A stretch of 64,000 nucleotides of DNA, taken from IMG/VR virus record IMGVR_UViG_3300022666_000111; one strand, 5' to 3'. Below the pieces are notes generated by a model. The model ran no database searches, had not been told where the DNA came from, and saw only the letters and a program-made list of their open reading frames with translations. Shown piece by piece: positions 1 to 64,000 of this stretch. Made by a program: the position numbers and the translations under genes. Source of the DNA: a virus. Taxonomy: Duplodnaviria > Caudoviricetes. Within the stretch, counting starts at the first letter, position 1, and every line of letters starts with the position of its first letter.

Positions 1-78
1 GGCGAGTTCGACGACGTCTACGCCGAGGACCTCAAGGGGCTTTTCGAGCGTGAGACGGGGCTCTACTTGAGCCTCTGA
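1..78 (+). CDS. 3' end of a phage hypothetical protein (partial)
   Basis: Open frame GEFDDVYAEDLKGLFERETGLYLSL ending TGA at 76-78. Confidence 0.6.
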   Translation, partial: GEFDDVYAEDLKGLFERETGLYLSL

Positions 79-98
79 TCCCGGTGTAGGAGGTCTTC

Positions 99-596
99 AT
101 GGGAGACATCCACTCCAAAACAGCCAAGGCGCTCTTCGGAGAGGCAACGCCCCCAAGGCGGGGCCAGGCGATGGCCATCAACTTCGCGTGCATCTACGGC
201 AGGAGTCCAACGAGTATGTCAAAAGAAGCAATGGTTCGGCTCATCAAGCACCGTGACTCCTGTCACGATGACTGGGGAGAAGATGGGGCTTGGCGCACCC
301 TTTGTGGGCTACGCACGATGGAGGCCGATAGGTTTCCAGAGGACCTTCATGACGCCTTGAAGGAGTTCCAGGCGATGGATGAAGAGGCCCAATACAGTCT
401 CGTCTACGAGACTCTTGGCATTACGCCCGAGACGACCTTCCAAGTGCTTCCAACGGGGCATACAGAGGAGCAGCTTCGGGCGGCCTTGCGCCTCTTGGGC
501 TTGCAGGTTTACGAGCGACAGGGCAAGCTCATCGTATCCCGAGTCGAGCTTGACGCGGCGGACATCGCCGAGATCGAAGGGCAGGTTATCGAATGA
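99..596 (+). CDS. Hypothetical protein with N-terminal DNA polymerase A motif-B-like fragment
   Basis: DIHSKTAKALFG...RRGQAMAINFACIYG resembles PolA fingers; ATG 9 nt after GGTGTAG. Confidence 0.6.
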   Translation: MGDIHSKTAKALFGEATPPRRGQAMAINFACIYGRSPTSMSKEAMVRLIKHRDSCHDDWGEDGAWRTLCGLRTMEADRFPEDLHDALKEFQAMDEEAQYSLVYETLGITPETTFQVLPTGHTEEQLRAALRLLGLQVYERQGKLIVSRVELDAADIAEIEGQVIE

Positions 597-925
597 CACA
601 GTTCATGATCCCGCAAGAGGCCGAAGTAGAAGCTGATGACGTCGGCTTCATCGCCGAGCTGAACCACACGGGGGACATCAAGTACACCTGGAATCGGAAG
701 AACGAAGCCGAGGTGGCCGCTGCCGAGGAGCACTTCAAGGCCATGAAGGCCAAGGGCTTCCTGGTGTTCAAGGTGAGCCGGGTCGGCCTCAAGGGGAAAG
801 AGGTCGCCGAGTTCTCGGGCAAGCTCGGTGGGCTCATCTTCCAGGCCGGGACGAAGTCAGAGGTCGCCCAGACGTTTGACCCCAAGGCTTCGTACGTTGC
901 GACGCCGCCAGCGGTTGGGGGCTGA
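593..925 (+). CDS. Small beta-grasp/ubiquitin-like candidate with C-terminal GG
   Basis: Apparent beta-beta-alpha-beta-beta-beta pattern, ends FDPKASYVATPPAVGG; ATGA coupling with upstream gene. Confidence 0.55.
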   Translation: MTQFMIPQEAEVEADDVGFIAELNHTGDIKYTWNRKNEAEVAAAEEHFKAMKAKGFLVFKVSRVGLKGKEVAEFSGKLGGLIFQAGTKSEVAQTFDPKASYVATPPAVGG

Positions 926-1283
926 CCATGGCTGTGCGCCTCTCAACCCTCGTGCTTGGCAAAGGGCCGATGTCACCAAGGCAGCTCAAAATGGTGCGCA
1001 AGTGGCTCGACGAGGACTGGGAGGCGCGTGACATTGACCAAGACGCGGTAGCGCTCATCAAGAGGCTGCTCGTCACCATAGGAGAGAAAGATGGGACTGA
1101 AAGACCACCGCGAAGAGCTGATTGACGGGTTCACGAAAGCCGTTGACGAGATGATCCGGGCGGAGGGGGACCACCCCAACACACAGGGGCAGGAGCCCTT
1201 GGGCGTCAAGTCGACGATCAAGGTGATCTACGTTGGCACCAACACAGAGATCTGCTGCAACCCCGAATGGGGCTTCCAGTCGG

Positions 1284-2174
1284 ATGAACCGGCTTCTTCT
1301 TGACATCGTCCAAGACGGGCAGATCCCGATCTACGCTGCGCCTACGCGTGGGATGCGCTACTACACGCACACGGAGGAGCTGGTTTGGGATCCCCGTCGA
1401 GCCACCAACAAGATTCTCATCTCCGTAGGCGTCGACCATCGTCTCGACAGCATTCGAGAATTCTTGGGCACTGAGCTACTTCGTGATGAGGGCACCCTCA
1501 TTTTCGCGGTCAGGTATGTTGAGGCCCTCACGAGGGCTTTTCAAAACACGCCCACGCTCTTTGTCCTGGGTGGCATGGCCTTCGTACCGGGGGCCAACAC
1601 GCTAGGGACGCCTCTCGAGAATGGTGACCCTTGGCCTATTGTTCGGCAGTTCATTCACACCACCTACCGCCTTCAAAAGGGGCTTGAGCCTGACACGGCG
1701 CACCCAATCATTGACGACGCGGTGCAGCGCTACTTGGCGGGGCGCACAGCGCTGGATGTTGGCGTCCAACGGTCGGAGGCAAGGGACAAGGCCCTAGCTA
1801 TTCTAACGGCCAACCTTGACCCCGTGCAGCGGAAGGAGTTCCTTGAGCGCGGTCACTTCCACGTTGTCGGGCAGGACGGGCGCACCTACCGAATCGACAA
1901 GAAGCACACACATGGCGTTCACCGGATCGAGGGCGGCGTCAAGACGTTCGAGTACTGCCTTGTGGCGGACGTACACATACCCACCTTTGACCTTATGCTC
2001 ATGCAGAAGCTCCTTTTGGAGTCAGACACGACGCATTTTCTCGAGAAGGCAAATGCTTGGGATCTTCGTGGGGGCAAGCGTAAGTTCCTCCGAGGAGGGC
2101 ACCTCGCCATTGTTGATCCCAGCGGTGTAGTTGTGAAGCATGGCGAAGAAGAAGCCCCCGGAGCCCCTGGATGA
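1284..2174 (+). CDS. Hypothetical protein with C-terminal putative E2-like Cys domain
   Basis: GHFHVVGQDGRTYRI...YCLV...PTFDLMLMQKLLLESD...FLEKAN; E2 similarity is inferred. Confidence 0.5.
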   Translation: MNRLLLDIVQDGQIPIYAAPTRGMRYYTHTEELVWDPRRATNKILISVGVDHRLDSIREFLGTELLRDEGTLIFAVRYVEALTRAFQNTPTLFVLGGMAFVPGANTLGTPLENGDPWPIVRQFIHTTYRLQKGLEPDTAHPIIDDAVQRYLAGRTALDVGVQRSEARDKALAILTANLDPVQRKEFLERGHFHVVGQDGRTYRIDKKHTHGVHRIEGGVKTFEYCLVADVHIPTFDLMLMQKLLLESDTTHFLEKANAWDLRGGKRKFLRGGHLAIVDPSGVVVKHGEEEAPGAPG

Positions 2175-2592
2175 GGACTGGCTGCATCTCAACGATAAGC
2201 CGGTGCCCCATAGTCCAACCGAGATCCACGAAAGCATTGTAGCGCGGATCGACGCGGTCATGGACATCATGGCCAGCGGGGGCGTACCCTACCAGCAAAA
2301 GATCCTCCTTGAGTCAGCAGAGATGCGGGAGTCCTTGCAAGACCGCCTTGAGAGCATCGAGGTTGATCTCTTCGACTTCATCGGCAAGCGGCGGATGGAG
2401 CTGAAGCGCAAGATCGACACAATGCGTCAAAACCTGACACGTGCTGAAAACGAGGACAGGGTTCTTGAAGCGGCGCGGGGTTGTCTCAAGAGGCCCGTGA
2501 TCGATGCTGACGCCAAGCCGCCGCCCCAAGAGATCGATGCTGACGCCAAGCCGCCGTCTCAAGAGATCCTTGAGGACATCCCCTTCTATTGA
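2140..2592 (+). CDS. Coiled-coil hypothetical protein with acidic DIPF-like tail
   Basis: Helical ORF with IDADAKPPxQE duplication, ends EDIPFY. Confidence 0.6.
   Translation: MAKKKPPEPLDEDWLHLNDKPVPHSPTEIHESIVARIDAVMDIMASGGVPYQQKILLESAEMRESLQDRLESIEVDLFDFIGKRRMELKRKIDTMRQNLTRAENEDRVLEAARGCLKRPVIDADAKPPPQEIDADAKPPSQEILEDIPFY
2499..2568 (+). repeat. 33-bp in-frame tandem duplication
   Basis: gatcgatgctgacgccaagccgccg... at 2499 and 2532. Confidence 0.9.
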
Positions 2593-2642
2593 TCCCTGGT
2601 GGTCACTGGCATAGGTTGATCCCTGGTGGTCACTGGCATAGG
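2589..2642 (+). promoter_or_regulatory. Tandemly duplicated class-1 promoter (27 bp x2)
   Basis: ttgatccctggtggtcactggcatagg twice; ATG 2649 is 33 nt after the second TTGATC start. Confidence 0.8.
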
Positions 2643-2648
2643 ACGAAC

Positions 2649-3038
2649 ATGACAACCGAGATGGAAAAGGACTGGGAGACCCTCAAGAAGGATCCCGTGC
2701 CGAACATGCCTACCGAGAGGCTGGCGGAGTTCGTCATGGCCTACTGTGACGGGCAGATCTTCACCCTCCACAATCTACGTGACCCCGCGCTAGCGCACAT
2801 CGTCTTCATGCCGATCGTCTTTGGCGGGATGTCGCGCTTTCAGCCCGAGGATGTGGGCACCGTTTGGGAATACATGAACCAAGCGGGGAAGCTGGGCGTC
2901 AATGGCAACCCGATCTTCACGTCCATGCACGTCATGAGCAAGTCGGATTGGGAGAAGGCCGTCAAGGCGATCGAGCGCGAGAAGGAACGGCGCCGAGAGG
3001 CCACGCGGACGGTCCTTGAAGGACTTGACGCGGGTTGA
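2649..3038 (+). CDS. Phage hypothetical protein
   Basis: Leaderless ATG after class-1 promoter; VFMP...WEY...NGNPIF motif. Confidence 0.7.
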   Translation: MTTEMEKDWETLKKDPVPNMPTERLAEFVMAYCDGQIFTLHNLRDPALAHIVFMPIVFGGMSRFQPEDVGTVWEYMNQAGKLGVNGNPIFTSMHVMSKSDWEKAVKAIEREKERRREATRTVLEGLDAG

Positions 3039-3060
3039 GGCGACGGGCTAAGCTCCAGGC

Positions 3061-3273
3061 ATGATATACGTCGTCATCTGGCTTGTGGACAAAGAGGTTG
3101 AAGCCCAAGGGGAGTTCAAGACTGCCAGCAAGGCTGTGGATTGCTTCTGCAAGTTCACGAAGGCAGCGGGTATCCCCATGGACGGAAGGCCCAAAGGACT
3201 GTCCAAGGGCCGCAACCTCATGAACGCGGCGGGTAAGCACGCGATCTACGCCTTCAGCCTTGAAGAGCGCTGA
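3061..3273 (+). CDS. Hypothetical protein
   Basis: 70-aa ORF with typical codon usage. Confidence 0.5.
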   Translation: MIYVVIWLVDKEVEAQGEFKTASKAVDCFCKFTKAAGIPMDGRPKGLSKGRNLMNAAGKHAIYAFSLEER

Positions 3274-3297
3274 GCACCGTTCCTTTGATAAGGTACC

Positions 3298-3501
3298 CTA
3301 GCGCAGTTCAAGGAGGACGACGTCGGCACCATTTGGGAGTACTACAACAAGGCGGGGGCAAGGAGCATCAACGGCTACCCTTGTTTCTTCTCGCTACACG
3401 TCATGTGCAAAAAAGATTGGGAGAAGGCCATAAAGGCCATCCGGCGTGAGCTTGAGCGACGTCGTGAAGCTGCTGAAGAGGTGCTGGCGGACCTTGGCTG
3501 A
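3298..3501 (+). pseudogene. Start-less 3' remnant paralogous to 2649..3038
   Basis: FKEDDVGTIWEYYNKAG...DWEKAIKAIRRE aligns with FQPEDVGTVWEYMNQAG...DWEKAVKAIERE; stops upstream in frame. Confidence 0.85.
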
Positions 3502-3525
3502 TTCTCTTATGCTAACAGGGTAACG

Positions 3526-5589
3526 ATGGCTCCCCCGCGTTACCCTGTTAGCCGCAACGTTCGAAAGACACGTGCCGCAGATCTGAGCAGAGATCTTGAG
3601 CGGGCCTTACACGCTATCGAATCGGGCATCGGCCAGATTTTTGATAACGCGGAGGCGCTACGCTGTGTGGACACTGACGGGTACAACCAATCCGCGTTGC
3701 ATGTGTTTGTCACTGGTGTGGGCTTGTTTCAATGGGATCCCACATCAGTTGCGTTGGATGACGGTGTTAATGCCATACAACCAAAACTAGGTCCGTCTGC
3801 AAGCGGGCCAGGTAGGTGGGTCCCTGCATCGTCTGGGGGTGGTCCTGGGACCGTTAGTGTGTACGACGAGGGTGTTCTTGTCCGCGCAGGGGTGTCCGAA
3901 ATAGACTTCGTTGGCGCGGATGTCTTGGCTTTAGGGCCAGGAGGATTGCCTTCTCGAGTTCGTGTCTATATCCCCCCGCCAGCATTCTTGTCGCATTGGA
4001 ATACAGCAGACGGAACTAACGGGCCGCAGTTCGTAACCGAGTCGATCTCGCGGACCACGACCCACATTTCCACGCCAGTTGGCGGTGAGGGGACCCCCTT
4101 CCGCACGGGGGGTTGGGCTGGGTCGAACCAGGACACCACGAGAAGCAACACGGTGACACTGACAACAGCGGCGCCCACGACGGGATGGGGTGGCGACTCC
4201 ACCATGACGGTGACCGTCATGGATGCGGACGGAGTGACGCCGCTCGAAGCGTACACGACGCCTCCAATAACAGCCAACGCAACACACGTGGCCCCAACAG
4301 GTCGAATCACAGTCGCTGTAACGGGATTTGCTGTAGACTCTATTCGTTACCAAGCTAGGGTCACAATTACTGTGAACGTCCTGAGCATACTGTCTACTGC
4401 TGGAAGACAGGGCGGGCGGTACAATGTTGTTGCCACACAAACCACCGACAGCAGTACAGATGGGTCAGGGCCGTACACCTACACACAAACGGCTGTATTC
4501 CTCGACACAGACCCCTTCACACCGAGTCTAACTGGGCTCACCATAGCCGAAACGGCCGGGTTTGTGACGACGAAGCATCTGAGCGGGGTCGAGTACTACA
4601 CGCTTGGAAGTAGGTTCACCGTTGCCATTTCGGACATTGACTATCTGAACGCAAACACCGCCAGAACGGTCGGGAACGTAGAGATAGCCGGACCTGAGTA
4701 CGGCCTTCCAGCTCTTAGCCAATCGCCGTTCGGAGTTGGAGCAGCAAATTTCGCCGGGTGGACGAACAACAACGACAACACGAACGCGTCATACAACAAA
4801 ACGGACTGGGCCATTACAGCAGCTAGCTACAGGCTCATGAGCCCGACAGCCTCCATCGACGCTTACCCCAGAGACCCTTGGGCCTCCGGTGCTCTTGTGG
4901 CCTCGGCCAACGCCAATGTCTTGATCGACACCTACGCAGCGAATTCGACTGCACTAGCTGAATACTTCAACGATGAGTCCTATAGAGAGGACCCCGCGTC
5001 ATTCCCAGGCGTCGGGACTTGGGATTCAACAAGCACGCTGGTTGCCGGACAAGCCCAAGTTTGGAATGGTCAACTCGTCACTCCGAACACGACGACGTAC
5101 GTTCGACCTGACGGAGCGGCTACGCCGAACGCCAACTGGTCTGGGTTTGACCCTGACCTTGGGGGTCCCAACCCGGACTATTCAGGCCTTGGGGCTCCCG
5201 TAAACTACGGAAGGCGCTTCACACAGCCTCCAGGCAACATCCCCAGCTTTGCGATGACGTTCACAGGAACCTTTGCGGCAGGTAACGCCTTGGCAGACCT
5301 TGTCGCGGGTAATCTGGAGATCTTCGTCTATCGTATAGGCGGGTTTGGGCATGTGGGCACACCCCCGGGCAACACGTTTCCACTTCGGGTACACCTCCCG
5401 TTCAACTTCGCGTCTTGGGATGATGGTACAACAGTGCCTGGATCCGGCATTCGTGAAGGATCCTCGGCTGGAAACGCCATCAACTGCACACTAGGTGCTG
5501 GCACACCCGCTAATGGCGGGCTCTACGTACACATCAGGATTCTGAACTCGGCGACAAGGCTAGACAGCCTTGTCGTAACCTTCTTTTGA
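3526..5589 (+). CDS. Putative virion structural (tail/baseplate-associated) protein
   Basis: 687 aa, T/G/S/N-rich beta-strand composition, first gene of lower-GC module. Confidence 0.6.
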   Translation: MAPPRYPVSRNVRKTRAADLSRDLERALHAIESGIGQIFDNAEALRCVDTDGYNQSALHVFVTGVGLFQWDPTSVALDDGVNAIQPKLGPSASGPGRWVPASSGGGPGTVSVYDEGVLVRAGVSEIDFVGADVLALGPGGLPSRVRVYIPPPAFLSHWNTADGTNGPQFVTESISRTTTHISTPVGGEGTPFRTGGWAGSNQDTTRSNTVTLTTAAPTTGWGGDSTMTVTVMDADGVTPLEAYTTPPITANATHVAPTGRITVAVTGFAVDSIRYQARVTITVNVLSILSTAGRQGGRYNVVATQTTDSSTDGSGPYTYTQTAVFLDTDPFTPSLTGLTIAETAGFVTTKHLSGVEYYTLGSRFTVAISDIDYLNANTARTVGNVEIAGPEYGLPALSQSPFGVGAANFAGWTNNNDNTNASYNKTDWAITAASYRLMSPTASIDAYPRDPWASGALVASANANVLIDTYAANSTALAEYFNDESYREDPASFPGVGTWDSTSTLVAGQAQVWNGQLVTPNTTTYVRPDGAATPNANWSGFDPDLGGPNPDYSGLGAPVNYGRRFTQPPGNIPSFAMTFTGTFAAGNALADLVAGNLEIFVYRIGGFGHVGTPPGNTFPLRVHLPFNFASWDDGTTVPGSGIREGSSAGNAINCTLGAGTPANGGLYVHIRILNSATRLDSLVVTFF

Positions 5590-5601
5590 GAAAGAGAAGC
5601 C

Positions 5602-5862
5602 ATGTTCCATCGAAGATTTGTAGTGAAAGTGTCCGAAGGGTTGGTTGAATTCTCTGCTATGACCACAGAGAATCGAGTTGATGTCCATACCTTCAGGGTT
5701 GAAGCCTTCAAGGACATTCTCTCCAACGCCAAAGAAGAGGGGAAAGACGTCCGTATGTCCGTGCCTGTGACGTCGACGCATAGGACAGTGTATTGCGTCC
5801 ACAAGGCTGAGTTCTCGGTGCTGTCCGCCGAGTTCGATGCGCAAACCTCGGAAGGCAAGTGA
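5602..5862 (+). CDS. Hypothetical protein
   Basis: ORF within structural operon. Confidence 0.55.
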   Translation: MFHRRFVVKVSEGLVEFSAMTTENRVDVHTFRVEAFKDILSNAKEEGKDVRMSVPVTSTHRTVYCVHKAEFSVLSAEFDAQTSEGK

Positions 5863-5870
5863 GGTAGACA

Positions 5871-6557
5871 ATGTCTTTTACCAATCAGGAGAGAATCAAC
5901 GCGGTTGCCAAGGCACTTCTTGGTAACGTCCTTGATGCCGACGCAAGCGCACAGTGGTATGAAAGCACACTACCCTTCGGATTCTCGCTTGACTCGAGAC
6001 AAGTGTGGACGCAGGCGGATGTCGTAAAGGCATCCCCTGCAGCCAATTTGGCGGCGGCACAGGCCGCTTGTGCGGGACCCCTCGCTGGCATCGTGGAGGA
6101 CAGGTCCCTCGTCACTTCCGCCGTGAGGTTGTCTCCTGTTCCGGGCGTCAGCAATACGTATGTAGCGCTTGCCACGTACGGCGATTGGACAAGCCAGCGT
6201 CTCATCAACTGGCTCAAGCCTCAGTTTGTGCCCCAAGTCAACGGGCAGCCGAGCTTTGGTTACGCCATGCGGCTCTACAATGGGGATCCTGGTGCGGGCG
6301 GCACAGAGGTATTGACGACCGATGGTGGTACAGGGACGGGCGTCAACAAGTCTGTTGGCTGGATCTTCAACTACGACAATGGCATCCTGCTTCTGGCTTC
6401 GGACTTTGCAGTGGCGAACCCCTACATTGTAGGGTTCCGGTACATCGGGACTACGGCTGGGGGCGGAAGCACCGGCATCAACAACCTCGACGGCGGACGC
6501 GCCAATGAGAACTTTGGCGGCGTGGCTATCAGTCCGATTGACGGAGGAGGCGCCTGA
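5871..6557 (+). CDS. Putative tail-associated structural protein
   Basis: WIFNYDNGIL...GFRYIG and LDGG/IDGGGA tail motifs; SD GAGG. Confidence 0.6.
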   Translation: MSFTNQERINAVAKALLGNVLDADASAQWYESTLPFGFSLDSRQVWTQADVVKASPAANLAAAQAACAGPLAGIVEDRSLVTSAVRLSPVPGVSNTYVALATYGDWTSQRLINWLKPQFVPQVNGQPSFGYAMRLYNGDPGAGGTEVLTTDGGTGTGVNKSVGWIFNYDNGILLLASDFAVANPYIVGFRYIGTTAGGGSTGINNLDGGRANENFGGVAISPIDGGGA

Positions 6558-6865
6558 TGGCTGTGCAGATTCAATTAAGACGGGACTTGGCAGCAGCTTG
6601 GACGCTTGCCAACCCAACGCTTGCCCAAGGTGAGCTTGGCGTCGAAACGGACACATGGCTTGCCAAGATGGGGAACGGGATAGACCCTTGGGTTACACTC
6701 CCCTACTGGCCAGCATCATCTGGAGGTGTCTTGCTCAAGACGACAGCACAGCGAATTGCCATGCCGCCATCTACAACAGCGGGCACGCTGGTGTATGACA
6801 CGGACATGCTGAAGCTGTTTGTGTGGCAAGCTGACATCGACTACCCTGTCTGGCTGGAGGTGTGA
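6557..6865 (+). CDS. Mtd_N/hyaluronidase-N-terminal domain tail protein
   Basis: IQLRRDLAAAWTLANPTLAQGELGVETDT..KMGNG..W..LPY. Confidence 0.8.
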   Translation: MAVQIQLRRDLAAAWTLANPTLAQGELGVETDTWLAKMGNGIDPWVTLPYWPASSGGVLLKTTAQRIAMPPSTTAGTLVYDTDMLKLFVWQADIDYPVWLEV

Positions 6866-6866
6866 C

Positions 6867-8231
6867 GTGGCATACAACTGGGGCACAGCGCTCAAAGCAC
6901 CTCTCCCGTTTGATGGTCAGGTATTCGTAGACGATCAGAAGCATGTCTGGCAATGGGTTTCCGCCAACGGCGCGTGGATGCGTCGTGAGAATCTTGAGTT
7001 CCGACGGGTGCAGGAGCGGTATCTGCACCTCATGGACAGAAGCACAACTACGATCGCAATCGAAAGAGCCCCCGGCCACCTGTTTCCTAAGTGGGACAGT
7101 GTGTACGATCTTGCGTTTGTAGAGATACTGAGTGTTGGAGGCAACATCCTCGGACGCCGTGCGCACATGGACCTAGCCGCTTTGAACACTTGGGCCGCGT
7201 CGGTTGTGCCTACAACGGGCGGGGTGTTCGACGAAGATGTCTTGATTCGAGTGTATGAAGTGTTCGATACACAACAAGGGATTGTGCGCTTCAATAGCTG
7301 GAACGGTGTGTACGGGTCATTTAGAGGGAGAGCTTGTTACACGGCAGACCGTGGGCATGGCCGCACAGCTCCAAACCAAGGGACTCTTGCAGGATACAGT
7401 GACGGCTTTCTTTTGCGGCATGGTGGTCCAGGGCTTGAGAGACGCTTGATGCAGTACTTCTACAACTTGGATCCTGGTAGGGACCAGAACAAGGTGTGTT
7501 GGACCTCAAACAAGCGACAACTTTACAATATGCCGAAAAACCAGAACATCACGATTGTTCACCCCGGTGGGTTGTCAGCGCTCAGGTACTGTTGGAACTG
7601 GGGTGCGTCTGACTACACACAGGTGACGCCTGGAAGCCGGTGGGAGGTCTTCAACGACGGGGGTATGCTAAGGCAGAATCCCTGCCATGTCTATCGAAGG
7701 GTGGACGGGACAACCCTGTTCCTAGAGCAACCTGACACGTCCTTGCGAGGCTTCGGAGCAATATTTCAATCCGGAAACCCTATCGAGGGTATGTTGGCAT
7801 ATGCCATTCGAGACGTGGACGACCCGAATCAAGTCGCTTTTCTGCTCAAGCCTATGGGCGTGACGAAAATAGGCCTGTTGAGTATCGGGATGCCGAACTA
7901 CGAGCTGTTGGCCGAAGGGCGTGGCCGCAATTGGAAAACGGAACCGCGTGTTACCAACCTCACCAAACAGGGATTCACCTTCGACCGTGGGTGGCTAGAT
8001 GGGATACGTGTTACAGATTTGCCAAGCGTGGTGCAAACCCTAAAGAGGGTGGTGTCACACACGACACCTTCGGCGGAAAGCATCGACACATACAACTGGC
8101 CAGACCTTGTCACGTTCTACCTAAGACAGAGCGAGACAGGAATCCGAACTGAGACACTCCCACGAGGTATTCGTGTGGAAAGGCGGAAGAGCGGGCTTCC
8201 GGTATCTCTGATGGACGTAAGTGTCAAATAG
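6867..8231 (+). CDS. Putative receptor-binding/tail appendage protein (paralog of 8243..9625)
   Basis: GTG after GGAGG; N-terminal P.DGQ.F...WQW....W anchor; body similar to next gene. Confidence 0.55.
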   Translation: MAYNWGTALKAPLPFDGQVFVDDQKHVWQWVSANGAWMRRENLEFRRVQERYLHLMDRSTTTIAIERAPGHLFPKWDSVYDLAFVEILSVGGNILGRRAHMDLAALNTWAASVVPTTGGVFDEDVLIRVYEVFDTQQGIVRFNSWNGVYGSFRGRACYTADRGHGRTAPNQGTLAGYSDGFLLRHGGPGLERRLMQYFYNLDPGRDQNKVCWTSNKRQLYNMPKNQNITIVHPGGLSALRYCWNWGASDYTQVTPGSRWEVFNDGGMLRQNPCHVYRRVDGTTLFLEQPDTSLRGFGAIFQSGNPIEGMLAYAIRDVDDPNQVAFLLKPMGVTKIGLLSIGMPNYELLAEGRGRNWKTEPRVTNLTKQGFTFDRGWLDGIRVTDLPSVVQTLKRVVSHTTPSAESIDTYNWPDLVTFYLRQSETGIRTETLPRGIRVERRKSGLPVSLMDVSVK

Positions 8232-8242
8232 CTGGAGAGCAC

Positions 8243-9625
8243 ATGGAATACTTCAGATCTCGCCGGATGACAGCGTCTCAGTGGTTGGGACGTGATCCCG
8301 TTATGAACCAAGGGGAGCTTGGGTTCGAGACAGACACAGATAGGGCAAAAATCGGAGATGGCACCACCAAGTGGACCGGCTTGCCCTACATGGATGCTCA
8401 AACAACAAGCTCGACTCGAACGCGGCTTGAATACGGGACGCTTCGTCTTACTGAGGCCACGAAGACATCTGTTACCCAATTGGGCTTTTCGGGTATCGTG
8501 GTGAAACAACACCCTGACCTGATGGGTTTGAACTTCGATCGTTACCGTAGATGCTCGTGGGACATCTACGAAATCGGGGGGAACAGTTGGAGCGGGTTGA
8601 GCTTCTCGACAGAAAGTGCGCTATACGCGTTTCTGGCCGCCAATGCTGCCCAGACTGGGGGGTACTACTCACGCAACATCATGGCGACTGTGTATGACAC
8701 GGTGGACGCTACCATTCCTGTCGTCAACAAGATGTGGGGGATCAACACGTTCTATTCCATGCTCAAAGGCCGGAAACGGTACAATGACAACCGTCAGACT
8801 TTGGGTAGGGATCTGATCAACTGGCCTCAGTTTGAAGACTGGTTCCAGGCTGTATGCAGCCGAGGTCTCGGCCTCCCCGCAGGAGCTTATGCCGTTAACA
8901 GGGAACGTGCGCTGTGGTTGACGCGGAGTAATCGCACAAGGTACGGCATGCCAACAGAGGGCATTACGCTAAACAGCCTTAGCACTACTGGGGACCGTAT
9001 GGTGTACAACTCCGCGACGGCCACATGGGTCCCAATGTCAGGGGGGGACTTCCAGCATTGGGAAGCACCACCAACAGGGTATGGAAAAGTCTTTGCAACG
9101 ATCTGCGAGAACAACAGGGCGGCGTGGGAATTTGAGACCGCTTATACGGGCATCGTGCGCAGTTTACTTGCTTACGGAGCCAGCTCGATGTCCATGATCT
9201 GTCTCTACAGGTTGCACGGCATCAGCGGCGGAAACAGCACACACAACGCAATTCTGGTGAAGCCGGTTGGGATAGACCGCGTAGGCATCAACTGGTACGA
9301 TCCGGCGCAGTACACACTGTATGCACTACATGAGTGCCCAAACGAAACACCACGAATTCGGCCGATCACAGGGATACCGGCGAAACACATAAGCCAAGGC
9401 AACGACTTGATCTGGCTCAACAAGTCTGTCTGGACACCTTTTGAGGATGGTCGAAAGCCTACGGTCACAAGCAGGATGAAATCCCGTCTATTCCCTACGA
9501 CCAGGTTCTTCCTACGGGACAACGCGACACACAGGATCTCGATTCCAAGCCAAATGTGTGTCAAAATGACACTCAACGCCAAAGACGCGATGGTCAAATG
9601 GGGCATCTTCCCCGCAGGTAGGTGA
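8243..9625 (+). CDS. Mtd_N-domain putative receptor-binding protein
   Basis: RRMTASQW..DPVMNQGELGFETDTDRAKIGDGTTKWTGLPY. Confidence 0.75.
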   Translation: MEYFRSRRMTASQWLGRDPVMNQGELGFETDTDRAKIGDGTTKWTGLPYMDAQTTSSTRTRLEYGTLRLTEATKTSVTQLGFSGIVVKQHPDLMGLNFDRYRRCSWDIYEIGGNSWSGLSFSTESALYAFLAANAAQTGGYYSRNIMATVYDTVDATIPVVNKMWGINTFYSMLKGRKRYNDNRQTLGRDLINWPQFEDWFQAVCSRGLGLPAGAYAVNRERALWLTRSNRTRYGMPTEGITLNSLSTTGDRMVYNSATATWVPMSGGDFQHWEAPPTGYGKVFATICENNRAAWEFETAYTGIVRSLLAYGASSMSMICLYRLHGISGGNSTHNAILVKPVGIDRVGINWYDPAQYTLYALHECPNETPRIRPITGIPAKHISQGNDLIWLNKSVWTPFEDGRKPTVTSRMKSRLFPTTRFFLRDNATHRISIPSQMCVKMTLNAKDAMVKWGIFPAGR

Positions 9626-9629
9626 CACA

Positions 9630-9983
9630 ATGGTAAGCACAAACAGCTTCAACTTTCTGTACGACGTGGGCCAAACAGTCTACGCAAGGGTGTCCAAGAA
9701 ACGACAGGTACCCGTGCAGTGCGTGATTTGCAACAGCACGGGTGAGGCGGTCATCACAGGTAAGACCTTCACGTGCCCTGAGTGCCATGGCGAAAAGAAT
9801 ACGTTGGAAGAGTTGGTGGTGTCGGCCGAACCGTTTACGGTCATACGTGTGATGGCCACCAAGTGTGCTTCAAGAGGCTGTAGGGTGCGCTATGAAGTGT
9901 CCGGTGGACGCGCCATGAAAGTGTTCGAAGAAAGTGAGCTGTATGCCTCTGAAGCCGAAGCCAACCCCGCACAAGACCATTAA
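9630..9983 (+). CDS. DnaJ-type zinc-finger-like protein
   Basis: CVICNSTG...CPECHG. Confidence 0.6.
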   Translation: MVSTNSFNFLYDVGQTVYARVSKKRQVPVQCVICNSTGEAVITGKTFTCPECHGEKNTLEELVVSAEPFTVIRVMATKCASRGCRVRYEVSGGRAMKVFEESELYASEAEANPAQDH

Positions 9984-10008
9984 TCCTTCTATATTGCGTA
10001 TAGGGCAT

Positions 10009-10104
10009 GTTGTTCCCTTGCCCTGGTGGAACAAAAGAACGTTGCTCCCTTGCCCCGGTGGAGCAAAAGAACGTTGCTCCCTTGCCCCGGTGGAGCAAAA
10101 GAAC
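10009..10104 (+). repeat. Three tandem 32-bp hairpin repeats, no spacers
   Basis: gttgctcccttgccccggtggagcaaaagaac x3; stem TTGCTCC/GGAGCAA with compensatory TTGTTCC/GGAACAA in copy 1. Confidence 0.9.
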
Positions 10105-10140
10105 TAAAACCCATCCTGCTCAAGCAGGTGTTGATTTACA

Positions 10141-10222
10141 CCAGCCCATCTTGGAGTGCTGGTCCTTAGTGCAGCCACTTTTGGAGTGTTGAGCCTGTCG
10201 CCAGCCACTTTTGGAGTGTTGG
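10141..10222 (+). repeat. Three 30-bp-period repeats
   Basis: ccagccacttttggagtgttgg-like units at 10141, 10171, 10201. Confidence 0.85.
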
Positions 10223-10229
10223 CCCTTAC

Positions 10230-10445
10230 TTCGCTTGCGTTCGAAAGTTCTGCCGCGATATCGTGGACTTCGTGACCGACCGGGAGACCCTCAAGAAGGG
10301 GATCTACGCGCACCTCTGGAACGCCGAGATCCGTTGCCGCAAGGACATCCCCGCAGGTTACCTTGTGCGCATCGGTGAGGATGAGGGCAATCGGGATCTC
10401 CGCGCGGCTTGGAAGCCCTCGCGAAAGAAGCTCTACCGCTACTAA
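10230..10445 (+). pseudogene. Major-capsid-like fragment (truncated, or GTG start at 10263)
   Basis: VRKFCRDIVDFVTDRETLKKGIYAHLWNAEI..KDIPAG resembles recalled capsid segment; TAG upstream in frame. Confidence 0.5.
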
Positions 10446-10463
10446 GCGGTGTAGAATGAGGGC

Positions 10464-10814
10464 ATGCAAGATATCGCGGCCTTCATTCACAACAACTGGA
10501 ACGCAATACGAGCCGTAGCGCTCAACAGCCCTCCCGACCACGTTTTGGTCGTATGGATGGGCACCAAGAATCTCGTCATCAATGCAACCCCTCGGGAGCA
10601 GCTCATCGCCGAGGACCCCGAGGCCGCCCCGGAGGCCGCCAAGGCGGGGCCACTACCGTCAACGGAAGGGGCCGTTGCCACCATCTGGCTTGCCATCTGT
10701 ACACGCCAGACGGAAGACACCTTCCAAATCGCCTGGTGTGCCGTGGATTTCATGGCAGACGAGACAGGCTCTCCCGAGATCGTCGACAAGCGTATGAACG
10801 CCAAGGGGGGGTGA
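10464..10814 (+). CDS. Hypothetical protein
   Basis: Leaderless ATG 9 nt after GGTGTAG. Confidence 0.65.
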   Translation: MQDIAAFIHNNWNAIRAVALNSPPDHVLVVWMGTKNLVINATPREQLIAEDPEAAPEAAKAGPLPSTEGAVATIWLAICTRQTEDTFQIAWCAVDFMADETGSPEIVDKRMNAKGG

Positions 10815-10817
10815 CGC

Positions 10818-11318
10818 GTGAGCAAGGACGCCCTCAAGGATCTCCAAGACCGGCTGGTCGGCAAGCGCATCCTCGCCATCGAACCGGCGAACGCCTCCGA
10901 AGGCGTCTGCCTCTTCAGGACCGAAGACGGCCACGCCTTTCGCTTACACGCCACGGACCTTGGCTTCTGGACGGAGGATACCGTTGGAGAGGACGGTTAC
11001 TACCCCTCCCTACATGCCCTCATGGTGGAGTACTCATACCACAACCACGACATTTCCCCGGGCTACAACTACAACCCGCCTGACGCCAAGGCAGTGTTCA
11101 AGGACGGCGTCCTCACGGTCCGATCGCCGAAGAAGCGTGAATTCAAGATCCGTGAGGCCAAGCTCACGCCTTGGGAGCTTACGGTTGCCAAAGACAAGGC
11201 GGGTCCACGGCTTCTGGGATTTGCCGCCCTCATGGGAGATGCTTGGAGGACCCCGTTCACGGGTAGCTACGAAGGCTGCCCCAAGCGTCTCGTCCTCCTA
11301 CCAACGATGACACCGTAG
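10818..11318 (+). CDS. Hypothetical protein
   Basis: 166-aa ORF in operon. Confidence 0.6.
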   Translation: MSKDALKDLQDRLVGKRILAIEPANASEGVCLFRTEDGHAFRLHATDLGFWTEDTVGEDGYYPSLHALMVEYSYHNHDISPGYNYNPPDAKAVFKDGVLTVRSPKKREFKIREAKLTPWELTVAKDKAGPRLLGFAALMGDAWRTPFTGSYEGCPKRLVLLPTMTP

Positions 11319-11576
11319 TGCTTTCTGATTGATCGCCCACCCCTTGCGGCATAACACCCGCGAGAAAGGACCCCTCATGTACACCTCAACACTATCCTGC
11401 CTGTACTGCCAAAAGACCCTCTCTCGTCCCGGTTATGACATCGTGGCCCTCACCGAGACCGCCCGCAAGAAGGGCTGGCGTCCCGTCTTCTTGCGCCTTG
11501 GAGCTGCTGCCGAATGGACGTGCCCTGAGTGTGCAGCCAAGGCGGCGAAGGCCCAATCCCAAGCGAAGGTGGCCCC

Positions 11577-11894
11577 ATGCTAGAGGGCTTCTTCTTCCTC
11601 GTTGCTTGCGTAGCGCTGGGCATGGCTGGTTGGTTCGTGCTGTATCACTACATGACCGTCAACCGGAAGCCTCGGCGCCTCTACACGACGAACGAGCTTG
11701 GAGGGCTTCCTCCGCCGATCGCGCCCTTCATCCGTGAGGCCCCCGTCGACCCGGATAAGGCCGATTGGGACGCGCGGCTCAAGGCTTGGGAGAAGTTGCG
11801 AGCTGAAGAGGCCGCTGCAACGATCGCGGCGGACGATCCGGACCTCTACGATGTCCTCGAAAAGGCCGCTGAAAAGGGGAGGCGTCATGTCTGA
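11577..11894 (+). CDS. Single-pass membrane protein
   Basis: Hydrophobic N-terminus FFFLVACVALGMAGWFVLY. Confidence 0.6.
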   Translation: MLEGFFFLVACVALGMAGWFVLYHYMTVNRKPRRLYTTNELGGLPPPIAPFIREAPVDPDKADWDARLKAWEKLRAEEAAATIAADDPDLYDVLEKAAEKGRRHV

Positions 11895-12333
11895 CACTAA
11901 AATGCCCATCGCGAAGATCAAGCTCAGAGCGCCCCATCATTGGGACAATGTGGGGGACGCCGGGGACGGCTACAGCACGGTCTACAAGTGCAAGGTCTGC
12001 GGATGTAACGCGACGTCCAACGGGCGCCCGAACGATAAGGACTACCCGCCTTGCAAGTACGTGACGACCAAACCCAAGGGGATGCCCGTCAAGCCAATCT
12101 CTTCTGAGTCCCCCGGCATCGAGCCCCCGTGGGTTAGCGTCTACCTTCGGGGGACCTTACCCTTTGAGGCAAGCATCCCACGATGCTCGCTGTGTCCTTG
12201 CCACGTTGCCTATCCCTGGCCTCTTTGTGGGCTTCAGCGAAGTGTCATCAAGGACATGCCGAAGGACGGGACGCTCCCGGCGTCCTGCCCGCTACATAGG
12301 GGACCCTTCACGCTACGGAAGGGGGAGAAGTGA
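11887..12333 (+). CDS. Cys-rich hypothetical protein
   Basis: CKVCG, CSLCPC, SCPL motifs. Confidence 0.55.
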   Translation: MSDTKMPIAKIKLRAPHHWDNVGDAGDGYSTVYKCKVCGCNATSNGRPNDKDYPPCKYVTTKPKGMPVKPISSESPGIEPPWVSVYLRGTLPFEASIPRCSLCPCHVAYPWPLCGLQRSVIKDMPKDGTLPASCPLHRGPFTLRKGEK

Positions 12334-12671
12334 AGACCATTCCGACCTACACGGCCAACGTCTATGTTGGCCTTCGACACAGCTACACCTATAGCTACAC
12401 GACGGAAAACGTGGTCCGAAGGTGGCTGAAGGACTATTGCACCCGGGAGAAGACGGGCGTCACCCTCACCCCTACGGAGTTCATCTACGTGGACGGCGCG
12501 GAGCCTGGGGTTATCATCGGGCTGATCCGGTACCCACGCTTCCCCAAGGAGATCGAGCGAATCGAAGAGGAGGCGCTTGCCATCGCAAAGGGGCTGATGG
12601 AGCTTTGCCGCCAAGAGCGCGTCTCCGTGGTCTTCCCTGACAGAACCGTGATGCTGGAAGCGGGCACATGA
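12330..12671 (+). CDS. Phage hypothetical protein
   Basis: TPTEFIYVDGAEPGVIIGLIRYPRFP motif; overlap-coupled. Confidence 0.7.
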   Translation: MKTIPTYTANVYVGLRHSYTYSYTTENVVRRWLKDYCTREKTGVTLTPTEFIYVDGAEPGVIIGLIRYPRFPKEIERIEEEALAIAKGLMELCRQERVSVVFPDRTVMLEAGT

Positions 12672-13075
12672 GACCCTTCAAGCCATACGCCGTGCCTACC
12701 GGGATTCGTCCGGTGCGAACCATTGAGTACTATGAGGGGCCGCTCCTCATCGAATTGAAGGACGCTGAAGGCGCGACGTGGCTGATGTTCTGGGTTGATT
12801 GTGACACCACGCACAACCGCTGGCTTCTTCTGAGGCGGCGCCCTCTTGCCATCGAGGCATACCTCCACCGCAACCTTGACCGGCGAAGGCTCGTTCTCGG
12901 ATCTCGCTACTTCCACCCAGGTTTGAAGCAGCCCTCGGATGAACCTGTGGTAGCCGTAGACACCGACGTTAAGGGCCATTGGATCAGGGCTTGGTTGATC
13001 GACGTTCTCCCCGAGGAGTATATCCCAGAGCCCTTCACCTTCTTCGATCCGGAGACAAGCAATGCCGAGCCTTGA
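12668..13075 (+). CDS. Hypothetical protein
   Basis: YYEGPLL...W...RWL...LPEEYIP; ATGA overlap. Confidence 0.6.
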   Translation: MRPFKPYAVPTGIRPVRTIEYYEGPLLIELKDAEGATWLMFWVDCDTTHNRWLLLRRRPLAIEAYLHRNLDRRRLVLGSRYFHPGLKQPSDEPVVAVDTDVKGHWIRAWLIDVLPEEYIPEPFTFFDPETSNAEP

Positions 13076-13712
13076 CTTCCTCCCAACGATCCGCCCGCCT
13101 CAACGCGTCTACCAGGACACGGTTGAAAACGTCCGCGCATACATCGGCCAAGGCGGGGCGGTTGGGATCCCCGTCTACGACATAGACTTCGAGGGCCACG
13201 ACCTCGTGTGTATCCTTGCGCTCAAGGCCCAAGAGGCCGTCTCGAAAGAAACGCCCCTAAGCGAAGAGATCCAGCGCCTCGTCACAAGCCTCTTCCAAGA
13301 CCGGGCTCGCTTGATCGTCAAGCCTGGGCAAAGGCGGCGCGTTTATGACGAGGATGGCGATATCCATTCGAACGCCGTCCCATACTACTCCTCTGACGAC
13401 GCCGCAGAGGACATGATGGCGGCCATTCGAGCGGAGTCACACTGGAGGGACGTCCTCGACGAGATCTACCGCGTCGCAAGCGAGGCCCTCGGCGGACGCA
13501 AGCTCTTCTTCGCCTTCGTGGACATCCTCCAATTCGACATTGACGGATTGGAACGCCAGCTCACCAAACTAGGCCACCGTCAGGTTGAATTCGCGATCAT
13601 CGTAGACAACAACACGGACGGATTCACGATTCCGAAGGCTCCGCCCTTGCCGCCACCGCCGCCGAAGCCTCCAGAGGACTTCTTCGAGCACCTCGAGGTA
13701 GATTGGATTTAA
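13062..13712 (+). CDS. Hypothetical protein with Pro linker and C-terminal acidic tag
   Basis: Ends PPPPPKPPEDFFEHLEVDWI. Confidence 0.7.
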   Translation: MPSLDFLPTIRPPQRVYQDTVENVRAYIGQGGAVGIPVYDIDFEGHDLVCILALKAQEAVSKETPLSEEIQRLVTSLFQDRARLIVKPGQRRRVYDEDGDIHSNAVPYYSSDDAAEDMMAAIRAESHWRDVLDEIYRVASEALGGRKLFFAFVDILQFDIDGLERQLTKLGHRQVEFAIIVDNNTDGFTIPKAPPLPPPPPKPPEDFFEHLEVDWI

Positions 13713-13714
13713 CC

Positions 13715-14086
13715 ATGCGACGTCTCATCCCCATTCTCATCGCCCTTTGCTCCTGCGGAAACTACGCCAAGATCGATGGAGGCCGTGTAGGTGAGGGTAA
13801 GCTGGGCGGCATTCGTCCGGGGCCGTATGACCCTGATGTTGTCGTTGTTGGCGCGCACGTATCCCTTGCGGCGGGGGACGTGCCTTGTGACGACGCGGAT
13901 CCGAACTACGTCACAACGGACGTCAAAGGGGAGTACGAGTACCTCCACGTAGATTCAGGGTGCAGCGAGGACCCGGATCGCTACACGTTCTGCGTGATTC
14001 ACCCTGACTACGAGACGTTCCGAGAGGTCTTGATGCACCGCCCGGTAGGGCCGAACATCAACGTGGAGCTGGTCAGGAAGCCTTGA
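13715..14086 (+). CDS. Putative lipoprotein
   Basis: MRRLIPILIALCSC lipobox-like signal. Confidence 0.6.
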   Translation: MRRLIPILIALCSCGNYAKIDGGRVGEGKLGGIRPGPYDPDVVVVGAHVSLAAGDVPCDDADPNYVTTDVKGEYEYLHVDSGCSEDPDRYTFCVIHPDYETFREVLMHRPVGPNINVELVRKP

Positions 14087-14288
14087 AACCGCAGATCGGG
14101 CAAGTGTCTTTGAACCCGCTGCGGCCAAGGAAGGGATGGCAGACCCGGTGACATAGGGGCTCAGAGGCTCGGCGATGCTGCTCCTTTCGGATGACATCGT
14201 GCAAGGACGCCGCTAGGCGCGTCCTCCCCTCGGCTGAGCTGAGCGCGTCTTTGACAAGCTCGTCGGGACTTGGGGGTTTATCGGTCAT
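14073..14288 (-). CDS. Small protein: capsid-N-terminus-like helix plus zinc finger
   Basis: ALSSAEGRTRLAASL..IR followed by CHRVCH...CPICG. Confidence 0.5.
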   Translation of the reverse strand: MTDKPPSPDELVKDALSSAEGRTRLAASLHDVIRKEQHRRASEPLCHRVCHPFLGRSGFKDTCPICGFKAS

Positions 14289-14773
14289 GACAGCCTCACG
14301 CAAGCAACGTTACCAAAGACGAAGGCTATGCCATCGCGCCCTTCGGACCAGGGGTTCATCCCGAGGAATTCTGGCTCCGGAAGACCTACAATGACACCAT
14401 CGGGGAAGGCGTACTCCGGCGCAATGACTACACGCGCCGTGGTAGGGGGCAGCACCGTCTCTCCGGAGACATAGAGCGTCGTGATCCGGAGATCCTGAAC
14501 CTGGCTCTCGAGCGCGTCCATGAGCGTCCCTTCAAACCCAGGGGGCAGTACCGTCGTGGCCCGTTGGAAAGCTGGAGTGGCCTTGACCATCTCGTTGAAG
14601 ATTCGGTTGAAGTCAAGGTTGGCGTGCAGTGTGATTGGATGCCGTCCGTCTCGGATCACCATGTGGATAGCATCCGCATCCATCCCAAGGATGTAGATGG
14701 GTTTGTCGAAGTCATAGTAGACGGCGCACAGGTCGGGAACGTGGTCCCTTGTGAGGAGTTCGCGGTAGTCCAT
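14285..14773 (-). CDS. Miniaturised major-capsid-like protein
   Basis: DLRITTLYVS...PDGVIVGLPEPEFLGMNP; leaderless after GGTGTAG. Confidence 0.5.
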   Translation of the reverse strand: MDYRELLTRDHVPDLCAVYYDFDKPIYILGMDADAIHMVIRDGRHPITLHANLDFNRIFNEMVKATPAFQRATTVLPPGFEGTLMDALESQVQDLRITTLYVSGETVLPPTTARVVIAPEYAFPDGVIVGLPEPEFLGMNPWSEGRDGIAFVFGNVACVRLS

Positions 14774-14808
14774 AGGGTACACTACACCAGGGCGGTGTAG
14801 ACGCCCTC

Positions 14809-15165
14809 ATGACTGTATCCGTTCGCACCCACCCCGACGTTACGCAGTTCCGATTCCCTAATGACCCGCATCTCGACGAGCTACACGACGCCGAGACCGA
14901 ACGATCTGCGGTCAATTCCAATTGGTGGTCGCAACTCCTCCAGACGTTACTTGTCCTGGCCCTCGTAGGGCTGGCCTCTTGGAATGGGGCAAGTGACCGC
15001 GCCATCCTACGAACCGCGCTGCTTTGTTGGATGGGGCAGCTCATCGGCGTGCTCATTCGTCGCACGTTGGTCTACAGGAGGTACGCTAAGGCCCGCGCTA
15101 CCTGGATCGAAGAGGTCCGACGTGACCCAACGTGGACGCCGTCTGACACGGACAAGCCGGTGTAG
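14809..15165 (+). CDS. Two-TM membrane protein
   Basis: Two hydrophobic stretches; leaderless after GGTGTAG. Confidence 0.6.
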   Translation: MTVSVRTHPDVTQFRFPNDPHLDELHDAETERSAVNSNWWSQLLQTLLVLALVGLASWNGASDRAILRTALLCWMGQLIGVLIRRTLVYRRYAKARATWIEEVRRDPTWTPSDTDKPV

Positions 15166-15364
15166 GGGTTACCATGGCAATCGTCGAGACATACTACCGG
15201 ATTCGGATCAAGGACAAGTGGCTGGACGATCTTGGGGGTGCTTGTGACTATCGCGCCCATGCAGCCATCTTTCAGACGCTGGAGGGTGCCAAGGTTGGTC
15301 GGTTCCGCGCCCGCAAGCACTTCCCCCGCAAGGCTGTCAAGATCATCCGAGTCAACGTTTACGG

Positions 15365-15397
15365 TTGATCTCACACATGCCCCGGCATACTAGGGGC
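15365..15397 (+). promoter_or_regulatory. Class-1 promoter TTGATC-N13-GGCATA-N8-ATG (representative of about 19 copies)
   Basis: ttgatctcacacatgccccggcatactaggggc then ATG 15398; fixed spacing across the window. Confidence 0.85.
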
Positions 15398-15621
15398 ATG
15401 AAGATCCATCTCGCCAACAAGACCATCGAAGTAAGCCCCAACCATGAGCTTTACAACCTCGAGGTCCTCTTCGGGATCGACGGGGAAGCCAGAGGGATCA
15501 TCACCCGAACCCGTGATGGTAAGATCTGGAGCGCCGTCGAGCACAACGGCGAGCTTGAGGTCCTCTCGGGGCAAATGCCCGTAGGGGTCTACCTGGTGTA
15601 GTGAGGTCCAACGAGGACCAA

Positions 15622-16821
15622 ATGGGATGTTTTGACTACACATGTGCCGTTTCCGGCCTATCCATAGGAGGAGGGGATCGAGTGCGTTATCTCCTCTTGA
15701 ACGAAAACCCGCATCACAACCCCGCCGAGCACGCGTGTTACATTGACGGTCGGTGGGCGCCTCGGACGATACCGATCCGAGCAAATTACAATGACTACGG
15801 GACCATCGAGGACTACAAGGAGGACATCTTTGTCAAGGTCATCACGGAGCAATTCAAGCAAGACTTGATCACCCGTGGAGTCGGGGAGAACCAGTGTCAC
15901 GACATCGCCGTCACGCGGGACATGTCATTCAAGGGCTTTCTTGAGGCCATCTGGGAGGGCAGGGTGCTTGTAGGCCACCAGCCCAGCGGCGTTAAGATGA
16001 AGCGAAAGGCGCCCCCGAAGGGAGTCCCCACCATTCGGCGCGTTTGCAAGGCGCTCCAAAAGGCGGGATTCACCGTCCAAGGGGAGTTCCAGGGCTACCT
16101 CGTGAGCCTTCAGAAGAGGGGATTCGTGCGTGTACGCTGCGCAGAATTCCAGAACCAAATCGAGCACCTTGAGAAGGCCGCCAAGGCCCTCACTGAGTAC
16201 GCCACGATGATCACGGTCGCCAAGGATTTGAGCAACGGCGGTGACCTCATCGTTGGCCCGAAGCCAGGACGTTACGAGGGCATCTCCTTCGCCAAGCTGC
16301 GTGAGGATCTGCATCGCCCACGCTACGTCGCCCAAGCCATGATCCGTGAGGACGTGTGGCAAGCCCTCTGCAACCTCCGCCCAATGGACGAAGGCGGGTC
16401 ACAACCCCTCCAATGGTTCAAGGATGGCATTCGAGGTGTTCTGGCCAAGCTCGAGGAGATTCGGAAGGCGGATCCCCGGGACGCCTTCCGTCTTGACCTA
16501 GACCTTCGACATGGCAACGAATTCATGCTCTACCGTTACCTCCAAGGCCCCGGGGTCGTAGGCGGGATCACCGAGGCCCTCGAGGTCTTCATCGGCTTGA
16601 ACCCGACCGCCGAAGAGAAGGAAGAGGTCATCAACACGCTCGGGGAGCTAGCCTACATCACGGACGTGCTCAACAACGTCCGCTACCAGTGGCACCCCGG
16701 GAGCGCTAACGGACCGCAATGCGGTGCCTGGCGCGACCACAAGCAGTACCTCCAAGCGTTGGCTGGAGTCGCCGACGCCATAGTCCAAGAACACGAACGC
16801 GAGGGGTTCTACGACCCGTAA
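15622..16821 (+). CDS. Phage hypothetical protein
   Basis: MGCFDYTCAVSGLSI..GD.V and YNDYG motifs; SD GAGG. Confidence 0.75.
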   Translation: MGCFDYTCAVSGLSIGGGDRVRYLLLNENPHHNPAEHACYIDGRWAPRTIPIRANYNDYGTIEDYKEDIFVKVITEQFKQDLITRGVGENQCHDIAVTRDMSFKGFLEAIWEGRVLVGHQPSGVKMKRKAPPKGVPTIRRVCKALQKAGFTVQGEFQGYLVSLQKRGFVRVRCAEFQNQIEHLEKAAKALTEYATMITVAKDLSNGGDLIVGPKPGRYEGISFAKLREDLHRPRYVAQAMIREDVWQALCNLRPMDEGGSQPLQWFKDGIRGVLAKLEEIRKADPRDAFRLDLDLRHGNEFMLYRYLQGPGVVGGITEALEVFIGLNPTAEEKEEVINTLGELAYITDVLNNVRYQWHPGSANGPQCGAWRDHKQYLQALAGVADAIVQEHEREGFYDP

Positions 16822-16835
16822 TCGAGGAGATCGCT

Positions 16836-17255
16836 ATGTTTAGCCTGGCTTTCATGATCATGTCACTGCTCACGCAGAATGGGGACACGCTGCAAGACAC
16901 GCTCGCCATCATGGATGACCCCATGTCTTGCGGAGTCTCGACGGACGCCGATGGCATTCGACGTGATCGGATGACGCGTTGGGCTCCCGGCGATCCCGTG
17001 TGCATGTTCAACTCGATCGACAACGCCTATCACTTCGCCCATGAGGTCCTTTGGAGAGCCAACGGAGGGGCAATCTACGGCGCCAATGTTGACTGCCGAG
17101 GCAACCTCACGGCTGATAGCGTGCCCTGCCTCGTGGACGTAACCGACAAGAACTACAAGGTCCGCCGAAAGGTCTGGATCGCTTGTGAATCCGCCCGTCA
17201 CTGCGGGCACTACGGCAACACCAAGGGTCAATGCTGCAAGATGCTGGTGTACTGA
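16836..17255 (+). CDS. Putative secreted Cys-rich protein
   Basis: Signal-like N-terminus, many Cys; SD GAGGAG. Confidence 0.55.
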   Translation: MFSLAFMIMSLLTQNGDTLQDTLAIMDDPMSCGVSTDADGIRRDRMTRWAPGDPVCMFNSIDNAYHFAHEVLWRANGGAIYGANVDCRGNLTADSVPCLVDVTDKNYKVRRKVWIACESARHCGHYGNTKGQCCKMLVY

Positions 17256-17265
17256 GGAGACCACT

Positions 17266-18228
17266 ATGAGCTTTCACAAATACCCATCCATTGTTCTCCT
17301 CCGCGATCGGCAAGACCTCTTTGCCGTCAAGGAGGTCGTTTGCACCGAGAAGCTCCACGGGAGCAACTTCCGGATTCACTTCCCCTGCGGCATGACGAGC
17401 CTCGACGAGGTGCAATTCGGCTCCCATGACGTCGAGATGACGCCCGGTGAGCCCTTCCCCCTTGGCGTCGCCGTCAACTGGTTCAAGGCCCGGCCCAACC
17501 TCTTGCAATCCATGTGGGACGTCATCAAGAGCTACGGCTTCTCGGAGGCGACCGTCTACGGTGAAGCCTACGGCCCTGGGATCAAGGCCAAGGGGATCCG
17601 CTATTCGACGGGGACTGAGATGCTCTTCCGCGCCTTCGATATCATGATCGGGGACAACTTCTTGACCTATGACCTCTTCGTCGAAGTCACGGACAAGATG
17701 GGGCTCAACCGCGCCCACCTGGTCTACAAAGGCCCACCAAGCCAAGAGGCATTCGACCAGCTCCTCGAGGTCCCGTCGCTCGAGGCCAAGCACAACGGAA
17801 TCAACGACCCCGCCAACATCGCCGAGGGGATCGTCATTCGGAGCAACCCGCTCTTCCGTGACGTCTTCGGCGATTGGCTCATCGCCAAGCACAAGGCTGC
17901 CAAGTTCTCAGAGGTCGCGAAGCAACGGCCCCCGAAAGGCCCACGATCGGCTACGCCCGCCGATGAGTTCGCCTTGACCTGTGTGATCGAGGGACGCGTC
18001 CGGAACGCCGTAGGGCGCCTCCAGGACCGAGGCGTGGCCCTCACCATGACGATGAAGGACATGCCCGTACTGCTTGACGAGATGATCGCCGACCTCGACA
18101 AGGAATGCCGGAGCGTTTGGGAAGAGATCGCTCCAGACAAGCCCTTCCAAGAGGCCCTCAATAAGGGCTCCATCAGCCGCGTTCTTGGCCCGCTCTTCCG
18201 AAAGATGCTCGAGGACAAGTCGCTATGA
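17266..18228 (+). CDS. RNA ligase, Rnl2 family
   Basis: EKLHGSNF (motif I), YGEAYG, FRAFDI, EGIVIR, KHK. Confidence 0.9.
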   Translation: MSFHKYPSIVLLRDRQDLFAVKEVVCTEKLHGSNFRIHFPCGMTSLDEVQFGSHDVEMTPGEPFPLGVAVNWFKARPNLLQSMWDVIKSYGFSEATVYGEAYGPGIKAKGIRYSTGTEMLFRAFDIMIGDNFLTYDLFVEVTDKMGLNRAHLVYKGPPSQEAFDQLLEVPSLEAKHNGINDPANIAEGIVIRSNPLFRDVFGDWLIAKHKAAKFSEVAKQRPPKGPRSATPADEFALTCVIEGRVRNAVGRLQDRGVALTMTMKDMPVLLDEMIADLDKECRSVWEEIAPDKPFQEALNKGSISRVLGPLFRKMLEDKSL

Positions 18229-18587
18229 AGAGCCACCATTGTCGCCATTGCGGCGACAAGCACGACAAGCTCAAGCCGTCCTACCGACGCTGGCGACTTG
18301 ACCGCCTCCTCACGGCGGTCCGTGCGATCATTGTAGCTCAAAAGGACGGGGCATACATCACGGCGGAGGACGTCGGGACGCAGCTACGCGCCCGCAAGCA
18401 CCTGGTTGAGCAATGCTTCCACAGGCTCAACCTCGAGGGCCTCTTGAGCCAAGGCTTGAACCTTGCGCCACATGACTCCACGCGAGACCCTTGGACGCCC
18501 GGGGGTGACTCAGCCTGGAGGGCAACCGTTTACACAACACGCAAACCCAATGAGGTATGTGATGAGTCTCAATCCAAGCTGCAATAG
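18225..18587 (+). CDS. Winged-helix-like hypothetical protein
   Basis: ITAEDVG.QL....VEQCFHRLNLEGLL. Confidence 0.5.
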   Translation: MKSHHCRHCGDKHDKLKPSYRRWRLDRLLTAVRAIIVAQKDGAYITAEDVGTQLRARKHLVEQCFHRLNLEGLLSQGLNLAPHDSTRDPWTPGGDSAWRATVYTTRKPNEVCDESQSKLQ

Positions 18588-19062
18588 TGTTAAGGGAAAA
18601 GGGCTTCCCGTAATCGGTGACGGCCCCCGTCCATTCGACGCCAACGAGAAGGCCAAGGAAGAGCTTCGCCGCGCCTTCCCGGGCGTCGTCTTTCGCGAGA
18701 AGACGGAGGTCCGGAAGTGCTACAAGGAGGGCTCCGAGCCGTGGAAGCTCGCCCGGATGGGCATCCATGGTGCCTGTGAGGTAAAGCCCGAGGACATCGT
18801 GGAAGTCACGCTCTACGACTTGACCGCCGAGGCGGATGGCTGGGTGTTTCGCCGGGCGTGGTACTACTGGTGCTGCAACACGGTCAAACGCTCCGTCCCC
18901 TTGGAAATCGCCAAGGAGTTCAACGAGACCTGGCGAGAGGTTGTCCGCGTCGACGGGTTTGCGGGCGGCCAAGACGTTAGACGCGACGTCGACGCCTATC
19001 ATGTTGACACGCAAGAGGGGCTTGACGCCCTCGGCGCGCTGATCCGATCCCTCCCGGTGTAG
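18550..19062 (+). CDS. Phage hypothetical protein
   Basis: FRRAWYYW...VRVDG...YHVDTQEGL. Confidence 0.65.
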   Translation: MRYVMSLNPSCNSVKGKGLPVIGDGPRPFDANEKAKEELRRAFPGVVFREKTEVRKCYKEGSEPWKLARMGIHGACEVKPEDIVEVTLYDLTAEADGWVFRRAWYYWCCNTVKRSVPLEIAKEFNETWREVVRVDGFAGGQDVRRDVDAYHVDTQEGLDALGALIRSLPV

Positions 19063-19063
19063 A

Positions 19064-19160
19064 CTAGTTTGAGCGCCTCGTGTGCATGGTGTTACGGGAG
19101 ATCCGTAAACGGGTTTTGATTGTTACCCTCATGAAACACACACAGGGCGCCCAATTCTAG
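19064..19160 (+). ncRNA. Structured 5' leader / small RNA candidate
   Basis: Outer stem GCGCCT.GTGTG/CACAC.GGGCGC, inner TTACGG/CCGTAA and GGGT/ACCC hairpins, after GGTGTAG promoter. Confidence 0.5.
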
Positions 19161-19170
19161 GGAGATCCCC

Positions 19171-19683
19171 GTGGACATGTTCAAACCTTGTAAGCCCAGC
19201 GAGCTGTACTTTGGCGTCCATAAGGACGACGAAACCGGCGATGTAAGCGTCACCCTTTGCCCCAAAGAATGGTGGGACGCCAAGGGGTGCCTCTACGACA
19301 ATCACATCAAGCTGATCGATAACACCTGCCCCTGGCTCAATGACGCGCCCGACGCCGAGTGCACGTGGTACGTCCCGAACGCCCCCCATGAGGACATCGT
19401 TCGCCACATCCTCAAGTCATACGGATTCGTCTTCAACCCCGAGCTTGAGCCTTGGAATGACCCCGCGACGAGCATTCCTAGCTGCCCCCGCCCAACGCGG
19501 CCAGGCATGTATCTCTGCCAGCGTACAGGGCACCAATGGCCAGAGGTAGCCCAGATCCTGGAAGACAAGGGCACGCTCCGCTTCTATTGCGGTCCCTCCG
19601 TGTTCCCCTTGGACAAGCTCAGAGAAGACGTGTCGTTTTGGGGTCCGATTCGTGTTGATCCCAAGCGCCCATCGGAGTCTTAG
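19171..19683 (+). CDS. Hypothetical protein
   Basis: 170-aa ORF, SD GGGAG. Confidence 0.6.
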   Translation: MDMFKPCKPSELYFGVHKDDETGDVSVTLCPKEWWDAKGCLYDNHIKLIDNTCPWLNDAPDAECTWYVPNAPHEDIVRHILKSYGFVFNPELEPWNDPATSIPSCPRPTRPGMYLCQRTGHQWPEVAQILEDKGTLRFYCGPSVFPLDKLREDVSFWGPIRVDPKRPSES

Positions 19684-19687
19684 GACC

Positions 19688-20083
19688 ATGACCTGCCGAC
19701 ACTCCCCAGGCGACCCTAACTGCTCAAGCCACCCCAACCACCCGGACAACCCCGCGAACATCTACCGCCGCGAGGTTGAAGCGAAGACGCCCGACGCCGA
19801 GCGCTTCGAGATCATCGACATGGTCCGATGCGGCCCACACGTCGTCCTCAAGGTCAAATATCCCAACTGCTCACGATGCTCCTACGAGGGGACCAAGGTT
19901 ATGGTCTACCTCGACGTTTCGGAGTCACAGATCATCCGGTGGCGCAAGATCGACCCACACTTCCGGGAGAACCGTAACAACCTGCCTCCCCGTGAAGCCC
20001 CCGGCCCCGCTGCTCGCTTCCCCGCAAGCGACGAAGGCTGGGCGGACGCGATAGCTTACGCCGAGAGGAAGGCATCACGATGA
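19688..20083 (+). CDS. Phage hypothetical protein
   Basis: YPNC...YEG.KVMVY...IDPHF...PAARFP. Confidence 0.7.
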   Translation: MTCRHSPGDPNCSSHPNHPDNPANIYRREVEAKTPDAERFEIIDMVRCGPHVVLKVKYPNCSRCSYEGTKVMVYLDVSESQIIRWRKIDPHFRENRNNLPPREAPGPAARFPASDEGWADAIAYAERKASR

Positions 20084-21098
20084 TCGCACACCTTGTCCGA
20101 TTCGAATGCGGATGCGTCGGGTTTCACAACCCGGAGAGCAAGGGCTCGCCCTTTATCGTCAAGCCATGCGACAACGACCCTGGCGATCCGGAGATCAGCG
20201 CGGGTTACCGTGCTGACTGCATCGGTAAGCCTTGGAAAGAGCTGGACCCGTATGACGCTTCCGTCCTTCTCAGCAAGATCGCTGACCGCATAGCCTGCGG
20301 GAACAAGTTCCGCGCCCTCAAGGAGATCCTCGGATGAAATGGGAAGGCCCCTTTGACATGAAGGTAGGGCGTGAACGCAAGACGACGCCCATCAAGGTCG
20401 CAGAGGACCGCTACTACCTCTACCAGAGCAAGAAGATCACCAACTTCTGGTCATGCTGGGACAAGGAAACCGGGACGACGCACCTTCTCTGCGCATGGAC
20501 CTGGGAAGAGGCACAAGCCGCCGCCGAAGATAGGATTAGCCATGCTCGACGTACTCCGAGCGCTCCAAAGCGCCCTGCAAAAGCTCCTGACGCCAAGGCC
20601 AAGCCAATGCCCCGCCCTAAACGGAAGGCTAAGGTGTGAGCTGGACGCCGGGCACAAGGGAGAACACCGATGCTGGGTCGATCGCGGCTTCAACGGCCCG
20701 AAGTACTACTTGAATTGGGAGGACGAGATCCGTGAATAGGAACCAGAGCTACGTGGCTATGCCAGCCGAAGAGGTCATCCGACGCGCCCAAGAGATGATC
20801 GATATCATCGACCGCGATCGTGAGGCTGAACGCAAGGCCCTCCTCGAGGCCGAACGCGAATCCGCCCGCAAGAGCTGGTTCCGGCGCCTCTTCCGGCTTG
20901 CGATGCCCTCCGACGCGAAGCTGATCGAGGGGCTCCGGTCCTATGCCTTCAACGAGTACGACGCGACCTACATCATGTTTGGCTTGCAGCGCGATACCTC
21001 CGAACGCCTCCTCCGCGCCGCACGGAACGCCCAAGACGGGATCGTCTACGTCACAGCCGAAGATATGCACGCCCTCGCCTAACGGTGTAGGTGTGGTC

Positions 21099-21698
21099 AT
21101 GCGCCACATCAGCATCAAGCCATTCTCCCACGAACACTTGACCCAGATCTTCCGCGCCGCCATCGACGAGGTCGCGCTCGACCCCGGTAAGAAGGTCCAC
21201 GTCCGCTTCCTAGACAAGACCGGCGCCCCTTGGGGCGGGGACCACGACATGGAGATCTCCTACGAGTCAGCCATATCAACCCGGAGGGATATGCTCAACC
21301 GCGCCCTTGACCTCCGAACCGCTATCTGGGTCAAGGAAAACAACGTGCTCGACCTCCGGCGCTACGAGGCCATGAGCGCCAAGCTAGGCGCCCCGGAAAG
21401 CATCGAATTCACCCTCTACGTCAAACCCGCTTGCATCCGTGAGGCCCTCCCCTCCAACGCCGTATGCCTTGACATGGACGACGGTGCGCGTGTTGCCTAC
21501 ATAGACCGGAACTACGAGATCCGGCAAACCGTTGTCGCGACCAGGAGGTTCTGCCCCGGATTCACGTGCCCAGCAGCATCCCCCGAGATGTTCGAATTCC
21601 TCAAGAAGCGCCTCGCAGAAGAGGCCCCGTGGGCCGCTGAGATGCGCCTCCTCAAACGACAAGACGGGACCTTCTTCCTCTGCGCGATCGAAGAGTAG
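21099..21698 (+). CDS. Hypothetical protein
   Basis: Leaderless ATG 8 nt after GGTGTAG. Confidence 0.65.
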   Translation: MRHISIKPFSHEHLTQIFRAAIDEVALDPGKKVHVRFLDKTGAPWGGDHDMEISYESAISTRRDMLNRALDLRTAIWVKENNVLDLRRYEAMSAKLGAPESIEFTLYVKPACIREALPSNAVCLDMDDGARVAYIDRNYEIRQTVVATRRFCPGFTCPAASPEMFEFLKKRLAEEAPWAAEMRLLKRQDGTFFLCAIEE

Positions 21699-21839
21699 TT
21701 GATCGTGATGCTCGTATTGCGGCTGCGACCTCACGGAGCACAACGAGATGAGCGAAACCACCATGTGCGAGGACTGCTACGAAAACCGTTGATCATAAGC
21801 ATCCTCAAGCGTAGCAGCCACAAACCAATGAGGTGATAG

Positions 21840-22652
21840 ATGCAGATCAAACAAGCTCTCGAGGCACTGGGTACCTATGTTCAGCTCAAAAAGGATCTCC
21901 AGCAAGCCCAAACAACGGCGGATGAGATCGCCATCAAGCTCAATGAGCATCGTGCGCAAAGTGGCCTAACGGACGAGGACGTCGAAACGTATGGGCGGGT
22001 ACTCAACCTTCCCGCGCGCCCTGTCATCTGTAATCACCCACAGTCACCACCAACCTTTGATGAGGCCCGCTCCAACACACGAGACATCGCACGCAAATGC
22101 ATCTGGCAAGCCCTCAAAAACACGGAAGACCATAGCGATAAATGGGCGTCCGTGCGTAGGATCACAGAAGTGTATGCGGACGCCATGAGGCTGGCGCAGG
22201 CCGAACCCCAAATACCGTACATTCACAGCGTGCTCGTTGATGATGAGGGGCTCTGGTTGCAAGCCTCCCAAGACGGACTCTGGGCTATGCTTCCCCCCAA
22301 CAAGTGCTTCACCATCAAGAGCGTTCTGACTTGGATGGTAAACCATACAGATGGCACCACTGCCCTAGACATTGGACGGGGAATGCACGTACACGTCAAC
22401 CACCCCAACAGGATCCTAAAGAGGCTCCTTGCAGGCGGGTACGTCAAAGCCCAAGGGGCGACCACCGGAAGTAAACCCTTGAAAACTCACACAGGTGTCC
22501 GCACGATTTACACTCCCAACCCAAGTCTTAGCATCCTTCATGCAGCCATGCTGAACCCCTTGACAGACGACTTGATCAAGGCACTAGCCCACTTGTTTAA
22601 CCCCGTGGACATGGCTTGGCTCCGCGCCTGTGAACCTCCCGAATCCCGTTGA
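21840..22652 (+). CDS. Hypothetical protein with probable HTH/wHTH domain
   Basis: TTALDIGRGMHV...NRILKRLLAGGYV; SD GAGGTG. Confidence 0.55.
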   Translation: MQIKQALEALGTYVQLKKDLQQAQTTADEIAIKLNEHRAQSGLTDEDVETYGRVLNLPARPVICNHPQSPPTFDEARSNTRDIARKCIWQALKNTEDHSDKWASVRRITEVYADAMRLAQAEPQIPYIHSVLVDDEGLWLQASQDGLWAMLPPNKCFTIKSVLTWMVNHTDGTTALDIGRGMHVHVNHPNRILKRLLAGGYVKAQGATTGSKPLKTHTGVRTIYTPNPSLSILHAAMLNPLTDDLIKALAHLFNPVDMAWLRACEPPESR

Positions 22653-22681
22653 TCCCAACCGCCCTGGCGCGTAGCTAGGGC

Positions 22682-22786
22682 ATGACAACGGACCTCATCT
22701 ACTTCGCCATCGGCATCGCCCTCGGGACCATCGCCTACCGTCTCTCGAAAGACCTCTGGTGTAGATACACCCGAAAGGCCAAGTAG
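22682..22786 (+). CDS. 34-aa membrane peptide
   Basis: MTTDLIYFAIGIALGTIAYRLSKDLWCRYTRKAK; ATG at +33 of a class-1 promoter. Confidence 0.6.
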   Translation: MTTDLIYFAIGIALGTIAYRLSKDLWCRYTRKAK

Positions 22787-23256
22787 CGATGTCCACGTAT
22801 GAAGTCACGCCCTACACCAAGGCGAAGTCCAACGCCCTAGCCGATCAAGCGCAAGCCGAGGCCGATAAGGCTCAAGAGGCCCTCAACCTTGACGCCATGT
22901 CGCCCTCCGAACTTGAAGCCGTGACGCACCCCAAGCTCAAAGCCTACGCCCGGCTCAAGATCCGCGCCATGAAGGCCCGCTACAGCGGCAACATCGCCCA
23001 AGCCGTCCTCCTCGAGGACAAGTGTGAGAAGTCCTACAAGAAGCTCCCTCCCGAGCTTAGGTGGTGACGCTATGAGCATCCGAGCTACCCTCGAGCTGGC
23101 CCAAAAGCTCCGCGAGCTTATCGAGAAATCGCGCCAGGACGCCTCCCTTGTGAAGGCTGAAAAGGAAGCCTCCCTTGTGGAAGCAAAACGCAAGCTCGAT
23201 GAGCCCAAGGACGCCCTTGACCAGCTAAGAGACGCCGACCTCTTCGAGGAGGACCC

Positions 23257-23691
23257 ATGAACCCCTGCTTTCACGACCACGGCCGCGTGGGCTTCTTCAA
23301 CGAGCGCAAGAACCTCAAGGTCCACCTCACCGCCGACCTACGCCCAACCAACGGACCCCAATTCTTGAACCTTCGCGAAAGCGAAGCCCGCGCCTTGGTC
23401 AACCGCGCACGCGCCCTCTACCCCAACTACGTCATCCACGTCGTATGGTCCTCCAACGTCATCATCGACAGCATAGCCTATGACTTCACACGTGAACGAG
23501 ATCTGCAACTTCACCTCTTCATGAGCGACCGCTTCGGAGGCAACCTGACGCCCCCTGACTGGATGCGTGAACCCGGCGCCCCAACCGTCACACGTGAACC
23601 CGTAGCCAAGGCTCCAAGCCCACGCAAGCTGCCCCCAGAACCCAAAGAGGTTGACGCCTTCACCATGCTCATGGAGGACGACTTCCTGTGA
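23257..23691 (+). CDS. Paralog-array protein 1 (one domain plus acidic tag)
   Basis: HVVW...PPDW; ends DAFTMLMEDDFL. Confidence 0.7.
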   Translation: MNPCFHDHGRVGFFNERKNLKVHLTADLRPTNGPQFLNLRESEARALVNRARALYPNYVIHVVWSSNVIIDSIAYDFTRERDLQLHLFMSDRFGGNLTPPDWMREPGAPTVTREPVAKAPSPRKLPPEPKEVDAFTMLMEDDFL

Positions 23692-24326
23692 GCGCGGCGA
23701 CCGTTACCTATGCCAATGACGGTTTGGTCAAGGGCACCTACGGCTACCTTGACCAAACCGGCAAAGCGTCCCCTTGCCTACGCTGGTCAAAAGAGCTGAA
23801 CCCAAGACAAGCCCAAATCCGCGTCGCAGCCCTGGCCAAGAAACTCGAGTCACACGCCTGCCTTCACGTGCTGTGGCGTACACACCCCCTCTGCGACACT
23901 ATGCTCACCCTGGCCTTCGTCAAAACCGCCCAACCCCAAGACGGGGATAGCCCACCTTGGACCGAAGCCATCGGCGAACCCAAAGCGTCATACCGTCACG
24001 TGAAAGGTAACCCAGCCTTCCCAGAAGGCGTCCAAGGCGACTACGCCTTCCTCGGCCCCAACGGTGGACGCTCAAGACACCTACACTGGTCCGAATCCCT
24101 TACGCCCACCAAAGCCTACCAACGCGTCGCCTTGGTCAGCGCGGAACGTACCTCGCCCGACCTTCACGTGCTGTGGCGCTACTCGCCCCTACGCCCAGGC
24201 CGCGTAGACCTCGCCTTCCTTGCCGTAACCCAAGCCCAGGAAAGCACGCTCCCACCTTGGATGCCCCGTGTCAAAAGACCCAAACGTGACTTCTTCGACA
24301 TCTTGACCGAGGACGATATCCTATGA
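23688..24326 (+). CDS. Paralog-array protein 2 (two domains plus acidic tag)
   Basis: LHVLWR...LAF...PPW twice; ends RDFFDILTEDDIL. Confidence 0.75.
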   Translation: MSAATVTYANDGLVKGTYGYLDQTGKASPCLRWSKELNPRQAQIRVAALAKKLESHACLHVLWRTHPLCDTMLTLAFVKTAQPQDGDSPPWTEAIGEPKASYRHVKGNPAFPEGVQGDYAFLGPNGGRSRHLHWSESLTPTKAYQRVALVSAERTSPDLHVLWRYSPLRPGRVDLAFLAVTQAQESTLPPWMPRVKRPKRDFFDILTEDDIL

Positions 24327-24931
24327 GCCACCTGGTCTTCGCCAATACACGCACGCGCAGAACGCCCCCGGCCCAAACCAAAATCCAAGCCGCCTCCCTC
24401 GGCAGCTCATACGAGGCCGCTACTACCGCCGTCCTGCGCGCCGTGCGGGACAACATGGGCCAAGACTTCTACATCCCGTGGAAAGAACTACGCCGCGACG
24501 TCATCTGGTACGAAATCCGCCGCTTCACCCGAGACGCCCCCGAAAGTAGCAGCCCCTTCCCCGACTGGTTCACTCATAAGCAAACCGTGAGCTACGAAGA
24601 AACCGATCTCAATATCCACCCCAACGGTATGCACCCCATCGTCCAAGCCGCCCCACCAGGCTATACCTTCGCCGACCACGTCCGCGCTGGAGCCGCTTGG
24701 ACCATCACCTTGAACCATACCGTCGCCATGGAACACATACGGAGAGCCGCCGAATTCGTCGCCCCTCTCAACCTCTACGTCCGCTGGATGCCTTGGCGCT
24801 GGGGCGTCCGCCTCGCCCTCTTCAAAACCGTCCAACCTATCCCCATAACGCCCCTCCCACCCTGGGCCGGAGGCGACGCCCCCACACAACGCGACTTCTT
24901 CGACCTCTTGACCGAGGACAATACCCTGTGA
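24323..24931 (+). CDS. Paralog-array protein 3 (two domains plus acidic tag)
   Basis: FYIPW...FPDW and LYVRW...LPPW; ends RDFFDLLTEDNTL. Confidence 0.75.
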   Translation: MSHLVFANTRTRRTPPAQTKIQAASLGSSYEAATTAVLRAVRDNMGQDFYIPWKELRRDVIWYEIRRFTRDAPESSSPFPDWFTHKQTVSYEETDLNIHPNGMHPIVQAAPPGYTFADHVRAGAAWTITLNHTVAMEHIRRAAEFVAPLNLYVRWMPWRWGVRLALFKTVQPIPITPLPPWAGGDAPTQRDFFDLLTEDNTL

Positions 24932-25425
24932 GCCCACAAGGCTACGTCTTCATCGAATACAAACCTCCTCATGGAAAGCGACACGTGAAAAGCGTTACCT
25001 CGGTTCTCCGAAGCGTCATCTTCATGCTCAAGCCCCGTGTGGTGAACGTCAACCCCAAGGACGTCCCAGCCATCCGCCGCCAACGCTGGTTCGAGGTCAA
25101 CACCCACAACGCTACCAACTACGGCCACGTGGGCTACGCCCTACAAACGCGAATCTACGCCAATACCACCGTCCCAAGAGGTCACGTCCACGGGGATACA
25201 CGCCCTCAACCCCTAACCCAAGCCCAACGCGCCCTCCTAGAACGCGGCGTCGACGACGAAGCCCTCGCACACTACAAGAGCATCGCCCTACGCCAATGCG
25301 TCAACCTCGGCTACGCCATACGTACACGCCCAGGAGGCTTCTACCGAACTACCCCAGCCGGTTGCCACGCCATCCAAACCTTCCCCGACGCCTACGCCAA
25401 ACTCCTCTCCGGTGTAGACCTCTAA
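24928..25425 (+). CDS. Hypothetical protein with C-terminal wHTH-like region
   Basis: GTGA overlap; LTQAQRALL...LGYA...YRTTPAG. Confidence 0.6.
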   Translation: MSPQGYVFIEYKPPHGKRHVKSVTSVLRSVIFMLKPRVVNVNPKDVPAIRRQRWFEVNTHNATNYGHVGYALQTRIYANTTVPRGHVHGDTRPQPLTQAQRALLERGVDDEALAHYKSIALRQCVNLGYAIRTRPGGFYRTTPAGCHAIQTFPDAYAKLLSGVDL

Positions 25426-25426
25426 C

Positions 25427-25882
25427 ATGCCAACCCTCATCGCCGAATTCGCCTTCACCAAACAAGGCCAACACTGCATCACCCTCAACCGCCCACCCGT
25501 TACCCCTACGCCCGGTATGCACCTCAAAGCACAAACCGGCGAACAGGCAACCGTCCTCTCCGTCGAACGTATGCAGAAGGCTACAGGCCCAGGCAATAAC
25601 TGGGTCCTCACCCTCACTCAACCCCTCCCAGCCAATACACCCCTAGAGGCTACACCAGCCCAACGCCCCGAAACAGGCCCTATGGCTTTCGGTTCCGACT
25701 GGCCAGGCGTCTTCATCCGAGGCGATAACGCCCTCGCCTATACCCTAGCCCTCCAAAACGCCCTCAACCAAGACCCCGACAACCTCGAACTACGCTCCCT
25801 CCTGAGCTTGCTCTCCTCCTGCCAATGCCCCGCACCCACTACCGTACACCTCAACCCCTTCACCGAATGCTTGCCCAAATGA
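25427..25882 (+). CDS. Hypothetical protein
   Basis: RPETGPMAFGSDWPGVFIRGDNA; leaderless after GGTGTAG. Confidence 0.65.
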   Translation: MPTLIAEFAFTKQGQHCITLNRPPVTPTPGMHLKAQTGEQATVLSVERMQKATGPGNNWVLTLTQPLPANTPLEATPAQRPETGPMAFGSDWPGVFIRGDNALAYTLALQNALNQDPDNLELRSLLSLLSSCQCPAPTTVHLNPFTECLPK

Positions 25883-26070
25883 ACTACCTCATCGTCCGTA
25901 CACACGAGAACGGCGAAGTGTCCCTCCAGTACGCCGCTACCCTACGCGACCTGGAAACCCTCGCCAACGAAGACCCCAACCCCAACAACCCCACCGTGAG
26001 CATCCAACGCTACGCCCTCCTCCCCTAACGATTCCAGTTGATCCCCCACCCCCTCACGCATGTAGCCACC

Positions 26071-26406
26071 ATGGATACAGCCAACAGCTACCGCGAAGCC
26101 CGTGCCTGCCGCAAACTCGTCGCCAACGCCTCCATCAAAATCGAAGAGGCCACTCTCGACGGTACCACCTTCAGCCTCAAAATCCGCACCACCCTGGGTG
26201 CCATCGTCGGCTACGGCAACGTCAACCCCGACGCCTGTAACGAAGGCTGGACCCTCAACGGTAAGCCTATCCCCATGAAGGACTGGCCCGACATCGACGT
26301 CGTCACCCCACTGACCCCCAATACTGACGGCTACTGGCACCGCCTAAGTACCCTCGTCAGCCAACTCGAAGAATGGATCAACAACCTCGTGGAACGTCAA
26401 GGCTAG
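26071..26406 (+). CDS. Hypothetical protein
   Basis: ATG at +33 of class-1 promoter 26038. Confidence 0.65.
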   Translation: MDTANSYREARACRKLVANASIKIEEATLDGTTFSLKIRTTLGAIVGYGNVNPDACNEGWTLNGKPIPMKDWPDIDVVTPLTPNTDGYWHRLSTLVSQLEEWINNLVERQG

Positions 26407-26481
26407 ATCCCCAGATCGCCTTTGCCTACAACCCCCACCAGCCCATCTACAATCCCCAGATCACCTTTACCTACAACCCCC
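26407..26481. repeat. 30-bp imperfect direct repeat at the GC-skew switch
   Basis: atccccagatcRcctttRcctacaaccccc at 26407 and 26452. Confidence 0.85.
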
Positions 26482-26862
26482 TCAAAACACACGGATGCTA
26501 AACACTCGTGCGCGTCCGGTCACGATTGGCCGAAAAACGATATTGGCACAGATATTGTCTCAGAGGCCGGTAGTTTAGCTCCGATGTAGGCGTAGGAATA
26601 TACGGTTGATCGTCTGCTGTGTGGGGTGTAGAAGGGGGTATGAAGCCCTACGGGAACACGCGGTATGAGAACCTGGTATGTGCCTACGGGTGCTGCTCGG
26701 GTGGGTGTGTGCACAAGGGGACGCTGGGCTACCGTGTCCCCAAGGCGGTGCGACGCCGGGCTCGCAAGCGGGCAAGGCGGGAGGGCAAGAGCTATGAGTG
26801 AGCGCCTACCGGGGGACCCTCCCCCTGACAAGATGGCTCCAACCGTGACGCCCCAGTCTGAG

Positions 26863-27357
26863 TCAGCCCTTATGTGTGGCGAGGTACTGTAGTGCTGCCT
26901 GGAAGATCTTGGGGTTCTCGCGAAGGAATCCGATGCCAGTATTGCAGGCGTTGCAAAGGAGGCCGCGTACAGCACCGGTGGTGTGGTTATGGTCGATGCA
27001 CAAGCGCCCATTGGCTGGAGGGGGTTCCCCACAGATGGCGCACACGCCTCCCTGAACAAGGAGCTGGGTGTCGTACCATGCAGGGCACACGCAGCGCTTT
27101 CGAAGCCGCTGCTTTCGGCGTTGGCGTTCGGCCGGGACGTTTAGGCCCTTCAGGGGATCCCCCACCTCCTTGTGGGCTTGTAGTGCTGTGTCAGCCTCGG
27201 TCATACGCTCCTCGGCTTTACGCAAGCGTGCCTCGCAATAGCGGAGGCGGTTCTGGAGCTTGGAGACCTCGTCGCGCAGGGCCTTACGTGTTAGGTACTC
27301 CTGACACCTTCCGAACATGGCACAGAGAGGGTTGGTATCAGGGAAGGGCTCACTCAT
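26863..27357 (-). CDS. Endonuclease VII-domain protein
   Basis: QGGVCAICG...LCIDHNHTTGAVRGLLCNACNTGIG. Confidence 0.85.
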   Translation of the reverse strand: MSEPFPDTNPLCAMFGRCQEYLTRKALRDEVSKLQNRLRYCEARLRKAEERMTEADTALQAHKEVGDPLKGLNVPAERQRRKQRLRKRCVCPAWYDTQLLVQGGVCAICGEPPPANGRLCIDHNHTTGAVRGLLCNACNTGIGFLRENPKIFQAALQYLATHKG

Positions 27358-27535
27358 GCTTGGCCTCCTGGTGTAACGCTGCCTCCATCTGGGTGAGCCC
27401 CTTCTCCAACAGGAGACGTAGGACACCTGAGCGGTTGACTGGAACTCCAGCACTACGCTCCCGGAGGGTAGCCTCAACCTGGTTGAGGCGCTTCAACAGC
27501 TCAGCATCCAGCCTCAGTGATATCAGTGTGATCAT
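27350..27535 (-). CDS. Ribbon-helix-helix DNA-binding protein
   Basis: ISLRLDAELLKRL...NRSGVLRLLLEKGL. Confidence 0.75.
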   Translation of the reverse strand: MITLISLRLDAELLKRLNQVEATLRERSAGVPVNRSGVLRLLLEKGLTQMEAALHQEAKHE

Positions 27536-28054
27536 GGTAGGCGGTGTAGCACAGAGAATACAACAGTCAAGAGAAGTCTGGAGAGATCATGTCACGATTA
27601 CGCCCTGTGAGTGAGCGGCCTCCTTCTGGGGAGGCGGTGTTGGTACTGACGCGGGGGTCGCCGTTGTTCTATCGGGGCATCTGGTTCGTGGATGAACGGT
27701 GGACGGTAGAGGGTGAGCTGACCAGGGACCCTGATGTAGTCGGGTGGATCCCTATGCCTACCGTGTCGGAGGATGGGGAGGTTTGCCTCGGCCCGCAAAA
27801 GTGATGCCATGCCAGAATCGCTCGATTATCTTTTTCGAGGTTCGGCAGGCGGCTACGGGGCGTGTTGAGTATGCGCACGTTGGGCGGTCGGCAAACGCTG
27901 AAAAGGGGGAATGGGGGTCTCTTCTAAGGGGGGGTTCTGGTAGGCGGGGTCTGGATTTTTCGCCCGGCTGAATTTTGGCCCGGAAGTCAAAAATCGCCAG
28001 GGGTGATAAAGAGGCTGATGGTGGCGGCCAAGGCGGCGAGGGTAACGAGGGCGG

Positions 28055-28471
28055 CTAGGGTTGACACTTGGTGGCTTTCCGTTGGGCGTAGGTTGATTCT
28101 AGGGTGAAGCTGATCTTGTTGACGTCGGAGAGCTTAGCCCAGAAGGAGGTTGAGGCTTTGCCGTTGGGTTTGACGATCTTCCAGGTGATGGAGTCGTAGT
28201 TAGCTTCGCGGGAGGGGGCGGCCTTGGCGGTATTGCGGACGTAGACACGTGCGACCTCGAGGGTGGTACCTGCTGGGAGGGTGATGGTGGTGGTCCGGCG
28301 TTTGGCGCAAGTCTTGGGGTCGACGTAGTAGTCGCGCCAGGAGAGGGGTTGGGTGATGGCGCCTTGGAGGAGGAGGAAGCGGGCGTTGCGGCGTTCGAAG
28401 TAGGCTGTGAAGGTCCAGGGGAGGTTGAGGGTGATACGGTCACCGCAGGCTGGGATGTAGAGGGTGGTCAT
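28055..28471 (-). CDS. Phage hypothetical protein
   Basis: LYIP..GD.I.L..W.F...ERRN...FWAKLSDVN; GGTGTAG promoter. Confidence 0.7.
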   Translation of the reverse strand: MTTLYIPACGDRITLNLPWTFTAYFERRNARFLLLQGAITQPLSWRDYYVDPKTCAKRRTTTITLPAGTTLEVARVYVRNTAKAAPSREANYDSITWKIVKPNGKASTSFWAKLSDVNKISFTLESTYAQRKATKCQP

Positions 28472-28789
28472 ACTGGGATGCTACACCGTGCGAGGGCGTC
28501 TTTGAGGACCTTGGTAGCGGTAGGGATGGCGTTGGAGTCGACGCCTTCGGCGTCTATGGTGAGGGTTGCTGATCCGTTCCAGTAGTCGATGTGGGCTTGG
28601 AGGATGCAGACGCTGATGGGGCAGGTAGCTCTAGCGGTAGCGGTTATGAGGTCGCCGAGGGCGGCGAGGTTTTGGTAGGTCCCCTTGGCGGTGATTTCGG
28701 CGCGAACGGTGTCGAGCTTTTCTTCGGTCTTGTAGACGCGGGCGGTTTGTGTTGTGACGTTGAGGTCGAGTGAGATCTTCATGGGGGTA

Positions 28790-29311
28790 CTATGCGTCTG
28801 GATCGGTGGGATCAATTGGGAGGGGTTCGATTTCGAGAGGGGTTGTAGGGTTTAGGGGTGGTTCGGGTGCGGAGTGGTTGTCGTCGCGGAGCTTGTCGAA
28901 GAGGGTGGGGCCTTGGGGAGGTTCGGGGCCTTGTTGGACGAGGCGGCTTGAGATGATATCGTCGTCGGTGAGGGGCGTATCCGAAAGGCAGAGGCAGAGG
29001 TTTCTATCGGGGTCCCGGACGGTGAAGAAGAGGTTGCCGGTTTTCTGGACGACGAAGACGTCGCCGGTTCTAGCGTAGCGGAACCATTCGATGGGGCGTT
29101 CTTCGTGGCACCAGAGGTAGCGGAAGATGGGGTAGCCTATGGGGGGGACGAGGCTCCAGACGTTGCCGTAGGGTTCGTCGGGGGCGAAGAACTCAATGGA
29201 GAGGCAGCCGTTGGGTTCGAGGTCTTCGAGGATACGGGCGAGGGAGAGGGGCTTTAGTCGTGCCCACCATTGGCCTTTTCTTGGTGTGAAGTCGACGTCT
29301 GAGATATGCAC
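28790..29311 (-). CDS. Hypothetical protein with internal TLFDKLRDD tag
   Basis: GTG 8 nt after GGTGTAG. Confidence 0.6.
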   Translation of the reverse strand: MHISDVDFTPRKGQWWARLKPLSLARILEDLEPNGCLSIEFFAPDEPYGNVWSLVPPIGYPIFRYLWCHEERPIEWFRYARTGDVFVVQKTGNLFFTVRDPDRNLCLCLSDTPLTDDDIISSRLVQQGPEPPQGPTLFDKLRDDNHSAPEPPLNPTTPLEIEPLPIDPTDPDA

Positions 29312-29319
29312 GTAGGGGT

Positions 29320-30003
29320 CTACACCGTGGGGAAGACCTTACCGTCGCGCAAGCGGATGGTTGTGATGACGCGGGTTTCGGTGAGCTTTTGGATTTGGCG
29401 GATGGCGCCGGGGGTAGACTTGTAGTGGTGTTTGATTTGGGCGAGGGCGTCTTTGAGGGGCGTTCCGGGGTGGGCCTTGGCGAAGTCGGTGAGGTTGATG
29501 ACGGTTTGCTTGAAGGGGGTCCAAGCGCCGGATTGGCTACCGGCTGGGCAGAAGGTTTTCTGCTCTTCGTGGAGGCGCCAGCGGGCGGAGCCTGGGCGGT
29601 TGGTAGGGGAGAGGGTTTCGGTGACGTTGCGTGAGACTTCGATGAGGCCGATACCTTTCCAGACGAGGACTTCTTTGGCGAAGCGTGTCACGTCGGTTTT
29701 GCGTCGGAACGGGACGGCGACCGAGACGCGTTGGGCGTAGGGGACCCAGCGGTTGGCTTGGGAGAGGACTTCGAGGTTGAGGTTGCATTTGACCTCGATG
29801 ACCCAGATGGTCATATCTTGGCGTGCGACGATGTCGGCGCGGTTGCCTAAGAAGTCGACCTCTTGGAAGACCTCCCAGCCCAGGTCTTTCAGCCAGGCGA
29901 CGACGGGGGCTGCGACGTCGGTTTCGGCGAGACGCGGCTTACGGTTGCGCCTCGACTTTGGTAGTACAGGATGACGTTTCTTGCGGGTTTTCCTTCGGAC
30001 CAT
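29320..30003 (-). CDS. PD-(D/E)xK nuclease-fold protein
   Basis: E...GWEVFQEV...RADIVA...VIEVK...QA. Confidence 0.75.
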   Translation of the reverse strand: MVRRKTRKKRHPVLPKSRRNRKPRLAETDVAAPVVAWLKDLGWEVFQEVDFLGNRADIVARQDMTIWVIEVKCNLNLEVLSQANRWVPYAQRVSVAVPFRRKTDVTRFAKEVLVWKGIGLIEVSRNVTETLSPTNRPGSARWRLHEEQKTFCPAGSQSGAWTPFKQTVINLTDFAKAHPGTPLKDALAQIKHHYKSTPGAIRQIQKLTETRVITTIRLRDGKVFPTV

Positions 30004-30088
30004 TTTGCTATTGGGGCGGCCTCTACAATGGTGTTGCCCTCGACGAGGAGGCCGAAGCAAGCGTAGGGCAAGACGACGCGCAGGAGGG

Positions 30089-30340
30089 TCAAGCGCAAGC
30101 CTCGCTCATGCGGATAGCTTCCCAGAGGGAGGGGCGTTGTTCGGGCATGAGGGCGTAGGTTTGTCCGCCGCGTGGGCCGGGCTTACTGGCTCGCACGACC
30201 TTGCCACGTTTGACGAGGCGGGTCAGCGCGGTCGATACGCAAGAGGGGTCGGCCTTGAGGCGGCGGGCCACTTGCGTAGCGGAGAGAGGGCTTTCGGTTT
30301 GAAGCTCGCGGAGGATTCTCTGTGGTAGTGTCGCCATCAT
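30089..30340 (-). CDS. Winged-helix DNA-binding protein
   Basis: LSATQVARRLKADPSCVSTALTRLVKRGKV. Confidence 0.75.
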   Translation of the reverse strand: MMATLPQRILRELQTESPLSATQVARRLKADPSCVSTALTRLVKRGKVVRASKPGPRGGQTYALMPEQRPSLWEAIRMSEACA

Positions 30341-31615
30341 TTGCGCTTTGGCATTGGAGGAATCGCTACCGTCGTCGCAACACCATCCCCGGTTCGCGTA
30401 TAGCTAAACGACCAACGACGAGGCCGGTATTCAGACAGGACCCCTACGTAGGTCAAGGTAGTCATCCCGGCTCTATAGGAGGTTACGGTTAGGACTTCGC
30501 GTGTATGGTAGCCGTCTTTGTTGTGTTCGAGGGGGACTTCGTAGAGCACGCGGCCTTTGGTGCGTTTGCATGGGATGCGTGTTCTTTTGCTTCCGAGGTT
30601 GGTTGTGAGGAAGACGCCGCATTCGGGGGAGGGTTTGAGCGATCCCTCGTGGAATGACGTGTCGTCGATTTCTATGACGAGGCGGCCGGGGTAGACTTCG
30701 GGGATGATGCGGATGGGTCCGTCGAAGGAGATGAGCATGGTGAAGAACTACACCGTAGGGCCGAAGACGATCCTGCGGTAGGTCTTGATTGCTTCGGCGG
30801 CCATGGTTCGAAACTCGTCCTTCTCGTGCTCCTCGAGGCTATCCCAGGGGGTTCGGGGGCGTCCGGTAGCGGCCAGGTAGTCCTCGTCGGACATGCCGCC
30901 GTCTACGCGATAGATTGCCATTGCGACGCGGTCGTTGACGCTTGGCATCAGAAGGTCTCCGTCACGATGCGGACCTCGGGCGTCGCCCGGATGGTTTCGA
31001 TGTCTCTACGGGTGGTGAGGGGGTTTCGTTCACGGGGGTCGGGGCGTGGGATGCTGGCGCCTTCGGGCCAGGTTTCAAGGGGCGGGACCCTAATGGTGAT
31101 GCCGTAGAAGTAGCGGATGTTCTGGTAGGCGCCGTCTTCGTCGGTTTGGATGTAGCCGTCGACGGCGACGATGGGGCCGGGAGGGCCTTTGTAGTTTGGG
31201 CCGCAGGGGTAGATGCGGGCGTCTGGGCCAAGGACGCAGAGCGTGACTTCTGCTTTTTGCATGGGGGCGATCCGAATTTCCTTGAGAGGTTGAAGGAGAT
31301 GCCGGGGAGCAGGACGCCGATGGCTTGGATGGACCCTGTCCAGAAGGATGCCGGTTTGCGAAGGTCCAGGTAGTAGCTTGGCCCGTCCGGGATGACGATC
31401 TTGTAGGTCCCTTCGATAGCGGGGATCAGGGTTTCATAGCTGCCGCGCTTGGGGATCGCTTTCCAGATCGACGTCCCGTCTCCGCAGGAGACCTTTCGGA
31501 GGACCTCTCCGCTGGTATGCGGGTCGCGGGGAAAGATCACAACGGAGAGCGTTCGATCTTTGGCAGGGTTCAGGTGGAAGTTCTCGGGGGAGATGTTTAC
31601 AATCATGCTGATCTC

Positions 31616-32308
31616 CTAGAAAAGGTCTTCGTCCATGAGCTTGTCGTAAGCGGTGTGGACGGGGTCGGCGGTCATCCGCGTTGGGGCGACGATCGCGTAG
31701 TTCCAATCGTTGTACAATTCGGGGAGGGCGACCTGGATGAATTCGGGCTCGTTATGAGGGTACGGGCTTCGGGGGAGCCCGAGCGTAACCACGGGGATAC
31801 GGGCCATCCTTCCGGGGGCTTCTTCGATGGTGCTTAGGGATGCCACAATCCTGTAAGACTTGCGCATATCCGGGGGCGCCCAGATTTGACCCTCTTCGAC
31901 GGTGTGGCAGAGCACGCATTCGTAGTAGAGGTGCTGCTCCTGCGGATCGTCGTAGGACGACGCGAGGTTGCGTCGTTGGAGGTTGTAGCCCTCCCCGTAA
32001 TGCACGCCGACGCCGATGCGGGGTTTCATGAGGTGGATGACGCCTTCGGAATCCCGAAGCCAGCATTCCTTCGTGATCGGCTTTCTGGGGTCAAAGCTAA
32101 CGTGCCCCTCATAGACCCAGCCCCGGGCGCCTACGAGAATGAAGCCTCTCCGGAGGTCCGTATTCGAGACACGGACCTCGATGAGGTCACCAATAGGCTC
32201 GGGGCCGAGGATCTGTAGGGTAGCCTGGTCGACGGTGACGAAGTCGATGTCGTGCGACTTGTTTTGGTCGTAGATGTTGAGGATCCGGTGCCGGAGGGTC
32301 TTTCTCAC
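31616..32308 (-). CDS. Hypothetical protein with C-terminal acidic tag
   Basis: Ends TAYDKLMDEDLF. Confidence 0.7.
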   Translation of the reverse strand: MRKTLRHRILNIYDQNKSHDIDFVTVDQATLQILGPEPIGDLIEVRVSNTDLRRGFILVGARGWVYEGHVSFDPRKPITKECWLRDSEGVIHLMKPRIGVGVHYGEGYNLQRRNLASSYDDPQEQHLYYECVLCHTVEEGQIWAPPDMRKSYRIVASLSTIEEAPGRMARIPVVTLGLPRSPYPHNEPEFIQVALPELYNDWNYAIVAPTRMTADPVHTAYDKLMDEDLF

Positions 32309-33651
32309 GGGATCTCCTTGGCGAGGCGGAGGAGGGTTTCACGTTCGTTGAGGGAGGGGTCGTCGGTCACGGATTCGAGGAGTGCATTGAGGACGCGGCC
32401 GACGCGGGGGCCTGGGGCGATCCCGAGGGCCTCCATGACGTCGCGGCCGTTGATGACGAGGACCTTCGTGGAAGTTGGGATGGTCTCCGTCACGCTCATC
32501 CGTGCGACCCGATCGCGGAGGGCGTCGATGAGCGTCTCCTCCAGGGCGACCTTGGCGGGGCCTTTGCCGTCGATGTCTGCGTGGGCCAAGGTGCAGAAGT
32601 CGGGGACGTTGTCGAGCCCAACCTTGCGGACCCAGCGGCGGACGGCGGGGGCGCCGTGGTCAGCTTCGTAGCGGATGTAGTGGTGCCGCACGAAGTGAAC
32701 GATCGCTTCCAAGTCTTCCGTGGCGAATCGCAGCCGGGTCAAGATCTCCCGCGTCATGTCAGCCCCTACGACCTCGTGGTTGTAGAAGGTTGCGTCTCCT
32801 GTCACCGGGTGGGCCTCCTTCACGGCGGGCTTGCCGATGTCATGGAATAGGGCGGCGAAGCGCAGCAAGGGCTTCGTAGCCGGGACACGGTCAAGCGTAA
32901 CCAAGGTGTGCTCCCACACGTCGAAGGCGTGGTACTTGTTCTGGGCGCACCCAAAGCTCGCCTTGAATTCCGGAATGAAGACCTCGAGCATCCCCGTCTC
33001 CGCCATGACGCGGAAGGCGACCGAAGGCTTGACCGAGCCCTTCATGATCTTGAAGAGTTCGTCGTGGACGCGCTCGATCGAGACTTTCGAGAAGACTTCG
33101 AGGTTTGGGCGAATACCCTCGAGGGTCTCGGGTTCGATGCTGAAGCCCAGGGTTGCCGCGAATCGGGCGGCGCGCATGACGCGCAAGCCGTCCTCGTGGA
33201 ACCTGCGGCGGGGGTCGCCTACGGCTCGGATGACTTTGTTTGCGATGTCGGCCATACCTCCGAAGGGGTCGACGGTTCGGTCGTCGATCGGGTCGTAGGC
33301 GATGGCGTTCATGGTGAAGTCGCGCCGGGCCAGGTCGTCTTCGATCCGGTCGAGGAAGCTCACAGCGTCGGGGCGTCGTCCGTCCGTGTAGTCCCCGTCC
33401 CCACGGTACGTCGTCACCTCGAAACCGGTACCGTCCACGATGGCCGTCACGGTTCCATGTTGGATGCCGGTCAGGATGACACGGGGGAAAATGCGGAGCA
33501 TGACTTCTGGGCGGGCGTTGGTAGCGATGTCCCAGTCATGGGCTTCTCGGCCCATGATGAAGTCGCGGATAGCGCCACCGACCAGGAAGGCTTCGTAGCC
33601 CTCACGGCGGAGGGTCTGGCAGATACGGAGTGCTTCGGGAGGGATTTGCAT
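32305..33651 (-). CDS. cca: CCA-adding tRNA nucleotidyltransferase with HD domain
   Basis: VGGAIRD, DWDIAT, DLARRDFTMNA, EDGLRVMRAARF, HDIGKP; leaderless class-1 promoter. Confidence 0.92.
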   Translation of the reverse strand: MQIPPEALRICQTLRREGYEAFLVGGAIRDFIMGREAHDWDIATNARPEVMLRIFPRVILTGIQHGTVTAIVDGTGFEVTTYRGDGDYTDGRRPDAVSFLDRIEDDLARRDFTMNAIAYDPIDDRTVDPFGGMADIANKVIRAVGDPRRRFHEDGLRVMRAARFAATLGFSIEPETLEGIRPNLEVFSKVSIERVHDELFKIMKGSVKPSVAFRVMAETGMLEVFIPEFKASFGCAQNKYHAFDVWEHTLVTLDRVPATKPLLRFAALFHDIGKPAVKEAHPVTGDATFYNHEVVGADMTREILTRLRFATEDLEAIVHFVRHHYIRYEADHGAPAVRRWVRKVGLDNVPDFCTLAHADIDGKGPAKVALEETLIDALRDRVARMSVTETIPTSTKVLVINGRDVMEALGIAPGPRVGRVLNALLESVTDDPSLNERETLLRLAKEIP

Positions 33652-33680
33652 GGCTCTTGTATGCCGAGCCTCACGGGTGA

Positions 33681-34211
33681 TCAACCCCAATAAACGTAGA
33701 GGCCCTCTTGGAGGCTCGGGATGATCTCTGGTACACCGGCAAGGATGCAGAGGCCGACGACGCCGGGCGAGATTTGTCCGAGGGCGTAGGGATAGAGCCC
33801 GTGGGTGACCTTGTGAAAGCGGGGGCGCTGGCTGTGCCGTTCGGTCTCCTCAATCCAATCCAGCGTTGTGTCGTAGCGGAACCACGATTTGTACTCCAAG
33901 GGATCGATGAAGAGGGTGAGCCGTTTGAGCCCGAATTCCGGATCGTGCATGACGCATTGGCTCATGCTGTGGAAGGCAGGCTTGTGCTCGGCGGCAATCG
34001 CGATGTAGAGACTCACGTTGGAAAGCGGTGACTCCCGGGAGTAGCGTGTATCCTTGGGCGCTGGGGTAGCGGCGGCCACGGCGTCCTTGTTCTTCCGGAG
34101 CCACTTGAGATACTTGGGAAAGTCCATGGCGTAGAGCATCTCCGAGGTCTCTTCGGAGATCTTAGCCTTTCGCGTAGCCCAGCCGATTGCCTTATGGACG
34201 CGGATTCCCAT
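33681..34211 (-). CDS. Hypothetical protein
   Basis: 176-aa ORF ending YVYWG. Confidence 0.65.
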   Translation of the reverse strand: MGIRVHKAIGWATRKAKISEETSEMLYAMDFPKYLKWLRKNKDAVAAATPAPKDTRYSRESPLSNVSLYIAIAAEHKPAFHSMSQCVMHDPEFGLKRLTLFIDPLEYKSWFRYDTTLDWIEETERHSQRPRFHKVTHGLYPYALGQISPGVVGLCILAGVPEIIPSLQEGLYVYWG

Positions 34212-34553
34212 CGATCTCCTCCTCGAGCGCTTTGGCTTGTTGGTGGTCGGTATCTCGCTCGGCGGGCCATAGCTTCTCCCAAGGCGTCTCGGCGATCGTT
34301 CGCCAGCGTTGGGCGAGCTGTGCCGGGATGATAAGGGTGCCGTTCGGGCCTGGGGTGCATCGTGAGAAGAGGAACGTCATGAAGGCGGACCACTCACGGT
34401 GGATGAAGCGGGCGATGATTTCATTCCTCGTCGGAGGGCTCGGCATCGGGGGGTTCGGTTTCCTCGTCGCCCTTGCGGTGTTCCGGGCAACGCCAAACGT
34501 ACTCATTCTGGCCGTAGTTGTTCTCAACGTAGCCCCACCCCTGCTTGACGGCT

Positions 34554-34925
34554 TCAGCCGCATTTCTTGAGGTCTTGCGGCAGACCCAATTCGAGCATCT
34601 TACGGGCACGGGCTTTCTCCCACTCTTGAACGTCTTCCTTGTAGGTGCGGAGGCTGTTTACGTCCTCCCAGTAGACGGTTTCACGGTTTCCGAAGTCCCA
34701 AAGGACCGGGACCCTGTTATCAAGCAGTCCCTGGGCTCTACACCAGGCGACGTGGGCTTTGACATCGGCCCTCTTGGGCTTTGCCATGGGGAAGGCTATG
34801 CTTCCGGCCCAGGCGCGGGGGTCGTCAACCGCAAGGACCCGTCCTGCCCAGGGGCGTCCCCAGCAATCAGGGTGACAAGCTGCCCAAGGCCAACGTTGCG
34901 CTCCTACGAGGGTTCCGGTCTTCAT
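34554..34925 (-). CDS. Hypothetical protein
   Basis: ATG at +33 of class-1 promoter. Confidence 0.65.
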   Translation of the reverse strand: MKTGTLVGAQRWPWAACHPDCWGRPWAGRVLAVDDPRAWAGSIAFPMAKPKRADVKAHVAWCRAQGLLDNRVPVLWDFGNRETVYWEDVNSLRTYKEDVQEWEKARARKMLELGLPQDLKKCG

Positions 34926-35291
34926 GGGGGTACTATGCCGGAGCGGGATGTGGATCAACCGAAAGAGGCTCACTGAATCTTTCTTATGACCCAGAGGCTG
35001 TACACCGTGCTGCATGCTACGGCGAGGCCCCCGACCCACAGCTTACCCAGGCAAGCGGCAATCGGGAAGGCTTCAAGGGCCACAAACCACGTTGCGACCA
35101 TCGAGAATAGCAGCCTCATCCCGCGTCTGTTTTCCTCCGCTGCCAACCGGGCGCGTTCCTTCGGTCGCACGATGACGACGCAGTCGAAGCAATCACATGT
35201 ACTGTCATGGGGGTACTTCGGCGGAGGTGGGGGTGTTTTGATTACCTCGCCCAGGTAGGGTGCTGGACTTCGGTAGGGATTCATTGACATC

Positions 35292-35774
35292 TCACGAGGC
35301 GAAGGGGTTGTCGGTGTAGCGCCAGCCGGTCTCGGTTGAGCGGCCGATGCCGCGTTCTTCGAGAAGGTCGTAAGCCTTGAAGACCATCTCCTCGTCGCGG
35401 CCGAGCCAAGCTGCGGCTTCGGGGGCTTTGAGGGAGGCGATGCCGCGTTCGCAAGCGGGGTTGATGTGTCCGCCCGCTTCGAGGATAACGTTGGCGACCG
35501 TCTCGACCGCCTTGGAGGGTGCCTTGAGGAGGAGGCAGAGGTTCTTGGCGACCGCTTCGGCCGTCCCGCGAAATTCCGCCGTAGAGTCTGCGAGGCTGGC
35601 GCTGCCAACTCTCACGAACATCTCGTTGACGCCCATGAGGTCGGCCGAAGCCTTGGGGAGTCGGTGGACGTACACGGTGCCGACCCGGGAAACCTTGATC
35701 TCGGTCCATTCGCCGATCGTGCTGCTGCGGAGGGTTTCTGCGATCTTGGTGGTGCGGGCTTCGTGTGTAGTCAT
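35292..35774 (-). CDS. Hypothetical protein
   Basis: ATG at +33 of class-1 promoter. Confidence 0.7.
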   Translation of the reverse strand: MTTHEARTTKIAETLRSSTIGEWTEIKVSRVGTVYVHRLPKASADLMGVNEMFVRVGSASLADSTAEFRGTAEAVAKNLCLLLKAPSKAVETVANVILEAGGHINPACERGIASLKAPEAAAWLGRDEEMVFKAYDLLEERGIGRSTETGWRYTDNPFAS

Positions 35775-35838
35775 GTCCCTAGTATGCCGAGGGGTGTAGG
35801 TGATCAACGAGATAATGCTCTTTTCATCGCTTTGAGGT

Positions 35839-37230
35839 ATGCGTCCCAGGTACTCCTATGATCGTCGCGCTCATCAACAGGATTCTCGGCTACGTCTTGC
35901 TGGTGGTATTGATCTGCTTCCAGGTGAGGATGCAATCGCTCTTCTGAAAGGATTTCCCTTGGAGGGCTTGCGCTCCAAGGACATCGCCCTTGCCACGTAC
36001 CTCTTCGACACATCGGCGGGGGAGCACCCTGGGATCGCCGACTTCCGTGACAAGCTCGCGGAAGAGTACGCCTCACGGTTTGCGGATTGGCTGGGCTACG
36101 TCTTCTTGAACCGCGCCAACAAGACGCAATCCTCCAAGGCCATGAAGGCTCTGGAGGACGCTTTGGGGGATTGGGTCGAGAGCCTTCCGAACATGCTCTC
36201 GGGGCGCCCTGAGCCTCTCACGAAGTCCATCCCCGAAGAGGCCGCGCGATTCTTGGTCTTGGACAAGATCGACGCGATCGGCGAGAAGATCTTCAAGGTC
36301 GTCCGCATGGAGTACATGAAAGCGGGATCCGGGGAGCGTAACGCCAACCTCGAGGCGCTTCCGATCACGTATGACCGTGGGCGCGCGGAGTACGTCATCC
36401 CCAAGAGCGCCTTGACCTTTGCCAACCGCGCGAAGCTGCGCGACCTTGGGTTCGACTTCGACGGCGCGGTTTGGCATACCAAGACCCTTGACCAGCGGGC
36501 CTTAGATGAGCTGCCCTCCGCAGGAGCTGCCATTCAGCGAGGGACGGTCAAGCCGGTCACACCATCCCTCGACGCACACGATTGGTTCTTCAACGAATGG
36601 CTCCCGTCGAACATCAGCCGCTTCTCGAAGATCTTCACGGACTTCGGCCGGGGGCAGGGCGTCCCTTACGAATTCAAGTTCGTGGTTCAAGGAGACGACG
36701 TCACGGTTAACTTCGAACGGAACATCACGACGGTCGCGGCGGCTATCCAAGAGCTTCGTGCGCGCTACGGTAAGGCCGGAGATCGTGAGGGATGGATGGG
36801 CGCGGTAGAATGCTACGACATGCTCAAGCGAGCCCACGGACGGGCAGCTATCGCGGCCGTTGACCGCGCCAACGACCTTCAGCACAGCCACGGGTCCATG
36901 ATCGAACACTTCCCGCCCGACGTCCGTGACTGGTATCCAGCCTTCCTCGATTTCAAGTTCTCGGCATCGCAGATCCAGATTGCCCGGTCGATCCAAGACC
37001 AGGACCTCAAGGAGCTGGCCTTGGCGATCGTCACGACACCTGACCCCAAGGATCGCTATCGCCCGTCTCAGACGGATACGAGAACGGTTCGTGGGCTTGC
37101 CATGGAGGTCGCGGCGCAGCCAGGCAAGGCAGGCAAGAAGAAGCGCCTCCAGATCACCCGTAAGCTCTACCCCGACATGTACGACGATGTCGTGAAGGAG
37201 CTGGAGTCTCGGGGGCTCAGCCTCACCTAA
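35839..37230 (+). CDS. Hypothetical protein (463 aa)
   Basis: Long ORF with typical codon bias; function not recognised. Confidence 0.75.
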   Translation: MRPRYSYDRRAHQQDSRLRLAGGIDLLPGEDAIALLKGFPLEGLRSKDIALATYLFDTSAGEHPGIADFRDKLAEEYASRFADWLGYVFLNRANKTQSSKAMKALEDALGDWVESLPNMLSGRPEPLTKSIPEEAARFLVLDKIDAIGEKIFKVVRMEYMKAGSGERNANLEALPITYDRGRAEYVIPKSALTFANRAKLRDLGFDFDGAVWHTKTLDQRALDELPSAGAAIQRGTVKPVTPSLDAHDWFFNEWLPSNISRFSKIFTDFGRGQGVPYEFKFVVQGDDVTVNFERNITTVAAAIQELRARYGKAGDREGWMGAVECYDMLKRAHGRAAIAAVDRANDLQHSHGSMIEHFPPDVRDWYPAFLDFKFSASQIQIARSIQDQDLKELALAIVTTPDPKDRYRPSQTDTRTVRGLAMEVAAQPGKAGKKKRLQITRKLYPDMYDDVVKELESRGLSLT

Positions 37231-37475
37231 GCGATCGGGGTGAGCCGGATAGGCGTGTGCATATCCGGAACGATCGCGGTTTCTCCTACCTCGTTGTCCC
37301 TTGCAAGCCGGAACTTCCGTCCGTAGCGAACGCTCACGGGATTGTGGGCGTTGTCATACTCTCGGATGACTTCGATGTAGGTTCCGGGAAACGATCGCTC
37401 GAAGTAACGGATGACGTTGGGCATGTTGCCAAGGGGGCTGCCATGGAAGGATTCGCGACGGTGTAGGGGGTGGGC

Positions 37476-38159
37476 ATGAAGGTTAAGCGAATTCCGGGCA
37501 TTACGATCGAGGTTGAAAGCACGGAGGGGCTGTCGGCCCAAGAAGTGATCCTCGACCAGAACTACTACCCTTGGCACATTCGTAAGCTGGACCACGGGTC
37601 CGGAGTCATTCGGATTGAGCCCGCCCGATCTGACACGCCACCTGACGATCCTCGGGAGATCTATCTCTATGAGGGTGCGGCTAGGCGGGCGCGATTCGCG
37701 CGTCTCGTTGAGTACATGGCGCACATCGAAGCGCTTGACTTGGAGATCATGGAGGTCCAATTGGGGAGGGGCACAGCCCTCGAGATCCCAGAGGGTGTCA
37801 AGATCCCAACCCAAGAGCACGGCACGGTCAACCCGGAATTTGTTGTGCTTGTAACGCGGTACGGCGATAGCAAGGGCACCCGCATTCAATGGGGGCCGCT
37901 TCCGCTCTATGCGCTCACGACGCCCTCACGCTGGCCCTTCAAGGCGATCCTCCGGTCGTCCAAGAGGGACGTCTGCATTGACATCAGCCCCGGGGGCTTT
38001 GATGTTCATGACGACGCCTTCCACACGTATTGCAAGACCATCCACGACGCGCTTGCGCTTGCGGGCACCGTCATTGAATCGGGCTGGGAGAATGCCCTCC
38101 GGACCTTCTCGAAAGAGGTCCGGATCGGCTTCTTCGATGAGTTCCAGGTCCGGGGCTAG
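37476..38159 (+). CDS. Hypothetical protein
   Basis: ATG 9 nt after GGTGTAG. Confidence 0.65.
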   Translation: MKVKRIPGITIEVESTEGLSAQEVILDQNYYPWHIRKLDHGSGVIRIEPARSDTPPDDPREIYLYEGAARRARFARLVEYMAHIEALDLEIMEVQLGRGTALEIPEGVKIPTQEHGTVNPEFVVLVTRYGDSKGTRIQWGPLPLYALTTPSRWPFKAILRSSKRDVCIDISPGGFDVHDDAFHTYCKTIHDALALAGTVIESGWENALRTFSKEVRIGFFDEFQVRG

Positions 38160-38761
38160 TCAATCGCGCAGTACTGATGGTACTTGATCCCCTCGGCTCG
38201 GATCGCTTCAAGAAGCTCGTAGAAGCGCATCCCCTTGATCGCAGCCTCGTTAGCTTGGACCCAGCGGTAAAGCGCCGGGATGCTCTTCTTGCCGCCCGAG
38301 ATGGCCGGGATAGCCGTGGGGACGTTGTGATGGTCAGTGACGTCCCGGATGGTGAAGTCACTGTAGGAAGCCTCTAGGTAGAGTCGCTCCGTGTGGATCT
38401 TGATCGTCTTGAATCCAGCCGGTGTCACCTCGATCCCCTTGACGTATTGAACCTCGACCGTAGCGTTGAAGAGCTTTGACTGTTCATTGGCGATGTCGAT
38501 CATCTTCGCCATGTCCGCCCCTCGGTTCGCCCACATGACGAATTCAAGGGCGTTGCTCTCCATGGGGTTAAGTCGGCTGCGGAAGTTGTAGACCGTGACG
38601 ATGCCGACCGTCTTGCCCCGCTTGCCTGCGTTGGCCAGCTCGGTGACCTTGATGCTGTCGGCGTAGCGATGGATCCGCCAGCCTTTGACTTCCTTGGTCT
38701 CGCCCATGCGAAAGTCTTCGGGGTCGTGGCGGTTGTCATTGGAGGCTTCGATGTTCATCAT
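38156..38761 (-). CDS. Hypothetical protein
   Basis: ATG at +33 of class-1 promoter. Confidence 0.7.
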   Translation of the reverse strand: MMNIEASNDNRHDPEDFRMGETKEVKGWRIHRYADSIKVTELANAGKRGKTVGIVTVYNFRSRLNPMESNALEFVMWANRGADMAKMIDIANEQSKLFNATVEVQYVKGIEVTPAGFKTIKIHTERLYLEASYSDFTIRDVTDHHNVPTAIPAISGGKKSIPALYRWVQANEAAIKGMRFYELLEAIRAEGIKYHQYCAID

Positions 38762-39597
38762 GCCCCTAGTATGCCGGAGGGTCTAAGGGATCAACGTCAT
38801 TTGCCAGGATGCTCAAACATCCCGCGAAGGGTCCAGCCTGTCATGAAGGCTCCGAATTCGAAGTCCGAGCTGATGACGACGTTGTAGATCGTGGGGCGCC
38901 TATCCCAAAGGTTGACATCGATCCGGAACTTCCTGGCTACGCCCTCGGTTCCACGCCATTCCTTGAACCAGGCGTTGAAGTCATCGGGAGTGTCGTCCTC
39001 CTCGATGGTAATCGTGACGATTGAGAACGGCGCGCCCCTGTATTCGAGTGTGGTGGTGCCGCTAACCAACATGGCTGTCCCTTTCGATCCCGGCTCGAAA
39101 GGCCAGGAAGGTTGTTTTGCCCGTCGTGACGGTGATAGTCTTGCCCTCGTCGAGGTCTTTGGGGTTGGTGAGAAAGAGGCTCATCCCGGAAGCCTTGACC
39201 ATACGCTCGAGGCGGCGCACGGCTGCTTCCGGTGTTGTGCAGACTTTCTTGTCGATGAGGGTGTAGCCCTCGAGATGTAAGGCTATGTAGAGCATCTCAA
39301 ATCTCCATGACGTAGGGCTCACCGCGCGAATTGAGCGGGAGCACGAAGGATCGGGCCATCTTGACGTCGTTGACCTCAAAGGTCTCTACCCCGGTAAGAG
39401 GCGAGGGTGACGTAGTTCGCGTTCCTGTAGCGAAGGCGTAGGGCCTTCCGACCGTGTAGATCGTCTGGGCGCCGGGGGCGTGGACCACCTTGAGGATGAC
39501 GCAATCCGAGAAGGGCTCCATTGTCCCATCTGCATTGACCATCCTGACGATCATCCCGGATTCAAGAACCTGGTTTGTGATGTGTGCTTCAGGCATT

Positions 39598-39912
39598 TCA
39601 GACCTCTTCTCCTGCAAAGCCCGCGATTTGTTCGTAGCCAGATCCGCCGTGGGTCGCGCATGAGCCCGGCCCGCTCCAGCGGTCGTGGCTGTTCGAGCTG
39701 ATGGTGCGGACCTTTCGGGGCACCCCGCGCTCACCGACCGTGAGGCCCTGCTTGCGCGCCTCTTGGATGACGGCGTAGGTCGCGCATCCGATGTCCTTGG
39801 CGATCTCGTCCAAGGAAGCCCAAGGCGCTGTCGTCTCGTCGTCGCCCAGGAGGTCTTCGACGAGGTTGGTGACGGCTTCGGCGATCAGGGTAGCGAGGGT
39901 GGCGTTAATCAT
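39598..39912 (-). CDS. Hypothetical protein
   Basis: ATG at +33 of class-1 promoter, divergent from ArdC-like gene. Confidence 0.65.
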   Translation of the reverse strand: MINATLATLIAEAVTNLVEDLLGDDETTAPWASLDEIAKDIGCATYAVIQEARKQGLTVGERGVPRKVRTISSNSHDRWSGPGSCATHGGSGYEQIAGFAGEEV

Positions 39913-39993
39913 GCCCCTGGTATGCCGCTGCCTGGTGTGGATCAACAGGTTTCTTTTCTGTTGATCGGTCGGTCGCCCGAGCATACCAGGGGC

Positions 39994-40899
39994 ATGAAGA
40001 CCACCTACCAAAAGCAAACCGCCGAAGAACGCAACGCCAAGATCGATGCCGCTAAGGCCGCCCTGGTTGAGGGTCTCCAAAGCATCCAGACCAGTGAGGA
40101 TTGGACGCGCCTCTTGGATAGTATGGCCCGGCGAGGAAAGTTCAGCCCCGCGCGGTTCAGCTTCCGCAACCAGATCCTGGTTGCCAGCCAGCGTGACGGC
40201 GCGGACGCGGTTGCTACTTTCAATAGGTGGAAGGGCATCGGCCGCTTCGTCAAGAAGGGTGAGAAGGGGATTGCGATCCTTCAGCCGAACGTGTGGAAGC
40301 GCACCGAGAAGAACGCCAAGGGTGAAGACGAGCAAGTCAGCGGGATCTACTTCAAGATCCTCTACGTGTTCGCATACGACCAGACCGAAGGCGCCGAGCC
40401 CCCCGATGGAGTCCTCAACGTAAGCCTCCCCGAGGTCAACGGCTCCGCCCCCTTGGCCGAGCTTGTGAAAATGGCAAAGAGCCTGGACGCCGTGAGCGGG
40501 GTTGAGATCCGCGACCGCGCCAAGCATGACCCCTCAGACGCCCTTGGCTGGTTCCAGCCGACCACCAAGGAGATCGTCGTCATGGACAACGGTCGATCCG
40601 AAGCCGCGAAGTTCCAGACTTTGGTTCACGAGGTCGCGCACGCGATCCTCCACGGCAAGGACGAGGACGGCTACCACAGCCGACCGGAGAAGGAAGTCGA
40701 GGCAGAGAGCACGGCTTACATCGTGTGCCGAGCCCTCGGTGTAGACACCAGCAGCTTCAGCTTCACCTACGTCCAGCATTGGGCGCACGGGGATACCAAG
40801 CTGGTCGAGCAATGCGGCACCCGGATCGCTCGAGCGGCCTCCAAGATCCTTGAGGCTTTCGAAGGAACGGTTGCAGCCGAGGAAGAAGAGGCAGCGTGA
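39994..40899 (+). CDS. ArdC-like ssDNA-binding/antirestriction protein with zincin (HExxH) domain
   Basis: FSFRNQILV, ATFNRWK..GRFVKKGEKG, VF..DQTEG, HEVAH, EVEAESTAYIVC. Confidence 0.85.
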   Translation: MKTTYQKQTAEERNAKIDAAKAALVEGLQSIQTSEDWTRLLDSMARRGKFSPARFSFRNQILVASQRDGADAVATFNRWKGIGRFVKKGEKGIAILQPNVWKRTEKNAKGEDEQVSGIYFKILYVFAYDQTEGAEPPDGVLNVSLPEVNGSAPLAELVKMAKSLDAVSGVEIRDRAKHDPSDALGWFQPTTKEIVVMDNGRSEAAKFQTLVHEVAHAILHGKDEDGYHSRPEKEVEAESTAYIVCRALGVDTSSFSFTYVQHWAHGDTKLVEQCGTRIARAASKILEAFEGTVAAEEEEAA

Positions 40900-41761
40900 G
40901 AAAAGATGGAGGGGCGGGTTGATCGAAGCCCGCCCCTGGAGTAGTTGAGCCATGATCAAGACCAGACGTGAACCCAAGGACCAGGGAGGCCCTCCCTACG
41001 AGTGCTGCTGCTTTTGCCGTACCCCTACGCCTTACTGGACGGTAGGGCTAGGTCGCAAGGGAGGGGAGCAGGTAGCGTGTTGCCAGGAATGCGCCAAGAC
41101 GCGGGAGCCCTCTGAGGTCCCGACGAAGAGGGAGTGGTGTGACAAGGAACGCGCGATCTACAAGCGAGAGCATCCCCATGCCCCGCGCTAAACGCCCCCG
41201 ATTTGCGTGCTCTGTGTGCGCGGGTAAGAACCTCGTCTACTGCCCGGCTTGCGGAGGGAGCGGTCGGGCAAGCTGCCACCGATGTCAATCCCCGATCTTT
41301 GTAGGGGATTGGGTTGCGCTGGAGACGCTCAAGACTCCAGGATGTGTCATCCGGGTCTTCTTCTGCCTTGAGTGCTCCAAGGAGATTGGCCTACACGTTG
41401 GGCCAAGCATTCGGAGGGTCGCATGATATTCACTTTGATCGTGCTTGGGGTAGCCATCGCCGTCGTCGTGGCGGACTTGGTAGAGCTGCCGCTCTTGAGG
41501 CGACGTCAACAACCCTTGGTGGTCTCGGACAAAGCAGGGCGTCCCAAAATTCCGCGTTAGCCTTGTCGAAGTCTCGACAGGCTTCCAAATAGACCCGCCA
41601 CAAGACCTTGGCCTGCCTCGGTAGGCCACGCTTCAAAAGGCGCCGCTCGCGCCGGTTACGCGCCAGAGGCTTATTGGTGTCGAAGACGGGGGCGTAGTTC
41701 GTGTAGAGCGTCGTGTCCGTGTCTTGCCTATTGCCCCAAGTAGCGGTCGTCGTTCCGTAGC

Positions 41762-42133
41762 TCAAGCGTCATCCTCCTCAAGAAGGTTCCAGGCGTCTTT
41801 GGGCTTAGGCATATCTGCTGCTGCCTGTTCAAGCTGAGCAAGGATCTCAAGATCAATCTCGTACGCGATCTGCTGGGCTGCCGTGAGCGGTCTTGGAGGC
41901 GGGGGCGGTGGCTCGGGTCGCATCCGAAAGGGCTCCTCATCCTTGAGGCGATCGAAGATGTCGGAGTCGTCTCGGATGAAGCTGAACAGGACCGGGAAGA
42001 CGGATGTGCACCAGGCGGTTGCGTCACCCTCAAGGAAGACGTGCTCAGCGTCCACGGAAACGACCGTAGCCTCGGGAGGACGCCCCTCGGGGTACTTGCG
42101 GAGCCAGACTTGCCCTGGGCGCACGTCAGTCAT
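41762..42133 (-). CDS. SH3-like domain protein with two acidic tags
   Basis: VRPGQVW; DIFDRLKDEE; DAWNLLEEDDA. Confidence 0.65.
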   Translation of the reverse strand: MTDVRPGQVWLRKYPEGRPPEATVVSVDAEHVFLEGDATAWCTSVFPVLFSFIRDDSDIFDRLKDEEPFRMRPEPPPPPPRPLTAAQQIAYEIDLEILAQLEQAAADMPKPKDAWNLLEEDDA

Positions 42134-43076
42134 CGTCATCCATGAGGCGGTCGAAGATGTCACGGGGTTCTACCGTAGGCTGCGGCGGTGCGATCCGTTG
42201 GAAGCCGACAAGCGGGACCTGTGTGAAGGGCGCCGCTCCCGGTGGACGCTCTATCGGGGTCTCCTCAAAGCGGTTCGTCTCCCCATTGTAGGCCATGACG
42301 ATCTCAGCTCCGTCGAGAGCGGCCCACCCTAACGCCGTGTAGCGACACACGATTCCAAGCTCGTTGATGCGCGCACGCTGCCCGAGGCGCGGCTGAGTGA
42401 ATGACCACGCCCCTCTCCAGAAGGTCACAATATCGTCAGGGTGGTCATACCAGGCGCCGGACGGGTTGCCGCTTACAATGTAAGTGACCCCCTCAGATGG
42501 TTCAGGTGGGGGATCGTCCCGGAACGCGGAGACTTGGAGGGTGGTGCATTGTCCCGGCTCATGGGGCTCAAAGCAGATGGGACATAGCTGCATCTGAACG
42601 CTGGTCCCCATCGAGACGCCGTGGACTTGACCACGCTGGATCTGGTCTCGGATCTCGCGAGGGACCTCAAGGGTCACGTCGCCGAAAGGCGTGGTGGCGC
42701 GCACGACGTCCTCAATGGTGAACCTATCAAGGAAGTTGTGGAGCTGGTACGAGATGGTTGTCGCACGGTCGTCATTGTCGGCTCTTCTGATTGTGATAGT
42801 GCTCCCGTCGTCTCTGTCGACAACCACGAGGGTGTCATCCGTGTTGCTGCGAAATTGACGCCCTGTTAGCTGGGCCAGGTAGCTGTACCAGAAGAAGAAC
42901 TCCTCAAGCGGGATGATCCAGTGTCGATCCGGGGTCGCCCCGAATTGCATGATCGTGACGTTCGTATCACTCCGGGCTAGAATCAAGGCGACTGCTGGAG
43001 TGTCTTGTGCGGCGATGACTCGGGTTGCTGTGTTGAGAATCCAGCGTTCACCGATCTGCGGGTCACGTACCGGCAT
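42126..43076 (-). CDS. Mosaic protein: SH3-like repeats, protease-like fragment, DUF2793-like domain, acidic tag
   Basis: PQIGERW; GVSMG...CPIC; PP.P.EG..YIV...GAW..H...GAW.F..P..G; DIFDRLMDDDD. Confidence 0.65.
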   Translation of the reverse strand: MPVRDPQIGERWILNTATRVIAAQDTPAVALILARSDTNVTIMQFGATPDRHWIIPLEEFFFWYSYLAQLTGRQFRSNTDDTLVVVDRDDGSTITIRRADNDDRATTISYQLHNFLDRFTIEDVVRATTPFGDVTLEVPREIRDQIQRGQVHGVSMGTSVQMQLCPICFEPHEPGQCTTLQVSAFRDDPPPEPSEGVTYIVSGNPSGAWYDHPDDIVTFWRGAWSFTQPRLGQRARINELGIVCRYTALGWAALDGAEIVMAYNGETNRFEETPIERPPGAAPFTQVPLVGFQRIAPPQPTVEPRDIFDRLMDDDD

Positions 43077-44612
43077 TTAGTCCCCCCACCCAAACGGGTC
43101 CTCGTTAGCAAGTCGTTCGAATGCGTCCTTTCGCTCCACACGCTTCCACGTGCCGCCCTCAAGAAATGCCCTGGCGGAGGCTTGCACACGGATGCCGTTT
43201 GAATCCTCGAGGGTGGCTATGCCCAGAGCAGGGTCAAGGAGGGCGACCGTGTAGCTCACTCCCTTTTGGTCAATCCACTCTTCACCCACGTGGCATTCAA
43301 GAGGAATCACGCGTTCTTCAACTTGCGTGTAGTTACGCCACAAGTCTGGGATCAGCATCCGTAAGATGTGCCCGTCAGCGTTACGGACGGCCACGTGGCG
43401 CATCCCTTCGACGACGTCCGAATCGGTGATGACCACGAGGGCTCCATTGCCTCGGCACACCCAAATGCTTCCGATTGGCGGGGCAGCTTCCTCGTCGAAC
43501 CGGATGTAGTCACGCACGAAGGCCATGAGCGGGATGGTCCCCGGGGTTCCAGCCTCGTCCGTGACGTTGACTTGACAAGGGGCGCCCAAGCCTTGACCGT
43601 GCCCGTTCACTGTGATGAAGGAGCCGTCCGATCGGGGGTTCCTCCACATAGAGCCGCTTGGTGGCGCCACGTCGGCGATAGGCCGGAAGCCACGCTCGAA
43701 GTCCTCCTGGGTGACGACGATCCTTTCCGAACCTACGTGGTGCCCTACGCGGTCAAGGATACGCCCGGAGCCTCCGAAGGAATGATGCGCATAGGCGACG
43801 TAGTCCGTGAGGCGAATGAATTGATCGCCTTGAGGCATGGTGATGTTCGTCGTATTGGCAGCGACGATCGTTACGGGGCCTGGGCTGACTATGACGGGGA
43901 GCCCAGCGAACATACGCCCGCCGCCATGAACGGTCCCTCTTGTGACGAGCGTACGCATCCCCCCGCTATCATGCAGGGGGATCTGGCTGTTATCCAAGAC
44001 GACAAGGTTGCACGTGGATTCGTCCATGCGAACGAAGGTAGCGTTGCGGCCGTTGACCCGTAGGCGACGGCGCGCTTGGGAGACGGCGTCCCCCATACGC
44101 TGCATCGGGACTGAGCTATCAAGGGTCTGCCATTGGGCCTGGCATTGGGGGCACGTTGAGCGGACGCCCTCAAGGTGTGATCCGCAAGACGGGCAAGAAG
44201 AAAGGTTCGGTCCTGGAGGGAACTCCTCCCGAGAGGCAGCAGCGGCTATGCCCGGGATCACCGTTGACGTGGGATCGTCCCCGGGGAAGTACGTAGGCTG
44301 GTTGATGGAGATGTGCCGGTGACAGACCCTCCGTATGACGCCCTGAACGGACTGCCGCAAGAAGGAGACCTCTTGGCAGCCTTGTGCTTCACAGAGCTGG
44401 ATCTCTCCTTCTTGGGGTATGGGCGTGATTCGCGCGAGCCGCCACATGTGAAGCATGGACCGGATGGGCATACTTGTGCTGCGGCCCGTTTGTGAAATAA
44501 GAAGAGCAGTGTCACCGTCCGAGGATATCGCGGCGACACAACCGAGCATCGTGTTACCCTCGAACGATTGTGTACTCCAGACCTCACCACGGACAGGGTT
44601 ATCAGCAGGCAT
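43077..44612 (-). CDS. Mosaic protein with several SH3-like repeats, zinc fingers and acidic tag
   Basis: GEVW, GSMW, GSIW, GEEW units; CPSCG..CPQC; DAFERLANED. Confidence 0.7.
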   Translation of the reverse strand: MPADNPVRGEVWSTQSFEGNTMLGCVAAISSDGDTALLISQTGRSTSMPIRSMLHMWRLARITPIPQEGEIQLCEAQGCQEVSFLRQSVQGVIRRVCHRHISINQPTYFPGDDPTSTVIPGIAAAASREEFPPGPNLSSCPSCGSHLEGVRSTCPQCQAQWQTLDSSVPMQRMGDAVSQARRRLRVNGRNATFVRMDESTCNLVVLDNSQIPLHDSGGMRTLVTRGTVHGGGRMFAGLPVIVSPGPVTIVAANTTNITMPQGDQFIRLTDYVAYAHHSFGGSGRILDRVGHHVGSERIVVTQEDFERGFRPIADVAPPSGSMWRNPRSDGSFITVNGHGQGLGAPCQVNVTDEAGTPGTIPLMAFVRDYIRFDEEAAPPIGSIWVCRGNGALVVITDSDVVEGMRHVAVRNADGHILRMLIPDLWRNYTQVEERVIPLECHVGEEWIDQKGVSYTVALLDPALGIATLEDSNGIRVQASARAFLEGGTWKRVERKDAFERLANEDPFGWGD

Positions 44613-44620
44613 GAGGGGTT

Positions 44621-44637
44621 CTACACCGTTGGTGTAG
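44621..44637. promoter_or_regulatory. Divergent pair of class-2 promoters (GGTGTAG-N8/9-ATG)
   Basis: ctacaccgttggtgtag; ATG 44612(-) and 44647(+). Confidence 0.75.
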
Positions 44638-44646
44638 GGGCTGAAC

Positions 44647-45048
44647 ATGAAGATTCTAGTGACCGGCTCACGAGAATGGTGTGACGAGGCTCTCGTGGCC
44701 AAGGTGCTCGCCAAGTACCCCAAGGGGACGATCCTCGTCCATGGTGATGCGCATGGGGCTGACCGTATCGCCGCCAAGGTCGGCAGAAAGCTCGGCTTCG
44801 ATGTCCGACCCTACCCGGCTAACTGGGACGCCTATGGCAATGCCGCAGGACGCTTGCGCAATCAGGAGATGCTCGACAAGGAGGGTCCATTCGACGAAGC
44901 CCTTGCCTTTCATGACGACCCCAACCTGGGAAAGGGCACCTTTGATATGGTCATCCGGCTCAAACGCGCCAAGACCTCAACCAGAGTATTCTCGCACGCG
45001 TTCCCCGAAGGAAAACTTCTCGACGAGGTTGACAGCTCTCCGGTGTAG
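44647..45048 (+). CDS. SLOG family protein (YspA/DUF2493-like)
   Basis: KILVTGSR.W, LVHGDAHGAD, AAGRLRNQEM, GTFDM. Confidence 0.85.
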   Translation: MKILVTGSREWCDEALVAKVLAKYPKGTILVHGDAHGADRIAAKVGRKLGFDVRPYPANWDAYGNAAGRLRNQEMLDKEGPFDEALAFHDDPNLGKGTFDMVIRLKRAKTSTRVFSHAFPEGKLLDEVDSSPV

Positions 45049-45069
45049 GGTTACGGTGAGGCAACCACC

Positions 45070-45162
45070 ATGATGCACTTCTGGTAAATACGCGGTCCAC
45101 CGATCTCCCAGTCATTTTCCACCATGACTGTACGGTGTCTTTTAGTAAATGACAGGAGATCG
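45070..45162 (+). promoter_or_regulatory. Leader peptide with in-frame UAA plus RGPP motif and RBS-sequestering structure
   Basis: ATG ATG CAC TTC TGG TAA ATA CGC GGT CCA CCG; CGATCTCC (45101-8) pairs with GGAGATCG (45155-62). Confidence 0.7.
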
Positions 45163-45165
45163 AAG

Positions 45166-45543
45166 ATGACAACACGTAAGCAAGCAATTCTCAAGATCCG
45201 CGAAACACTCAAGCTCCACGTTGCCGCCGCCCACGAGGCGCGTCGCCGCATCCAAGAGAAGAAGATGGAGCCCTCGAGCCCTGCCCGGGGAGCTGCCCTC
45301 ATGAACCTCTGGGGTGAGAAGCGCTACGCCCAATCCGATCGGCGTGACTGCTGCCTCGCTCTTGCGTACCTCCGGGGGCGCTCCTACGCCGCTTGTGAGC
45401 GCGCGCACGGGTCGAAGCCCTACGCTGGGGCCGTCGCGAGCCTTCTCAAGGAGGCTGGGATCCTTGTGACCAAGGAGATGGTTCAAGCCTGGGTTGACGG
45501 CGCAGCGCCCGCCATGCCCGCAACCGAAGAGGTGGCTGCATGA
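45166..45543 (+). CDS. Phage hypothetical protein (LAYLRGRSY..CE motif)
   Basis: SD GGAG at 45155; first gene under the leader. Confidence 0.75.
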   Translation: MTTRKQAILKIRETLKLHVAAAHEARRRIQEKKMEPSSPARGAALMNLWGEKRYAQSDRRDCCLALAYLRGRSYAACERAHGSKPYAGAVASLLKEAGILVTKEMVQAWVDGAAPAMPATEEVAA

Positions 45544-45980
45544 GGACCATCTCTGAAACGAAGACCGTCCCGGCCGAGGACGTCACGATCACGACCTACG
45601 GATGCGACGAGTGTGAATTCGTCGCAGACCACAAGGAGCAGGTCGAGAGGCACTTTGCCGAGACGCACGCTTGCCGCAAAGAGGCGGAGGTTGGGAACAG
45701 CACGCTCCGTTGGTTCAAGACGGAAGAGGACGCCAAGGTCTGGCTTCGACGGAACGAGGATTGGTACCGCGTCCAAGAGGTCACGTGGGAAGGCCCGGGT
45801 TGGTATGCGTCGGAGACGTGGTCGGAGCCCTGCCCCAAGGGTTGCTGCACCGACCATTGCATCCGGCTCTACCCTGCGGAGTCCAAGGTGAACAACGCGG
45901 TCTACGAGGCGCGGGAGATCATGCAGCAAGTCGCTGTGCTCCGAAAATTCCTCAAGGAGAACGGCGATGCGCCCGGATGA
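45540..45980 (+). CDS. C2H2 zinc-finger-like hypothetical protein
   Basis: CDEC...HFAETH; ATGA coupled. Confidence 0.6.
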   Translation: MRTISETKTVPAEDVTITTYGCDECEFVADHKEQVERHFAETHACRKEAEVGNSTLRWFKTEEDAKVWLRRNEDWYRVQEVTWEGPGWYASETWSEPCPKGCCTDHCIRLYPAESKVNNAVYEAREIMQQVAVLRKFLKENGDAPG

Positions 45981-46296
45981 CAAGCTCTATCTCGTGACCC
46001 GGGCGGACCTCGCGCCCGGGGCGCAGGCGGTCCAAGCAGCTCACGCGCTCCAGCAATTCAACGTGGAGCACCCTGACACTGCGCGGGCTTGGCATACGGA
46101 GAGCAACTACCTCGCCCTGCTCTCCGTTCCAAACGAGGCGCGGCTTGCGGAGGTTCTTCGAAAGGCAAAAAGGCGGGGGCTTGAAGCCTCCGCCTTTCGG
46201 GAGCCAGACTTTGGGGATGCTCTTACGGCTATCGCAATCGCTCCGGGGGAGGATGCCCGCGCTATCACACGGTCCCTCCCCCTCGCCCTTGCTTAG
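45967..46296 (+). CDS. Peptidyl-tRNA hydrolase, Pth2-like
   Basis: KLYLVTRADL.PG.QAVQAAHA...F.EPD.....TAIA. Confidence 0.8.
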   Translation: MRPDDKLYLVTRADLAPGAQAVQAAHALQQFNVEHPDTARAWHTESNYLALLSVPNEARLAEVLRKAKRRGLEASAFREPDFGDALTAIAIAPGEDARAITRSLPLALA

Positions 46297-46754
46297 AAGT
46301 CTCGGCGGCTAACGCCGTAGTAGCGGTAGGCGTCGCGGCTGAAGTCGGCGGCGTCGGCTTCTTCATAGCGCGCGTCGCTCTGGGCGTCGCCGATCACCTT
46401 GGCATTGACCAAGGTGAGGTACTCGGCCAAGGGGGCGACGTTGTAGTTCTCAAGCCAAACCGTGAGGTCGTCATCGTCGTCGGCAATCAGGATCTCGGTA
46501 TCCGTGAATTCGCAGTCAACATCGTCGTCGACGATGTTCATGGTCGCCTTGATGCATTCGCTAATCACGATCGTGCAGGTCCCTCGGTACTCGGTCACAG
46601 TGTAGCGGCGGCCGTCTTCGTCGGCTTCTTCGCGGCTCTCCGCTTCCATCTTGGTGATTTCGAAGTGAAGGGCGTCCGTATCGATGCCTTCCGCGCGGAG
46701 GGCCTTGGCGAGGTTTTCGATCTTGGCGGTGCGGCTGGCGTTGGTGTTCATCAT
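46293..46754 (-). CDS. Acidic hypothetical protein
   Basis: ATG at +33 of class-1 promoter; ends YRYYGVSRRDF. Confidence 0.7.
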   Translation of the reverse strand: MMNTNASRTAKIENLAKALRAEGIDTDALHFEITKMEAESREEADEDGRRYTVTEYRGTCTIVISECIKATMNIVDDDVDCEFTDTEILIADDDDDLTVWLENYNVAPLAEYLTLVNAKVIGDAQSDARYEEADAADFSRDAYRYYGVSRRDF

Positions 46755-46804
46755 GGTGGGTTAATGCCGGAGCCTTCTTACGATCAACGGAAATCGTCAT
46801 CGGT

Positions 46805-46833
46805 TTGACTCGAACCCAGAATGGTGCTACGTT
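46805..46833 (+). promoter_or_regulatory. Sigma70-like promoter of the HNH gene
   Basis: TTGACT-17 nt-TACGTT with TGn extension; ATG 6 nt downstream. Confidence 0.55.
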
Positions 46834-46839
46834 CCGGGT

Positions 46840-47523
46840 ATGAGTTACTTTTGCGACGATGCTGAGTTCACACGGCTGGCGGCCCTTAGCCGGTCTCCTT
46901 CAAGTCTTGTTCGCCTGTTGGGTCGGGCGGTCGGGGGGAATAATGTCGAGCTGGTCAAAAGAGAAGCGGCCAGGCTTGGGCTTGACACGTCCCATTGGAA
47001 CGGGGCTGGGAGGGTCCTTCCGAAAGTTGGATCCTCCCAAGTGCTGATCGAAAATGGCGTACATGCTACAAGTGTCGTCAAACGGGTTGTGCTTCGAGAG
47101 CGCCTGATCCCCTACACGTGCGCCCTTTGTGGACGTGACCCAGAGTGGAATGGGCGCCCCTTAGTTCTTCGGTTAGATCACGTGAACGGCGTACGCACGG
47201 ATCACAGGATCACCAATTTGCGCTTCCTGTGTCCCAACTGCGATTCCCAAACGGAGACCTATTGTGGTGGGAACCGGCGCATCTACAAGGATCACAAGAG
47301 GTGCTCTTGCGGTGCCGTGATCCAACGTCGAAGCACGGCTTGCAAGTCGTGCTCGGTTAAGGCTCGAAACCAGCCCCCAAAGGCGGAGTGGCCCCCGGAT
47401 GCAGAGCTTCTAAGGCGTGTCCGGGAGTCATCTTTCTTGGCGGTTGCACGTGCGCTCGGTGTATCAGACAATGCAGTACGGAAGCACATGCGGGCTCGTC
47501 ACCTAGTGGTCGAAGGTAGCTGA
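46840..47523 (+). CDS. HNH homing endonuclease
   Basis: CALCG...LRLDHVNG...NLRFLCPNCDSQT; C-terminal zinc finger and HTH; overlaps tRNA 5' end. Confidence 0.9.
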   Translation: MSYFCDDAEFTRLAALSRSPSSLVRLLGRAVGGNNVELVKREAARLGLDTSHWNGAGRVLPKVGSSQVLIENGVHATSVVKRVVLRERLIPYTCALCGRDPEWNGRPLVLRLDHVNGVRTDHRITNLRFLCPNCDSQTETYCGGNRRIYKDHKRCSCGAVIQRRSTACKSCSVKARNQPPKAEWPPDAELLRRVRESSFLAVARALGVSDNAVRKHMRARHLVVEGS

Positions 47524-47583
47524 TTTTAACCCAGCCGCAGGGTAATACCGCCAACGAGGGTTCGAATCCCTCCGAGCCCACCA
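47492..47583 (+). tRNA. Class II tRNA, anticodon UUA (ochre suppressor candidate)
   Basis: GGGCTCG/CGAGCCC-A-CCA, D stem ACCT/AGGT, loop TT-TTA-AC, long variable arm, GAGGG-TTCGAAT-CCCTC. Confidence 0.85.
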
Positions 47584-47597
47584 CATGAGATGTCCAA

Positions 47598-47637
47598 GAA
47601 CCGCGCGTCGCGGGTTCAACTCCTGCCGAGGGCACCA
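47598..47637 (+). pseudogene. 3' half of a tRNA gene
   Basis: GCGGG-TTCAACT-CCTGC-CGAGGGC-ACCA with no matching 5' half. Confidence 0.75.
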
Positions 47638-48047
47638 TGCCGACACCCGTCACAGTAGGTAGCCTCTGGGAGAATCCACACTTCCCAGGCGTGGTCTACG
47701 AGGTAATCGATACAACCGAAGAGGACATGTACGGGTACCCTTACATCACGATCCGAAACAACGGGAGGGTGTCGGCCGTAGACGCTACACAATTCCGGGA
47801 GGACTTCGCTCCCATTGAGGATGAGATGGCACGGGAAGAGCAGACGGCGTTCGATAGGCTCATGGCGGACGACATCTTGCCCGAGCCCACGGGCAAGGAT
47901 GCTGGGCTGGTCTCCAGCGTCACGGTCGAGACGGTCGGGAGTCATGACGTTGTGCGGGTTTGGAACCGAGGCGGGTTGGCGGGGATGCTGACGGTCTGCA
48001 AGGGGGACGGCGATGCCTTGCGTCAGAGGTTGCTTGGCAGATCCTGA
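47637..48047 (+). CDS. SH3-like domain protein with internal acidic tag
   Basis: VTVGSLW...FREDF; TAFDRLMADDIL. Confidence 0.6.
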   Translation: MPTPVTVGSLWENPHFPGVVYEVIDTTEEDMYGYPYITIRNNGRVSAVDATQFREDFAPIEDEMAREEQTAFDRLMADDILPEPTGKDAGLVSSVTVETVGSHDVVRVWNRGGLAGMLTVCKGDGDALRQRLLGRS

Positions 48048-48257
48048 CGCCGTGTGCGCCCGGTGTGGGGCAGCCGAGGGCATTCAGCTTGAGGATGCCA
48101 GGACGGAGTATGCTCAACCCGAGCCTGACTTCTTCGACCACCTCATAGGGGAGCCTCCTCCGGATCCGAATGCGCCCGTCCCCTTGTGTCGGGCTTGCGC
48201 TGAGGAGCACCATGAATTCTGGGATGCAATGTGGCAGGACTACTATGAGGGTAGGCT

Positions 48258-48542
48258 CTAGGCCGAGATGACCTTGACGTGCTTGGCGTTGACCGAGGTA
48301 TCGATCTTGTTGCTCACGCTGTAGACCGTCCAGAAGCCGGTCTCGGGCTCATACTTCCCAAGGCTCATCTCGCCCTTCAAGAAGGCCACCCCGAATTTGG
48401 TCTTGACGATCTTGGTCACTTGAACCAAGGCCCAGCCGTTCCAGTGGTTTTTGTACTGGGGGTACGCTGCGTGGGCTGCCTCGGCCTTGGCTTTGATGGT
48501 GCTCTTGATGTTGGCGTTGTGGGTGGCTTCGAGGTTCATCAT
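48258..48542 (-). CDS. Hypothetical protein
   Basis: ATG at +33 of class-1 promoter. Confidence 0.7.
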   Translation of the reverse strand: MMNLEATHNANIKSTIKAKAEAAHAAYPQYKNHWNGWALVQVTKIVKTKFGVAFLKGEMSLGKYEPETGFWTVYSVSNKIDTSVNAKHVKVISA

Positions 48543-48577
48543 GCCCCTAGTATGCTGGGGGCTGGCAGCGATCAACC

Positions 48578-49894
48578 TCAATTCGCATTGAGAAGGATCT
48601 CGGCGACGTTTGACCAGAGGCGCTCAATCTCGCTGACATGCGCCTTGGTGCCGTCGCCGCTCCCCGAGGTCTTGTGGGCAAGCTCGTGGATGAGGACTTG
48701 GAGCGCTTGCTTCTGTGTGTCCAGAGCCTTCTTGGCAAGGAGGATGCGGCCGTCCTTGCACATCCCGTGGATGTCAGGGTCGCGGAAATCCGTGACGTCG
48801 ATGTCGGCCAAGCCGATCGCTTCCCCCGCCTGCTCAAGAAGAGCGATGGCCCGCTTGAGGTGTGTTTGCGCATCGAGGCTCAAGGCGTGCCAGCCGTAGA
48901 TCACGGTCGCCTCGTTCCGGAGCTTCTCCTTGATGACGTCCGTGGTCCCCATGATGCTCCGTAGGATTGCACCCAGGGGCTTGTTCACGACGATGCCTTG
49001 CTTGCCGAGGTGGCCGATCTCAGCAGACTCCGCGAGGTTGGATACGGGGACGGCGTCTTGACCGTGCCGGGAGATGAAGGCGGAGGTGACTTGCTGCCGA
49101 AGTTCTCGGTCCATGAAGCCCGCCGCGTATTCATCGATCCCGCTCAAGTCACGGGCTGAATCCTCAAGCATGGCCGTGAAGTTCTCGAATAGGTCGGGGC
49201 GGCGGTTGACGGCTTCCTGCCAAATGGCGCGGATGCGGTAGTTGAGGTCCCAGGATTCAACCATACGCCGGTCGCGGTCAAGGTCAGCCTCATTGAGGTT
49301 GTAGCCGTAGGCCAAGTCGGGCATGTACTGAACAAAGATGCCTCGGACGAAGACGCGGCCCTTGTTCTCGGGGTTGATGAGGATCGTGCCGTTGCCGGTT
49401 TGGACCGTGGTGCCTTCGTCCTCGAGGAAGAGGAAGTTTTTCCGCATCAGCTTCCAATCCTCGCGGCTGATGTCGTCAATCTCGATCGAGACGCGGTTGT
49501 AGGTGTTCTGGAGCGTGCGGGTCTTGAAGACCAGGACCGGCTCGTTGAAGGTTTCGGAATTCTCGATGACGGGGATCCAGGATTCGCCCCCGGTGACGAT
49601 ACGGACGGCGTGCCCCGCGCGAACAAGGGCAAGGACGCCGAGCTTGAGGCCCTCTCCGAATTTGCCGATGAGGTCGGCGCGGCCAACCTTGGTGGTCTGA
49701 CCGAGGAGGAGGTCCCGCTTGTCGAGGGTTGAGCCCTCATTGGTGATAACGACCTTGCCGCCTTGGTAGGCCACGGACATCGGGGCATTGTGCTCCACCT
49801 CTGCGTCGCGGGCGTTTTGAATCAGCTCGCGCAACCCCTCATAAGCTCCCCAGGTAGGTAGGTATGTCACTTTGATTGTTAGCTCGATACGCAT
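48578..49894 (-). CDS. GHKL ATPase with C-terminal HExxH metallopeptidase-like motif
   Basis: RELIQNARDA, IGKFGEGLKLG, IHELAH. Confidence 0.8.
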   Translation of the reverse strand: MRIELTIKVTYLPTWGAYEGLRELIQNARDAEVEHNAPMSVAYQGGKVVITNEGSTLDKRDLLLGQTTKVGRADLIGKFGEGLKLGVLALVRAGHAVRIVTGGESWIPVIENSETFNEPVLVFKTRTLQNTYNRVSIEIDDISREDWKLMRKNFLFLEDEGTTVQTGNGTILINPENKGRVFVRGIFVQYMPDLAYGYNLNEADLDRDRRMVESWDLNYRIRAIWQEAVNRRPDLFENFTAMLEDSARDLSGIDEYAAGFMDRELRQQVTSAFISRHGQDAVPVSNLAESAEIGHLGKQGIVVNKPLGAILRSIMGTTDVIKEKLRNEATVIYGWHALSLDAQTHLKRAIALLEQAGEAIGLADIDVTDFRDPDIHGMCKDGRILLAKKALDTQKQALQVLIHELAHKTSGSGDGTKAHVSEIERLWSNVAEILLNAN

Positions 49895-50360
49895 TGGTTC
49901 ATGTCTCCGAGAGGTTTCTCTTCCGGGGCTGGTATGCCGGTGGGGTAGAGGGATCAACGTATTTGGGGTGGGGAAATGAATTTGACCGTGAAATCAGATG
50001 CTGTCTTGGCGATCATTGATGCAGAGGTATTGGGACCGAGGGCACCCAGAAAACCGTTGATCACGGAGCCCGTCCGGCATGTTGGGCACATGGAGAGCAT
50101 CGACTTCCAAATCGCAAGAATGGCCCAGGCTTTTGACCTTGGAATCAGCGACGAAGTCGCTGTGAGCATCCTGGCTAAGGATGACATCACGGGGGCCGCC
50201 GCCTTCTACATCATCCAGGCTGCGCACCTGCTATCAAACGATCGCGGGTGAATTCCCTGGCGCCAAGGTTCGGAACGGTGTAGGTAATGCCCGTGCCGTA
50301 ACTTTGGCCCACACGGGCATGCTGGCAACACTTGGCGGCTTCGGCCGCATGGAGGATCAA

Positions 50361-51944
50361 ATGGCAAGCAAGATTCTGTTCCCAGGGGCGAAGCCGTCTG
50401 TTCAGGCGGCGGACACGGTCAACGAGGCGGGTGGGGCGGCGTACCAGATGACGCCAAAGATGGCCCTGGCTCAATTGGCGGTGACGGGGTGCCTGTCCAA
50501 TACGTACTACGTGTCGGACAAGATGCAGCTCGAGGCCGTCTTGAACGCAGCCGTCGCGTGCGATCCGGAGTACGTTGCGAAGGTGGCGCTCTACGCACAC
50601 GAGAAGGGCTTCATGAAGGACATGCCTGCGGTTCTTGCGGCCTACCTGGCTGCGATGAATGGGGCGCTCCTCGAGCCCATCTTCCCGCGTGTCATCAACA
50701 ACGGCAAGATGCTCCGCAACTTCGTCCAGGTCATCCGGTCTGGCGCGTTGGGGCGCAAGAGCTTCGGAACGCGTCCGAAGAGGATGATCCAGAGCTGGTT
50801 CGAGAGCCGTAAGGACGGCGTGGTCTTCACGAACTCCACGGGTAACGATCCGTCGATGGCGGACGTTATCAAGCTCATCCGGCCGGTTCCGGGGACGGTG
50901 GAGCGTTCGGCGCTCTATGCCTACCTGCTTGGGAAGGACAAGTTCAAGTTCCAGGGGCAGGAGCTGGTGACGTCGGAGCATGTTCCGGAAGAGGTCAAGA
51001 GCTTCCTGGCATTCAAGGCGGACCCGGCCAAGGTTGCTGTCCCGGAGAAGGGTGTCCCCTTCGAGATGCTCGTCGGTGTTGAGGGCATCACGGAGAAGGG
51101 CTGGAAGCAGCTTGCGGAGAGGGCTACGTGGACGCAGCTCCGTATGAACCTCAACACGTTCCTGCGTCACGGGGTCTTCTCGGACAAGAGGCTCACCAAG
51201 AAGCTGGCCGACAAGCTCGGATCGGCGGAAGAGGTTGCGAAGGCACACTGCTTCCCCTACCAGCTCCTGGCGGCCTACAAGAACGTGGGTACGGAGATGC
51301 CCACGGAGATCACCCTGGCGTTGCAGGACGCCTTGGAGGCTGCTACCAAGAACATCCCGGTGTTCGCGGGTTCGGTCGTGATTTGCCCGGACGTTTCGGG
51401 CTCCATGTCAGCCTACGTCACGGGACGTCAGGGCAGCAAGACGCCTTCGAAGGTCACCTGCATTGACGTTGCAGCCTTGGTTGCAGCGAGCGTCTTGAGG
51501 ACCAACCAGACTGCGAGGGTCATCCCCTTCGAGCAGAGCGTGGTTGGCGTCAAGGTCAATCCTCGCGATTCGGTCATGACGAACGCGCAGAAGCTTTCGT
51601 CCATCGGCGGAGGCGGGACCAACTGCTCGGCGCCCCTGGCCTTGCTCAACAAGGAGAACGCCGCGCCGGATGTGGTCATCTTCATCTCGGACTACGAGTC
51701 ATGGGTTGATCGTGAGTACGGGCACGGTACTGGGATGCTCACGGAGTGGCAGCAGATCGTCAAGCGTAACCCCAAGGCCAAGCTGATCTGCATCGACGTG
51801 ACGCCTTCGTCCACGCACCAGGTCCCAAGTCGTCCTGGGATCCTTCAGGTCGGCGGGTTCTCGGACGAGGTCTTCAACGTCATCGGGGCCTTCGTCTCCG
51901 GCGACGCCTCGAGTTGGGTTGCCTCGATCGAATCCTACAAATAG
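50361..51944 (+). CDS. Ro60/TROVE-vWA RNA-binding protein
   Basis: NEAGG.AY, LRMNLNTF.RHG, FPYQLLAAY, DVSGSM, GGGT.C, ISD.ESW, GGFSD.VF. Confidence 0.92.
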   Translation: MASKILFPGAKPSVQAADTVNEAGGAAYQMTPKMALAQLAVTGCLSNTYYVSDKMQLEAVLNAAVACDPEYVAKVALYAHEKGFMKDMPAVLAAYLAAMNGALLEPIFPRVINNGKMLRNFVQVIRSGALGRKSFGTRPKRMIQSWFESRKDGVVFTNSTGNDPSMADVIKLIRPVPGTVERSALYAYLLGKDKFKFQGQELVTSEHVPEEVKSFLAFKADPAKVAVPEKGVPFEMLVGVEGITEKGWKQLAERATWTQLRMNLNTFLRHGVFSDKRLTKKLADKLGSAEEVAKAHCFPYQLLAAYKNVGTEMPTEITLALQDALEAATKNIPVFAGSVVICPDVSGSMSAYVTGRQGSKTPSKVTCIDVAALVAASVLRTNQTARVIPFEQSVVGVKVNPRDSVMTNAQKLSSIGGGGTNCSAPLALLNKENAAPDVVIFISDYESWVDREYGHGTGMLTEWQQIVKRNPKAKLICIDVTPSSTHQVPSRPGILQVGGFSDEVFNVIGAFVSGDASSWVASIESYK

Positions 51945-52014
51945 CCCGCCCTCGTCGGGGTAGTTGTTGATCATGCAGCTACCCCGGCATACATCCCCCA
52001 GAAAGGTAATCCCC

Positions 52015-52353
52015 ATGAACGTGCATCAGCAGCATCTGGACAAGTGTATCCGTGAATCAGTACCGACCGCATTGGAACATGTCGGTATGGCCGAGGTGGC
52101 GGAGAAGTTCCGAACGCTCCCCGCCATGACGGATGCCTACCGCGTTGAGAAGGCACAAGCGATGCTCGGTGCGGTCCTCCCAGAGCTTTGGGAGGCGGGG
52201 AAGGGATTGGAGAACGTGATTGAGGCCGGTTCGAAAGAGGTTGTCGTTGAGACCTTGAAGTACCGGAACGGGCTCCGGACGGCCAGAGCCCTGGTCGAGG
52301 CTGCCCGAAGCGCAACGAAACAAGCCCTCCGTGGAGGGCTTATCCTGAATTGA
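52015..52353 (+). CDS. Hypothetical protein
   Basis: Class-1 promoter with SD AAAGG. Confidence 0.6.
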   Translation: MNVHQQHLDKCIRESVPTALEHVGMAEVAEKFRTLPAMTDAYRVEKAQAMLGAVLPELWEAGKGLENVIEAGSKEVVVETLKYRNGLRTARALVEAARSATKQALRGGLILN

Positions 52354-52360
52354 GGTTGAT

Positions 52361-52618
52361 ATGGCGACGGTCTACAAGATCCGGGACAAGGCAACGGGGC
52401 TTTTCTCAACGGGAGGCTACAACCCAACCTTCGAGAAGAAGGGCAAGGAGTGGAAGGCGTTACAGCACGTCCGTAGCCACCTGACGCAGCTATCGGCTAG
52501 CTGGATCGGCCCCAAGAAAGCCATCCCGCCCTCTTGGGAGATCGTGGAGTACGAGGTCGTCAAGACGGAAGTAGGGGTCCTCCCCGCTCTGCCCTACCGG
52601 AAAGAGAGAACGCGATGA
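52361..52618 (+). CDS. Phage hypothetical protein
   Basis: YKIR...TGLFSTGG..P.F...GK.W. Confidence 0.7.
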   Translation: MATVYKIRDKATGLFSTGGYNPTFEKKGKEWKALQHVRSHLTQLSASWIGPKKAIPPSWEIVEYEVVKTEVGVLPALPYRKERTR

Positions 52619-53712
52619 CATTCGAATGGAACATGCCTCCAGGGGCGCTCCCCTGGGTGAAAGACCGGACCTTCTACCTTACGCGCCACGGATCGCACGC
52701 CTATGGCACGAACCTCCCGACATCCGATATGGACATCCGGGGGATCTGCATCGCGCCCAAGGAGTACTACCTCGGCTACGACCTTCACTTCGATCAGACG
52801 TCGTCGGCGACAACCTCTGACGACGTGGCCCCGGACTTCGTCATCTTCGAGCTTCGCAAGTTCATGAAGCTCGCGGCGGTTTGCAATCCGAACGCCTTGG
52901 AGATCATCTTCACGGATCCTTCGGATCACCTGTTCGTGACGGCGACATCGAAGCGGCTTTTTGAATGCCGCGACATGTTCCTCTCGCGTTTGGCCTTGAG
53001 AACGTTCTCGGGGTATGCCGCGTCGCAGATGCGGCGGATTGAGGGGCACTACCGATGGCTCAAGAATCCTCCAACCAAGAAGCCGGAGCGATCGGACTTT
53101 GAATTGCCGCCCCAACCGGAGATCCCAACGGAGCAATTGGAGGCCGTCAACGCCGGGATCCAGAAGAAGCTCGACCAATGGAACATGAATTTCCTCCAAG
53201 ACCTTGAGCCCGCCTACCGGATCGAGATCAAGGAGGCCATGTTCGAGATGCTCACCGAGATGCAGATCCACATGGACGACTTGTGGAAGGGCGCGGCGAG
53301 GTCCTTCGGTTTCGACGAGAACTTCATCGAGTATCTCAAGCGGGAGCGTCAATTCACGGCGAAGGCCCGGGAGTGGAAGAAGTATCAGAAGTGGCTCAAG
53401 GAGCGAAACCCTGCGCGGGCCGCCTTGGAGGCAAAGTGGGGCTACGATACGAAGCACGCCATGCACCTCATCCGGCTCTTGCGAATGTGCCGGGAGATCC
53501 TAACGGAGGGCGTCTTGCGGGTACGGCGCCCAGACGCGGCCGAGCTTCTTGAGGTGCGTAACGGCGCCTGGAGCTACGAGAGCCTCGTTGCTTGGGCAAA
53601 CCAGCAAAACTACGAGCTTGCCCAGATCGTTCTAACCAGCCCTCTTCCCGCAAGGCCGGACAACCGTGCTCTTGACTCCCTCTGCATTGAGCTTGTCTCT
53701 TCGGCCCTTTAG
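52615..53712 (+). CDS. Pol-beta-family nucleotidyltransferase (YcgL/RlaP-like)
   Basis: GSHAYGTNLPTSDMDIRG, NPNALE, GYDTKHAMHLIRL. Confidence 0.85.
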   Translation: MTFEWNMPPGALPWVKDRTFYLTRHGSHAYGTNLPTSDMDIRGICIAPKEYYLGYDLHFDQTSSATTSDDVAPDFVIFELRKFMKLAAVCNPNALEIIFTDPSDHLFVTATSKRLFECRDMFLSRLALRTFSGYAASQMRRIEGHYRWLKNPPTKKPERSDFELPPQPEIPTEQLEAVNAGIQKKLDQWNMNFLQDLEPAYRIEIKEAMFEMLTEMQIHMDDLWKGAARSFGFDENFIEYLKRERQFTAKAREWKKYQKWLKERNPARAALEAKWGYDTKHAMHLIRLLRMCREILTEGVLRVRRPDAAELLEVRNGAWSYESLVAWANQQNYELAQIVLTSPLPARPDNRALDSLCIELVSSAL

Positions 53713-53746
53713 CTAATAGCCCTCTTGTGTGGTGTATTGATCTAGA

Positions 53747-54298
53747 ATGCAACCACACACTGGCCGCCTAGACGTTATCGCTGGATGTATGTTCGCGGGC
53801 AAGACCCGCTCACTGATCTCCAAGGTCCTTGCGCTCAAGGAAGCAGGCGTTGACGTCCGGGTCTTGAAACCTGAAAACGATACGCGCTACAGCGCAACCG
53901 AGATCGTCTCCCATGACGGCGCCCGCATCCCTGCGGAGATAGTCCGTTTGGATGGAACGCCCTGGCCTACCGATGCCAAGGTGATCGCTCTCGACGAGGC
54001 GCAATTCTTGACCCTTGACGCTGTGCCGGTCATCGCGAAGGCGGTGCATGACGGCGCGCATGTGATCCTTGCTGGCTTGGATCTCACGTCAAAGGGTGAA
54101 CCCTTCGGCCCCATGCCTGCCTTCTTGGCGCTTGCGGATGAGGTCAAGAAGCTCCGGGCACGATGTGCTGTTTGTGGATGTGAGGGCGCGAACAGGTCAT
54201 ACCGGATTGTGGCTAGCAGTCAGACTGTACTTGTGGGGGGAGCTGAAGCATACGAACCGAGATGCCTATCCTGCCTTGACGGAGTAGAGGATGTCTGA
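53747..54298 (+). CDS. tdk: Thymidine kinase
   Basis: GCMFAGKT, DEAQF, AGLD, C..C, VGG..YEPRC..C. Confidence 0.95.
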   Translation: MQPHTGRLDVIAGCMFAGKTRSLISKVLALKEAGVDVRVLKPENDTRYSATEIVSHDGARIPAEIVRLDGTPWPTDAKVIALDEAQFLTLDAVPVIAKAVHDGAHVILAGLDLTSKGEPFGPMPAFLALADEVKKLRARCAVCGCEGANRSYRIVASSQTVLVGGAEAYEPRCLSCLDGVEDV

Positions 54299-54866
54299 CT
54301 GGACGAAGATCGTTGAGTCCCTGGCTTCTGGATTGTTGACGGGTGGCGCCACGGCCCTCGCCACGGTCTTCGCCACCTTTCGGGACATCAGGAACAGGCT
54401 AGCCATCCTTGAGGAGAGGCTCGGGTCGCCCCCGCACAACACTGCTCCTGCTACGGGTCTCTTCCACACGGTATGGATCCTTGACACGACGCTGGCTCGG
54501 CTTCGGAAGGAAATCGACTCTTGGGAGGACGATCCCCCGGCGTGGCTGACGCGCCTTGTCGCCCGCGCAGGGCGGTCAGGGTCGGTCAACATGGAGATTC
54601 AGCAGGAGTACGAGGAGCGGTTGAACAGCCGCCTTCGTAGCTTTCAAGAACGCATCGATCGTATGGACGATCGACTTCGAGAAGAGCCTCGAGCCGGAAT
54701 AAGCCGGGCAGAGGTAGACGCAGAACAGAAGCGAATCCTTGAGGAGGTCGCTATGTTAAGGGATGCACAGGCAGCGACGAACATGCTCCTTCGAGGGGTG
54801 CTAACCGCGATGGACATCATTGACAACAAAGAGACGGCACGTCCGCCCAAGAGAGGTGGCCAATGA
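54291..54866 (+). CDS. N-terminal TM plus coiled-coil protein
   Basis: Hydrophobic N-terminal helix then charged coil. Confidence 0.55.
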   Translation: MSDWTKIVESLASGLLTGGATALATVFATFRDIRNRLAILEERLGSPPHNTAPATGLFHTVWILDTTLARLRKEIDSWEDDPPAWLTRLVARAGRSGSVNMEIQQEYEERLNSRLRSFQERIDRMDDRLREEPRAGISRAEVDAEQKRILEEVAMLRDAQAATNMLLRGVLTAMDIIDNKETARPPKRGGQ

Positions 54867-55063
54867 GCGACCCCATTGCGGACGCCCTGCATGAGGTTGT
54901 TGAGGAAACGCAGGAGACGGTGAGGTTACTCACCGTCTTTCACGATGCTGTCTTGGACCGGCAAAGGACGCAATCAAGCATCCGTGTGCTCCCTGCGCGT
55001 GTCGAGGTCGTACAAAGCCCCATCCAAATCCCGATGGCCCTTGCGGCCAAGGGATAGCAGCCC

Positions 55064-55561
55064 TCAATACGTCGAAGTCGTGGTGCATCGGCTGCACCAG
55101 GCGGGGCAATAGCTTCCGGGCGAGATGATACACTCGGCGGGGTTGGGCTGTTGCGTCCCTGGAGGCGTTCCCCCTCCTCCGGAATTCAGGAGGCAATAGC
55201 AGTCACACTCCCACTGGGTGTATTCGCTTGGATCGGGCTCAGGGCCTCCCGTGCTGCATGTTGACACGGGCTGTACCGTGGAGGACACGTAGTCACATTG
55301 GGGCGATGATGCGTAGGTTCGGTTCGCAAGACGGTCTTGAGACGCACAAGCGCTCGTGCAGATCTGGCGAACACCCCCCTCGGTTCCGTTGCGGATGTAG
55401 CAGTTGTAGTTGTCACAATAGCCGGTGCCGTCGTACACGACGCCGATATGGGTTCGGAGAGCCGCTTGGGCCGTCCCAATACTCTCCTCCTGGGCTTCCC
55501 CCGTGTCAGCCGAGCAACCAACCAAGGCAACAGCAATCAATGCAAGTAGAGCTAGTCTCAT
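55064..55561 (-). CDS. Cys-rich lipoprotein
   Basis: MRLALLALIAVALVGC lipobox; GTAQAAL propeptide-like motif. Confidence 0.7.
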   Translation of the reverse strand: MRLALLALIAVALVGCSADTGEAQEESIGTAQAALRTHIGVVYDGTGYCDNYNCYIRNGTEGGVRQICTSACASQDRLANRTYASSPQCDYVSSTVQPVSTCSTGGPEPDPSEYTQWECDCYCLLNSGGGGTPPGTQQPNPAECIISPGSYCPAWCSRCTTTSTY

Positions 55562-55573
55562 GTTCAGGTCCTT

Positions 55574-56203
55574 TCAGGTTTCGTCTTTGAGGTGGTCGAA
55601 GAAGTCAGGTGGCGGTCTGAGGTCTGATTCGTCCGGCGCGTTATCTGTGAAGATCCCTGCCATTGCGTCGAGACGCTGTCGTGTAGTGTCACCAATGTCC
55701 CCGGGCCGTGGCCGAATGCGCACGCGAGGACCAGAAACCGCGTTGGGCGGATCCACGAGAGCTGTCTCGAAGGGGCCTCGAGGCGGGGCAGGGCGTCGGG
55801 GCGCTACCGGGCGCGTCCTTGGACCATCATCGTCCGGGCGCCTTGCCGTCCTGGCTGTACCGAAGCGCATCTCGTTCATGGTAACGTTGGCGTCCGACCG
55901 CTCTCGTGCCCAGGCCCGCCATGTGTCGATGTCAAACTCACGCAATCCGTCGCGGCTCCTAAAGCCGTAGATGCGTTCGGAGTCATGTCTGACGTAGCAC
56001 CTATCGTTTTCAAGCTGCCTCAGCCTTCGGGCGTCGAAGACGTAGAGAAGGCGGATGAGGAAGGACGTGTCAATGACAAGGGCGAAGCCTTGAGAGCCTC
56101 CGTTGAGATAATCCACATAACCGGAGAGGGTGGGGAAGTCGCGATCGGCATCGATCGCGAAGTCAATGTTGTGGAGAGTCGCAAGCTCAACGACGATGGG
56201 CAT
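55574..56203 (-). CDS. Hypothetical protein with C-terminal acidic tag
   Basis: Ends PPPDFFDHLKDET; ATG 8 nt after GGTGTAG. Confidence 0.7.
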   Translation of the reverse strand: MPIVVELATLHNIDFAIDADRDFPTLSGYVDYLNGGSQGFALVIDTSFLIRLLYVFDARRLRQLENDRCYVRHDSERIYGFRSRDGLREFDIDTWRAWARERSDANVTMNEMRFGTARTARRPDDDGPRTRPVAPRRPAPPRGPFETALVDPPNAVSGPRVRIRPRPGDIGDTTRQRLDAMAGIFTDNAPDESDLRPPPDFFDHLKDET

Positions 56204-56211
56204 AGCCTCAG

Positions 56212-59200
56212 CTACACCGAACGTCCCGGCTTTTGAACGATGATCTGGTTGGCGGTCCCGGTAAGGATTCCAAAGATGCCTCCCCCGGCGCGATTCCTTG
56301 TCGGGGTGATGCCGCCGTACCTGGTGATGTAGATGGGCTGGCCTGGAAGGGCACCATTGATGGTGGAGGCGAAGGTGTGAAGGCCCCCGGGCAAGGTTAT
56401 GACCCGGCTGTCTCCTCGGCTTCCACCGGATTGGAGGAAACCAATGAAGCCCGGACGGGTGTCGCTGAAGGTGTACAGCGAGAACCTCAAGTAGTCCTTG
56501 CCCCCGGTCTCACGACAGGATTGCAGCATCCCGTAGAAGTAGTCTGTGATCCGGAATGGGAGCATGTAGTGCTGGGGCGCCGTTCCCAAGGGGATCGAAT
56601 AGAATGCCGGAGCCCCTACGGACATCCCCATAGCCAAGGACAACCCGCCTTGAGCCGAGACACGCCCGTAACCGATAGACATGGCGTTTCCATAGGATGC
56701 CATGGAATATGTCACGATGAAGGTGTCCGGCCCAATGCCCCGGAGCGTCATGTGCTGAAGAGAAGCTCCCCAAGAGGTGGACACGCCACCATTGATGACC
56801 TTCGTGTTATGCGTGAAGGACCCCTGGTAGTTCACGTCCTCGTCACCGTGTTGCACGTGAATGAGGTAGGCGTAGTCCGTGAAGCCTGCCCGGGTTCCGG
56901 TGATGATGTGAGCAGCGCTGCCGCCCGCAAGGAAGTCTCCCGTGCCGTAGAGGTTCGAGGTCAAAACGTAGCCGGGGGTTCCTCCGTAATCGTTGTAGGC
57001 GTCAACGCGGGCTTCGGTTTCGGTCGCGGCTCCGGCATAGTACCATTGAAGTTCTGTCGAGCTACCTGCGGACACCTGGCCGCTGAGAACACGACGCTCA
57101 TTGTATCCGAATGTCGCCCAGATGTTGCCGCCGCTGCCCCCTGAGCTTCGCATGATGATCTGACCTATATTGGCCGCCGCCATGCTTGTGAGTGTCACAG
57201 GGCTCCCGTGTAGCGTCAGCGTTGGGCCGCCTGATCCCATATAGAGATCGCCCCATTGGGAGAGCCCTGTATTGGATGATGAGTCAGCCCAGGCAAGGAC
57301 GAAGCCTCCTTGTTGCGGGTAACCTACCATGTAGTTGACCAGCCCGGTTCCGACGACGGCCGTCGATCGGAACGTCGTCACAGACGTCGCTGTGATGGTC
57401 GTCCCTGAAACCGTAAGGCCGAGGATGTAGCCTCGGCCCGTTGTCGGGTTGGCCCAGGCAACGATGCCACCAACGTAGGTGTCATTGTAGTTTGAGCACT
57501 TCGTGCAGGAGACGTAAGCAACCTCATTGGAGGCGCCATCCACATCGATGTCAACGGCGGTTCCGACCGTGACGCCCGTCCCCGGGGTGTACTTAATGGC
57601 CCGGAGGCGGAGGTAGATGGTGCCGCTGACGTTGACGCGATAGGCCACCAAGTAGAGATCGGACAATAGCGCGCAAGCGTCGTAGGCATACGGCTGCGTA
57701 GGCCCGCCCGTCCAATTGGTAGCGTTCTCGAGGGCAACCGAATGCTCGTAGACGGAATTCTTGACGGGGTAAGCCCGGAGACCAGGGCTTGCGCTATCGC
57801 GGCTCTCGTCAAGGTACATGGCATTGTCTGTGCTGGCTGACTCGCCAAGCGTCACGGTCATCTGGTTGGGCGTCGTTGGAACCCAGGCGACCGAGCTTGA
57901 GCTGTATTGCAGAAGTTGCCCGTCCGTAGGCACCGATGCGGAGACGCTCCGGTTTTGGATCCGGATGACGGTCTGACTCGTTGAGGATCCTGAAAGGTCC
58001 CCGCCTGCTGTGAACCCCCCGCTAGAGGGTGTTTGGGGCTCCCATCTCCAATAAGTCGAATTCCAAGTGAGTACCTGCCCATTCAACGGCATGCTGTTTC
58101 GGACGGGGTAACCACGAAGAGCTGTGACTTGCGGGTAGGGGTAAGTTCCTGTCAGATCCCCGTAAAGCCCTGACGTCTCCCAGGCAGCACTCGTGCTATT
58201 GTAGTAGAGCAGCGCGCCGTTGGTTGGGGTGGCTGTTGGGAGGTCGTGCCCAGCAAGCTGCCAGACGTCTGCATAGCTCAGGTAGTAGGGGTACGTGATG
58301 GGCGTCTGGGAATAGATTCCCAAGGGCAGGTTGATGTAGTTGACGCTTGCGTAGGACCCAGAATACCCCGCTGCGTAGAGATAACCAGCCGGGGAGGACG
58401 CCATGAAATACGGAACGTGGTTCGTGGGGGCGTCGTAGTAGCCGTAGTAGGTATTGGTTGCGGGATCGATCTGGCCGATCCTGTAGTTCCACCCACCGTC
58501 CGAGACGAAGATGGCATCGGCACCCAGAACGTCTTGGCCGACTTCGCAAACGAATGGTTGCGTGATCGCCCCATACGTCATAGGAATGTCAACCCACGTC
58601 AGGTCCCCTGGGTTGACGCGGGCAACGGTGCAGATGGAACTCCAATCCCAACGGGTAACCCAGATCGATCCAAGGGCATAGATCGCGGAAGTGACGTTTG
58701 AGCTATCCGAAGGGGTCCATGTCCCCACCAGCGTCAAGTATGACGTCTCGACCTGATTGACGGCGTTATCCCATCCACGCGCAAGCCACAAAGAACCTGT
58801 CCCGTAACGGATGAGGGTTGAAGCGTCCGTCTTCGCATCCGTGTCCGGGGTGCCTGTGAAGGTGGGTTGTCCGAGACAACTTGCTAGGATGAATTTGTGG
58901 ATGCGGGGATTGGCCCCGGCCGTGACGTAGGCGTAGATTCCCCCGGACCCATCAATGCACACACTCAGGACGGTGGCATCGCTGTAACACCACCCCGCGA
59001 TCGTCATGTCGCTCTTGTTGATGATCGCGATGTGATTCCCCGTGTACGTTGCGACATAGAGGTAGTTGTCGTCCCAAGCCATGTCCGCGTTGGAGTACAG
59101 CGTGGGGAAGTCCGTCACGGTGTCGTACTTGGCGACATAAGTCCAGCCGGTTCCTGTTCCGTCGTCGTGGAACTTCCAGATGGTCGTAGCCTCACCGGAA

Positions 59201-60006
59201 GCAAGCTCGGCTCCCGGAGCGCCATCCATCACGTAGATGTCCGACCCATCAACGTGGATCACGTAAGGGTATCTGTAGTAGGACTTTCGCTTGATCTGGA
59301 CGTAGTGGTTGTCCGCCGCCAAGGCGGGGTCCATACTCTCGATCCCGCGAATGAAGCTCACGACCTGGTCGGTGGCATCTCCAGTGAGATCGCCCCCTGG
59401 GGTGAAGCTCCCGCTGATGGTTGTGGGCGTCCACATGGACCCGTCCCACACATAGGTTTGACCCGTGGCGGGATCCGTTGCCGATAGGGGGCGTCCACGA
59501 AGACCTGTGACAACTTGGCTCGTAGACGTTCCGGAAAGGTCGCCGCCCGCTGTGAAGCCACCTCCCGAGGGGCGTCGAATTGCGGGATTGATGATGGCTG
59601 CCCATCCGAACTCCTGGTTGCCCTCTACGGTTTCTTGGGCTGACCCTACACGCAAGCCATCGGCCGTTGGGACGTAGACCGAGAACGTCGTAGTGACGAT
59701 GGGGACGCCTGCTCGATAGGCTCTCGATTCGAAGAGTACGGATCGCCCGAGGCTTGCGGTCGTGGTGAACGTGACCTCGGTGGTGGGGCTTGTAACCTGG
59801 TGAGAGGTTGGGTTGACGTCGGTCAGGATGGGTGAAGAGCTTAGCTCATCGGTGCCCAGCACGCGGAGATACCAGGTATCGACATCGGTGGCGTCCGCCA
59901 ATCGAATGGCGATCGTTTCGGACGCAGAGATGTTCACGCCAGTGAGGGTGGACGACCACGTGCCGGACGGTCCGTTACGGACCTCGCAAATTGGAGAGGT
60001 TGCCAT
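56212..60006 (-). CDS. Long tail fibre-like protein
   Basis: Repeated GGDLSG...P..GQ...W...W.P units with beta-propeller-like segments. Confidence 0.75.
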   Translation of the reverse strand: MATSPICEVRNGPSGTWSSTLTGVNISASETIAIRLADATDVDTWYLRVLGTDELSSSPILTDVNPTSHQVTSPTTEVTFTTTASLGRSVLFESRAYRAGVPIVTTTFSVYVPTADGLRVGSAQETVEGNQEFGWAAIINPAIRRPSGGGFTAGGDLSGTSTSQVVTGLRGRPLSATDPATGQTYVWDGSMWTPTTISGSFTPGGDLTGDATDQVVSFIRGIESMDPALAADNHYVQIKRKSYYRYPYVIHVDGSDIYVMDGAPGAELASGEATTIWKFHDDGTGTGWTYVAKYDTVTDFPTLYSNADMAWDDNYLYVATYTGNHIAIINKSDMTIAGWCYSDATVLSVCIDGSGGIYAYVTAGANPRIHKFILASCLGQPTFTGTPDTDAKTDASTLIRYGTGSLWLARGWDNAVNQVETSYLTLVGTWTPSDSSNVTSAIYALGSIWVTRWDWSSICTVARVNPGDLTWVDIPMTYGAITQPFVCEVGQDVLGADAIFVSDGGWNYRIGQIDPATNTYYGYYDAPTNHVPYFMASSPAGYLYAAGYSGSYASVNYINLPLGIYSQTPITYPYYLSYADVWQLAGHDLPTATPTNGALLYYNSTSAAWETSGLYGDLTGTYPYPQVTALRGYPVRNSMPLNGQVLTWNSTYWRWEPQTPSSGGFTAGGDLSGSSTSQTVIRIQNRSVSASVPTDGQLLQYSSSSVAWVPTTPNQMTVTLGESASTDNAMYLDESRDSASPGLRAYPVKNSVYEHSVALENATNWTGGPTQPYAYDACALLSDLYLVAYRVNVSGTIYLRLRAIKYTPGTGVTVGTAVDIDVDGASNEVAYVSCTKCSNYNDTYVGGIVAWANPTTGRGYILGLTVSGTTITATSVTTFRSTAVVGTGLVNYMVGYPQQGGFVLAWADSSSNTGLSQWGDLYMGSGGPTLTLHGSPVTLTSMAAANIGQIIMRSSGGSGGNIWATFGYNERRVLSGQVSAGSSTELQWYYAGAATETEARVDAYNDYGGTPGYVLTSNLYGTGDFLAGGSAAHIITGTRAGFTDYAYLIHVQHGDEDVNYQGSFTHNTKVINGGVSTSWGASLQHMTLRGIGPDTFIVTYSMASYGNAMSIGYGRVSAQGGLSLAMGMSVGAPAFYSIPLGTAPQHYMLPFRITDYFYGMLQSCRETGGKDYLRFSLYTFSDTRPGFIGFLQSGGSRGDSRVITLPGGLHTFASTINGALPGQPIYITRYGGITPTRNRAGGGIFGILTGTANQIIVQKPGRSV

Positions 60007-60009
60007 CGA

Positions 60010-60336
60010 TTACTCGCACTTGTGCTTGCGGGCCTCTTCGATCTGATCGCAAGAGGTGACCTTCAAGACGCACTTGGGGTTGAGCCAGACGCCGTTATCC
60101 TGCATCTTGCGGTAAGCCGCCTCGCAGGTGGTGTTGGGGACGTCTTTCGGCCCAGGCACGTCCGAATCGTAGACGTCGTTGCCTTCCTCACACTTGAGCG
60201 CCTTGAGGTGTTGGCACATGGCCCCCAACAAGTCACTATCCGCCGCAGGCACAACCCGAGGCGTCGGCGCGGGGTTGCTTGCGGGGCAAGCGGTCAGAAG
60301 GAGGAGCGCTGCGATGGCTAGAATTTGGGTCTTCAC
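60010..60336 (-). CDS. Cys-rich lipoprotein
   Basis: GTG start, ILAIAALLLLTAC lipobox. Confidence 0.7.
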   Translation of the reverse strand: MKTQILAIAALLLLTACPASNPAPTPRVVPAADSDLLGAMCQHLKALKCEEGNDVYDSDVPGPKDVPNTTCEAAYRKMQDNGVWLNPKCVLKVTSCDQIEEARKHKCE

Positions 60337-60391
60337 GACAAGGGGCTGGGGATAAAAGGACGCGCACTTCTTCCTTTGCCCACCCCTGGGT

Positions 60392-61201
60392 ATGACCAGC
60401 ATCGAATCGTACCTCAAGTTCAAGTCAGACCCCCCGGCTGAACCCGGGAAGCCGGACTTCAGCTTCACCGCGAAGCTCCTCCCAACCTTGACCGCCGCGC
60501 ATGAGGGGGACGTTGACCTACGCCCCTACTGCACGGAGTCGAACCAATACCAGGTCGGCTCCTGCGCCGGTAACGCCACGGCCGACGCCACGGAAATCCT
60601 TGACGCCCTTGAAGCCGAAGCCAAGGGCCTCCCGGTCAACCCCGTCCAGCTTTCACGAATGTTCGTCTACACGCTGTCACGGAGCCTCCAAGACGAGGAC
60701 GGTGACGGGGATAACGACGTCGATCGTGACAAGGGGACGTACATTCGCCTCTGCATGGACGTCTTGACACGATTCGGCATCTGCACGGAAGCCGTGTGGC
60801 CTTACGATCCGTCGAAGGTCTATGACCTCCCGTCGATCAAGGCGATGCGGCAAGCGGCGGGGCATCGCATCCGGGGCTACTTCCGGATCGACGAGACGGG
60901 CGAGGCTCGCCTCGAGGCTATCAAAGCGGCCCTTCGCGCCAAGCACCCGGTGGTCTTTGGGACCCGTGTAGGCCAGGCGTTCATGGAGGTCCGTGACCTC
61001 ACTCCTCAAGGAATCCCTACGGATGACCTTGGGGGACACGCCATGATCATCGTCGGCTACCTCGAGGGGCTTGGCTTCATCGTCAAGAACTCCTGGGGCC
61101 GGGCTTGGGGAGAGAATGGCTTCTGCATCATGAGCCCTGAGTACGTCATGTGGGATAACACCCACGACATTTGGGTTCCAACCAAGGGATCGGGATTCTG
61201 A
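60392..61201 (+). CDS. Papain-like (C1) cysteine peptidase
   Basis: Q..VGSCAGNA, GGHAMIIVGY, VKNSWG..WG..G. Confidence 0.9.
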   Translation: MTSIESYLKFKSDPPAEPGKPDFSFTAKLLPTLTAAHEGDVDLRPYCTESNQYQVGSCAGNATADATEILDALEAEAKGLPVNPVQLSRMFVYTLSRSLQDEDGDGDNDVDRDKGTYIRLCMDVLTRFGICTEAVWPYDPSKVYDLPSIKAMRQAAGHRIRGYFRIDETGEARLEAIKAALRAKHPVVFGTRVGQAFMEVRDLTPQGIPTDDLGGHAMIIVGYLEGLGFIVKNSWGRAWGENGFCIMSPEYVMWDNTHDIWVPTKGSGF

Positions 61202-61202
61202 G

Positions 61203-62648
61203 ATGACTACCCTCATCTACGATGATAGCAAGGACGCCTACGTTGACCCTGAAACCGATGAGGCCCTTCCAAACGGACCCGCCGAGCATGGGCTGGTCTG
61301 GCGCGTTGCGGCACGCTACCTCAAACGGGCGGGGTACTTCAACGTAGGCGACTACTTGCTAATGGGTGATCCCTCACACTTTACTTGTGTGGAAGGTAGA
61401 GCATGCCATGCAAGCACAAGAACTGTAAAAGGCCAATACACCACAACGGGTTATGCCGAGAACACGCCCAAACGGGGTCCGCACGTGTTCGGCAGTTTGG
61501 AAAGACACCTGCCGATGCAAAGTGTACCGTATGTGGAAGCGCATACTTTGCCAAAGGGCTGTGCCGCAAACACTACAAGGCCCAGTGGAGACACGGCGAC
61601 CCTAAAGTACAACTCAAAGAACCCAACGGATCTGGCTGTATTAAAAGAGGATACCGCTACGTCCGTAAGGATGGGAGAAACACTCTTGAGCACCGATATG
61701 TCATGGAACAGCAGCTCGGAAGACGAATCCGACGCGATGAAGTTGTCCACCACATCAACGGTATCAAGCATGACAACCGACCAGAGAACCTTGAGCTGTG
61801 GATTACAAGACACCCCCCAGGTCAGCGTGTTGAAGACCACGTTAAGTGGGCACGCGACATTCTCAAGCTATACGGAGAGATGTTCCCTGAGTGAACGTGT
61901 TGCGGCTAGGTTTCTCCGTACTTCCGGATTCTTCAACGTGGGCGACTACGTGTGGATGGGGAAGTACAAGAACAAGCTGGGACAGATCACAGCCTTCGGG
62001 GCGGATGAGAAGGGCAACCCCACGGTCACGATCCGACCGGTGCCTCAAGGGCGGAAGCAAGACAAGACCTTCAGCCTCTTCAAGGTCTGGAAGGTCCGGC
62101 CGGAACAGCTTGAGGAGCTACGGGCCAAGGCCAAAATCGCCGCAGGGACCCCTAGAGGCTGGGAGCATCGTAAAGAGCAAGACGAGCGCGCCAAGAACAA
62201 CATTCCACGTGAGTATTGGCTCACCTGGGAGAAGCTCAAGGGCAAATTCAGGGGCACGCCGGATCAGCGGGCCGAGCAATTCATGGAGTACCTTGAGGAG
62301 CACCCTGGTGAGGATGACGAGATCGCGCAGCAGTACGCCGATCGCGAGGTCGCCAAATTGAAGCGCGAACAACAAGACCAAGCCCGGAAAGAGCGCGTTT
62401 GCGAGAAGGACCAGGACAAGTACGAAGAGGCTTGGTACAAGGAGCAAGAGCGGGCCACCAAGGAGAGGGCCAAGCTCAAGCAATTGAAGGAGAAGGCTGA
62501 TTCAGCCTGTCGCGCGTGCCCAACCTGTCATTACGATGACGATCCCAAGCCAGCCAAGGACGACTTCGATGACGTTCCCTTCGCGGCGTCCTGCCATACG
62601 GCAGCCATGGCGAAACGTGTAGCGAATCGCCACAAGGCCCGGTCTTGA
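61203..62648 (+). CDS. RVAAR-motif protein, open across a nested HNH gene
   Basis: 481-codon ORF with duplicated RVAAR(Y/F)L...FNVGDY...MG segment flanking the insert. Confidence 0.6.
   Translation: MTTLIYDDSKDAYVDPETDEALPNGPAEHGLVWRVAARYLKRAGYFNVGDYLLMGDPSHFTCVEGRACHASTRTVKGQYTTTGYAENTPKRGPHVFGSLERHLPMQSVPYVEAHTLPKGCAANTTRPSGDTATLKYNSKNPTDLAVLKEDTATSVRMGETLLSTDMSWNSSSEDESDAMKLSTTSTVSSMTTDQRTLSCGLQDTPQVSVLKTTLSGHATFSSYTERCSLSERVAARFLRTSGFFNVGDYVWMGKYKNKLGQITAFGADEKGNPTVTIRPVPQGRKQDKTFSLFKVWKVRPEQLEELRAKAKIAAGTPRGWEHRKEQDERAKNNIPREYWLTWEKLKGKFRGTPDQRAEQFMEYLEEHPGEDDEIAQQYADREVAKLKREQQDQARKERVCEKDQDKYEEAWYKEQERATKERAKLKQLKEKADSACRACPTCHYDDDPKPAKDDFDDVPFAASCHTAAMAKRVANRHKARS
61403..61894 (+). 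CDS. HNH homing endonuclease (nested, different frame)
   Basis: Two Cx2-4C...LCxxH fingers; EHRYVME..LGR...VHHING.K.DNRPENLEL. Confidence 0.9.
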   Translation: MPCKHKNCKRPIHHNGLCREHAQTGSARVRQFGKTPADAKCTVCGSAYFAKGLCRKHYKAQWRHGDPKVQLKEPNGSGCIKRGYRYVRKDGRNTLEHRYVMEQQLGRRIRRDEVVHHINGIKHDNRPENLELWITRHPPGQRVEDHVKWARDILKLYGEMFPE

Positions 62649-62668
62649 TCGGTGTAGGGAGCATCAGC

Positions 62669-62992
62669 ATGACAGCACTAGAAGAAGCAAAGAGCGCCCC
62701 GGAGATCGCGGCGTTCGTTCGGACATTCAACAACCGCATCTCACCAGAGATCGCGGTTGGGCAGACTTGGGTTCGGTTCACGCCCCCGGTCCAAGCCGAC
62801 TTCGATTCCCTCAAGACGGACCCCCGCTTCTTGCCCTTCACTCGTGTGGGTGCCCTTGGGGTGGTAACGGAGACCCTTGCCAAGTCCGTGACGTTTCGGA
62901 TCGGGGGCGACTCCGTGATGTTCGACACGGAGGTGTTCCGAGAGGTCTTCGTCAGGGCCGTGCCTGAAAGTCAGTGGAAGACACAAGATTAG
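62669..62992 (+). CDS. SH3-like domain protein
   Basis: IAVGQTW...FREVF. Confidence 0.55.
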   Translation: MTALEEAKSAPEIAAFVRTFNNRISPEIAVGQTWVRFTPPVQADFDSLKTDPRFLPFTRVGALGVVTETLAKSVTFRIGGDSVMFDTEVFREVFVRAVPESQWKTQD

Positions 62993-63003
62993 GAGCAGAT
63001 CAG

Positions 63004-63594
63004 ATGGGTGGTATTCTCACCGGCCCGGCAATTGTCGAGGCGGTTCAGAAAGGCAAGATCTTCATTGAGGGCTTCGACCCTAACCACGTCAACCCAGCAA
63101 GCTACGACCTGACCCTTGGGGATAGCGTCGCGGTCTACAACAACGTGGTTCATTGGAGCGAGGCGGGTAACGATGGGCGCTGGATGCTGCCCTATGCGGA
63201 CAACACGCTTGACGCGTCGGTCCCCAATGACATCAAGACCTTCAAGATCGATCCCGAGATCGGCTGGGTCTTGAAGCCCGGAATCGGCTACCTCATGCAC
63301 ACAAAGGAGCGCGTTCGGACGGATCACTACGTCCCCGTCCTTGATGGCAAGTCGACGATCGGGCGCCTCTTCATCCAGGTTCACGTCACGGCCGGTTATG
63401 GCGACCCCGGCTTCGACGGGCAGTACACCCTTGAGGTCGTCGTGACGCACCCCATCAGGGTCTTTCCCGGGATGCGCTTTTGCCAGATCCGGTTCCACAC
63501 GGCCCACGGGCGCATCAAGCTCTACGAGGGGCGCTACCGTGGTGATCGTGCCTTGGGAGCCGTCCCGGCAGAAACTTCTGGACTAAAACATTGA
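63004..63594 (+). CDS. dcd: dCTP deaminase
   Basis: NPASYDLTLG, GKSTIGRL, AGYGDPGFDGQYTLE, CQIRF. Confidence 0.92.
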   Translation: MGGILTGPAIVEAVQKGKIFIEGFDPNHVNPASYDLTLGDSVAVYNNVVHWSEAGNDGRWMLPYADNTLDASVPNDIKTFKIDPEIGWVLKPGIGYLMHTKERVRTDHYVPVLDGKSTIGRLFIQVHVTAGYGDPGFDGQYTLEVVVTHPIRVFPGMRFCQIRFHTAHGRIKLYEGRYRGDRALGAVPAETSGLKH

Positions 63595-63622
63595 TCGCGA
63601 GGAGGTAACGGCATAGCTAGAA

Positions 63623-63813
63623 CGTCGAAGGCTTAGACCCCCCATAGCTCAAGCGGTGTCAATAGCCGCAACAGCAAGGGAAAAGGCCGCCCCTGATGGC
63701 GCCGTCAGGACGGCAAGCGAAGGAAGGCCAACCGAGCACCCAAGCTGTAAAGCGCCCGCCTCTACAACGGGAGTTCCGGGACGAAGCCCGGTGGGGGCTC
63801 TAAGCCTTCGACG
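63623..63813 (+). ncRNA. About 190-nt structured RNA / leader
   Basis: CGTCGAAGGCTTAGA pairs with TCTAAGCCTTCGACG, extended by a C5A/TG5 helix; starts at the predicted TSS of class-1 promoter 63591. Confidence 0.65.
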
Positions 63814-63822
63814 GAGATAGCC

Positions 63823-64000
63823 ATGAACAACGCCGAAGCCGAACGCGCATTTCATCAAGTTCAAAACCACCTCGGACACAGGTACCCCGCCCTCATGAAG
63901 CTCATCGTAGCCCATGCGGACGCGGAAGTTGTCCGGGACCTCTACGCCTTGGTTCGGGACGTAGCGTCGGCAGCCCAGAAAAGCCGCCTTCACACGGCAA
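63823..64000 (+). CDS. Hypothetical protein (5' partial)
   Basis: GGAG SD, MNNAEAERAFHQ... open to window end. Confidence 0.6.
   Translation, partial: MNNAEAERAFHQVQNHLGHRYPALMKLIVAHADAEVVRDLYALVRDVASAAQKSRLHTA

Follow-up and report, generated by a model that had tools for sequence, protein, structure and literature searches.

Linked phage genes that look like a ubiquitin-like tag and a minimal E2-like partner without an activating enzyme of their own

Near the start of a 64,000-nucleotide stretch of viral DNA (the window), a small predicted beta-grasp protein ending in Gly-Gly is encoded just upstream of a protein with a single-cysteine, RWD/UBC-like domain. The pair is mostly phage-borne, occurs across dozens of phage lineages, and forms a module without its own activating enzyme. 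Because it recurs so widely in this form, it looks like an undescribed, stripped-down tagging module for which a chemistry can be proposed, and its interpretation as a ubiquitin-like (Ubl) tag with a minimal E2-like carrier enzyme is held here with moderate confidence. The source is most likely a jumbo phage, since the window derives from a 341-kb contig and encodes tail-fibre, thymidine kinase, dCTP deaminase, endonuclease VII, RNA ligase, and CCA-adding-like proteins; the same sequence is present in wastewater sequencing runs. The window begins with a series of small plus-strand genes that includes the following features.

593..925, plus strand: Ubl (beta-grasp), 110 aa, with a mature C-terminal Gly-Gly (open reading frame, predicted fold, homologues)
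917..922, plus strand: terminal codons for Gly109-Gly110 (sequence)
928..1125, plus strand: intervening ORF, 65 aa, a called gene outside the conserved module, without family match
1091..1303, plus strand: intervening ORF, 70 aa, likewise called, outside the conserved module, and without family match
1284..1751, plus strand: N-terminal extension of the Cys-domain protein, about 156 aa, restricted to close relatives
1752..2063, plus strand: compact Cys domain, residues 157-260, RWD/UBC-like (alignment, structure model, fold matches)
1956..1958, plus strand: codon for Cys225, putative catalytic residue (Cys in 86/87 domains)

Both reading frames named in the original prediction, 593-925 and 1284-2174, lie at those positions on the plus strand and, like the two frames between them (928-1125 and 1091-1303), appear as gene calls in a public assembly of this DNA. 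The first intervening ORF, 928-1125, is missing from the closest phage relative (locus L001), where the Ubl and Cys genes overlap directly. Upstream, a 165-aa ORF (window 99-596) overlaps the start of the GG gene and has at its N-terminus a DNA polymerase A motif fragment (44 aa, E 1e-5). Among the 40 strain variants listed, those in 593-925 comprise 9 synonymous versus 2 non-synonymous changes in the gene's own frame; read in the two remaining plus-strand frames, the synonymous:non-synonymous counts are 0:11 and 3:8; the listed variants of 1284-2174 comprise 7 synonymous and 7 non-synonymous changes, none of which alters a Cys-domain residue. The pattern in 593-925 and the conservation of GG and Cys are more than chance would give. 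No transcription evidence was found, as metatranscriptome contigs cover the region only here and there at low depth and the runs with deep coverage probably represent DNA.

The C-terminus of the Ubl protein reads AVGG as initially noted, and the beta-grasp fold suggested for it is recovered both in structure prediction and in fold matches, with predicted strands at residues 17-24, 27-34, 57-61, and 100-104, a helix at 38-54, and a lineage-specific insertion at 65-87 modelled at low confidence. The fold matches include ThiS, MoaD, Urm1, TtuB, and SAMP1, the Ubl tail being aligned with the C-termini of MoaD and SAMP1; Foldseek with the Ubl model gave no match at E 0.001 or better. The protein has no match in Pfam or PHROGs and none by sequence to a named Ubl family (ubiquitin, ThiS, Prok-Ub), and its nearest named cluster by features, ThiS (0.76), is within the chance range. 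PDB searches with the family profile found no related sequence, only chance matches, and the proteins of the pair retrieved only unnamed phage proteins from the viral protein library and only unnamed clusters from the Atlas. The terminal GG proved to be conserved: 135 of 155 homologues retain it, and of 119 loci 108 end in GG and 116 in some terminal Gly. A minority of homologues carry residues or whole domains past the GG. In one of them (L007:5001-5693), the Ubl continues through the GG into a DUF6197 domain, resembling a ubiquitin fusion precursor, and the normal Cys gene comes after it.

The partner protein comprises 296 aa, which an in-frame TTG at 1233 could extend by 17 aa, and its only Cys is C225, within YCLV as expected. 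Its N-terminal extension, estimated beforehand at about 190 aa, measures about 155-160 aa and is possibly a targeting or localisation part. The Cys domain is predicted to consist of two helices, a four-strand meander ending at C225, a loop with P233 and D236, two further helices, and A256-N257. The conservation that was asked of the Cys is found in 86 of 87 domains, accompanied by Pro in 84 and Asp in 85; a C-x-H arrangement occurs in 59 of the 87, with Val instead of His in the window copy. RWD, UEV, BRE, or E2 chains make up 7 of the 10 best fold matches. The UBC/E2-like fold first proposed may thus hold as an RWD/UBC-like resemblance by fold matches. Foldseek with the Cys-domain model gave nothing at E 0.001 or better. 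BilB, Cap2, and BubB are not among the 50 matches listed, though they may rank further down. The HPN motif before the Cys is absent (G-N in the family, with Asn in 70/87; H-G in the window copy). Since several bacterial E2 families also lack this His (PMC1779556), the missing HPN bars membership of the canonical E2s only.

Sequence searches placed the partner in no known family. The whole protein has no match in Pfam or PHROGs, and 80 Cys-domain members searched against Pfam, PHROGs, NCBIfam, and PADLOC (including UQ_con, Prok-E2, and the PADLOC E2 models) gave nothing consistent, the best PADLOC match having E 0.0045 and one E2 model reaching 0.028 in 1 of the 80; PDB sequence searches returned chance matches only. 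A large paralogous subfamily, in which H-F-H replaces the Cys motif, combines an N-terminal domain of its own with an RPTPCCPxC linker (L129:4001-4867, L130:4001-5056, L109:3393-4481; most of P0171-P0275), and the two loci read, L129 and L130, have no adjacent GG gene. The idea that these paralogues carry a fused degenerate Ubl at the N-terminus was unsupported (hhalign probability 0.8%, no HMM match). Two orphan Cys-domain genes (L172:2782-3306 and L174:2833-3279) have hydrophobic, probably membrane-spanning N-terminal extensions.

The two families had been said to occur as neighbours, and after removal of near-duplicate loci the pair is indeed present in 67 of 68 testable lineages. Among 119 loci found via the GG gene, the Cys gene follows just downstream on the same strand in 105, its domain starting 133-1081 nt past the stop; the remaining 14 include 13 that end within 850 nt and one fusion. 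The reverse search from the Cys domain, biased upwards because its query was built from GG-linked domains, showed that 34 of 45 viral loci have the GG gene upstream, 2 being too short and 9 orphans. A GG-family gene lies elsewhere in three genomes with orphan Cys-domain genes, and a complete 529-kb genome with two orphan Cys domains has no GG-family match. No third gene is conserved, no family being common to more than 6 of 73 lineages. The pair also occurs in two annotated phage records, and the Cys domain in 3 of 401 cellular genomes of the one bacterial phylum sampled; the literature search found no description of the pair. Two large phage contigs (L148:490-3303, L154:490-3303) carry the two genes naturally fused in frame, so that the GG is internal and L-M and then the partner come after it. 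At L035:2369-2977, the Ubl is joined to a truncated Cys domain and both GG and Cys are missing. In phage Rctr197k, an annotated CRISPR repeat region (L002:1309-1563) is found 1.2 kb upstream of the pair, adjacent to a transposase-like gene.

Structure prediction supports binding between the two proteins. The predicted complex scored 0.81, a mark that 58 of 80 solved complexes attained, as did 2 of 110 mismatched pairs, and the best control scored 0.00; contact agreement between runs was at least 84% and partner pLDDT at least 71, and resemblance to solved E2~Ub complexes may have raised the score. The predicted interface comprises Ubl residues A21, L23-D28, L57, F59, V61, V102, and T104-G110, and, in domain numbering (C225 = 70), Cys-domain residues 70-78, helix 79-92, loop 54-55, and 100-102. 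Mapped by us through strand position and counting back from the GG, the Ubl surface would correspond to the Leu8 loop, Ile44, His68, Val70, and tail of ubiquitin. The predicted layout, with this face on the helix after the Cys and the tail at the Cys, would then be that of closed E2~Ub, where the same ubiquitin patch packs against the crossover helix (PMC8062481). As to whether the GG lies near the Cys, the predicted binding places the tail at the Cys-bearing strand, but the contacts listed (71-108, 72-108, and 73-105/106, Cys domain versus Ubl) do not include a Gly110-Cys70 pair; since these pairs run antiparallel, Gly110 would be brought to Cys70.

The reported absence of E1/ThiF and JAB genes from the window was borne out by tblastn with seven phage E1/JAB queries and by Pfam searches of the 70 larger ORFs. 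A ThiF-family gene is present in 5, and a JAB gene in 4, of 18 phage records that contain the pair; of the seven near-complete records, each gene type occurs in one. ThiF-family genes were detected in 12 of 14 control genomes. The neighbourhood search for E1-like enzymes found an E1 within 5 kb of the pair in only one GG locus, the MoeB-like gene of L001, and none conserved across the 73 lineages. This gene (L001:462-1196), in the closest phage relative, is MoeB/ThiF-like, stands alone 2.8 kb upstream of the pair, and by eye lacks the MoeB crossover-loop Cys. A 436-kb phage (L123:216-2091, L166:2368-3339) has an operon of JAB, a small protein ending in TPFG, a gene of no known function, and E1, and an orphan Cys-domain paralogue lies on the other strand some 1 kb downstream; because the E1 shares this operon, it probably serves the JAB/TPFG-protein system.

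In the proposed mechanism, the Ubl is synthesised with a free Gly-Gly end that, as its sequence shows, requires no processing, and its Ile44-like face and tail are predicted to dock on the Cys domain. A ThiF/MoeB-type enzyme outside the module, usually the host's and sometimes a phage copy, would adenylate the Ubl C-terminus, after which, as geometry and the conserved Cys suggest, the Ubl would be loaded on Cys225 as a thioester. Finally, in the weakest step, an amine might receive the Ubl, whether on the partner itself or on some protein of the host or phage, and the place would be decided by the variable N-terminal extension. The pair would thus act like ubiquitin and E2. The original interpretation as phage protein tagging stands as far as real, conserved, and linked genes, a free GG, a near-invariant Cys, and predicted folds and binding are concerned, whereas adenylation, thioester formation, and transfer are proposed steps. 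The points counted in its favour are the terminal Gly, the Cys/Pro/Asp conservation, linkage, fusions, the joint loss of GG and Cys, fold matches, the layout of the complex, and the MoeB-like neighbour, and they bring the tag and mini-E2 reading to about an even chance. A fuller version, in which the phage owns a conjugation system with an undescribed Ubl family and an active RWD/E2-like enzyme of about 100 residues, borrows the host ThiF/MoeB, and selects targets via a swappable N-terminal domain, is offered tentatively.

With canonical E2 (UBC, Pfam UQ_con) and ubiquitin the pair shares a beta-grasp protein with a GG end and a partner predicted to be built of helix, beta meander, Cys, and then helix. 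RWD/UEV domains (RWDD3 in 4Y1L, GCN2, VPS37A, Tsg101) are without a catalytic Cys (for RWD domains, PMC1779556), whereas the phage domain has a near-invariant Cys and an adjacent cognate Ubl gene. Bil (BilABCD) and Bub (PMC10557695, PMC11601596) similarly combine a Ubl with a divergent E2 working without E3; however, they are host defence operons encoding E1 and peptidase, the phage module is two genes and mostly phage-borne, and their models do not match the pair. The operon of E1 with JAB or peptidase that defines Bil, Bub, and type II CBASS was found around the pair neither in the window nor as a conserved neighbour across the 73 lineages. The pair is no member of Bil, Bub, or CBASS, since the module lacks E1, JAB, and CD-NTase, and by sequence it falls outside the named Ubl and E2 families. 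The carriers ThiS, MoaD, SAMP, TtuB, and Urm1, which work with ThiF/MoeB/UbaA, share the small beta-grasp fold and GG end but differ in that the phage Ubl has no Pfam ThiS match, its partner is not a sulfur-using enzyme, and it has no sulfur-pathway neighbours. DUF7737 (PF24879) is possibly a distant relative of the Cys domain, as the motif order is similar and profile comparison (hhalign) aligns the Cys (probability 48%, P 1.8e-4, over 36 columns only); in contrast, its Cys is variable, it is the C-terminal domain of large multidomain bacterial DUF4132 proteins, and a single one of 80 Cys-domain members matches it, at E 0.06, short of the curated cut-off. No paper on DUF7737 function was found.

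Among the alternatives, one shares the thioester step with the tag and mini-E2 reading: the two proteins may be decoys that engage the host's E1/E2 immune enzymes (Bil, type II CBASS Cap2), the Ubl posing as substrate and the Cys domain as acceptor, so that the chemistry stops at a dead-end adduct and depletes the host pathway without marking chosen targets. Ubl conjugation does serve bacteria against phages (10.1101/2023.09.04.556158; PMC10097602), and a largely phage-borne module that has no E1 and sits among the phage's small accessory genes would suit such a sink. It nevertheless seems unlikely, as Bil and Cap2 are sparse yet the pair is conserved over many phage lineages, the PADLOC models show no sequence likeness to it, and a decoy has no obvious need of a tight cognate partner. 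A sulfur relay, with the Ubl as a ThiS/MoaD/TtuB-type carrier whose host-made thiocarboxylate exchanges sulfur with the partner Cys (acyl-disulfide or persulfide), would agree with the Ubl fold matches, the ThiS feature cluster, chance-level as it is, the MoeB-like E1 of L001, and the way host ThiF/MoeB treat GG proteins (PMC1779556). It is improbable, however, given that rhodanese, desulfurase, thiouridylase, and cofactor genes are not among the conserved neighbours in the 73 lineages and that the partner is RWD/UBC-like, unlike MoaE, ThiG, and TtuA.

The missing E1 would also be accounted for by a Cys protease or transpeptidase attacking the bond past the Gly and forming an ATP-free thioester, followed by conjugation or tag removal. 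The precedent is E2-only CBASS, in which a stand-alone E2 makes a thioester with a C-terminal Gly without E1, the energy coming from cutting off the residue past the Gly (10.1101/2022.05.25.493364); the pair as proposed would share a stand-alone E2 and C-terminal Gly without an encoded E1, but the CBASS substrate is cGAS (CD-NTase), whereas the phage tag is a 110-aa beta-grasp already ending in GG. Despite the minority of extended Ubls and the common C-x-H, this route is quite unlikely, because it requires a cleavable residue and both the window Ubl and most loci stop exactly at GG, leaving no bond to attack; moreover, the window copy has Val for the His. For the same reason, should a thioester form, adenylation by a borrowed ThiF/MoeB-type enzyme would be the simplest route. 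A non-covalent heterodimer (adaptor, regulator, or toxin-antitoxin-like) that keeps GG and Cys for packing is very unlikely: the modelling covers binding alone, the nearest fold matches are catalytically inactive RWD/UEV domains, and many paralogues have His for Cys, but a terminal Gly and a Cys so conserved at the same predicted groove are hard to attribute to packing alone.

In the literature found, bacterial Ubl systems are either defence operons of the host that encode an E1 or the E2-only variant of CBASS. If the tag and mini-E2 reading is true, a widespread phage Ubl and mini-E2 without E1 would represent an architecture not seen before and might be a means of counter-defence or host takeover. 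In the fuller version, it would amount to a ubiquitination pathway on the phage side and would link, in living form, sulfur-carrier systems with conjugation that depends on an E2. An active domain of RWD size, if the Cys works, would also bear on the origins of E2 enzymes.

Elsewhere in the window, the phage carries an RNA repair gene set consisting of a Ro60-type vWA protein (50181-51944), a RlaP nucleotidyltransferase (52534-53712), a CCA-adding-like enzyme (32305-33690), and an RNA ligase (17185-18228). Downstream of the pair, a 36-nt near-tandem duplication (2499-2570) lies within ORF 2140-2592, and a 27-nt unit forms an exact tandem repeat (2589-2642) immediately before the gene at 2649. 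The 3' half of that 129-aa gene (2649-3038) has a diverged copy at about 3300-3501, where no gene is called, probably a duplicated remnant.

What the first reader, a model, noticed from the sequence alone, without database searches (positions are those of the whole stretch)
10230..14773. Scattered major-capsid-like fragments as stand-alone mini-genes
Seen: RKFCRDIVDF..DRETLKKGIYAHLWNAEI..KDIPAG (10230-10445), ALSSAEGRTRLAASL..IR (14073 gene) and DLRITTLYV...PDGVIVGLPEPEFLG (14285 gene). From memory these resemble C-terminal, N-terminal and condensed pieces of one large-phage major capsid family (GRAKLAASM..., DLRVA.VYMN..RKFGRDILD...LWGAQI...P.G.VY..EPE.FG). Weaker echoes: AQQIAYEIDLEIL (41762 gene), FAGLPVIV (43077 gene), QDGQIPIY (1284 gene). 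Inference: decoys for capsid-sensing defences or assembly modulators/exclusion factors.
Basis: inference. Interest (0 to 1): 0.7.

Follow-up and report, generated by a model that had tools for sequence, protein, structure and literature searches.

The report
Accessory genes built from capsid pieces
A large uncultured phage keeps three small genes, away from any head genes, that are cut-down pieces of its type of shell protein and are under selection; they may distract bacterial sensors that detect that protein, but this is untested.

Summary
The three main pieces are real derivatives of the phage G gp27-type (HK97-fold) major capsid protein (MCP). 10230-10385 matches MCP 191-242 (E 2.5e-10). 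The 71-aa gene 14073-14288 carries the N-arm, MCP 9-38 (E 6e-4). The 162-aa gene 14285-14773 is a collinear, shrunken MCP 38-288 with most of the P-domain deleted (weaker: z 9; hhalign E 5.6e-6). The last two form a coupled minus-strand cassette with its own GGTGTAG start box. Related phages show purifying selection (dN/dS 0.09-0.17), so neutral decay is unlikely. The cassette is reshuffled between relatives. Of the weak echoes, 43077 has no support and 1284 and 41762 are marginal. The 10230 piece has no start codon before GTG 10263. Similar pieces occur in 9 of 30 related genomes, including cultured Tunturi_5; the head protease gives none. Decoy against capsid-sensing defences is the best guess (0.4) but untested. 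I found no paper on it. This scan noted the same phenomenon before, on this genome and on other jumbo phages.

The parts
10230..10385 (+). Segment homologous to the inner A-domain of the MCP (residues 191-242 of the 291-aa reference L084:2001-2873)
   Evidence: HMM E 2.5e-10; 40% identity over 52 aa; only PDB hit is 6WKK gp27; dN/dS 0.18 against L212
10263..10445 (+). Called 60-aa gene (P0258, GTG start) holding most of that segment plus a basic tail; true start unresolved
   Evidence: Called in public assemblies; coding-like codon usage, +20.8 bits; 78% identical relative P0259 in L212
10009..10231 (.). Repeat-rich leader: 3 x 32 nt (10009-10104), then 3 x 30-nt period (copies start 10142, 10172, 10202); in-frame TAG at 10167-10169
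   Evidence: and direct reading; 10075-10234 is identical in L212 while the coding part diverges; no Rfam match
14285..14773 (-). 162-aa shrunken MCP derivative (P0002): E-loop, part of the spine helix, A-domain core and last strand; lacks about MCP 93-115, 190-219 and 251-270
   Evidence: hhalign global E 9.3e-5 alone, 5.6e-6 with its relative; top of 309 window tiles; 2 of 2 differences synonymous in L167; relative P0273/P0274 has dN/dS 0.088
14073..14288 (-). 71-aa gene (P0262): MCP N-arm helices (MCP 9-38) fused to a Cys/His-rich tail; its ATG overlaps the TGA of the 162-aa gene
   Evidence: HMM E 5.6e-4, N-arm-only HMM E 1.5e-5; orthologue in L219, 60% identical, pS 0.73 vs pN 0.31
14782..14788 (-). 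GGTGTAG start box serving the two-gene cassette, back to back with the box of the 14809 gene
   Evidence: 16 of 31 GGTGTAG sites in the window have ATG at +15/+16; same arrangement in L219 and L220
25033..25194 (+).
   Evidence: A-domain HMM E 0.034, no reversed decoy under E 3; z 5.1; unconfirmed
1284..1520 (+). Marginal echo: possible condensed E-loop/spine piece at the N-terminus of the 1284 gene
   Evidence: 2 of 500 shuffles reach the score; not established
41810..41890 (-). Marginal echo: spine-helix-like stretch between a polyproline run and an acidic tail
   Evidence: hhalign E 0.076, 25 of 500 shuffles; no Pfam, PDB or phage hit, only a PHROG of unknown function at E 0.016; not established

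Best explanation
Shown: the three genes descend from a phage G-type MCP, lie among small accessory genes, cannot make a shell, and are kept as proteins by selection. Inferred mechanism: they are assembly-incompetent mimics of the free capsid monomer. They would occupy host proteins that recognise MCP, most likely immune sensors such as Avs7/8/10-, CapRel- or Thoeris-type receptors, without completing sensor activation, because part of the interface (P-domain, P-loop) is missing. The 162-aa protein is the best candidate. The 60-aa and N-arm pieces would act as short epitopes.
For: In this control the reuse is specific to the capsid. Over the same 16 genomes a single MCP query gives 14 extra hits in 9 genomes, the equally long head protease none, and gp327 three weak ones. 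The pieces are biased to the N-arm and A-domain, while the most information-rich block (MCP 247-280, P-loop region) is seldom taken. Alleles are under purifying selection, yet the condensed proteins of related phages are only 30-32% identical and sit on opposite sides of the N-arm gene, as is usual for conflict genes. The cassette has its own start box. Published sensors bind these surfaces. Avs7 engages the A-domain extensively (10.64898/2026.01.04.697583). CapRel contacts the P-domain and A-domain loops (PMC9712102). In Thoeris a P-loop change keeps ThsB1 binding but blocks ThsB2 recruitment (PMC12578639), which shows how a P-loop-less mimic could bind without triggering.
Against: There is no binding or functional evidence, the host is unknown (uninformative), and the phage's own MCP is not in the window. 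In the 71-aa protein the capsid-derived half changes faster than the Cys/His tail (pN 0.42 vs 0.12). The 10230 piece lacks the first helix and strand and the last strand of the A-domain, so it is unlikely to fold alone, and it has neither a clear start nor a GGTGTAG box. The 162-aa protein keeps only about 23% identity to the reference MCP. A partial capsid could trigger a sensor rather than block it. One strain has the N-arm gene apparently interrupted by a resolvase-carrying element. The control covers only two usable other proteins.
Confidence: 0.4

Rival explanations
1. Exaptation without capsid-related function. The MCP gene is a frequent donor of ready-made helices and beta-scaffolds that get fused to portable tags (TAT-like leaders, Zn ribbons, Cys/His or acidic tails); each chimera is then selected for its own unrelated job.
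For: Pieces in other genomes carry very different tags and extents. The Cys/His tail is more conserved than the N-arm. Several conserved MCP residues are replaced in the 10230 piece (G217, G221, S227, P241). Divergence from the MCP is large.
Against: The same few MCP blocks recur across unrelated genomes, the 162/178-aa proteins keep collinear blocks over the whole MCP length, and the protease gives no pieces.
Confidence: 0.28
2. Assembly modulators or exclusion factors. The pieces join capsomers or bind scaffold or chaperone, tuning head assembly or poisoning the heads of co-infecting relatives or satellites.
For: The A-domain and N-arm make capsomer and scaffold contacts in HK97-fold shells (own knowledge). 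The P-domain needed to close the lattice is deleted, as expected of a chain terminator. In L219 the N-arm gene precedes the condensed gene in MCP order.
Against: The genes lie outside any head module. Low similarity to the MCP makes co-assembly doubtful. Gene order is not fixed between relatives, and 4 of 8 near-complete genomes and phage G show no extra piece.
Confidence: 0.2
3. Neutral relics of duplicated capsid genes. This is most plausible for the 10230 piece, which may have lost its 5' end to the repeat leader.
For: No canonical start covers the whole homologous stretch, there is no start box, and the N-arm gene is interrupted in one strain.
Against: dN/dS is 0.17 in the capsid frame versus above 1.3 in the other frames, the same as the neighbouring gene (0.18). 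The condensed gene has 13 synonymous and 4 replacement changes (Fisher p about 7e-7 and 4e-6). Frames are intact in every allele seen except that one insertion.
Confidence: 0.06
4. The 162-aa protein is not capsid-derived but related to another virion protein family (PF25675 Phage_nozzle).
For: ESM Atlas feature search: 27 of 30 hits carry PF25675, score 0.93, about 200 shared features.
Against: The tool reports scores of 0.9 or more for 4-10% of shuffled proteins. No nozzle appears in the PDB search with the 3-sequence profile (gp27 does not appear either). Collinear MCP blocks are found in both the protein and its distant relative, and it is coupled to an MCP N-arm gene.
Confidence: 0.06

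Closest known systems
Bacillus phage G major capsid protein gp27 (PDB 6WKK; phrog_2522; also Tunturi_5 gp334 and cluster C mycobacteriophage MCPs)
   Same: Sequence ancestry: N-arm, E-loop and A-domain blocks in the same order
   Different: 60-162 aa instead of about 290; P-domain largely missing; outside the head module; fused to foreign tails
Structural capsid paralogues such as T4 gp24 vertex protein (own knowledge)
   Same: Second genes derived from the MCP and kept by selection
   Different: gp24 is a full HK97 fold built into the shell; these pieces are sub-domain sized, variable between relatives and absent from many family members
Capsid-sensing defences: Avs7/8/10 (10.64898/2026.01.04.697583), CapRel SJ46 (PMC9712102), Thoeris ThsB1/B2 (PMC12578639)
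   Same: They supply the selective pressure and bind the surfaces that the pieces keep
   Different: The escape routes I read in these papers are point mutations in the MCP; no capsid-derived decoy turned up in the papers searched
Viral pseudosubstrate decoys such as vaccinia K3L, and satellite capsid-remodelling proteins Sid, CpmAB, TcaP (own knowledge)
   Same: Truncated homologue used as a competitive binder (K3L); small proteins acting on capsid assembly (Sid, CpmAB, TcaP)
   Different: K3L mimics a host protein, not the virus's own; the satellite proteins are not MCP fragments and are encoded by the parasite

Membership tests
Phage G gp27-type HK97 major capsid protein | Sequence homology to the family | tested here: met
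   (strong for 10230, good for 14073, moderate for 14285)
Phage G gp27-type HK97 major capsid protein | Complete N-arm, E-loop, P-domain and A-domain in one chain of about 290 aa | tested here: not met
   Pieces cover MCP 191-242, 9-38, and 38-288 with three large deletions
Phage G gp27-type HK97 major capsid protein | Encoded in the head module next to protease, scaffold and decoration genes | tested here: not met
   Neighbours are small accessory genes; compare Tunturi_5 and phage G; no full MCP in the window
Phage G gp27-type HK97 major capsid protein | HK97 fold in three dimensions | tested here: inconclusive
   The single-sequence model of the 162-aa protein has pLDDT 32; only the reference MCP folded well
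Structural capsid paralogue (T4 gp24 type) | Full-length fold, conserved across the phage group | tested here: not met
   Patchy and variable across 30 genomes; one near full-length paralogue seen only in G020
Structural capsid paralogue (T4 gp24 type) | Present in the virion | not testable with these tools
   The phage is known here only from assemblies
Anti-defence decoy protein | Real, selected protein | tested here: met
   dN/dS 0.09-0.17 and a start box for the cassette; start of the 10230 piece unresolved
Anti-defence decoy protein | Binds a host sensor and blocks its activation | not testable with these tools
   Host and sensor unknown
PF25675 Phage_nozzle (for the 162-aa protein) | Profile match to the family | tested here: inconclusive
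   Feature-level hit only; no Pfam match in the local library, which may predate this model; no nozzle in the PDB search

The most novel reading that the evidence does not exclude
Phage G-like giant phages carry a swappable repertoire of capsid-derived decoys (N-arm, A-domain and P-domain-less mini-capsid proteins) that bind capsid-sensing immune receptors without activating them. This would be a general counter-defence for a target the phage cannot easily mutate.
Probability: 0.3. Interest if true: 0.8.

Novelty: new variant of a known kind. Interest (0 to 1): 0.55.

Why it matters
The major capsid protein is a repeated trigger of bacterial anti-phage sensors, and the escape I found described is point mutation. 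If cut-down capsid proteins act as decoys, this is a new counter-defence strategy that is common in one clade of giant phages. It is testable now: the genes are short, capsid-sensing systems work in E. coli, and the cultured phage Tunturi_5 carries such pieces (gp172, XOB77615.1, and an open frame near 158,500). Even without the decoy role, the pieces show a core structural gene serving as a repeated source of accessory genes, and they warn against annotating such hits as capsid genes.

Tried and rejected
Pfam and PHROG scans of the pieces gave nothing useful. No whole genome is held for the window, and the 341,626-bp parent contig was not returned, so the phage's own MCP could not be used. 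Searches for close relatives in viral and metagenome contigs failed; the two motif hits are an unrelated host gene. The condensed-protein profile found no clear relative in 45 clade genomes. The 'shorter' homologue search mostly returned short-contig, probably truncated, MCP pieces, so it was not counted as evidence. Single-sequence AlphaFold of the 162-aa protein was unusable. Co-folding of the 162-aa protein with the N-arm peptide gave no answer. An HMM test for excision of the P-domain hairpin in A-domain pieces was not discriminating. The gp328 control is a multi-domain protein and uninformative. A split-protein model (10230 piece filling the gap in the 162-aa protein) was rejected because the two overlap at MCP 221-242. 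The hit at 20059-20391 is antisense to a called gene and was rejected. Genome bins holding this MCP type are taxonomically mixed and give no host.
Full report
Setting. The window is gene-dense, about 59% GC. Its proteins are on record on contigs of 341,404 and 341,626 bp. It holds tail-fibre-like genes at the left, then clusters of small genes, an RNA ligase, a tRNA nucleotidyltransferase and an RNA-binding protein. I read it as part of a giant phage. No full capsid gene lies in the window.

The family. The 10221-10442 translation finds the major head protein of Tunturiibacter phage Tunturi_5 and an uncultured 485-kb phage. The 291-aa MCP of the latter is 37% identical to Bacillus phage G gp27, is related to cluster C mycobacteriophage MCPs, matches PDB 6WKK at E 1e-59 and phrog_2522. 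It folds well and its nearest Atlas models are HK97-fold capsid clusters. I built a 91-sequence profile from relatives found.

Three real pieces. 10230-10385 matches MCP 191-242, the inner part of the A-domain (E 2.5e-10), and on its own retrieves gp27 from the PDB. The 71-aa gene 14073-14288 has the N-arm helices, MCP 9-38 (E 5.6e-4; 1.5e-5 with an N-arm-only model), then a Cys/His tail. The 162-aa gene 14285-14773 is the weakest by ordinary HMM (E 0.088), but it aligns collinearly from MCP 38 to 288 with three long deletions. With cheap deletions it scores 31.4 against a shuffle maximum of 24.2 and a best natural control of 22.3. With its one distant relative it gives hhalign E 5.6e-6. Mapped on the model, it keeps the E-loop, part of the spine helix, the A-domain sheet and the last strand. 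It loses most of the P-domain and the A-domain segment 190-219. Domain names here are my assignment from the secondary structure. An ESM feature search placed it near PF25675 instead; I could not confirm this and rate it low.

The echoes. 43077 is chance-level, 41762 is reached by 5% of shuffles, and the 1284 N-terminus by 0.4%; with many genes to choose from, none is established.

Gene anatomy. The 162-aa and 71-aa genes are a minus-strand island in a plus-strand cluster, joined by an ATGA overlap. A GGTGTAG box starts 15 nt before the first ATG. This box has an ATG at +15/+16 in 16 of 31 cases in the window, so it is a start signal of this phage; whether it acts in transcription or translation is not known. 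The 10230 piece has no such box. Its frame opens at 10170 after a TAG, and the first canonical start is GTG 10263, inside the homologous stretch. The 11 codons before that GTG still show mainly synonymous change against L212 (5.5 of 7.5 synonymous sites, 5.5 of 25.5 replacement sites; p about 0.01-0.03). Either a longer product is made by recoding or the 5' end was replaced recently. The window encodes a tRNA with a UUA anticodon that could in principle read the TAG. The upstream frame looks non-coding, however, and is made of 32-nt and 30-nt repeats. My odds: 60-aa product 0.45, longer recoded product 0.3, recently truncated 0.25.

Selection. Against L212 the 10230-10442 frame has dN/dS 0.17, like its neighbour (0.18), while other frames give over 1.3. 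Two alleles of the 178-aa relative of the condensed protein differ by 13 synonymous and 4 replacement changes (0.088). All three differences in the cassette of L167 are synonymous. The N-arm gene has pS 0.73 and pN 0.31 against L219, with the tail more conserved than the capsid half. Neutral decay is therefore unlikely.

Variation between relatives. In L219 the order is N-arm gene then condensed gene, as in the MCP; in the window it is the reverse. The two condensed proteins are 30-32% identical, against roughly 40-70% for most neighbours, so they may be paralogues rather than fast-evolving orthologues. In run ERR7015388 the N-arm gene stops at 59 codons before a MerR-resolvase gene, and its remaining tail begins the other contig. 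I infer an insertion; the contigs are not joined.

A clade-wide habit. With the MCP profile, 9 of 30 related genomes or records (4 of 8 near-complete ones, plus Tunturi_5; not phage G) have extra partial matches, 26 in all, against about 1.5 expected at the cut-off. Two pairs of these genomes look near-identical. Most pieces are N-arm, A-domain or the 85-113 block, often behind a TAT-like leader or a Zn ribbon. The block 247-280 has the highest information content but is seldom taken. In a like-for-like single-sequence control over 16 genomes the MCP gave 14 extra hits, the head protease none outside its own gene, and gp327 three weak ones.

How it most likely works. Shown: origin, selection, a start signal for the cassette, patchy distribution, capsid bias. 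Inferred: assembly-incompetent mimics that compete for proteins recognising free MCP. Sensors that read the A-domain, E-loop and P-domain are published. The Thoeris P-loop mutant that binds the first sensor but not the second shows how a P-loop-less copy could jam a system. I put this at 0.4, unrelated exaptation at 0.28, assembly or exclusion at 0.2, relic at 0.06 and a non-capsid origin of the 162-aa protein at 0.06. The three pieces need not share one role.

Novelty. I found no paper describing such genes. They fail membership as capsid proteins or vertex paralogues but descend from them, so I class this as a new variant of a known kind. The scan has noted the same phenomenon elsewhere on this genome and in T4-like and Lu11-like jumbo phages. 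Those notes are AI readings and are not counted as evidence. This report adds allele-level selection data, the rearranged cassette, the start-codon problem and a protease control.

Noticed in passing
window 47492-47583 +: tRNA with a UUA anticodon (ochre-suppressor type), the only tRNA ARAGORN finds in the window.
   Followed up: no
window-wide, e.g. 83, 2124, 10448, 14794, 15159, 25411, 44631 (+); 14788, 28487, 30754, 44627, 56218 (-): GGTGTAG box with ATG at a fixed +15/+16 in 16 of 31 sites; a start signal of this phage, often in back-to-back pairs.
   Followed up: partly
window 10009-10231: Two repeat arrays with 32-nt and 30-nt periods (about three helical turns) between the tail-like genes and the small-gene cluster. 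160 nt are identical in L212 although the next gene has dS 0.77: recent recombination or a constrained protein-binding array.
   Followed up: partly
window 24928-25425 +: Possible further A-domain-derived gene (E 0.034 with an A-domain model); not found on record as an exact protein.
   Followed up: partly
window 13062, 24323, 41762, 42126 and 43077 genes: Shared acidic-aromatic C-terminal tail, mostly after a Pro-rich linker; none of the three main capsid pieces has it.
   Followed up: no
L220:4094-6167 and L212:4245-4398: MerR-resolvase gene plus a long ORF (IS607-like by architecture, not tested) apparently inserted into the N-arm gene in run ERR7015388.
   Followed up: partly
G020:273765-274649 (L198): Near full-length second MCP paralogue with a TAT-like leader, far from the head module of a 456-kb phage.
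   Followed up: no
Tunturi_5 PP885688.1 122430-122723 (gp172) and about 158521-158781: A cultured phage with stand-alone MCP pieces; gp172 joins MCP 256-285 (weak match) and 85-113 in permuted order behind a TAT-like leader.
   Followed up: partly
window 22000-30000: Sharp switch of GC and AT skew near 26-28 kb, a possible replication origin or strand switch.
   Followed up: no
L213 and L215 vs window 10065-10750: Mosaic alleles: stretches identical to the window switch abruptly to L212-type sequence, showing frequent recombination among these phages.
   Followed up: no
G014:189218-190987: Head protease match split in two inside a 1,371-aa open frame, possibly by an intein or inserted domain.
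   Followed up: no

What the first reader, a model, noticed from the sequence alone, without database searches (positions are those of the whole stretch)
47492..47583. Ochre (UUA) suppressor-type tRNA in a genome that still uses TAA as stop
Seen: complete cloverleaf with encoded CCA, G1-C72, A73, about 20-nt variable region, an A-C mismatch at the base of the anticodon stem and loop UU-UUA-AC. Several plausible genes end in TAA (9983, 13712, 16821, 21082, 25425), so this is not global recoding. Inference: a conditional or regulatory suppressor of uncertain amino-acid identity (Tyr, Leu or Ser-like body), plausibly the cognate reader of the leader UAA at 45085.
Basis: partly seen in the sequence, partly recalled or inferred. 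Interest (0 to 1): 0.75.

Follow-up and report, generated by a model that had tools for sequence, protein, structure and literature searches.

The report
Ochre tRNA unlocks phage stop-gated operon
A giant phage that uses the normal genetic code keeps an intact tRNA that reads the stop codon UAA, and its one conserved target is a UAA in a tiny leader 2.4 kb away, where read-through most likely stalls the ribosome and switches on a small operon with a peptidyl-tRNA-hydrolase-like gene.

Summary
The tRNA is real. ARAGORN and Rfam (53 bits) call it, and a 99.1%-identical strain assembled independently carries an identical copy. Five long-arm relatives keep the cloverleaf by compensatory changes. 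The phage (about 340 kb) uses the standard code; TAA ends 12 of 102 predicted genes. The tRNA's likely target is the leader MMHFW-UAA-IRGPP (45070-45102), ahead of gene A, gene B and a Pth2-like gene. In 62 Pth2 clusters (most found by protein alone), all 41 with both a gated stop and a suppressor tRNA match codon to anticodon (34 UAG, 6 UAA, 1 UGA). One sister pair switches both together. The leader's frame to the next gene varies, so this is not a fusion. In folding models a ribosome stalled at RGPP, but not one terminating at the stop, loosens the hairpin over the ribosome-binding site (18 of 18). The body is Tyr- or Ser-like, not Leu. Charging, stalling and the trigger are inferred, not shown. 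I found no paper on this switch. This scan noted the same design earlier on other phages. Cultured cluster C mycobacteriophages carry a simpler amber version, so it is testable.

The parts
47492..47583 (+). Class II tRNA gene, anticodon UUA (47526-28), A73, encoded CCA, A31.C39, G15-C48, C11-G24, G30-C40
45029..45057 (+). Sigma-70-like promoter of the leader (TTGACA, 17 nt, TACGGT); the -35 box is kept in L102 and in many related leaders. Below the scanner's threshold.
   Evidence: sequence; not reported by the scan
45070..45102 (+). Leader uORF MMHFW, then UAA (45085-87), then IRGPP (RAPP-like arrest motif at 45091-45102)
   Evidence: (only TAA-gated leader of this form in the window)
45101..45162 (+). 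Hairpin that pairs the sequence just after the Pro-Pro codons with the GGAG Shine-Dalgarno of gene A
45166..45543 (+). Gene A, 125 aa, helical hairpin plus small helical domain, conserved R..LA..LRG..Y..E motif; no family or informative fold match; found behind a stop-gated leader in nearly every relative
45540..45980 (+). Gene B, 146 aa, overlaps gene A; not conserved at this position in L102
45967..46296 (+). Pth2-like peptidyl-tRNA hydrolase gene (PF01981, E 1.4e-8); activity untested
46805..46833 (+). Promoter-like site (TTGACT, 17 nt, TACGTT) ahead of the HNH gene and the tRNA; weak -10, below the scanner's threshold
   Evidence: sequence
46840..47523 (+). HNH endonuclease of a family that sits just upstream of phage tRNA genes; its stop (TGA) lies inside the tRNA; absent in L102, so a passenger
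47610..47637 (+). Orphan 3' half of a second tRNA (T arm, acceptor strand, ACCA) whose last A is the A of the next gene's ATG; most like class I CUA tRNAs; probably a displaced older tRNA

Best explanation
The tRNA is the key of a translational switch, not a tool for recoding the genome. Host-type transcription makes the operon mRNA, but gene A's ribosome-binding site is folded away. Ribosomes on the 5-codon leader normally stop at UAA and leave the hairpin intact (OFF). [quoted passage not shown] Gene A, gene B and the Pth2-like gene, coupled by overlapping stops and starts, are then translated (ON). The inserted residue (Tyr most likely, Ser close behind) probably does not matter. The switch therefore reports how often stops are read through. 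My preferred trigger is failing or overloaded termination, answered by a peptidyl-tRNA-recycling operon (about 0.4 of the mechanism's weight). A developmental delay set by tRNA maturation (0.3) and a charging sensor (0.2) are alternatives. Shown here: intact tRNA, TAA still a stop, codon-anticodon co-variation, conserved leader geometry, variable frame, modelled hairpin opening. Inferred: expression, charging, suppression, stalling, translational coupling, trigger and operon function.
For: (1) Of 80 viral loci found by a Pth2 protein profile alone, 64 have a stop-anticodon tRNA within 10 kb and 19 have an M..stop..RGPP-type leader (one later shown to be a false hit), against 0 in a mirrored control. 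(2) In 62 clusters at 80% identity, all 41 with both a gate and a suppressor match: TAG/CUA 34, TAA/UUA 6, TGA/UCA 1. Six of the 8 'suppressor without gate' clusters proved to have TAG leaders matching their CUA tRNA. (3) Sister loci L120 and L126 (support 100/97) switch both their stops and the anticodon together, as do L168 and L176 (99/84). (4) Leader geometry is fixed: the next start lies 49-65 nt after the Pro-Pro codons in 17 of 18, while the frame to the next gene is 0, 1 or 2 (8, 3, 7 cases). (5) Modelled cost of opening the ribosome-binding site: median 12.7 kcal/mol free, 11.5 with a terminating ribosome (p 0.62), 5.3 with a ribosome at the second Pro (lower in 18 of 18); window values 13.4, 11.0 and 6.8. 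(6) Five leaders carry two TAG stops in series before RGPP, a threshold design. (7) The cloverleaf is under selection: 15 of 27 pairs show two-sided changes among five long-arm relatives. [quoted passage not shown]
Against: No RNA, charging or ribosome data. Most RAPP-like motifs in ordinary proteins do not stall, and upstream residues matter (PMC10987492); this leader would be only 11 residues long. UAA is read by both release factors, and A31.C39 with C38 may weaken decoding (own knowledge). Six gated clusters have no suppressor within 10 kb. A pattern search of five such records gave only atypical CUA-like stems that ARAGORN and Rfam did not call. The hairpin is strong but not extreme among this genome's starts (rank 9 of 101). 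The concordance is dominated by TAG and is not corrected for kinship; perhaps 4-5 independent switches. L102 was found through its anticodon arm, so its anticodon matches by construction. Only 64 kb of the genome could be searched for other targets.
Confidence: 0.75

Rival explanations
1. The leader is a gauge of host termination that works through near-cognate host tRNAs. The phage suppressor has another job, such as general read-through or a decoy for host anticodon nucleases or release factors, and merely travels with the operon.
For: Six gated clusters have no called suppressor nearby. Read-through by a host tRNA controls the PepNL leader (PMC11890864). Phage tRNAs can counter defence systems such as PARIS (PMC11464382, title and abstract only).
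Against: It does not explain why gate codon and anticodon match in 41 of 41 clusters and change together in sister pairs.
Confidence: 0.1
2. Read-through makes longer proteins: an N-terminally extended gene A, or fusions of TAA-ended genes with the next gene.
For: The leader is in frame with gene A here and in L102. 3 of 12 TAA-ended genes run in frame into the next gene, against 4 of 90 for TGA/TAG. In the other architecture the stop lies inside the Pth2 start and read-through does make the protein.
Against: The leader frame is not conserved (10 of 18 out of frame, several closed by a second stop). An arrest motif lies in the path. The 43077 junction is out of frame, with TAG, in L102. Homologs of a TAA-ended gene end at the same place.
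Confidence: 0.07
3. A decayed or hitch-hiking tRNA (a mutated Tyr, Ser or Leu tRNA carried by the HNH element) without function.
For: A31.C39 mismatch, imperfect variable stem, an HNH ORF overlapping it and a tRNA remnant behind it.
Against: The same anticodon is present in L102, which lacks the HNH. Compensatory changes are seen throughout. 31-39 mismatches are a feature of these suppressors: 23 of 73 against 26 of 377 other tRNAs, p 6e-8.
Confidence: 0.04
4. An early stage or regional form of TAA recoding, as in code-15 and code-4 phages, in a part of the genome outside this window.
For: TAA is the rarest stop here. Borges et al. propose suppressor acquisition as a step before recoding (10.1101/2021.08.26.457843).
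Against: No sign of TAA as sense in 64 kb. No TAA-recoded phage among 10,754 jumbo phages (PMC13037316). In a crude coverage test no related locus gains specifically from its own anticodon's codon.
Confidence: 0.04

Closest known systems
Orphan suppressor tRNAs of standard-code jumbo phages: XacN1 (two CUA; PMC5852040) and phage G (Sup:UUA; PMC12484599)
   Same: A well-formed stop-reading tRNA in a genome that still uses that stop; XacN1 also encodes a peptidyl-tRNA hydrolase.
   Different: The XacN1 paper could identify no target gene, and the phage G passage names none. Here a specific, co-varying target is identified.
RAPP/RGPP (RQH-family) arrest peptides ApdA, ApdP, ApcA and SecM (PMC10951233, PMC10987492)
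   Same: R-x-P-P motif in a uORF, positioned so that a stalled ribosome would unmask the next gene's start.
   Different: No secretion signal or membrane anchor, only about 11 residues, no sec/yidC gene downstream. Access to the motif is gated by an upstream stop codon rather than released by a pulling force.
Stop-codon-recoded phages with suppressor tRNAs (code 15 crAss-like and Lak, code 4; 10.1101/2021.08.26.457843, PMC13037316)
   Same: A phage tRNA that overrides a stop is proposed to control when genes are expressed.
   Different: There many late genes carry the recoded codon. Here the code is standard, one leader is the target, and the codon is UAA, for which no recoding is reported.
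PepNL leader of E. coli (PMC11890864) and prfB frameshift autoregulation (own knowledge)
   Same: Competition between a tRNA and a release factor at a stop codon decides the regulatory outcome.
   Different: They use host near-cognate tRNA or a frameshift, and in PepNL read-through prevents arrest. Here a dedicated cognate suppressor is encoded and read-through leads to arrest.
E. coli ochre suppressors derived from tRNA-Tyr, such as supC (own knowledge)
   Same: UUA anticodon on a class II body with A73 and U35.
   Different: Laboratory point mutants of a housekeeping tRNA. This one is a conserved extra gene with a mixed Tyr/Ser identity set.

Membership tests
Nonsense (ochre) suppressor tRNA | Complete cloverleaf with anticodon UUA in a 7-nt loop | tested here: met
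Nonsense (ochre) suppressor tRNA | UAA remains a stop in the genome | tested here: met
   (64 of about 340 kb)
Nonsense (ochre) suppressor tRNA | Expressed, aminoacylated and inserts a residue at UAA | not testable with these tools
Bacterial tRNA-Tyr body | A73, U35 and long variable arm (PMC9976931) | tested here: met
   classifier without anticodon: Tyr -37.3, Ser -45.8, Leu -57.0 (leave-one-out 70 of 72 on mostly phage tRNAs)
Bacterial tRNA-Tyr body | G34; two unpaired bases 3' of the variable stem | tested here: not met
   U34; three unpaired bases against two in 12 of 14 reference Tyr tRNAs
Bacterial tRNA-Ser body | C72, G2-C71, C11-G24, G30-C40, long variable arm (PMC9976931) | tested here: met
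   (C11-G24 and G30-C40 invariant in five relatives)
Bacterial tRNA-Ser body | G73 and R4-Y69 | tested here: not met
   A73 and C4-G69 here; the 84%-identical L102 tRNA has G73 and A3-U70 and scores as Ser
Bacterial tRNA-Leu body | A15-U48 and A20a (PMC9976931) | tested here: not met
   G15-C48 here; A15-U48 in 40 of 40 reference Leu tRNAs
Stop-codon-recoded phage | Many conserved genes carry the stop codon in frame | tested here: not met
   for this window only
RAPP-like arrest-peptide attenuator | Conserved R-x-P-P motif in a uORF at a fixed distance from the downstream start | tested here: met
RAPP-like arrest-peptide attenuator | Hairpin over the downstream ribosome-binding site opened by the stalled ribosome | tested here: met
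   folding model only
RAPP-like arrest-peptide attenuator | Demonstrated ribosome stalling | not testable with these tools
   needs toeprinting or profiling
Sec/YidC monitoring substrates (SecM, ApdA, ApdP) | N-terminal signal or membrane segment and a sec/yidC gene downstream | tested here: not met
   11-residue leader; downstream genes are gene A, gene B and Pth2-like
Pth2 peptidyl-tRNA hydrolase (downstream gene) | Family profile match and catalytic residues | tested here: inconclusive
   PF01981 above cut-off and matches to solved Pth2, but the GK and DAG motifs of archaeal Pth2 are altered in the alignment; activity untested

The most novel reading that the evidence does not exclude
Giant phages of many hosts carry a natural, self-contained sensor: a dedicated suppressor tRNA of interchangeable amino-acid identity, one to two gated stop codons and an arrest motif. 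It measures the contest between tRNA and release factors and switches on a ribosome/peptidyl-tRNA rescue operon when termination or tRNA supply is under attack. This would explain most orphan suppressor tRNAs of standard-code phages and offer a starting point from which genome-wide recoding can evolve.
Probability: 0.4. Interest if true: 0.85.

Novelty: new variant of a known kind. Interest (0 to 1): 0.7.

Why it matters
Why standard-code jumbo phages keep stop-reading tRNAs is an acknowledged gap: the XacN1 authors could find no target. This locus and its relatives give a specific, falsifiable answer, a tRNA-keyed translational switch on a Pth2-linked operon. It joins three things studied apart (suppressor tRNAs, RAPP arrest peptides, phage Pth2). 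It also means that many phage Pth2 starts and 'tRNA-Pyl' or 'tRNA-Arg' annotations may be misread. It can be tested at once: the leader in an E. coli or PURE reporter, and the amber start-stop version in cluster C mycobacteriophages (206 Mycobacterium phage records carry this Pth2).

Tried and rejected
No whole genome is held, and the 341-kb contig could be read only near queried genes, so other UAA targets and any phage synthetase or release factor were not searched. An exact tRNA pattern found nothing in viral contigs, and BLAST against GenBank phages gave only a 31-nt T-arm match. Single-protein searches with Pth2 and gene A in viral contigs failed; the alignment search worked. Of 85 metagenome hits to the 17-nt anticodon arm, only L068 and L102 (overlapping copies of one phage) were tRNAs. 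The promoter scanner found no site at its threshold. Gene A has no Pfam, PHROG or Atlas assignment and only generic coiled-coil fold matches; no cultured phage matched it. Complex prediction for gene A with Pth2 gave no verdict and is not used. My first leader call in L155 (TGA) was a false hit; its real leader has TAG. Pyl, Sec and allo-tRNA were considered and rejected: the anticodon is UUA and the acceptor/T arm is the canonical 7/5. Nine literature searches found no description of the switch; the library lacks most subscription journals.

Full report
Observation. The window is part of a large phage genome. A near-identical assembly is 341,626 bp long, and the window encodes a CCA-adding-enzyme-like protein, a Ro60 vWA protein and a Pth2-like protein. 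ARAGORN finds one tRNA, tRNA-Stop(tta) at 47492-47583, and Rfam scores it at 53 bits. An independent JGI assembly of a 99.1%-identical strain (L188) has the identical 92 nt, and L189 from a third sample has the same anticodon. Raw reads were not available.

TAA is still a stop. A codon-model gene call gives 102 genes ending in TGA 63, TAG 27 and TAA 12. Removing TAA as a stop adds the least coverage. Homologs of the TAA-ended gene at 15682-16821 end at about the same position; these were themselves called under the standard code. No TAA-recoded phage was found among 10,754 jumbo phages (PMC13037316).

The tRNA is under selection. L102 (a related phage, same gene order, no HNH) has an 84%-identical UUA tRNA. 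L108 and L174 have long-arm UUA tRNAs and L001 a long-arm CUA tRNA. Among these five, 15 of 27 pairs change on both sides, well above the shuffled and slid controls (five related sequences, so this is not a probability). That it tunes suppression strength is inference.

Amino-acid identity. A naive Bayes classifier on structural positions, anticodon excluded (leave-one-out 70 of 72), ranks Tyr above Ser and both far above Leu for this tRNA, but Ser first for L102. Against the identity table of PMC9976931 it has the Tyr elements A73 and U35, the Ser elements G2-C71, C11-G24, G30-C40 and the long arm, but not G73, and it lacks the Leu pair A15-U48. Three unpaired bases after the variable stem fit none of the three. 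Across all suppressors the discriminator is A in 27 and G in 25, and most bodies are class I. The inserted residue is therefore not conserved, and read-through itself is probably what is selected. My estimate is Tyr 0.45, Ser 0.4, other 0.15.

The target. The only leader of the form M..TAA..R-x-P-P in the window is at 45070. L102 keeps the first five codons and the TAA and has RAPP in place of RGPP. L001 has a TAG leader and a CUA tRNA. I then took 80 viral loci found with a Pth2 profile alone. 64 have a stop-anticodon tRNA within 10 kb, and 19 have such a leader against 0 in a mirrored control. Many others have the stop within the first codons of Pth2 itself. After clustering at 80% identity (62 clusters, including this window and L102), 41 have both a gate and a suppressor and all 41 match: 34 TAG/CUA, 6 TAA/UUA, 1 TGA/UCA. 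Gate and suppressor also co-occur (Fisher p 0.0096, not corrected for kinship). Six of the eight clusters with a suppressor but no detected gate turned out to have TAG leaders before gene A; one of the other two is cut off upstream. On the Pth2 tree the sister pairs L120/L126 and L168/L176 differ in both codon and anticodon; deeper branches are poorly resolved. Six gated clusters lack a called suppressor nearby, and I could not show one elsewhere in their records.

How the switch would work. The first gene after the leader belongs to one family, gene A, of unknown function. Its start lies 49-65 nt after the Pro-Pro codons in 17 of 18 leaders, in any frame, so a fusion product is not the point. 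The spacer folds into a long hairpin over the Shine-Dalgarno sequence. With a 29-nt footprint, a ribosome at the stop leaves the opening cost unchanged (median 11.5 against 12.7 kcal/mol), whereas one at the second Pro halves it (5.3; lower in 18 of 18). The drop begins about four codons before the stall site. [quoted passage not shown] Five leaders have two stops in series, which would sharpen the response. The trigger is not determined. Because the operon ends in a Pth2-like gene, a class that Iyer et al. link to ribosome rescue in jumbo phages (PMC7824862), I favour a gauge of failing termination over a timer or a charging sensor.

Surroundings. The HNH gene (phrog_10822) belongs to a family found just upstream of phage tRNA genes, and its stop lies inside the tRNA. 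Its 5' end differs in L188 mostly at third codon positions, with two amino-acid changes, so it is a maintained gene. It is absent from L102 and not part of the switch. A 3' tRNA half at 47610-47637 holds the junction that the L102 tRNA has with the next gene, which suggests that the HNH-tRNA unit displaced an older tRNA (inference).

Comparison and novelty. Orphan suppressors in standard-code jumbo phages are published without a target (XacN1; phage G). Suppressor-controlled expression is proposed for recoded phages, and RAPP attenuators and read-through-controlled leaders are known in bacteria. I found no paper joining them into this switch. This scan's own notes describe the same design on other phages. 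They are not independent support, but I reproduced the co-variation on my own set of loci. Cultured cluster C mycobacteriophages have ATG-TAG (Catera) or GTG-TAG (Phabba) in frame at the head of the same Pth2, and a CUA tRNA 150-290 nt downstream that GenBank labels tRNA-Arg; a GTG directly after the TAG could also serve as a start.

Verdict. Observation confirmed and interpretation supported. It works like an arrest-peptide attenuator keyed by a phage-encoded ochre suppressor. It is not a recoded phage and not a Sec/YidC monitor. New variant of a known kind, interest 0.7.

Noticed in passing
L195:3960-4680 (Catera, NC_008207) and L196:3960-4540 (Phabba, NC_054714): Cultured cluster C mycobacteriophages have a TTGACA promoter, then a start codon followed at once by TAG in frame with Pth2, and a CUA tRNA just downstream that GenBank labels tRNA-Arg.
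   Followed up: partly
window 47610-47637: Orphan 3' half of a second tRNA whose CCA overlaps the next ATG; most similar to class I CUA tRNAs of L122 and L134.
   Followed up: partly
window 46840-47523; L001:2983-3660: The HNH reading frame ends inside the tRNA in both phages, so 5' processing of the tRNA would leave the HNH message without a stop codon.
   Followed up: no
L110, L116, L134, L159, L160 (upstream of gene A): Leaders with two TAG stops in series before RGPP, three of the five with a GFT/EFT-like spacer end.
   Followed up: partly
L112, L123, L141, L154, L165, L181 (upstream of gene A): In low-GC phages the leader shrinks to M-x-H-TAG-x-RPP followed by a second stop, and gene A often lies downstream of Pth2.
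   Followed up: partly
window 25867-26028 (+), 43077-44105 (-), 60010-60219 (-): Three of 12 TAA-ended genes run in frame into the next gene, against 4 of 90 for other stops; the one junction I could compare is not conserved in L102.
   Followed up: partly
L199:1456-1545: tRNA-like stem set with a CUA loop and an atypical D arm, missed by ARAGORN and Rfam, about 100 nt before a TAG-gated Pth2 (L135).
   Followed up: partly
window 50181-51944, 32305-33651, 17266-18228: Ro60 vWA protein (Pfam), and by recalled motifs a CCA-adding enzyme and an RNA ligase: an RNA repair set in the same window.
   Followed up: no
L191 (JBBACR010000001.1): A 425,361-bp contig filed in a Pacearchaeota MAG has the same length and gated Pth2 as viral contig L125, so it is probably a mis-binned phage.
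   Followed up: no
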